Shown here: positions 1 to 30,606 of the stretch, one piece after another
How the letters are laid out: each line of letters starts with the position of its first letter
How positions within the stretch are numbered: position 1 is the stretch's first letter
NCBI GenBank assembly: GCA_002269645.1
Contig: NIVC01002060.1
Location: 1 to 30,606, forward strand
Reading direction: 5' to 3'
Length of the DNA stretch: 30,606 nt
DNA from: Macrostomum lignano
Taxonomy: Eukaryota
Position numbers and translations under genes: made by a program
The notes under the pieces: generated by a model
Told to the model about the DNA's origin: nothing
The model's database searches: none
What the model saw: the letters and a program-made list of their open reading frames with translations, nothing else

Positions 1-560
1 ATTCTTAAACACCTGTTTAGTCTATGGGCGATTCTTAAATCACATGTTTAGTCTGTGGGCGATTCTTAAATACCTGTTTAGTCTATGGGCGATTCCTAAA
101 TCACATGCTTATTCAAGGGCGATTCTTAAATGACCGGTTTAGTCTATGGGCGATTCTTAAAACACCTGTTTAGTCTATGGGCGATTCTTAAACAACCTGT
201 TTAGTCTATGGCGATTCTTAAAACACCTGTTTAATCTATGGGCGATTCTTAAAACACCTGTTTAGTCTATGGGGCGATTCTTAAACACCTGTTTAGTCTA
301 TGGGCGATCTTAAAACACCTGTTTAGTCTATGGGCGATTCTTAAACACCTGTTTAGTCTATGGGCGATTTCTTAAATCACATGTTTAGTCTGTGGGCGAT
401 TCTTAAATCACCTGTTTAGTCTATGGGCGATTCCTAAATCACATGCTTAGTTCAAGGGCGATTCTTAAATGACCGGTTTAGTCTATGGGCGATTCTTAAA
501 ACACCTGTTTAGTCCATGGGGGTTCTTAAACTACCTGTTTAGTCTATGGGGATTCTCAAA
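1..560. repeat. Minisatellite, ~30-bp unit (GGGCGATTCTTAAAACACCTGTTTAGTCTAT), ~18 copies, truncated by the window start
   Basis: Direct tandem copies visible. Confidence 0.95.
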
Positions 561-1194
561 GCAACTGATTAATCCATTACAAAAGAATTAGTTATTGCGC
601 ACCTGTGTATTCTAAATATAATAGGCATAAATAATGTTGTATATACTTAGCGAACAAAATGAATTTCAAACAGGTGAATCTCTGGATAGATAAAAAATCA
701 CATAACACATAGTCTAGAGTTTGTACACGGCGAAGCAGTGCTTGGAATTCAAATTGCTTGAAGTACACGCAATCAAAATAATGAGAGTATTAATTAATAC
801 AATTTCTGGTAAAAATCATATATGAAGCTAGATCGATCGCGAAAATATGCTATTTAAATATGACTGCAAAAAACTACAACACACTACAGAACAGAACAAG
901 TGTTGGAAGGCGTCTGCGGCTACCCATGGCTAAAAATTTTTGGCACTGTCAACATATTTGAATGTGCATTATAAATATTAAATAAGCGGGCTAAGCGCAT
1001 CACAACAGGAATTATTTTTGCTAGAAGTACATTTATGCGGAATTCACCCTTACAGTCTAGCCATAGTAAGCACAAAAGTAATTTGTGTTTTACTTGCGTG
1101 TCTATGTACTGGTATTTCCTTTTTAGACTGAAAAAATCATAAAATTTAACTGACTGAGTACACTATGGCTGATTATGATCTATTTCCGATATTC

Positions 1195-1710
1195 ACCCCT
1201 ACTGTCCCTGTGACCCCTACTGTCCTCTGTGACCCCTACTGTCCTCTGTGACCCTACTGTCGTCTGTGACCCCTATTGTACTCTGTGTCCTTTACTGTCC
1301 CCTGCGACCCCTACTGTGACCCCTACTGTCGTCTGTGACCCCTATTGTACCCTGTGACCACTACTGTCCCCTGTGACCCCTTACTGTCCTCTGTGACCCC
1401 TACTGTCCCCTGCGACCCCTACTGTCCCATGCGACCCCTACTGTCCTCTGTGACCCGTACTGTCCTCTGTGACCACTACTGTCCCCTGTGACCCCTTACT
1501 GTCCTCTGTGACCCCTACTGTCCCCTGCGACCCCTACTGTCTCCTTGTGACCCCCACTGTCCCCTTGTGACCCCTACTGTCTCCTTGTGACCCCCACTGT
1601 CCCCTTGTGACCCCTACTGTCTCCTTGTGACCCCTTGTGACCCCTACTGTCCCCTGTGACACTACTGTTGCTTATGTAACCCTCTACTGTCCCTTCCCTG
1701 ACCCTTACTG
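1195..1710. repeat. Minisatellite, ~20-bp unit (CCCCTACTGTCCTCTGTGAC), ~25 copies
   Basis: Direct tandem copies visible. Confidence 0.93.
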
Positions 1711-2072
1711 TCACTGCACCTTATTTACGACTTATAGTGCCATTTCAGGAGCTCTGGGTCAAGTAACCATGGCTGCAAGTCCAATGCCCTCTACAGATGG
1801 AAGGTACTCTTTAAAAATGTAATCTAGGAATACATACACGCGTACTGTATGGAAAATTATTGGTTTAACAAAAAAATCAGGACACATTTGCTCATACGAG
1901 CTAGATTGAGGATAAAGGATACTGAACCAATTTAATTTGCGAAAGCTTTTGATAAACTACATCACAGCGCATGTTTCCGAGCAAGATTGTATATACAGCT
2001 AGCGATTCAGACCGGTACTGCAGTAAATACGGAGAGCACAACACAGAATTGAATAAATCGAATGGCACAGAG

Positions 2073-2091
2073 TCAGTTCAAATATCTGCTT
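2073..2091 (-). CDS. VPS39: Probable VPS39 terminal micro-exon 7 (adds SRYLN*)
   Basis: Donor GA|GTGAGT at 2625 overlaps the TGA stop. Strong acceptor CCTTTTTCTGTTCGCAG| at 2092. The phase-2 join gives GAA AGC AGA TAT TTG AAC TGA. Confidence 0.55.
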
Positions 2092-2204
2092 CTGCGAACA
2101 GAAAAAGGCGGTGGCAGATTTGAAATTAAGACAATCATTTCGAAAGGCCAGTCATTAAATATCAATGCACTTACTATTTAGGGGTGGGGATTTCAATGAG
2201 GATT

Positions 2205-2565
2205 CTGACACTCTGGGGGGCTGGCACAGCAACTGAAGATTTTGGAGGCTGGCCCAGCAACTGAGGATCTGGGAGGCTGGCCCAGTAACTGAGGATCTGG
2301 AGGCTGGCCCAGCAACTGAGGATCTGGGAGGCTGGCCCAGCAACTGAGGATCTGGGAGGCTGGCACAGCAACTGAGGATCTGGGAGGCTGGCCCAGTAAC
2401 TGAGGATCTGGGAGGCTGGCCCAGCAACTGAGGATCTGGGAGGCTGGCCCAGCAACTGAGGATCTGGGAGGCTGGCACAGCAACTGAGGATCTGGGAGGC
2501 TGGCCCAGCAACTGACACTCTGGGAGGCTGGCTCAGCAACTGGGGATCTGGAAGGCTGGCAGGAC
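2205..2565. repeat. Minisatellite, 28-bp unit (GATCTGGGAGGCTGGCCCAGCAACTGAG), ~12 copies, inside putative VPS39 intron 6
   Basis: Tandem copies; they explain the 28-aa periodic ORFs at 2155-2621. Confidence 0.95.
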
Positions 2566-2621
2566 AACCTCACAAGCCAGTATACTAGGCAACAGCAATA
2601 GCTATAAACACACACAGACAC

Positions 2622-3025
2622 TCACTCCGCCCCAGACTGTCCGCCACTCAGGCGAGCCCGCATCACCGCCATGCAGCCGTAGTGGGTGACCTGGCGCGAC
2701 GGGAACCTGGCAAAGGCGCTGGCCCCGATCCGGTTCTGGCAGACGCTGCACCGGGTGCCCTCCTCGATGGCCACCCGGCCGGAGCGGACCCGGGCGAAGG
2801 CGGCCGCAGTCTGCAGCCGCTCGGCGTGGTACAGACCGCGGCGGGACTGCAGCAGGCGCTTCTCGGCCTCGAGCCGTTGCAGCGATGTCAGCAGATAGTC
2901 GGACAGGTCGGCCAGCGGGGTGGCCGGCGGCAGCAGCGGCAGGACTCGGACAGGCGGTATCTGGCCGGCCGGCGTTTCAATAATTGTAGCGCGCGCTGCG
3001 TCATTGGCGCCGGAGCGCGCGGCGC
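2622..3025 (-). CDS. VPS39: VPS39 exon 6 (C-terminal Vps39_2 / zinc-binding-like region), with apparent 1-nt deletion near 2970
   Basis: Acceptor TTTTGTAG|GCG at 3025. It reads APRAPAPMTQRALQLLKR, then after a -1 shift AGQIPPVRVLPLLP...CSVCQNRIGASAFARFPSRQVTHYGC...SGAE*. This exon is absent from the ORF track. Confidence 0.85.
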
Positions 3026-6000
3026 CTACAAAAGTAGTGCTTTATTTATAACAAACCAAGGCAGACTGTTTTAGGATTTCACTTTGAAAGATGAGCAATA
3101 CGGGGGCCGATTTCATAAAAAAGCTACAAGTGACCAGTGAAAAGTCGACAAATGACAAGTGTCAAGCGTCAACGATTTTGGTTTCATAAACATGGGTCCT
3201 TAATCGTGTTAAAAATAACTCAATTTTATGTCAATGGTTGAGACACAATATGAATTTAAGGATCTGTGTTTTAGACAGACTTGCTTTAAAGACGGCCTCT
3301 GCGTTCTTCTTGGACTTCAATACACAGCTTTAAACCACTTTAAAGCTCACTTTCAGGGAGGTTATTGACATAGATTTTATTTTGCGGGATTTATTCGATC
3401 ACTTTCCCGGACATATTGCAAGGATTATTGTATGTATCTAAATAAGCGAGCTAGCTTCTCTCTTCTCTTTCCTTCCTGACTCGAGAAATTTCTTAATGAA
3501 ATTTTGTCTATGGTAAGAATGTGGGGGCTTTGCCGCCACACCCCTAGCAGGGGCTTCGCCCCCACACCCCCACCCCCAACTTCAATCATAGACATACAAG
3601 TATGGCTCCGGGATTTATCTGAATACATGCCGCAAAATTAAAGTAGTTTAAATAAGATATTCTATGAGTTTTTCGGTCGGTATTTCACTTAAATCCCATA
3701 CCGACCTCAAACCCATAGAAAATATTATACTTAATAAAGCTAAAATTGTCACAGCGACTTGTCAAAAACACAAGACAAGAGGAAGTATTTTCACACAGAA
3801 GCATCCAGCTTAGTGCATGTCTATGGACGAAAACCCCGAAGAAGCGATAGTAATTTGTCAAATTTCGCTTGTCACTTGTAATTTGTCCGACAAGTGCTTT
3901 ATGAATAGCCCTACTCACATGCAATTTATAGGCCTCGGCAGGCAGGGGCGCCAGCAGCGCTTTGATCAGCTGACCGTAGACCTCGCCCTGAAGGCTGGCT
4001 AGCGAAGAATCGGCCGCATCGCCAGTTTCGGCAGTTGGCTGGCTGAGAATCTCTTCAGCCAGAGACTCAGCCTTCTCCGGCGACTCCAAATACTGAGCCA
4101 GAATAGTGAATGCCAGCTCGTACTGGCCCAGCCTGCTCAGCAGCAGGGCTCGCTCCTCCAGCATGTCGTTGTTAGGATAGCGGGCCAGCAGCTCCTGGGC
4201 GTTGTAGTGCCGGGAGCGGCGCAGGAAGGCCAGCAGTCGGGACCGGGCGCCGGCCACGGCTAAAGGCTCGGTCTGCTGCTCAAGCCTGAGCCGGTACTGG
4301 TTAGCCAGTCGGGTGTGCAGCGATTCGCTGGTGTCAGGCGGCTTACAGTGCAGTACGCAGTGCTCAAGATAGTCTGTGAGCAGTTGGGGAGCGCTAGACT
4401 CCAGGAAATTGGCCACCTCTATGCGTGGCAGCGCATTGTCACCGTCTGCTTGGCTCTCTGTGAAGATTCGCAAGCCCTCCTTGGGGTCGCGCTCGATTAT
4501 CCACCGACTGTAGCGGAATATGAGATCCTGGTAGGGCACGCCCAGTTCCTGCACGATGCAACAGTTTTGTGGGATGCAGGGTTAGGGGATGCGGTGTCAG
4601 GATAGGGGGCTGCAGTGTCAGGATAGGGGGCTGCAGTGTCAGGATAGGGGGCTGCAGTGTCAGGATAGGGGCTGCAGTGTCAGGATAGGGGGCTGCAGTG
4701 TCAGGATAGGGGCTGCAGTGTCAGGATAGGGGCTGCAGTGTCAGGATAGGGGCTGCAGTGTCAGGATAGGGGGCTGCAGTGTCAGGATAGGGGCTGCAGT
4801 GTCAGGATAGGGGGCTGCAGTGTCAGGATAGGGGCTGCAGTGTCAGGATAGGGGGCTGCAGTGTCAGGGTAGGGGCTGCAGTGTCAGGGTAGGGGCTGCA
4901 GTGACAGGATAGGGGGCTGCAGTGTCAGGATAGGGGGCTGCAGTGTCAGGATAGGGGGCTGCAGTGTCAGGATAGGGGGCTGCAGTGTCAGGATAGGGGG
5001 CTGCAGTGTCAGGATAGGGGCTGCAGTGTCAGGATAGGGGGCTGCAGTGTCAGGATAGGGGCTGCAGTGTCAGGATAGGGGGCTGCAGTGTCAGGGTAGG
5101 GGCTGCAGTGTCAGGGTAGGGGCTGCAGTGACAGGATAGGGGGCTGCAGTGTCAGGATAGGGGGCTGCAGTGTCAGGATAGGGGGCTGCAGTGTCAGGAT
5201 AGGGGGCTGCAGTGTCAGGATAGGGGGCTGCAGTGTCAGGATAGGGGCTGCAGTGTCAGGATAGGGGGCTGCAGTGTCAGGATAGGGGGCTGCAGTGTCA
5301 GGATAGGGGGCTGCAGTGTCAGGGTAGGGACTGCAGTGTCAGGGTAGGGGCTGCAGTGACAGGATAGGGGCTGCAGTGACAGGATAGGGGCTGCAGTGTC
5401 AGGATAGGGGCTGCAGTGTCAGGATAGGGGGCTGCAGTGTCAGGATAGGGGGCTGCAGTGTCAGGATAGGGGGCTGCAGTGTCAGGGTAGGGACTGCAGT
5501 GTCAGGATAGGGGGCTGCAGTGTCAGGATAGGGGGCTGCAGTGTCAGGATAGGGGGCTGCAGTGTCAGGATAGGGGGCTGCAGTGTCAGGGTAGGGACTG
5601 CAGTGTCAGGGTAGGGGCTGCAGTGACAGGATAGGGGCTGCAGTGACAGGATAGGGGCTGCAGTGTCAGGATAGGGGCTGCAGTGTCAGGATAGGGGGCT
5701 GCAGTGTCAGGATAGGGGGCTGCAGTGTCAGGATAGGGGGCTGCAGTGTCAGGATAGGGGGCTGCAGTGTCAGGGTAGGGGCTGCAGTGTCAGGATAGGG
5801 GGCTGCAGTGTCAGGATAGGGGGCTGCAGTGTCAGGATAGGGGCTGCAGTGTCAGGATAGGGGGCTGCAGTTTCAGGAAGTGGCTGCAGTGACAGGATAG
5901 GGAGCTGCAGTGACAGGATAGGGGGCTGCAGTGTCAGGATAGGGGGCTGCAGTGTCAGGATACGGGCTGCAGTGACAGGAAAAGTTGCTGCAGTGACAGG

Positions 6001-9000
6001 ATAGGGGCTGCAGTGACAGGAAAAGTTGCTGCAGTGACAGGAAGTGGCTGCAGTGACAGGATAGGGGCTGCAGTGTCAGGATAGGGGCTGCAGTGTCAGG
6101 GTAGGGGCTGCAGTGTCAGGATAGGGGCTGCAGTGTCAGGATAGGGGGCTGCAGTGTCAGGATAGGGGGCTGCAGTGTCAGGATAGGGGGCTGCAGTGTC
6201 AGGATAGGGGCTGCAGTGTCAGGATAGGGGCTGCAGTGTCAGGATAGGGGCTGCAGTGTCAGGATAGGGGGCTGCAGTGACAGGAAAAGTTGCTGCAGTG
6301 ACAGGATAGGGGGCTGCAGTGTCAGGATAGGGGGCTGCAGTGACAGGAAAAGTTGCTGCAGTGACAGGAAGTGGCTGCAGTGACAGGATAGGGGGCTGCA
6401 GTGTCAGGATAGGGGGCTGCAGTGACAGGAAAAGTTGCTGCAGTGACAGGAAGTGGCTGCAGTGACAGGATAGGGGGCTGCAGTGACAGGATAGGGGGCT
6501 GCAGTGACAGGATAGGGGGCTGCAGTGACAGGATAGGGGGCTGCAGTGACAGGATAGGTTAATGCGGTAATGTTAGACTAAGGTTTCAAGATAGAGTTCT
6601 ACAACAGTCAAACAGAAAAGCTAAATCCGATTTACCTGCAGGTACTGCACGCTGTCCTCAATATTGGAGATCTGAGAGCCGGGTTGCTGATAGTGCTCCA
6701 TGAGCAGTTTCAAACTTGACTCGTGATCGTTATTGTTTTTATAGAGCAGCAGCAGGCTTGACCACATTCGCTTCTGTTTCAGACAGGCTTCCGCCTCGCG
6801 CAGGTGACAATAGTTGGTGGTGCGAAGCAGGGAAGGCACCAGAGCGGGATTGCTCTCCAGGTAGCATTTCAGCAGTGAAGTGTCAACTAGCTGACGGAGC
6901 TTCTCTAAGTCAGCGGTGATTGGCTGTGGTGGAAGGCATCAGGTTGAAGCCGTTTGCACTTTCCAGTTCGCTTCGAAGCCAGACTCCAGATTGCCTACTC
7001 TCCTTTTAGCCACTGCTATCTACTCTCCCCCAGCCACTGCTATCTACTATTGACCAGCCACTGCTATCTACTATTGACCAGCCACTGCTATCTACTATTG
7101 ACCAGCCACTGCTATCTACTATTGACCAGCCACTGCTATCTACTATTGACCAGCCACTGCTATCTAATCTCCCCCCAGCCGCTGCTATCTACTCTTGACC
7201 AGCCGCTGCTATCTAATCTCCCCCCAGCCGCTGCTATCTACTATTGACCAGCCACTGCTATCTACTATTGACCAGCCACTGCTATCTACTATTGACCAGC
7301 CACTGCTATCTACTATTGACCAGCCACTGCTATCTACTATTGACCAGCCACTGCTATCTACTATTGACCAGCCACTGCTATCTACTATTGACCAGCCACT
7401 GCTATCTACTATTGACCAGCCACTGCTATCTAATCTCCCCCCAGCCGCTGCTATCTACTCTTGACCAGCCGCTGCTATCTAATCTCCCCCCAGCCGCTGC
7501 TATCTACTCTTGACCAGCCGCTGCTATCTACTCTCCCCCCAGCCACTGCTATCTACTCTCGACCAGCCACTGCTGTCTAATCTCCCCCAGCCGCTGCTAT
7601 CTAATCTCCCCCCAGCCGCTGCTATCTACTCTCGACCAGCCACTGCTGTCTAATCTCCCCCAGCCGCTGCTATCTAATCTCCCCCCAGCCGCTGCTATCT
7701 ACTCTCCCCCTTAGCCACTGCTATCTACTCCCCCTTAGCCACTGCTATCTACTCCCCCTTAGCCACTGCTATCTACTCCCCCTTAGCCACTGCTATCTAC
7801 TCCCCCTTAGCCACTGCTATCTACTCCCCCTTAGCCACTGCTATCTACTCCCCCTTAGCCACTGCTATCTACTCCCCCTTAGCCACTGCTATTTACTCCC
7901 CCTTAGCCACTGCTGTCTACTCTCCCCCCTTAGCCACTGCTGTCTACCCTCCCCCTTAGCCACTGCTGTCTACTCTCCCCTTAGCCACTGCTATCTTCTC
8001 CCCCTTAGCCACTGCTGTCTACTCTCCCCCCTTAGCCACTGCTGTCTACCCTCCCCCCTTAGCCACTGCTGTCTACTCTTCTCTCTTAGCCTTTGTAGCC
8101 CCTGAGAATCTCACACCTTAGAATCTTACTCATTAGAAAATCCGGCCCCTGAGAATCTCACCCCTGATTATTTCACTCGTGAGAATCTCAGCCCTGAGAC
8201 TCTCTTCTCCCTAAGAATCTCTCGAAGGGGGTAGCCTAGTGGTCTCTGATGTGCCAGCGGCCCAGGCTCGATTCCAAGTGCATTCACGTTAATTTGGGGC
8301 TAAATTGGAATCTCAGCTTGGCTCTGCTCGTGCAATTGCCGCCCTTCAGGGCCAACCCTTAAGGCACAGTAAAGTGTACATGCCTAATGATAAAGTCAGG
8401 GCCGCTGTGCACTCCTGTGTGAGAGTGTGCCTGTGAGAATGACTGCGTACGTATCCGTGCGCTTGTGTGCCTGCTCAGGGGAGTCGGCGGAACGGGCAGC
8501 AATGCCTCTCGCCGGTTGTGTGACAATGTCGCCGCCCACGCCCCCGGGACCCTCCCCAGGCGACCAGCAGCTCACCTGGTATTTGTCAACAGTGTAGAAC
8601 TGAATAGGAGGCGGCGGCGGCACCTTCTGAGCGATCTGAGCTAGCAGCTTCTTGCGCACCGAAGACAAATACTTGGCCAAAGCGAAGTAGCTCTCCAACA
8701 GGTCCTGGCCGCTGAACTCAGGCACCCGGCCGGGAAAGCTGACCCGATCCCGGAACTCCCTCGGCGCGATAGGGTACATGGCAACCACATTGGCCGGATC
8801 AATGCTCAGCAGCTCTAACAGGTCCAGCGACTCAGCGAACTGGCGCTGGCAGAACAGGTTGAAGGCGTAGTGGCACTTCACCAGCGAGACGTCAATGTCC
8901 CGCAGCTCGTCCGCCCTGTCCGGATCCGACTGGCCGATCTCGTGCAGCCGTAGGGCCAGCTCAAAATCGCGACGCTGTATGAGAACTTTTATCTGGGCTG

Positions 9001-12000
9001 ACAGCGGCCGCGGGTGCAGGCAGTAGACTGACTTGGCAGAGGCAGCGAACAACACGCCGCGGTGCTGGCTGACGCTGCGCAGGCTCTGCACGGGGGTGTG
9101 ACTCATTAAGGCTAGGGATGTGACTCATTAAGGCTAGGGATGTGACTCATTAAGGCTAGGGATGTGACTCATTAGAGCTGGGGATGTGACTCATTAGAGC
9201 TGGGGATGTGACTCATTAGAGCTAGAGGTGTGACTCATTAGAGCTAGGGTGTGACTTATTTGGGATTATTCATCAGGGATTAGAGCTAAGGGTGACTCAT
9301 TGGAGCTAAGGGTGACTCATTGGAGCTAAGGGTGACTCATTGGAGCTAGAGGTGACTTATTGAAGCTAAGGGTGACTCATTGGAGCTAAGGGTGACTCAT
9401 TGGAGCTAAGGGTGACTCATTGGAGCTAAGGGTGACTCATTGGAGCTAAGGGTGACTCATTGGAGCTAGAGGTGACTCATTGGAGCTAAGGGTGACCTGT
9501 TGAAGCTAAGGGTGACTCATTGGAGCTAAGGGTGACTCATTGGAGCTAAGGGTGACTCATTGGAGCTAGAGGTGACTTATTGGAGCTAAGAGTGACTTAT
9601 TGAAGCTAAGGGTGACTCATTGGAGCTAAGGGTGACTCATTAGAGCTAAGGGTGACTCATTGGAGCTAGAGGTGACCTGTTGAAGCTAAGGGTGACTCAT
9701 TGGAGCTAAGGGTGACTCATTGGAGCTAAGGGTGACTCATTGGAGCTAAGGGTGACTCATTGGAGCTAAGGGTGACTCATTGGAGCTAAGGGTGACTCAT
9801 TGGAGCTAAGGGTGACTCATTAGAGCTAGAGGTGACTCATTGGAGCTAAGGGTGACCTGTTGAAGCTAAGGGTGACTCATTGGAGCTAAGGGTGACTCAT
9901 TGGAGCTAAGGGTGACTCATTGGAGCTAAGGGTGACTCATTGGAGCTAGAGGTGACTCATTGGAGCTAAGGGTGACCTGTTGAAGCTAAGGGTGACTCAT
10001 TGGAGCTAAGGGTGACTCATTGGAGCTAAGGGTGACTCATTGGAGCTAAGGGTGACTCATTGGAGCTAGAGGTGACTCATTGGAGCTAAGGGTGACCTGT
10101 TGAAGCTAAGGGTGACTCATTGGAGCTAAGGGTGACTCATTGGAGCTAAGGGTGACTTATTGAAGCTAAGGGTGACTCATTGGAGCTAAGGTTGACTCAT
10201 TGGAGCTAAGGTGACTCATTGGAGCTAAGGGTGACTCATTGGAGCTAGAGGTGACTCATTGGAGCTAAGGGTGACCTGTTGAAGCTAAGGGTGACTCATT
10301 GGAGCTAAGGGTGACTCATTGGAGCTAAGGGTGACTTATTGGAGCTATGGGTGACTCATTGGAGCTAAGGGTGACTCATTGGAGCTAGAGGTGAGTTATT
10401 GGATCTAGGCATGACTGGAACTCAAGGCGAGAGTGGTGGAAGAGGCGATTATCAAGGAGCTGACCTTGCAAGAAAGTGCCTGACGCGTACACAGGCACTT
10501 TCTCTGCGATGTCAGGCACGCACATACCGACTCTTTGGGGGCTAACTCATTAAGTAATCTCAAACTCACCGGAATGTCCAAATTCTGTATCAGCGAAGTC
10601 CGCTGATCAACAGTTCGAACTTCAACAAAATCGGCACAGATGCCAATCAGAAACGGGGCCAAATACTGCAGCAGCAGAGGCTCCTTGGACCACTTGACCA
10701 TCAACGGCCCGTCGTTGCTTTTCTGACCGCGTCGCCAGCGGCCCTTCTCGTTGACAAACATAGTCTTGGAGTCCTTGGAGCAGAGCGCCAGAGTGTTGCG
10801 CTCAACTGGCGCCATGACCGGGCCCGTGGCCGGTGAGAAAGGAAACAGCTCGAGGATTTCTCCGTCATCAACGCGAATTCGAAAGTAGTCGGTTTTTAAT
10901 GCGACGCAAAGCGCTGTTGGGCCAATCCAGCTGACGGCTCTGGCCGCGGCGGGCAGGGCGAGTTCCTGGCGGAGCTCGGCGAACTGCGAGGCGCCAGGAG
11001 GCCAGTGGTAGAGCAGCAGCCGCTGCTTGACGTGAACGCACAGGCGCAAGTTGGATTGTCTGCCGCTTCCGCCTCCGGGATCTGCCGGGGTCTGGTGACA
11101 GCAGGCGAACAGGGAAGCGCCTCGGGTTCTGTCCAGCACGCTGAGAGCCTTCAACGTGTCCAGATTGTGCACCGAGACTGTGCCATCTGACAGGCTAATT
11201 AGCAAGCTGAGCGGTACCACAGCTTCCAGCTGCTGGATTGGCCGCTTGGAGAATGATTTGTGCGACTTCAGCAGCTGGATGGAGGGGCATTTGTCCAGGC
11301 CCGAGATGGAGTAGCTCAGCAGGTGGCCCTGTTCATGGCAGTGGGAGGAGCTGAATTATTAATGAGTCTGAGGCTCATGGGGAATTTCTCAGACTGTGAA
11401 GACCATACTCATAGGGAATTTCTCAGATTGCAAAGACAGAAAGGCTCATAGGGAATTGCCCAGGTTGTAAAGACACAAAGGCTTATGGGGAATCGTTCTG
11501 ATTGTAAAGACACAAAGGCTTATGGGGAATTGTCCAGGTTGTAAAGACACAAAGGCTCATGGGGAATTGCCCAGGTTGTAAAGACACAAAGGCTTATGGG
11601 GAATTGTCCAGGTTGCAAAGACACAAAGGCTCATGGGGAATTGCCCAGGTTGTAAAGACACAAAGGCTTATGGGGAATTGTCCAGGTTGTAAAGACACAA
11701 AGGCTCATGGGGAATTGCCCAGGTTGTAAAGACACAAAGGCTCATGGGGAATTGCCCAGGTTGTAAAGACACAAAGGCTTATGGGGAATTGTTCTGATTG
11801 TAAAGACACAAAGGCTTATGGGGAATTGCCCAGGTTGTAAAGACACAAAGGCTCATGGGGAATTGCCCAGGTTGTAAAGACACAAAGGCTTATGGGGAAT
11901 TGTTCTGATTGTAAAGACACAAAGGCTTATGGGGAATTGCCCAGGTTGTAAAGACACAAAGGCTTATGGGGAATTGCCCAGGTTGTAAAGACACAAAGGC

Positions 12001-13249
12001 TCATGGGGAATTGCCCAGGTTGTAAAGACACAAAGGCTTATGGGGAATTGCCCAGGTTGTAAAGACACAAAGGCTCATGGGGAATTGCCCAGGTTGTAAA
12101 GACACAAAGGCTCATGGGGAATTGCCCAGGTTGTAAAGACACAAAGGCTCATGGGGAATTGCCCAGGTTGTAAAGACACAAAGGCTTATGGGGAATTGTC
12201 CAGGTTGTAAAGACACAAAGGCTCATGGGGAATTGTCCAGGTTGTAAAGACACAAAGGCTCATGGGGAATTGCCCAGGTTGTAAAGACACAAAGGCTTAT
12301 GGGGAATTGTTCTGATTGTAAAGACACAAAGGCTTATGGGGAATTGCCCAGGTTGTAAAGACACAAAGGCTCATGGGGAATTGCCCAGGTTGTAAAGACA
12401 CAAAGGCTCATGGGGAATTGCCCAGGTTGTAAAGACACAAAGGCTCATGGGGAATTGCCCAGGTTGTAAAGACACAAAGGCTTATGGGGAATTGTCCAGG
12501 TTGTAAAGACACAAAGGCTCATGGGGAATTGTCCAGGTTGTAAAGACACAAAGGCTCATGGGGAATTGCCCAGGTTGTAAAGACACAAAGGCTTATGGGG
12601 AATTGTTCTGATTGTAAAGACACAAAGGCTTATGGGGAATTGTCCAGGTTGTAAAGACACAAAGGCTCATGGGGAATTGCCCAGGTTGTAAAGACACAAA
12701 GGCTTATGGGGAATTGTTCTGATTGTAAAGACACAAAGGCTTATGGGGAATTGCCCAGGTTGTAAAGACACAAAGGCTCATGGGGAATTGCCCAGGTTGT
12801 AAAGACACAAAGGCTCATGGGGAATTGCCCAGGTTGTAAAGACACAAAGGCTTATGGGGAATTGTTCTGATTGTAAAGACACAAAGGCTTATGGGGAATT
12901 GCCCAGGTTGTAAAGACACAAAGGCTCATGGGGAATTGCCCAGGTTGTAAAGACACAAAGGCTCATGGGGAATTGCCCAGGTTGTAAAGACACAAAGGCT
13001 CATGGGGAATTGCCCAGGTTGTAAAGACACAAAGGCTCATGGGGAATTGTCCAGGTTTTAAAAAAAGATACCGAGAACAGTGAGGATCAATCAATGTTAT
13101 TACAACAATGATCTCCATGGTCTCCAAGCGGAACTAACCTGATTGGTGCCAACCAGCAGAGTGGGTCCACAGTAGGTCAGACATTCAATCTGCAGCGGCA
13201 GGTTATGCAAGATGGTGACCGCCTCGAATGGCTCGTAGTTTTCCAACAT
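2622..13249 (-). CDS. VPS39: VPS39/Vam6 HOPS complex subunit, full model: complement(join(2622..3025,3919..4548,6636..6923,8576..9085,10570..11328,13139..13249)); 2702 nt, 1 nt short of 901 codons (frameshift near 2970)
   Basis: The spliced peptide follows metazoan VPS39 from end to end. N-terminal CNH region: YEPFEAVTILHNLPLQIECL, LLVGTNQGHLLSY, FSKRPIQQL. Middle: YAFNLFCQRQF, LVDTSLLKCYLESN, GLRIFTE, LEERALLLSRLGQYE. C-terminus: CSVCQNRIGASAFARFP...HYGC. All five junctions are GT-AG and phase 0. Confidence 0.95.
3103..3912. mobile_element. Possible PIF/Harbinger-like non-autonomous remnant(s) in VPS39 intron 5
   Basis: GGGGGCCGATTTCATAAA...TACAAGTGACCAGTGAAAAGTCGACAAAT at 3103-3150 resembles the reverse complement of 3855-3912 (AGGGCTATTCATAAA...TACAAGTGACAAGCGAAATTTGACAAAT); no clear TSD. 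Confidence 0.4.
3919..4548 (-). CDS. VPS39: VPS39 exon 5 (210 codons, clathrin heavy-chain-like repeat region, ELGVPY...AYKLH)
   Basis: Acceptor GTGCAG|GAA, donor CAT|GTGAGT at 3918; inside ORF 3685..4554. Confidence 0.92.
4590..6556. repeat. Minisatellite, 20-21-bp unit (GGATAGGGGGCTGCAGTGTCA), ~95 copies, filling VPS39 intron 4
   Basis: Tandem copies; variant units (GGAAAAGTTGCTGCAGTGACA, GGAAGTGGCTGCAGTGACA) cluster at 5870-6460. Confidence 0.97.
6636..6923 (-). CDS. VPS39: VPS39 exon 4 (96 codons, PITADLEKLRQLVDTSLLKCY...VQYLQ; Vps39_1 region)
   Basis: Acceptor CCACAG|CCA at 6923, donor CAG|GTAAAT at 6635; in frame with ORF 6621..6839. Confidence 0.9.
7005..8080. repeat. Minisatellite, 24-bp unit (GACCAGCCACTGCTATCTACTATT grading to CCCCCTTAGCCACTGCTATCTACT), in VPS39 intron 3
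   Basis: Tandem copies; they explain the TSHCYLLL and TIDQPLLS ORFs. Confidence 0.95.
8227..8280 (+). mobile_element. tRNA-derived SINE-head-like fragment (Pol III A and B boxes)
   Basis: GGGGG-TAGCCTAGTGG (A box, 8232-8242) and GGCTCGATTCC (B box with one mismatch, 8265-8275). The spacing is shorter than in a tRNA and no cloverleaf forms. Confidence 0.4.
8576..9085 (-). CDS. VPS39: VPS39 exon 3 (170 codons, SLRSVSQ...TVDKYQ)
   Basis: Acceptor GTGCAG|AGC, donor CAG|GTGAGC; contains DFELALRL and YAFNLFCQRQF. Confidence 0.92.
9095..10400. repeat. Minisatellite, 20-bp unit (GGGTGACTCATTGGAGCTAA), ~63 copies, in VPS39 intron 2
   Basis: Tandem copies; 22-bp variants occur at the 9100-9240 end. 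Confidence 0.97.
10570..11328 (-). CDS. VPS39: VPS39 exon 2 (253 codons, CNH domain, GHLLSY...SLIQNLDIP)
   Basis: Acceptor GAACAG|GGC at 11328, donor CCG|GTGAGT at 10569; extends ORF 10405..11220 by 36 in-frame codons. Confidence 0.92.
11410..13056. repeat. Minisatellite, 37-bp unit (GTAAAGACACAAAGGCTCATGGGGAATTGCCCAGGTT), ~43 copies, in VPS39 intron 1
   Basis: Tandem copies with recurring variants (CTCAT/CTTAT; CCCAGG/TCCAGG/TTCTGA). Confidence 0.97.
13139..13249 (-). CDS. VPS39: VPS39 coding exon 1 (37 codons, MLENYEPFEA...LLVGTNQ)
   Basis: ATG at 13249, donor CAG|GTTAGT at 13138; matches the VPS39 N-terminus as I recall it (human MHDAFEPVPILEKLPLQIDCL...LLVGTKQ). Confidence 0.9.
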
Positions 13250-13280
13250 CACATGGCTCTCTGATGAGGCGAGCCGCCAG

Positions 13281-13320
13281 CTGGAACATTTGCGAACAAA
13301 ATGAAATGTTTTCGTTTTTT
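13281..13320 (-). promoter_or_regulatory. 3' splice acceptor (candidate trans-splice site) 31 nt upstream of the VPS39 ATG
   Basis: The minus strand reads TTTCATTTTGTTCGCAAATGTTCCAG|CTGGCGG, with the AG at 13282-13281. Confidence 0.55.
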
Positions 13321-13409
13321 TACAAATGTTAATTTGACGCGGAATTTTAATGATAGACGACAAAGGAAGAATCAAAATAGTAATGTTCATGATAACTTTT
13401 CTGAATAAA

Positions 13410-13415
13410 TTTATT
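13410..13415 (-). terminator. AATAAA, candidate poly(A) signal of TBC1D20
   Basis: First sense-strand AATAAA I could find downstream of the TBC1D20 stop (visual scan of 13416-15119). Confidence 0.45.
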
Positions 13416-14049
13416 AATATTAAAACATTTATGAAGCAAGTAAAACAAGATTTAAGCACTTTACGAGAATTTGGTATAGATTAACTATTAGCAATCACAT
13501 TTATGCGTAAATTAAAGCAAAACAATACGCACGAAGTCTACGTACGGCATCAAGTGTGAAAGACCGCAATGCAATGCAAAAAAAAACAAAAATAGATAAT
13601 GAATAACAATGTACGCTGCATTTAACAAGCAGATAAAGGAAACCAATCACCCATGTGCACTGATTAAGCATTTGCAAACCAATTAACCGACAATGTATCT
13701 AGAAATATTGATACGAGTGTCGTATATTATGAATTATGGCTACTTGTGTTTACAATGACTGTTAAACTGTTGAAAAGATGAAATATTGCAATAATTAGAC
13801 AGCTCATCATTAGTATTCTTCTGATGGATCATCTGCGCCTGTTAAAACACTAGTCACCGAAATACTTGTACGAGCTAAGGCTAATTTAAAGATTGAAAAC
13901 ATTAACACACAGAACTTCTTAATCAACACACGTAACTCAAAGACACGAACTTTTAGCAACTAAAGTACACGGTTACAAATCACTTAACTAAAGATTCTAC
14001 ACTATAGAATCTCAACCCTAGTAGCTAAACTACACGGCTGGAAGCGAAC

Positions 14050-15058
14050 CTTAGCAACAAAAGTGCACTATTGAAAAAATCCTAGCAATAAAAGTACACC
14101 ATTGGAAGCACACCCTAGCAACTAAAGTACACTATTGGAAACCCACCCTAGCAACTAAATTACACCATTGGAAACACACCATAGCAACTAAAGTACACTA
14201 TTGGAAACCCACCCTAGCAACTAAAGTACACCATTAGAAACACACCCTAGCAACTAAAGTACACTATTGGAAACCCACCCTAGCAACTAAAGCACACTAT
14301 TGGAAACCCACCATAGCAACTAAAGTACACCATTGGAAACCCACCCTAGCAACTAAAGTACACCCTTGGAAACACACCCTAGCAACTAAAGTACACCATT
14401 GGAAACACACCATAGCAACTAAAGTACACTATTGGAAACCCACCCTAGCAACTAAAGTACACCATTGGAAACCCACCCTAGCAACTAAAGTACACCATTG
14501 GAAACCCACTCTAGCAACTAAAGTACACCATTGGAAACACACCATAGCAACTAAAGTACACCATTGGAAACACCTTAGCAACTAAAGTACACTATTGGAA
14601 ACCCACCCTAGCAACTAAAGCACACTATTGGAAACCCACCATATCAACTAAAGTACACTGTTGGAAACACACCCTAGCAACTAAATTACACTATTGGAAA
14701 CCCACCCTAGCAACTAACGTACAGCATTGGAAACCCACTCTAGCAACTAAAGTACACTATTGGAAACTCACTCTTGCAACTAAAGTACACCATTGGAAGC
14801 CCACTCTAGCAACTAAAGTACACTATAGGAAACTCACCCTTACAACTAAAGTACACCATTGGAAACACACCCTAGCAACTAAAGTACACTATTGGAAACC
14901 CACCCTAGCAACTAAAGTACACTATTGGAAACCCACCCTAGCAACTAAAGTACACTATAGGAAACACACCCTAGCAACTAAAGTACACTATTGGAAACTC
15001 ACCCTTGCAACTAAATTACACCATTGGAAACTCACTCTTGCAACTAAAGTACACTATT
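14050..15058. repeat. Minisatellite, 33-bp unit (CCCTAGCAACTAAAGTACACTATTGGAAACCCA), ~30 copies, between the TBC1D20 stop and the VPS39 start
   Basis: Tandem copies, degenerate toward 13950. Confidence 0.95.
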
Positions 15059-15119
15059 AGCAAAGTGGACGCCTACATCATAAAACATCAAGCAAGCTCC
15101 ATGTATTAAAGTGCGCAAG

Positions 15120-15470
15120 TCAACTCAGCAGTTGGGCCCACAGCACAGCCAGCAGAGCCACCAGCACAGCCAGCAGAATCAGCAGAGCCCCTCTCGATCG
15201 AAGCAGATGCGGCAGGCTGACCTGCGCTTTCACCATCAGCAGCCCCAATCTCGACCGAGGCTTCCGCTGTCCGCCCGGCTGCTCAAACAGTTTGAGCTCG
15301 TCAAACCAGGACGGGGACTGGACAGTGTCCGGCGGGTGCAGGATAAACAGGCGACAGGCCTCGGATATGACCGTCTCCAATTGGATGGCGCCGCTATTGG
15401 GAATGTTGGCCAGGCAAGAGTGCAGCACAGCAAAATCAATGTCTTCCGGAGGCAGAGACAGCAGACGATC
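15120..15470 (-). CDS. TBC1D20: TBC1D20 exon 4 (116 codons plus stop, C-terminal transmembrane anchor)
   Basis: Acceptor TTTCAG|GAT after a 74-nt intron; ends GALLILLAVLVALLAVLWAQLLS*. Confidence 0.88.
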   Translation of the reverse strand, partial: DRLLSLPPEDIDFAVLHSCLANIPNSGAIQLETVISEACRLFILHPPDTVQSPSWFDELKLFEQPGGQRKPRSRLGLLMVKAQVSLPHLLRSRGALLILLAVLVALLAVLWAQLLS

Positions 15471-18400
15471 CTGAAATTTAAACCGATTTGTACTACTTAG
15501 CAGTAGCAACATCAAAGATATCTTTTACCTGCAATTCGATTCACCTGCTTGTGCAGAACCAAAGCAGCACTAAAGTACAGCGGCATCAGCGGATGACTGG
15601 CCAAAAAGAAATCGTACAGCCGCAGGATTGCGTCAAGGTCGTCCAGCACGTGACCAAACCAAGTGATCACCCAGGCAACTGAGAATGCCGGCGGAACTTC
15701 GTGCTTTTCAATGAGATCGGCTATTCGTTTGCCGCGCGGGTCCTGAGGGGGGGGGCGTTTGGAGTGCGGTGGGTTGCAGCAATGCTATGGCCAATGAGGT
15801 ACCAACATAACGAGCTGCACTCTAAGACCCTCGTGACTGCCCCCATGAGATCCCTCAATACTCGGACTGTCTCTCACTGGTCTCCCTGAGACTGCCCCCT
15901 TGAGACCTCTTTGAGACTGCCCCCTTGAGACCTCTTTGAGACTGCCCCCTTGAGACCTCTTTGAGACTGCCCCCTTGAGACCTCTTTGAGACTGCCCCCT
16001 TGAGACCTCTTTGAGACTGCCCCCTTGAGACCTCTTTGAGACTGCCCCCTTGAGACCTCTTTGAGACTGCCCCCTTGAGACCTCTTTAAGACTGCCCCCT
16101 GAGATCTCTTTAAGACTGCCCCCTGAGACCTCTTTAAGACTGCCCCCTGAGACCTCTTTAAGACTGCCCCCTGAGACCTCTTTAAGACTGCCCCCTGAGA
16201 TCTCTTTAAGACTGCCCCCTGAGACCTCTTTAAGACTGCCCCCTGAGACCTCTTTAAGACTGCCCCCTGAGACCTCTTTAAGACTGCCCCCTGAGACCTC
16301 TTTAAGACTGCCCCCTGAGACCTCCCTAATACTGCCCCCTGAGAACTCCTTGAGACTGACTGCCCCCTGAGACCTCCCTAATACTGCCCCCTGAGACCTC
16401 CCTAATACTGCCCCCTGAGACCTCCCTGAGACTGCCTCTCCCTCTGACCTGAGACCCCTGAGACCAGAGCGCCCCGAGTCCAGTTAAAACAAATAGAAAC
16501 AGTCTAAAAAATTCACCTTGCTCAAAAGCAGCGGCACCAGTTTCAAAAGCTCAGTAGTAACAGCCATGCTCGGGTACAGGTGCTCACGCAAGTGACTTTT
16601 AGAGACGGCCTCTACAACATTATAGGCGTGCCGACTGTCCAGCACAAGCAGGAATGTAATAACAATATCGTGATAGCCCTGATAATAGTGCAGGTGAGAA
16701 TTCGCGTGCAACACTCGCATAATGGTCTCCACTAGCTGGTCCTGGTAGGACATTCGCACCTGCTCGTCCATGCCGGGCGGGAATCGCTTCAGGGAGCGCT
16801 CAACGTCTAGCACAACCTGCGAGTAGATTGGAAGACGGACGGTTGGCTTTGCAAGTTCATCTACTGATAAGTAGAAATTTTAGAGTGTGACGCGAAAAGC
16901 TTGCATGGCGGGAAAAACCCTGACGCAACGGCTTCGGCGACATTGCCCAACAACCAGCGCTATACAAAGCACATACAGACACGTTTACCGATGAGCTGCT
17001 CTGCCCCTTAGTGTAGGTCTTAATAGGCCAGTTGATTAAGTCTAGAGGGATGGAAACCGGTACTGCCAGTATGACCTGGCCTGGTTCAATTTCACTTTTA
17101 ACTAGCTGACTGACAGGAGACGGTTGAGGGGAAGGAGATGGAAGTGGGGAGACTGGGGGAGAGAGTGGGAGAGGGAAAGTGGGTGGGAGAGTGGGAGAGG
17201 GAGAGTGGGTGGGAGAGTTAGAGAGCAGCTAAGAAAGGCAGGCAGAGATATAGACAGCGAGGGAGAGGGGGAGATGGATTGTAGAACAAAGCAACTGGGA
17301 GGGTGAGGAGAGGGAGAGTGGGTGGGAGAGTGAGAGAGGGAGAGTGGGTGGGAGAGTGAGAGAGGGAGAGTGGGTGGGAGAGTGAGAGGGAGAGTGGGTG
17401 GGAGAGTGAGAGAGGGAGAGTGAGAGTTGGAGAGTGGGTGGGAGAGTGGGAGAGGGAGAGTGGGTGGGAGAGTGAGAGAGGGAGAGTGGGTGGGAGAGTG
17501 AGAGAGGGAGAGTGGGTGGGAGAGTTAGAGAGCAGCTAAGAAAGGCAGGCAGAGATATAGACAGCGAGGGAGAGGGGGAGATGGATTGTAGAACAAAGCA
17601 ACTGGGAGGGTGAGGAGAGGGAGAGTGGGTGGGAGAGTGGGAGAGGGAGAGTGGGTGGGAGAGTGAGAGAGGGAGAGTGGGTGGGAGAGTGAGAGGGAGA
17701 GTGGGTGGGAGAGTGAGAGAGGGAGAGTGAGAGTTGGAGAGTGGGTGGGAGAGTGGGAGAGGGAGAGTGGGTGGGAGAGTGAGAGAGGGAGAGTGGGTGG
17801 GAGAGTGAGAGAGGGAGAGTGGGTGGGAGAGTGAGAGAGGGAGAGTGGGTGGGAGAGTGGGAGAGGGAGAGTGGGTGGGAGAGTGAGAGAGGGAGAGTGG
17901 GTGGGAGAGTGAGAGAGGGAGAGTGGGTGGGAGAGTGGGAGAGGGAGAGTGGGTGGGAGAGTGGGAGAGGGAGAGTGGGTGGGAGAGTTAGAGAGGGAGA
18001 GTGGGTGGGAGAGTGAGAGGGAGAGTGGGTGGGAGAGTGAGAGAGGGAGAGTGGGTGGGAGAGTGAGAGGGAGAGTGGGTGGGAGAGTGAGAGAGGGAGA
18101 GTGGGTGGGAGAGTTAGAGAGCAGTTAAGGAAGGCAGGCAGAGATATAGACAGCGAGGGAGAGGGGGAGATGGATTGTAGAACAAAGCAACTGGGAGGGT
18201 GAGGAGAGGGAGAGAGGACTCAGAAGGATTCAAAATTGGGATAAGCATGGAGGGAGCTGTCAGTAAAGCAGTAATTAAAGCAACAGGTAAATCAGGCTAA
18301 ACAAGGAGATCGCAGTCGGATTGGCGCACCTGATTATAATCCGGATGCCGTTTCAACTGTTTCTGAGTCGGCGTCGGCGGCTCCGGCTTGTCGGCGACGC

Positions 18401-18641
18401 GGGTAAGCAGCGGCCAGACGAGTCGGCGAAGCTCGTTGGACGCCAGGCCGTAGCGCTCGATGGCCAGGCAGCGGAGGGCGTCCACATCCGGGGAGCCGGC
18501 CGGCGATGTCGCCGAGAGCGCCTCGCGAACTCGCTCGGCTTTCCGACGTCGGAACGTCGCTAGCAAGGCCGCCGCCGAACTGGCTTCGTCGGTTGCGTCG
18601 GCAGACGATGCCGAGGCCGTGGCGGCGGCGTGAGCAGGCAT
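15120..18641 (-). CDS. TBC1D20: TBC1 domain family member 20 (Rab GAP): complement(join(15120..15470,15545..15742,16517..16816,18330..18641)), 386 aa
   Basis: ELRRLVWP, the arginine finger VVLDVERSLKRFPPG, the glutamine finger LHYYQGYHDIVITFLLV and WVITWFGHVL...RLYDFFLASHPLMPLYF are all present, with a C-terminal hydrophobic tail anchor. The spliced CDS is 1161 nt and in frame; all junctions are GT-AG, phase 0. Confidence 0.95.
15545..15742 (-). CDS. TBC1D20: TBC1D20 exon 3 (66 codons, DPRGKRIAD...LVLHKQ)
   Basis: Acceptor CCCTCAG|GAC, donor CAG|GTGAAT. Absent from the ORF track but translates to AWVITWFGHVLDDLDAILRLYDFFLASHPLMPLYF. Confidence 0.92.
15885..16460. repeat. Minisatellite, 24-25-bp unit (GAGACTGCCCCCTTGAGACCTCTTT), ~23 copies, in TBC1D20 intron 2
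   Basis: Tandem copies. Confidence 0.95.
16517..16816 (-). CDS. TBC1D20: TBC1D20 exon 2 (100 codons; catalytic DxxR and YxQ motifs)
   Basis: Acceptor TCGCAG|GTT, donor AAG|GTGAAT. Confidence 0.93.
17145..18215. repeat. G-rich minisatellite, ~26-bp unit (GGGAGAGTGGGTGGGAGAGTGAGAGA), with three interspersed copies of a ~90-bp module, in TBC1D20 intron 1
   Basis: Tandem copies; the module GAGAGCAGCTAAGAAAGGCAGGCAGAGATATAGACAGCG...GCAACTGGGAGGGTGAGG starts at ~17221, ~17528 and ~18117. Confidence 0.93.
18330..18641 (-). CDS. TBC1D20: TBC1D20 exon 1 (104 codons)
   Basis: ATG at 18641 with an in-frame upstream TGA; donor CAG|GTGCGC at 18329. Confidence 0.9.
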
Positions 18642-18695
18642 GACTGGGCTCGGCGGTCAGGCTTGGCTTAGCAGTGAAGATTTATGGCTGCTGCT

Positions 18696-18723
18696 GTTGC
18701 CTTGGTAACGCTGATGACGCAAT
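18696..18723. promoter_or_regulatory. RFX X-box (GTTGCCTTGGTAAC) plus CRE/CEBP-hybrid motif (TGACGCAAT), 55-82 bp upstream of the TBC1D20 ATG
   Basis: Exact fit to GTNRCC-N2-RGYAAC at 18696-18709; TGACGCAAT at 18715-18723. Confidence 0.55.
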
Positions 18724-18799
18724 AGACAGTTGCTGAGGGCATTAAGTGAATTTTTTACCTCAAGAGCCAAATCAAGAATCTTGATTGCGAGCCTGATCA

Positions 18800-19283
18800 G
18801 AGTGGAAAGGAAAGGGGGTTGAAGATGAGAGATAAGAGAATAGATTGGATGAGATAAAATATAGAGGATAAAAGGAGAGAAGAGTGGAGAGAGAAAGGGG
18901 AGAGCGGAGAGAGTGAGGAGAGATGAGACAAGAGGGGGAAGAGAAGAGGGGAGTTGAGAGAAGGGGTAGATAGAAGAGGAGAGAGAGGTGAAAGAAAGGG
19001 GAGAGAGAAGAGAGGGGAGAGAGGTGAAAGAAGAGGGGAGAGAGGTGAAAGAAGAGGGGGAGAGAGGTGAAAGAAGAGGGGAGAGAGGTGAAAGAAGAGG
19101 GGGAGAGAAGAGAGAAGAGAGAAGAGGGGAGAGAGAAGAGAGGGGAGACCGGAGAAAGAGGGGAGAGAGAAGAGAGAAGATGGGAGAGAGAAGAGGGGAG
19201 AGAGTAGAGGGGAGAGAGGTGAGAGAAGAGGGGAGAGAGAAGAGGGGAGAGGTGAGTCGACCGAGAGGCAGAGAGAGAGAGAA

Positions 19284-19341
<58 letters not shown>
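18800..19341. repeat. Polypurine (A/G) low-complexity tract ending in a perfect (GA)n microsatellite, just upstream of TBC1D20
   Basis: Almost exclusively A/G on the + strand; pure GA dinucleotide run at ~19295-19341. Confidence 0.95.
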
Positions 19342-19345
<4 letters not shown>

Positions 19346-20029
19346 TGAGCGGATGGGATTGCTATTGTAAAGTTTCAAAGCATCGTCCCTTGGCCCACAG
19401 CAACATATTTACTACAGCAGTTTACTAATTTAAAAAAAACATTTAAATGAAATCAAGAAGCAAATATAGCATGTTTTAATTCAAATAGCAGAAATGTCAT
19501 ATATTTTTACACATTTATATGGCATCGATAATGACAAGCAGAAATTTTCATTGCCTATGCTGGGCGGTGCAGAGGTGCAAAAAGCTTACTAATTATTGCT
19601 GAACTAATCAGAATGTACGTCGCGTCTAGTACATCCTTATCGGGAAGATGGTTAGAAGCGGATAAAATATAACAGCTTAATGAAGTTAGCGAGAATTATT
19701 AATATTTATTGAAGTTAAAATTTAATCCTTGGACAAGCCGAGCGGGTACGAGATGACATCTCATTGAGATAACTTCAAGACTGAGTGCAGGTGGTACTTT
19801 TTAGAACTAGACTTTGCGCGAAAATAACCGATAAGAACTGATGCTGTTAGTAGTTTGTTGTACAGGAAATTACACCAAGTTAACAGGTCAATACTTATAA
19901 TTTTATAATCATTACATTATCATAGCTCTTACATGACTAACTGTAACTCGATAGCGTACCCAAAATGCTGATTATAGAATAAAATAAATCTCTTTGAATC
20001 AACCTGCCTACAACAGGACACTACTACAG

Positions 20030-21242
20030 CATCAATCTGTCTACTACAGCAGTCTGACTACAGCATCAAACTGCCTACTTTAGAACACTACCTACAGCAT
20101 CAAACTGCCTACTTTAGAACACTACCTACAGCATCAAACTGCCCACTTTAGAACACTACCTACAGCATCAAACTGCCTACTTTAGAACACTACCTACAGC
20201 ATCAAACTGCCTACTTTAGAACACTACCTACAGCATCAAACTGCCCACTTTAGAACACTACCTACAGCATCAAACTGCCTACTTTAGAACACTACCTACA
20301 GCATCAACCTGCCTACTTTAGAACACTACCTACAGCATCAAACTGCCTACTTTAGAACACTACCTACAGCATCAAACTGCCTACTTTAGAACACTACCTA
20401 CAGCATCAAACTGCCTATTTTAGAACACTACCTACAGCATCAACCTGCCTACTTTAGAACACTACCTACAGCATCAAACTGCCTACTTTAGAACACTACC
20501 TACAGCATCAACCTGCCTACTTTAGAACACTACCTACAGCATCAAACTGCCTACTTTAGAACACTACCTACAGCATCAAACTGCCTATTTTAGAACACTA
20601 CCTACAGCATCAACCTGCCTACTTTAGAACACTACCTACAGCATCAAACTGCCTACTTTAGAACACTACCTACAGCATCAACCTGCCTACTTTAGAACAC
20701 TACCTACAGCATCAAACTGCCTACTTTAGAACACTACCTACAGCATCAACCTGCCTACTTTAGAACACTACCTACAGCATCAAACTGCCTACTTTAGAAC
20801 ACTACCTACAGCATCAAACTGCCTACTTTAGAACACTACCTACAGCATCAAACTGCCTATTTTAGAACACTACCTACAGCATCAACCTGCCTATTTTAGA
20901 ACACTACCTACAGCATCAAACTGCCTACTTTAGAACACTACCTACAGCATCAAACTGCCTACTTTAGAACACTACCTACAGCATCAACCTGCCTACTTTA
21001 GAACACTACCTACAGCATCAACCTGCCTACTTTAGAACACTACCTACAGCATCAACCTGCCTACTTTAGAACACTACCTACAGCATCAAACTGCCTACTT
21101 TAGAACACTACCTACAGAATCAAACTGCCTACTTTAGAACACTACCTACAGCATCAAACTGCCTACTTTAGAACACTACCTACAGCATCAAACTGCCTAC
21201 TTTAGAACACTACCTACAGCATCAAACTGCCTACTACAGCAC
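20030..21242. repeat. Minisatellite, 34-bp unit (CAAACTGCCTACTTTAGAACACTACCTACAGCAT), ~35 near-identical copies
   Basis: Tandem copies. Confidence 0.97.
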
Positions 21243-21410
21243 ACTAACCAATGTACTATACAGCATTTATTGGATAATAATAATTGGATGATAATAATCG
21301 GATGATAATAAAAACAAGAGTGCACAAAATTCGCAGCAAAATATCAAGCAAGAAGAGAAAGAGAAGACAGAGAACTCCGTGAGCTAAGCCTATAGTTAAT
21401 TGCATTACGT

Positions 21411-21446
21411 TTTATTCATCGCATATACTTATAAGAAAGCTTTATT
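21411..21446 (-). terminator. Two AATAAA hexamers, candidate poly(A) signals of the 549-aa gene
   Basis: TTTATT on the + strand at 21441-21446 and 21411-21416. Confidence 0.45.
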
Positions 21447-21830
21447 GATCGCGCTGCATCATACTGAGGGGTGAAATCAAAAAAGCATAGAAGAATATTC
21501 CAACACGTTTCTGCAATAGTAATATTATTAATAATAAGCAACAATTTAAAGAAAACGAAAACTGAAAGCCAATCAATGGGTGACACGCGCAGGAGACGAA
21601 TAGAGAAACATTTAATGTACAAAAGCATAAACTGTTTTCTTCAAACACTCGCGCACTACTACAAGTAGCTATTTGTATATCATTACAAAAAATAGATAGG
21701 CTGGTGATTCTAGAAAACAGTTCACTCACCGATTTACACTATTTTTTCAACAGAGGGAATAGCAAGCTCTATTTACTCGTAAACCAAATGATTAACAATA
21801 GGGTTCAACTCGTAAACTTTAAAAGTTTTA

Positions 21831-22391
21831 CTGTTATTCAGTCGCTGTTCTACCATTTTTCAGTCACTGTTCTACCATTTTTCAGTCACTGTTCTACCAT
21901 TTTTCAGTCACTGTTCTACCATTTTTCAGTCACTGTTCTACCATTTTTCAGTCGCTGTTCTACCATTTTTCAGTCACTGTTCTACAAATTTTCAGTCGCT
22001 GTTCTACCATTTTTCAGTCACTGTTCTACCATTTTTCAGTCACTGTTCTACCATTTTTCAGTCGCTGTTCTACCATTTTTCAGTCACTGTTCTACAAATT
22101 TTCAGTCGCTGTTCTACCATTTTTCAGTCGCTGTTCTACAAATTTTCAGTCGCTGTTCTACCATTTTTCAGTCGCTGTTCTACAAATTTTCAGTCACTGT
22201 TCTACAAATTTTCAGTCGCTGTTCTACCATTTTTCAGTCGCTGTTCTACAAATTTTCAGTCGCTGTTCTACAAATTTTCAGTCGCTGTTCTACAAATTTT
22301 CAGTCGCTGTTCTACCATTTTTCAGTCGCTGTTCTACCATTTTCAGTCGCTGTTCTACCATTTTTCAGTCGCTGTTCTACCATTTTTCAGT
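21831..22391. repeat. Minisatellite, 22-bp unit (GTCGCTGTTCTACCATTTTTCA), ~25 copies
   Basis: Tandem copies; they explain the 22-aa periodic ORF 21704..22417. Confidence 0.96.
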
Positions 22392-22804
22392 CGGGGGGGC
22401 CGACTCTTGACTTTTAACGACTCAAACTCGTGTCTAATGCGGTGGAGACACTGGAGTGGCGTCACAACTGCGTCACGAGAGTTTTAGAATCGTAAAACAG
22501 TCTTCCAAGAATCGTTGAGTTAGCGCTCAACTTTCTTCTTTAGACTTTTTAGCGACTGGAGAACGCCGCTGAGACACCAGAGATGTGACTCTAATCAGCA
22601 AGCGACGGATCTATGCTTCAGTTTCAATTCAGCGACCCTAGCACGCCTCAACTACGACTGCAACGACACTGAGGCGACGCAAGTGACTCTAGGACGCTAA
22701 TTGGTCTGGGTACAGATTCCATTGAGGTGTTCATTGTTCCAGACTCCAGTACGCAGGACACACGTGAAGTCACATTACAGTAATTCAAACCCTGTTTACC
22801 CAGC

Positions 22805-24386
22805 TCAAGCGTCTTTATCCCCGCCATCAATGTACAGCGGCACCGCCAATGGGGGAAACGGCAACGTTGGCGGCACCGCCTGATCCTCGACAGTCGGCAC
22901 TCCGGCCGCGGAATCGTCGCCAACGCCAACAACGTCGTCAATGGTTGGCAAAAGCGACATCGGCAATTCGTCGGCGTCGTCAGCTTCGAAACCGAACGAG
23001 GCTGGCGCGGTTGACACGACAGAGGCGGTCGCCGCCACCGTTGCAGCAGCAGTTGACTGCAAATTGGAAGACTGCGATGCGGCGCTGACGGCGGCAGCCG
23101 AGGCGAACACGGCTTCAACAGAGAGTCCGCTGGCCTCCAGTCCGCGCACGCTCTCAAAAATGTCGTCCATGGAATTCTGGCGCTGAAGGCCTCCGCCTCC
23201 GACAGTGCCGCCAGCCGGCTGGCGCTGATGATCGATCAAAGCGGCGGCGAGGTTCAGGCCGCCGAGCGGCGACACGGCGATGGCATCCAGGGCCGCTGCC
23301 GCCGTGGAGCTGACCAGCGCCTCCTGCAGCGGTCGCGGCGGACGGCCCTTGGCCGAAGCTCCGGCCAACTCCGACACATCATATCCAGACGAGGCCCCAT
23401 CGTCGTCATTGTCGCTGGCGCCGCTGCCATCTTTCAAGTCGGAGTCCCGATCTCCTTCTTCGTCGTCGCTGCCTTCTGACGAGGCCGACGATTCGTACAT
23501 GGCTTTGCAGCGGCCGCGGGGTCGCTTCAACACTCGCCAGTGCTTGTTGCTGCGGCTATCATCCTCGTCATTCGATCTTTGCCGGCTCCGTTTTGTACTT
23601 TTCTGCTTTTTTCGCTTTCGCCGTTCCGGCAGATCCGACAGTCCGGAAGTGGCCGATGCGGACGCCGTGGCGGCGGCGGCGGCGAAGGCTGCCAGGCTGG
23701 ACAGCGGCGGCGGGCGGCGGGCGGAGCCGCGAACAGGCGCAGGTGATTCTTCATTGTCCTCCTCCCCGTCGCATTCGAATATCCGCTTGCCCCTATGCCT
23801 GCCGACTGCGCCAGCTGCCGAAGCTCCGTTGCTAACTGCAGAGTCCAGCTTCCCCGATGCTTCATCTGAATTTTCATCCTCGTCGTCCTCTTCGCCTTCG
23901 AAGATTCGTTTGCCCCGAGACGCTCGGCCGCGTCGGGCCGGCCAGGCTGCACAGTTGGCGCCGTTGATGCTGCACTGTGCCTCTTCTGCTTCTTCATCAT
24001 CATCATCATCCTCTTCTTCATCATCATCTTGGTCCTCGTCTTCCTCGCTGTCTGGCTCGGCGCTCCGCTTCAGGTAGGAATAGTACAGCTTCTTGTGCGC
24101 CACCGAGCGGTAGCCTTCGCCGAGGTCACCGCTGCCGAACCGTCTGGACAGGAGGTCGCCAGCCGCCGCCGCCACCTCCTCGTCGGCTACGTCGCCGTCC
24201 GGTATCGCCGCGTCAGTCGGCGAAGCTTCACCCTCATTGTCGTCGTCATTGCCAGCCTCGTCTGGGTCGTCGTCGAGATCCTCCGAGTTGATGCTGGACG
24301 GCGTGTCCTCGAAGATTCGCTTCTGCCGGATCGCCGGGTCGCGCCGCGCCTGATCGACTGGCGCCAATGGCGGCGGCAGATCCGGC

Positions 24387-24417
<31 letters not shown>

Positions 24418-24454
24418 GCGAGTTCTCGTCGCCTTCGCCGTCAGCTGCCGACAT
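22805..24454 (-). CDS. 549-aa acidic, Pro/Ala-rich, probably disordered and nuclear protein of unknown family; either a complete single-exon CDS or the last exon of a longer gene
   Basis: 1650-nt GC-rich ORF in an AT-rich context. It has poly-Pro and poly-Asp/Glu runs, a basic NLS-like stretch RRKRKKQKSTKRSR, KRIFE three times and one FGF. A splice acceptor (CCAACCTTCCAG|) lies 53 nt upstream of the ATG. Confidence 0.8.
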
Positions 24455-25224
24455 CTCGTCTCTCAGGGATTGACGGGCGCTTCAGTGACAGTCGGCTCTG
24501 AGGAGCTCTGGAAGGTTGGAATGGGATTTTGTAGAGGAGAATCGTTCCATAGATTGGAGCAACAAGAATTTTTTAATGTCTTTGCTGTTCATCCTTTTCT
24601 GGAATAAAGGAAAACTTTTTAATGCCTTTGCGGCATAATGTCCAACAAGACTGATATGCCATTTCTGATCTCGACAAGTCATGTCTACTAACTAATATTT
24701 ATATATGCTCAGCTGTCAAGGCTTATGGGGTGAATTACTGAGAGGTCAATGCTTGGGGGAATTACTGAGAATTATTACTTACAGGGGACTGCTGAGATGT
24801 CAAGGCTGTGAGGTGAGAAGCTACATGTAGTTTAGGCAAAAAAATATTCCATTCTTTTTCGGCTCCCTAAATCTTTGTCCCTGATCAATTTTACTCGAAT
24901 AAGGTGATTTTTAACCAAATATGGAATGCTTTCAAGAAAATGTGCTTTTATTTTAAAGGATTCAAAATAAATAAAACTAGTTTATATTTTTTGTTGGCCT
25001 TTTTTCTGAATAACATTAATAAAATCAATAACATCAATCCCAGCTTAGTTTCTGTGCCAACATTAGGCTACCAAATCATTAGCACATTGTACTTTTAAAG
25101 CTTTTAAAAAAAACAAAAACAAAAATTGAATTATTATGCAAATTTACTAAGATGAAAGTAAAACAAAAAATAAAAATAAATTGAAAAAACTGACATTTCA
25201 TACATGGGAAACCTTAGTGGCTTG

Positions 25225-25352
25225 GGATTCACCTGGCCATTTCTATTGGCAACACATATGTAAGTTGCTATTGGACAAAATAGTAGTCATGACTACTCTT
25301 GGCCAATAGCAACTTATATATGTGTTGCCAATAGAAATGGCCAGGTGAATCC
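25225..25352. repeat. 128-bp near-perfect palindrome (long hairpin)
   Basis: 50-bp arms (GGATTCACCTGGCC...AAGTTGCTATTGG) match 49/50 in reverse complement; the central AGTAGTCATGACTACT is self-complementary. Confidence 0.92.
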
Positions 25353-25685
25353 TACCATGATCTTCATAAAAACTTGTAAAAATTGACACTTGATTTTTTG
25401 CTCTATACACATCTGGCACTAAGGTTATATATGTTATATATATGTGCCATAGCATCCTGACTTTTTTTTGGCATCTTGGATTTGGACCTACAATGCCAAA
25501 TTGACATCCTATTTTTCTAATATTAACTTACCAAACCTATAACAAATTAAATTATCAAGGTCTAGAAACTTATTAATATTAAATTAGAAAGAAAACCTAG
25601 AAGTCAAACTGAAACCATTTTTTGTTTGAATACAAATTGCAAATGTATTTTTTCTGAAATTTAAAATTCTTTTTATTTCTTTCTT

Positions 25686-25750
25686 CCCTATTGGAATAAG
25701 TTGACAAAATGCGGACAACTGTCTGTCACATTTTTGGATTATCCAAGGTG
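25686..25750 (+). mobile_element. Solo left end of an element related to the 25863-26555 MITE
   Basis: CCCTATTGGAATAAGTTGACAAAATGCGGAC matches the first 31 bp of that MITE with one mismatch; no matching right end or TSD was found. Confidence 0.65.
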
Positions 25751-25862
25751 TAGTGCACTAGAGGGGTAGCGCACACTTAAATCCCTTATTGCAGCCAAGG
25801 TCTGAACTGCACCAGACATCCCTTTTTCCTGCACCAAACTGGGCCAGCATGCTAGACTATGC

Positions 25863-26555
25863 CCCTATTAGAATAAGTTGACAAAATGCGGACGACCATC
25901 GTTGCATTTTCGGATTTTCCTGGTGTTGCATCGCGCGACAGTAGTGTCAAGTGGTATGTTGCATCGCGCATCAGTGCTGTCTAGCACAGTGTCACATCCC
26001 GTGACACTGTGGCAACCTGGTGTCGTGCGACGCGACAGTGTGGCAACTTGGCAACTGGCATTGTCATATGTCGCGTTGCGGCCTGGATCTGCAGCCAAAA
26101 CCTCGCAAACTGCATATTTCATTGTAATCTGTTCACGGACTTGTTTCTCAGTATTTAAATGTTATAAACATGTTTGATAATAACTAGTCTTTGAATTGTT
26201 TTTTTTATTTTGACGGTAAAGTAACTAATACTTCAAATATAATTTTTAGAAATGTCACTTCTTAGTTACAATGCGTGTGCTGTTTTTCTAACTGCTGTAC
26301 CTTTGTTATTTTACTTTTTATTATTTTTAAATTTCATTTCTTTTTGCGCAAAATTAAAAGGAATCCTCTTGTCCTTTGCCCCATGGTCTTGGTCTTTCCC
26401 CCCCCCCTTGGTCATTCGGTCAACAGAAATTGGTATTGTGTGGTGCGTTGCTGCCCCCCAGTCAACAAAATTTGGTGTTGCCTCGCACTTTTGAGGGCAC
26501 AATTTTGGCACCCGTGTTGCGTGTCCGCGGGTTTTTGAAACTTATTCCAATAGGG
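25863..26555. mobile_element. Non-autonomous DNA transposon (MITE), 693 bp, 17-bp TIR, 8-bp TSD; hAT-like
   Basis: TIR CCCTATT(A/G)GAATAAGTT at 25863-25879 and 26539-26555 (16/17 match). TSD GACTATGC at 25855-25862 and 26556-26563, with TA at positions 4-5. Confidence 0.85.
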
Positions 26556-26689
26556 GACTATGCTTATATTGCTGGGAACCAATTTGTGCCAGATCTGGAT
26601 GTTTTCCACAATAATGGCAATTGGCTACAATAGGGACTTAAAAGATGGCATACAGAAGTGAAATTATGTTAAAAGGTAACACACTAGAT

Positions 26690-26985
26690 CATACATGCGC
26701 AACAGTTGGCCAAGTCGGCCGATCCGGCTGACCGACTTGGCAGCCAACCAAGGAAGTCGCAAAAATGCCCACCCAAAAAAACAAAGTAGTAGTACTAAGT
26801 AGCTGACGAGGCATTTTAGCTTTAAAAGACGGTCATAGTTACTCCTGCCGTTTACCAAAAGTTGCGTTGATTTTGCTTTTCGGTTTTTTTTACATGTAAG
26901 TTGCATTTTTGGCCAAAAACTACCTCGCATTTTTGTTAAAACTAAGTCACACGGCCGACCGAATTTTGGAGGTTGCGCATGTATG
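26690..26985. mobile_element. hAT-like MITE, 296 bp, 13-bp perfect TIR, 8-bp TSD
   Basis: TIR CATACATGCGCAA at 26690-26702 and 26973-26985. TSD CACTAGAT at 26682-26689 and 26986-26993. An internal hairpin GCCAAGTCGG...CCGACTTGGC lies near the left end. Confidence 0.88.
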
Positions 26986-27384
26986 CACTAGATATTTATC
27001 TCAATGAAAATGCAACAAAAAATTAAATAAAAATAAAAATATTTTTTTTACAAAATGCTACAATTGTAACATACTTATTGGTAGAGTTCTGCTATAGCTA
27101 TGGATATGGCTATGGAAAGTTACAGATAAAGGTTTTTTGGCAAAATATACAGATATAGATATAGTTATAGGAACATATTCTTCCCACATCTAGTTCTTAT
27201 ATCTAGTAAAACAACTCAATTGAGAATTGAAAGACCATTGGAGCTATTGATTTGATAGGGTTAGGGTAGTAGAAATAATGTTGCCAGTTTCAAAGTGAGG
27301 GAAACTTGTAAGTCCCTAAAATTTAGGACTCAAGTATCAACATAGATTGTCAATGCCATGTCCATGTTATGGACCTTGTGTGGT

Positions 27385-27760
27385 AGGGGCTAAATTTAAA
27401 ATGAATGTTTTCAATTTCCAAGGGAAGCTCTTTAAAGTCTCTACATAGATTTGGAGACTTAGCAACAAAGAGTTTTGATACCACTGGCATGTTGTGGTTG
27501 GGTAATAGGGGCTAATGTTAAGATGAATATTTTCACTTTCAATGCAAAAAGAGCTCTTAAGTCTTAAGGTTGGGGACTTAAACAATAAAGTTTTGATCAA
27601 GGGGAGCTTTAAGGTCTTTAGGATCAGGGACTAGGATGAGGTTAAGATATTTAGGGCTAAATTTAGGATAAACACTTTTATTTTCAATGTGAAAGGAGCT
27701 CTTAAGTCCTTAAAAATGGGGACTTAAGCAACAAAGACAAAAATTTTGACACTACATGTA
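27385..27760 (+). repeat. Three degenerate ~120-bp direct repeats
   Basis: The pattern GGGCTAA...GAGCTCTT...GGGGACTTA...CAA(C/T)AAAG...TTTTGA recurs at ~27388, ~27508 and ~27654. Confidence 0.6.
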
Positions 27761-27820
27761 CATTGAGCCAATTGAGGTTGGAATAGAGATAAGAGTTAAA
27801 GTTAAGATTGTAGAATTATC

Positions 27821-28562
27821 TGTATAACTTTTGTTGACACATTTTTAGACATATCTTCCAACAGTTTTACAATACTTAAAATGTTGCAAAAAGTATCGGA
27901 AAAGTATCGGAAAGTGTCATAACAGTTAACTTTTGCCAACACATTTTTATATATATCTTTCAACACTTTTATGACACATAAAATGTCGCAGTGTTGGAAA
28001 GTGTTGTAACTATTAGTGGGTAGTGTTAAGGTTATACATCAATCTAAATATACTAAATCTCTATCTATATATTGTATATGTACAACTATATGACACAATG
28101 GGATTGAAAGTTTCATAACAATTAAAGTTGTGATTATATTTTGCTAGACCTTTTTGATCTTTTGCTATATATACAGATAGTATAGTCTTTTTTATATGTA
28201 TGAATCTTAAAAGATCCCTTTATCATAGGAGCAAGGACTGTTTCCCAAATCAAAAACTTAATACCTTAACAAACATATATATACAAGCTTACATGAATAG
28301 TACATGAACATGACCTAGCTCTATGCAAAATTTTAAGTGTCTGAAAATGTGTTGGCAAGAGTTAATTGCTACGACACTTTTCCAAGACTTTTTGCAACAT
28401 TTAAGTATTGTAAAAAGTGATAGATATGTCTGAAAATGTATTAGCAAAAGTTAATTATTACAACACTTTTTCCAACATTTTTTCAACACTTTATGCAACA
28501 TTTTAAGTGTTGTGAAAAGTGTCAGAAGATGTATCTGAAAATATGTTGGCAAAAGTTATATA
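27821..28562. mobile_element. Foldback/MITE-like remnant with long (~200 bp), degenerate, internally repeated inverted arms
   Basis: 27821-28010 (TATAACTTTTGTTGACACATTTTTAGACATATCT...TTTACAATACTTAAAATGTTGCAAAAAGT) aligns with the reverse complement of 28330-28562. Confidence 0.6.
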
Positions 28563-30490
28563 GGTACTTGGTAATGCAAATAACTTTAGCCAATTGGTTT
28601 TATCAACATTAAACCAATGTTAAAATGTACATAGCCAATGTACATAACAAACTAAGCAAATAGCATGATTCCGCATGATGACTCACTGACCCCTCACCCC
28701 TTGCTCATCCACCCTATTCTGCTTGTCATTCAGTGTACGGCGCATGACCAAGATGGCTGCAGCTCGAAATGTATAAATAGATAAAATTAATAATAAGCCT
28801 ATATATATATGCACTCATTTCTTGTTGGTATTATTTGTATTTGATATACTATATCATACTATAGATCTTTAAGTCTTGAGGGATAGATGCTATAATAGAA
28901 TTATTTTAAATTAAGAACATTTCTTTTAGCTTTAACTTTTATTATAGCCTAACCTATATTTATCTACTAAATAAAGCAAGTAACCTAGCAAAGTATAGCA
29001 AAGTAACCTAACAAAATAAATACCTTGTTGCATATAGGCCCCTTTATATCTTATTTTGTATAGGCCTAGCAATACTACTAGGCCTAGCAATGGTTTCTTG
29101 ATAAACTAATAATGAGATTTGATAGATGCAATAAATTGGCACAAACACAGAAAAAGATTAAAGTTTTGTATTATAGGTAATTAGTTTTAAATCTATTATT
29201 GTAGCCTGCATGAGCCCCCATCAGTATTTATAAATAGGCCTATTAATATTAATATAATTGATTAAACATATTAGTTAATTTTACAATACCTATTAAGTTG
29301 CTAATTAATGGTACAAAAAGAAAGAGTAGATATAATAGAGATTCAATGCTGTGGCCATGTACATTTTATACATGTGGCCATCTTAGTCTTATACCCAGTG
29401 TGCAGCCACCCCATTTCCGCTGTGTATATTTTAATGTCAGTTTAACATTAGTAAAACCAATTGACCAAAGTTAGGGGCCTATATACATTGCTTGGTATGC
29501 ATCTATAGACTTTGAGAATTCATTCCAGTAATGGCAGCAAAATTTATTAGGTCTAGGCCCTATTGAAAGTAAATATAGCCTTATAGGCTCTCTCATGAAT
29601 AATATAGCTAATGATATTGAAAATATTATCATAGCCATACATAGGCTTAATTTTCTCTCTAGGTAGCAGTTTGGTCTAATTTTTGAATTGAAGGTTTTAT
29701 TGTTGTACTAGATATATAATAGTTCATAGGCCTAGGCCTAGTGCTTTTCAGCTGCCAGTTAGTAGAATCCACACTTCATTTTGCAATTTACCATTCCGCT
29801 GGAGATTCCACATTTTTTGTGCTATTCTATTCTGATTCTAATGCTGTTTCTGCATTTCACTGGGCTGGGCCTAGGTGCCACTTAATTTTAGCTTAGGCTA
29901 ATAGTCTAATACTATACTTATACTCACAAAAATATATTGTTATTCAATTTATTTTGTACATGTAGGAATTTAGTCATGTACATGTATAATTGTTGGCTTT
30001 GTCCCCCTACCATAAAATCCATGGCGACGCGCCTGGGAGTAAGACTCTTAATATTAGACTAGATATTGAAAACAATATAAGTTGAATTTTAAATTAATTA
30101 GCCCAATAGATATTGCAACAGAAAGACACAGTGAAGTAGACAAGACAATCACGACACCGACTGCATACACCAGACTTGTACACCGTCACCCTGGTCCTGA
30201 TACATATTCAACCGCGACTAGTCGCATCACAAATCTGACTGAGCGATACAAGCTAAGCTATAGGATACGAGCAGCTCGGTATATATAGATCTAGATTTGC
30301 CAGGAAAATAAAGTCAAATTTTTGAATTAATCCAAACAAATGATTACAAGGTTTACATTTTCGTGCCATTTTCTTACAAAATAAAGGTTGAGTCGTCTAG
30401 AAATAATTTTACACAAATTTCTTATTTTTAAATTTTTTTTCGAATAATCGTTTTTTCACTTTGACTTGGCATTTGACTTTGGCGTTTTTT

Positions 30491-30599
30491 TCACTTTTGA
30501 CTTTGCAATAAGTTTTGACGGTGGTGTTGGTGTTTAAGCTGGTGTTGATCATGGAGTGAATCAGCGATGGAAGCCAGTTTTCGCTGGCATCTGTCGATC
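30491..30599 (-). CDS. Candidate terminal exon of a gene beyond the right edge (frame uncertain; one frame gives IDRCQRKLASIADSLHDQHQLKHQHHRQNLLQSQK*)
   Basis: CTTTCAG| acceptor at the very window edge and a local rise in GC content; no recognisable homology. Confidence 0.3.
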
Positions 30600-30606
30600 C
30601 TGAAAG

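Follow-up and report, generated by a model that had tools for sequence, protein, structure and literature searches.

The closest described systems to the gene pair considered here are the spliced-leader (SL) operons of its own host, the flatworm Macrostomum lignano. A single 35-nt SL is trans-spliced onto the transcripts of about 30% of genes in this species, and about 15% of genes lie in operons (PMC5730564; PMC8629364); around 10,000 genes have been assigned to SL operons. Most operons (75%) consist of two genes, 18% begin with a gene that is not trans-spliced and, once repeats are discounted, trans-spliced genes most often lie about 100 bp apart, repeats being known to inflate operon spacers (PMC5730564; PMC8629364). 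About 60% of genes trans-spliced to the SL are found outside operons (PMC8629364). The published trans-acceptor motif is [T/C]TNCAG. Operons were defined as immediate neighbours on the same strand, uninterrupted by a gene of the opposite strand, with SL trans-splicing of the downstream gene and a repeat-adjusted distance of less than 1 kb (Ustyantsev & Berezikov 2021, PMC8629364). TBONE, the pipeline behind the annotation, uses peaks of SL-containing reads as the points at which to cut transcripts, and the annotation authors use.g1,.g2 for genes within one transcriptional unit. They themselves describe such units as imperfect in repeat-rich regions when built from RNA-seq (PMC8629364). The Mlig_3_7 assembly was polished with Pilon using RNA-seq.

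Two further systems invite comparison. The SL2-type operons of Caenorhabditis elegans resemble the present locus in the co-orientation of their genes and in a gap of about 100 nt, here predicted, between poly(A) site and acceptor; the coupling of 3′-end formation to trans-splicing would be a further likeness. They differ in that M. lignano has no specialised SL2 and uses one SL at all sites according to the literature, on which basis the pair would not be an SL2-type operon, and also in spacing, the coding sequences lying 1.87 kb apart here because a 1-kb minisatellite sits in what would be a 3′UTR. In parasitic flatworms, as in the polycistrons of Schistosoma mansoni and the UbCRBP–enolase operon of trematodes, a single SL likewise resolves the downstream gene and chimeric gene models are seen at such loci; such models are held to indicate a polycistronic pre-mRNA, and the median intercistronic distance in S. 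mansoni is about 99 bp (2025 parasitic-flatworm operon study). The spacer described here is far more repeat-laden than those of the parasitic species.

The window analysed is the entire contig NIVC01002060.1 of M. lignano (assembly Mlig_3_7; 30,606 nt). An earlier note, made from the sequence alone, had proposed that genes for TBC1D20 and VPS39 form a two-gene operon in this contig; all of its coordinates were correct on rechecking, and the SL machinery that it presupposed is documented for this organism, a flatworm with one SL and many operons. We consider it probable, at roughly three chances in four, that the pair is an SL-resolved operon of M. lignano. It shares with the described operons of this species the organism itself, the single 35-nt SL, the acceptor motif, a downstream gene that is very probably trans-spliced, a repeat-inflated spacer and an adjusted distance below 1 kb (PMC5730564; PMC8629364), and no structural difference from them was seen. 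No paper that we found discusses the pair, and a literature look-up of gene identifiers returned neither gene, only Mlig022540.g1, g7 and g8, which belong to a trans-spliced C1QBP-like gene.

Gene content of the locus

The features on which the argument depends are as follows.

2622..13249, minus strand: VPS39 (BOX15_Mlig025532g2, PAA61201.1 'partial'), own model identical to PAA61201.1
13250..13280, minus strand: genomic 5′UTR of VPS39, 31 nt, from reading of the sequence
13281..13286, minus strand: TTCCAG, very probable SL acceptor of VPS39, junction 13281/13280, from the motif and the 5′-partial CDS
13282..14014, minus strand: unique AT-rich spacer, 733 nt, 31% GC, from composition and motif scan
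13355..13391, minus strand: predicted cleavage CA (13391–13390) and U/GU-rich element (13379–13355, TATTTTGATTCTTCCTTTGTCGTCT), from reading of the sequence
13410..13415, minus strand: AATAAA, predicted TBC1D20 poly(A) signal, conserved in four of four copies
14015..15058, minus strand: 33-bp minisatellite, 31.8 copies, 1044 nt (TRF), presumed TBC1D20 3′UTR or intergenic
15120..18641, minus strand: TBC1D20 (BOX15_Mlig025532g1, PAA61202.1), spliced model identical to the GenBank protein
22805..24454, minus strand: single-exon gene, 549 aa, acidic and of low complexity, possible further upstream member of the unit

Our model of the upstream gene has four CDS exons (18641–18330, 16816–16517, 15742–15545 and 15470–15120), ends with a TGA stop at 15122–15120 on the minus strand and yields a product of 386 aa that matches PAA61202.1 exactly. 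This product has a Pfam RabGAP-TBC domain (6e-19) and matches the human TBC1D20 structures 4HLQ/4HL4 (1.5e-71). In that alignment the two catalytic fingers, DxxR and YxQ, correspond (segments LDVERSL and HYYQGYHDIV); the catalytic residues are intact, and a hydrophobic tail, GALLILLAVLVALLAVLWAQLLS, forms the C-terminal membrane anchor. Judged by its TBC domain, both fingers and the anchor, the gene is a true TBC1D20 orthologue, as the earlier note had named it. The only promoter-type motifs found 5′ of it are CATAAA at 18686 and CCAAT at 18848; in a motif scan the nearest TATA box lay at 19519, leaving about 880 nt upstream of the ATG without one, and no [T/C]TNCAG acceptor was found 5′ of the ATG.

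The downstream gene has six exons on the minus strand (13280–13139, 11328–10570, 9085–8576, 6923–6636, 4548–3919 and 3025–2622), with an ATG at 13249–13247 and a protein beginning MLENYEPF. The locus encodes CNH, Vps39_1, Clathrin/TPR and zf-Vps39_C domains (Pfam), and its top named matches are vam6/Vps39-like proteins (33–36% identity over 97% of the length). On its domains and relatives it is a true VPS39 orthologue, the closest named relatives being Vps39 and not TGFBRAP1/Vps3, which agrees with the identity first given to it. In this contig a G is missing at about 2966, and the resulting frameshift places the zinc finger out of frame, the annotated product ending at 2890 after 821 aa.

The interval between the genes

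Both are minus-strand genes, and 1870 nt separate the TBC1D20 stop from the VPS39 ATG, the 1044-nt minisatellite accounting for much of this distance, so that the co-orientation, 1.87-kb spacing and roughly 1 kb of minisatellite originally described are borne out. Genomic copies of the locus differ in repeat number, copy L002 having 39.8 repeats and copy L003 having 15.5. Four cryptic GTRAGT donors (15035, 15002, 14837 and 14771) lie within the array, one of them the GTGAGT that the earlier note had pointed to at about 15035. The unique spacer that follows (13282–14014) is 96–99% identical to three other genomic copies.

The AATAAA at 13415–13410 is not only the first in the sense orientation, as had been claimed, it is the sole one on the minus strand between the TBC1D20 stop and the VPS39 ATG; the sole ATTAAA lies at 13351–13346. 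A CA dinucleotide at 13391–13390 falls 19–20 nt past the hexamer and precedes the U/GU-rich element, a standard metazoan layout from which the TBC1D20 poly(A) site is predicted to lie just past the AATAAA, giving a predicted poly(A)-to-acceptor distance of 109 nt. Motif scanning found zero occurrences of TATAWAW in the 1.84-kb gap, which also contained no credible plus-strand ORF, Rfam match or tRNA; the GenBank gene table has no entry between the genes, and Rfam and tRNA scans of the whole window were empty. The spacer would be either the remainder of the TBC1D20 3′UTR together with the intercistronic region, or an outron of VPS39 carrying its own promoter.

The probable trans-splice acceptor of VPS39

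A clean acceptor, TTCCAG, ends at 13281, where it had been placed originally; it follows the AATAAA by 129 nt and precedes the VPS39 ATG by 31 nt, and the [T/C]TNCAG motif occurs at only two sites in the 1.84-kb gap, 14043 and 13286–13281. The GenBank CDS of VPS39 is 5′-partial and starts at 13279, and at the equivalent base in copies L002, L003 and L004 (four of four). PAA61201.1 opens with WRLASSESHVM at this position although the reading frame is open upstream to about 13460, so the VPS39 transcript model must begin at 13281–13279, directly at the AG of the acceptor.

The acceptor itself reads TTCCAG in NIVC01002060.1 and L003, TTCATG in L002 and TTCCTG in L004. Over about 915 nt, L002 and L004 have no private substitutions other than these junction changes, both of which are directed toward the CATG that ends the SL (CATG in L002, CTG in L004) and which sit on different haplotype backgrounds. 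Since the assembly was Pilon-polished with RNA-seq, we read them as a probable polishing trace of SL-joined reads, in which bases of the SL end overwrote the acceptor AG. Taken with the motif and the four 5′-partial CDS models, these two SL-like overwrites form strong but indirect evidence for SL trans-splicing of VPS39, which very probably takes place exactly at TTCCAG, onto 13280, as first suggested. No Logan contigs of M. lignano carrying an SL–VPS39 junction were found, and a homologue search with the VPS39 N-terminus gave three matches only.

The short genomic 5′UTR contains a one-codon uORF (ATG TGA, 13254–13249) that overlaps the true ATG. The M. lignano SL ends in AUG, a further difference from C. 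elegans SL2-type operons, and on VPS39 this terminal AUG would start an out-of-frame uORF of 26 codons running across the VPS39 start.

Probable organisation of the pair as one unit

The two genes carry one unit prefix in each of two copies, being Mlig025532g1 and g2 on NIVC01002060.1 and Mlig022540g3 and g4 in L002, and the published annotation names as one transcriptional unit the pair that the earlier note had proposed as such. The distance from stop to acceptor is 1838 nt; once the 1044 nt of the TRF array are taken off it comes to no more than 794 nt, even if the 3′UTR had zero length, and it therefore falls under the 1-kb threshold of the M. lignano operon rule whatever the length of the 3′UTR. 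Adjacency, shared strand and repeat-adjusted distance are thus as that rule describes, and the remaining element, SL trans-splicing of the downstream gene, is indicated indirectly by the acceptor evidence.

On the older ML2 assembly, gene predictors joined the pair into a single model in at least five cases (P0013, P0014, P0016, P0006 and P0277). We considered these ML2/UniProt models as diverged paralogous loci, and rejected them as independent evidence because the alignments show identical stretches broken by frameshift noise. The four genomic copies, at 96–99% identity, likewise give no evolutionary support.

What speaks for a single precursor from one upstream promoter is the common unit prefix and the fused ML2 models; we infer that the pair is transcribed polycistronically, without an internal promoter. 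RNA polymerase II would start 5′ of TBC1D20, or may do so further upstream at the 549-aa gene, and read through both genes. The TBC1D20 mRNA would be cleaved and polyadenylated about 20 nt past the AATAAA, giving a 3′UTR of about 1.7 kb with the minisatellite inside it, and some 109 nt downstream the 35-nt SL (ending TTGCATG) would be trans-spliced at the TTCCAG junction, providing VPS39 with a cap and a 66-nt leader.

Alternative readings

Trans-splicing at 13281/13280 is also compatible with a promoter of VPS39's own in the 733-nt spacer. The spacer would in that case serve as an outron, the genes would be plain neighbours or a 'hybrid' operon with an internal promoter, and the common transcriptional unit could stem from overlap between the TBC1D20 3′UTR and the VPS39 outron. 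Most trans-spliced genes of M. lignano are monocistronic, RNA-seq gives imperfect transcriptional units where repeats abound (PMC8629364), and the spacer, being AT-rich, has the length to accommodate a promoter, possibly a TATA-less one. We nevertheless judge this arrangement unlikely: the spacer has no TATAWAW, the spacing fits the operon mode of about 100 nt, both genes carry a common unit name in two copies, and the only canonical TBC1D20 poly(A) signal lies 129 nt before the acceptor, so that any VPS39 promoter would sit inside the TBC1D20 3′UTR. Cis-splicing of the first VPS39 exon to an upstream exon, for example from the GTGAGT donor in the minisatellite, would give a conventional 5′ exon or a TBC1D20–VPS39 fusion transcript. 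The four donors, the fused ML2 models and the frequent use of common acceptors by cis- and trans-splicing in flatworms (2025 parasitic-flatworm operon study) would accommodate it, but the 5′-partial CDS halts exactly at the acceptor in four copies despite the open frame, and therefore no upstream exon is joined in the transcript model; the junction variants resemble the SL and not any upstream exon, and the ML2 fusions are error-ridden predictions. Such cis-splicing is accordingly extremely improbable.

An operon of the pair could also be part of a unit of more than two genes, in which the co-oriented 549-aa gene (24454–22805), and possibly more, is transcribed with both and TBC1D20 is itself trans-spliced. 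VPS39 is g3 of Mlig021694 in L003 and g4 of Mlig022540, in which TBC1D20 is g3 and the trans-spliced C1QBP-like gene occupies g1, g7 and g8. In L003 and L008, too, the 549-aa gene is followed by TBC1D20 and then VPS39, and past the AATAAA signals of the 549-aa gene (21446–21271) most of the stretch leading to TBC1D20 consists of tandem repeat with an 822-nt indel, which brings the repeat-adjusted distance below 1 kb. Set against this, TBC1D20 is g1 on NIVC01002060.1 and the 549-aa gene therefore belongs to another unit there, g-numbering across clustered units is not strictly positional, no [T/C]TNCAG precedes the TBC1D20 ATG, and L003 and L008 have no SL-like overwrites 5′ of TBC1D20. The search for SL-like overwrites or acceptor motifs 5′ of both TBC1D20 and the 549-aa gene found none, and the 549-aa product has no Pfam match. 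A C1QBP-like gene upstream in the window was sought and rejected, three-frame translation of 24455–30606 (30–41% GC) showing no long open frames by eye. A larger unit is thus a tentative, rather doubtful possibility; of the two-gene unit first claimed, the naming of the pair in one unit stands, and the restriction to two genes is put in question by the g3/g4 numbering elsewhere.

Proposed functional linkage, and conservation

TBC1D20 is an ER-anchored GAP for Rab1/Rab2 and VPS39 a Rab2-binding subunit of HOPS, both acting in ER/Golgi-to-lysosome and autophagy traffic. The earlier note had seen in this a co-expression module of a Rab2 off-switch and a Rab2 effector, and selection for linkage, fixing the ratio of Rab1/Rab2 GAP to HOPS subunit, would suit their common route and the intact catalytic residues of TBC1D20. 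The module found no support: in the three other spiralians examined, Lingula (brachiopod), Lineus (nemertean) and Owenia (annelid), the gene 5′ of VPS39 is not a TBC gene. Neither gene appears in the text and examined supplements of the 2025 parasitic-flatworm operon-conservation study, according to which flatworm operons are generally poorly conserved. All M. lignano copies are recent duplicates and, since about 15% of genes lie in operons, some trafficking genes should be paired by chance. Selected linkage is hence very unlikely; were it real, conservation would be expected across Macrostomum species or other flatworms.

Meaning of the locus

The TBC1D20–VPS39 pair, though real, is an ordinary representative of an operon class that is known and abundant, since operons hold about 15% of the genes and public annotation already treats the pair as one unit; with some 10,000 genes assigned to operons, the operon in itself carries little weight. 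It does provide a clean worked example of a 1-kb minisatellite inside an operon whose core of about 110 nt from poly(A) site to acceptor would be undisturbed. A by-product may matter more, namely that in two of the four copies examined RNA-seq polishing seems to have replaced the acceptor AG with SL bases. If this is general, acceptor sites and motif statistics would be corrupted genome-wide, and the overwriting would at the same time supply a read-free marker of trans-splice sites.

The two genes and their surroundings

TBC1D20 (BOX15_Mlig025532g1) lies upstream of VPS39 (BOX15_Mlig025532g2), and a further gene precedes them; the features are as follows.

22805-24454, minus strand: single-exon gene for a 549-aa protein
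18641-18330, 16816-16517, 15742-15545, 15470-15120, minus strand: the four coding exons of TBC1D20 (spliced model)
13280-13139, 11328-10570, 9085-8576, 6923-6636, 4548-3919, 3025-2622, minus strand: the six exons of VPS39 (model)

The spliced TBC1D20 model, ending in a TGA stop codon (15122-15120, minus strand), encodes 386 aa identical to GenBank PAA61202.1. This product contains a RabGAP-TBC domain (6e-19), aligns with crystal structures of human TBC1D20 (1.5e-71), retains both catalytic fingers (LDVERSL and HYYQGY) and has a hydrophobic anchor at its C-terminus. The earlier note had credited the gene with recognisable promoter motifs, which we could not confirm, finding only CATAAA at 18686 and CCAAT at 18848 upstream. 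An 822-nt CT/GA-rich insertion at 18750-19571 precedes the TBC1D20 ATG by 108 nt and is absent in L003 (NIVC01001660.1), one of three other genomic copies of the locus, the others being L002 (NIVC01003474.1) and L004 (NIVC01004076.1); the sequence directly 5' of TBC1D20 thus tolerates large indels.

Translation of the VPS39 exons from base 13279 reproduces the 821 aa of GenBank PAA61201.1 exactly, with the ATG at 13249-13247 on the minus strand. The gene encodes CNH, Vps39_1, clathrin-repeat/TPR and Vps39 zinc-finger domains, and the closest named relatives of its product are vam6/Vps39-like proteins (33-36% identity over 97% of the length), which together identify it as VPS39 and not TGFBRAP1. 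Compared with L003, one G is missing from the last exon at ~2966, and the resulting frame shift changes LLKRRPGQIPP (L003) to LLKRRP/ARYRL in the window, so that the annotated product of 821 aa is without the zinc finger; the cause would be an indel of the assembly or else a duplicate that is broken.

The 549-aa protein is acidic and of low complexity with no Pfam match, and upstream of its gene are a TTCCAG acceptor (~24510) and TATATAAA (~24705). In a duplicate contig, L008, its annotated product has just 228 aa; this contig, the next one in the assembly, repeats 14 kb of the window (16473-30606) at 99.4% identity (NIVC01002061.1:1-14089). The L008 copy terminates within the minisatellite of TBC1D20 intron 2, and the overlap suggests contig ends that are redundant or haplotypic and were broken where tandem repeats lie.

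The gap between TBC1D20 and VPS39

The TBC1D20 stop and the VPS39 ATG are 1870 nt apart, of which 14015-15058 is occupied by 31.8 copies of a 33-bp minisatellite with GTGAGT-type donors at 15035, 15002, 14837 and 14771; the gap also includes a unique spacer of 733 nt (31% GC). The sole sense AATAAA (13415-13410) is followed by a CA (+19/20, positions 13391-13390) and then by a U-rich stretch (13379-13355), which reads as a textbook poly(A) layout and predicts an intercistronic region of 109 nt; the sole ATTAAA lies at 13351-13346. A TTCCAG ends at 13281, 129 nt past the AATAAA and 31 nt ahead of the VPS39 ATG. Rechecked on the sequence, all coordinates in the earlier note proved correct.

The minisatellite varies between copies of the locus, with 39.8 units in L002 (1297-2604) and 15.5 in L003 (8781-9291), while the 129-nt core from AATAAA to acceptor is constant in length except for one base. 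Each intron of both genes also has a minisatellite of its own, and so does the presumed 3'UTR of each of the three genes. Besides the TTCCAG ending at 13281, the gap contains a single further match to the trans-acceptor motif [T/C]TNCAG, CTTCCAG at 14043-14038, in the final, degenerate unit of the minisatellite. With the GTRAGT donors of the early units (14771-15035) this acceptor could define a 3'UTR intron excising most of the minisatellite, or it could be an alternative SL site.

Probable trans-splicing of VPS39

Three independent lines (the CDS boundary, the motif and SL-like bases in the assembly) agree that VPS39 is very probably trans-spliced at TTCCAG/13280, the acceptor picked out by the earlier note. 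PAA61201.1 is flagged as partial and its first residues, WRLASSESHVM, start at base 13279 although the frame is open upstream as far as ~13460, which places the start of the transcript model at 13281-13279, at the AG. The CDS begins at the equivalent base in L002, L003 and L004. According to the M. lignano annotation authors, TBONE set gene boundaries by cutting at SL-read peaks and T-fill 3'-end peaks. TTCCAG also matches the published M. lignano trans-acceptor motif [T/C]TNCAG (PMC8629364), of which the 1.84-kb gap holds no more than two occurrences.

The SL-like bases lie at the acceptor itself.

Window 13281-13283; L002:3333-3336; L004:~1584-1586: variant acceptor bases, CCAG changed to CATG (L002) and CCTG (L004)

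The window and L003 carry TTCCAG as acceptor, while L002 has TTCATG and L004 has TTCCTG, variants that match the 3' end of the M. lignano SL (...TTGCATG). Over ~915 aligned bases L004 differs from the window by a single substitution, A-to-T at 13282, and the only private substitutions of L002 are the same change and C-to-A at 13283. Position 13282 groups the window with L003 against L002 and L004, in conflict with SNPs at 13645 and 13524, which group the window with L004 against L002 and L003, indicating that the acceptor change arose twice, on haplotype backgrounds that differ. The M. lignano assembly Mlig_3_7 was polished by Pilon with RNA-seq mapped by STAR, and the simplest reading would be that the genomic AG was replaced by SL-bearing reads across the junction.

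In L003 the gene downstream of VPS39, EMC3, has the acceptor ACATTCCAG/CTGGCACCATG (L003:28010-28029), sharing the core TTCCAG/CTGGC with that of VPS39; its annotated CDS start (28042) is 15 nt past the evident ATG (28027). With the SL joined at 13280, ahead of 13249-13280, its terminal AUG is out of the VPS39 frame and opens a 26-codon uORF overlapping the real start, which a one-codon uORF (AUG UGA) overlaps too; ribosomes would have to use leaky scanning or reinitiation to translate VPS39.

Operon status and alternative readings

M. lignano does possess the SL machinery on which the operon proposal depends, with one SL, ~30% of genes trans-spliced and ~15% in operons. Two-gene operons make up 75% of the total, and in 18% the first gene is not trans-spliced; repeat-adjusted spacing has a mode of ~100 bp, and operon spacers are inflated by repeats. 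The published rule (PMC8629364) defines operons as adjacent genes on the same strand, the downstream one trans-spliced, at a repeat-adjusted distance of <1 kb; TBC1D20 and VPS39 fall under it, as subtracting 1044 nt of tandem repeat from the 1838 nt between stop and acceptor leaves at most 794 nt. Their locus tags share a prefix (Mlig025532g1/g2 in the window, Mlig022540g3/g4 in L002), which under the authors' naming convention means that the 2017 annotation derives both from one assembled transcriptional unit. On ML2, an earlier assembly, gene predictors merged the pair into a single model in at least five cases, and such chimeric models are a sign of polycistronic pre-mRNA according to a 2025 flatworm study. 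We consider the operon architecture a sound inference, and put the probability that the two genes are co-transcribed as an SL operon at about 0.75.

Around 60% of trans-spliced M. lignano genes are monocistronic, and the 733-nt spacer, in which a search for TATAWAW found none, could still house a TATA-less promoter serving VPS39 alone, although we regard this as unlikely. Cis-splicing to an upstream exon is far less credible still, because the VPS39 CDS is 5'-partial in four copies. A transcription unit larger than two genes is possible, if doubtful, given the tag numbering, in which VPS39 is g3 of Mlig021694 (L003) or g4 of Mlig022540 (L002), the latter a unit whose g1, g7 and g8 are a trans-spliced C1QBP-like gene, and given that the window, L003 and L008 all have the co-oriented 549-aa gene (24454-22805) ahead of TBC1D20. 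Against this, TBC1D20 is g1 in the window contig, and a search upstream of its ATG for an acceptor motif and an SL trace found neither.

Functional reading

TBC1D20 is a Rab1/Rab2 GAP and Vps39 connects HOPS to Rab2, from which the earlier note had drawn a module co-expressing a Rab2 off-switch and effector. This story is speculation; we see no sign of selected linkage. The four M. lignano copies are recent duplicates (96-99% identity) and carry no evolutionary weight for it; in Lingula, Lineus and Owenia, the three genomes checked for the adjacency, the upstream neighbour of VPS39 is something other than a TBC gene. Neither gene was found in the text or examined supplements of a study on operon conservation among 24 parasitic flatworms, in which operons are described as poorly conserved. 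Given that operons hold 15% of the genes, trafficking genes are expected to be paired at times by chance.

Implications

The TBC1D20-VPS39 unit is an ordinary case within a class that is abundant and already described, and it is implied by the public annotation. Among the by-products, the most useful is that SL bases appear to have overwritten a trans-splice acceptor in a reference genome polished with RNA-seq. If this reading is true, the overwritten AG would be a physical trace of SL-VPS39 molecules, and such SL 'bleed-through' could damage many acceptor sites in Mlig_3_7.
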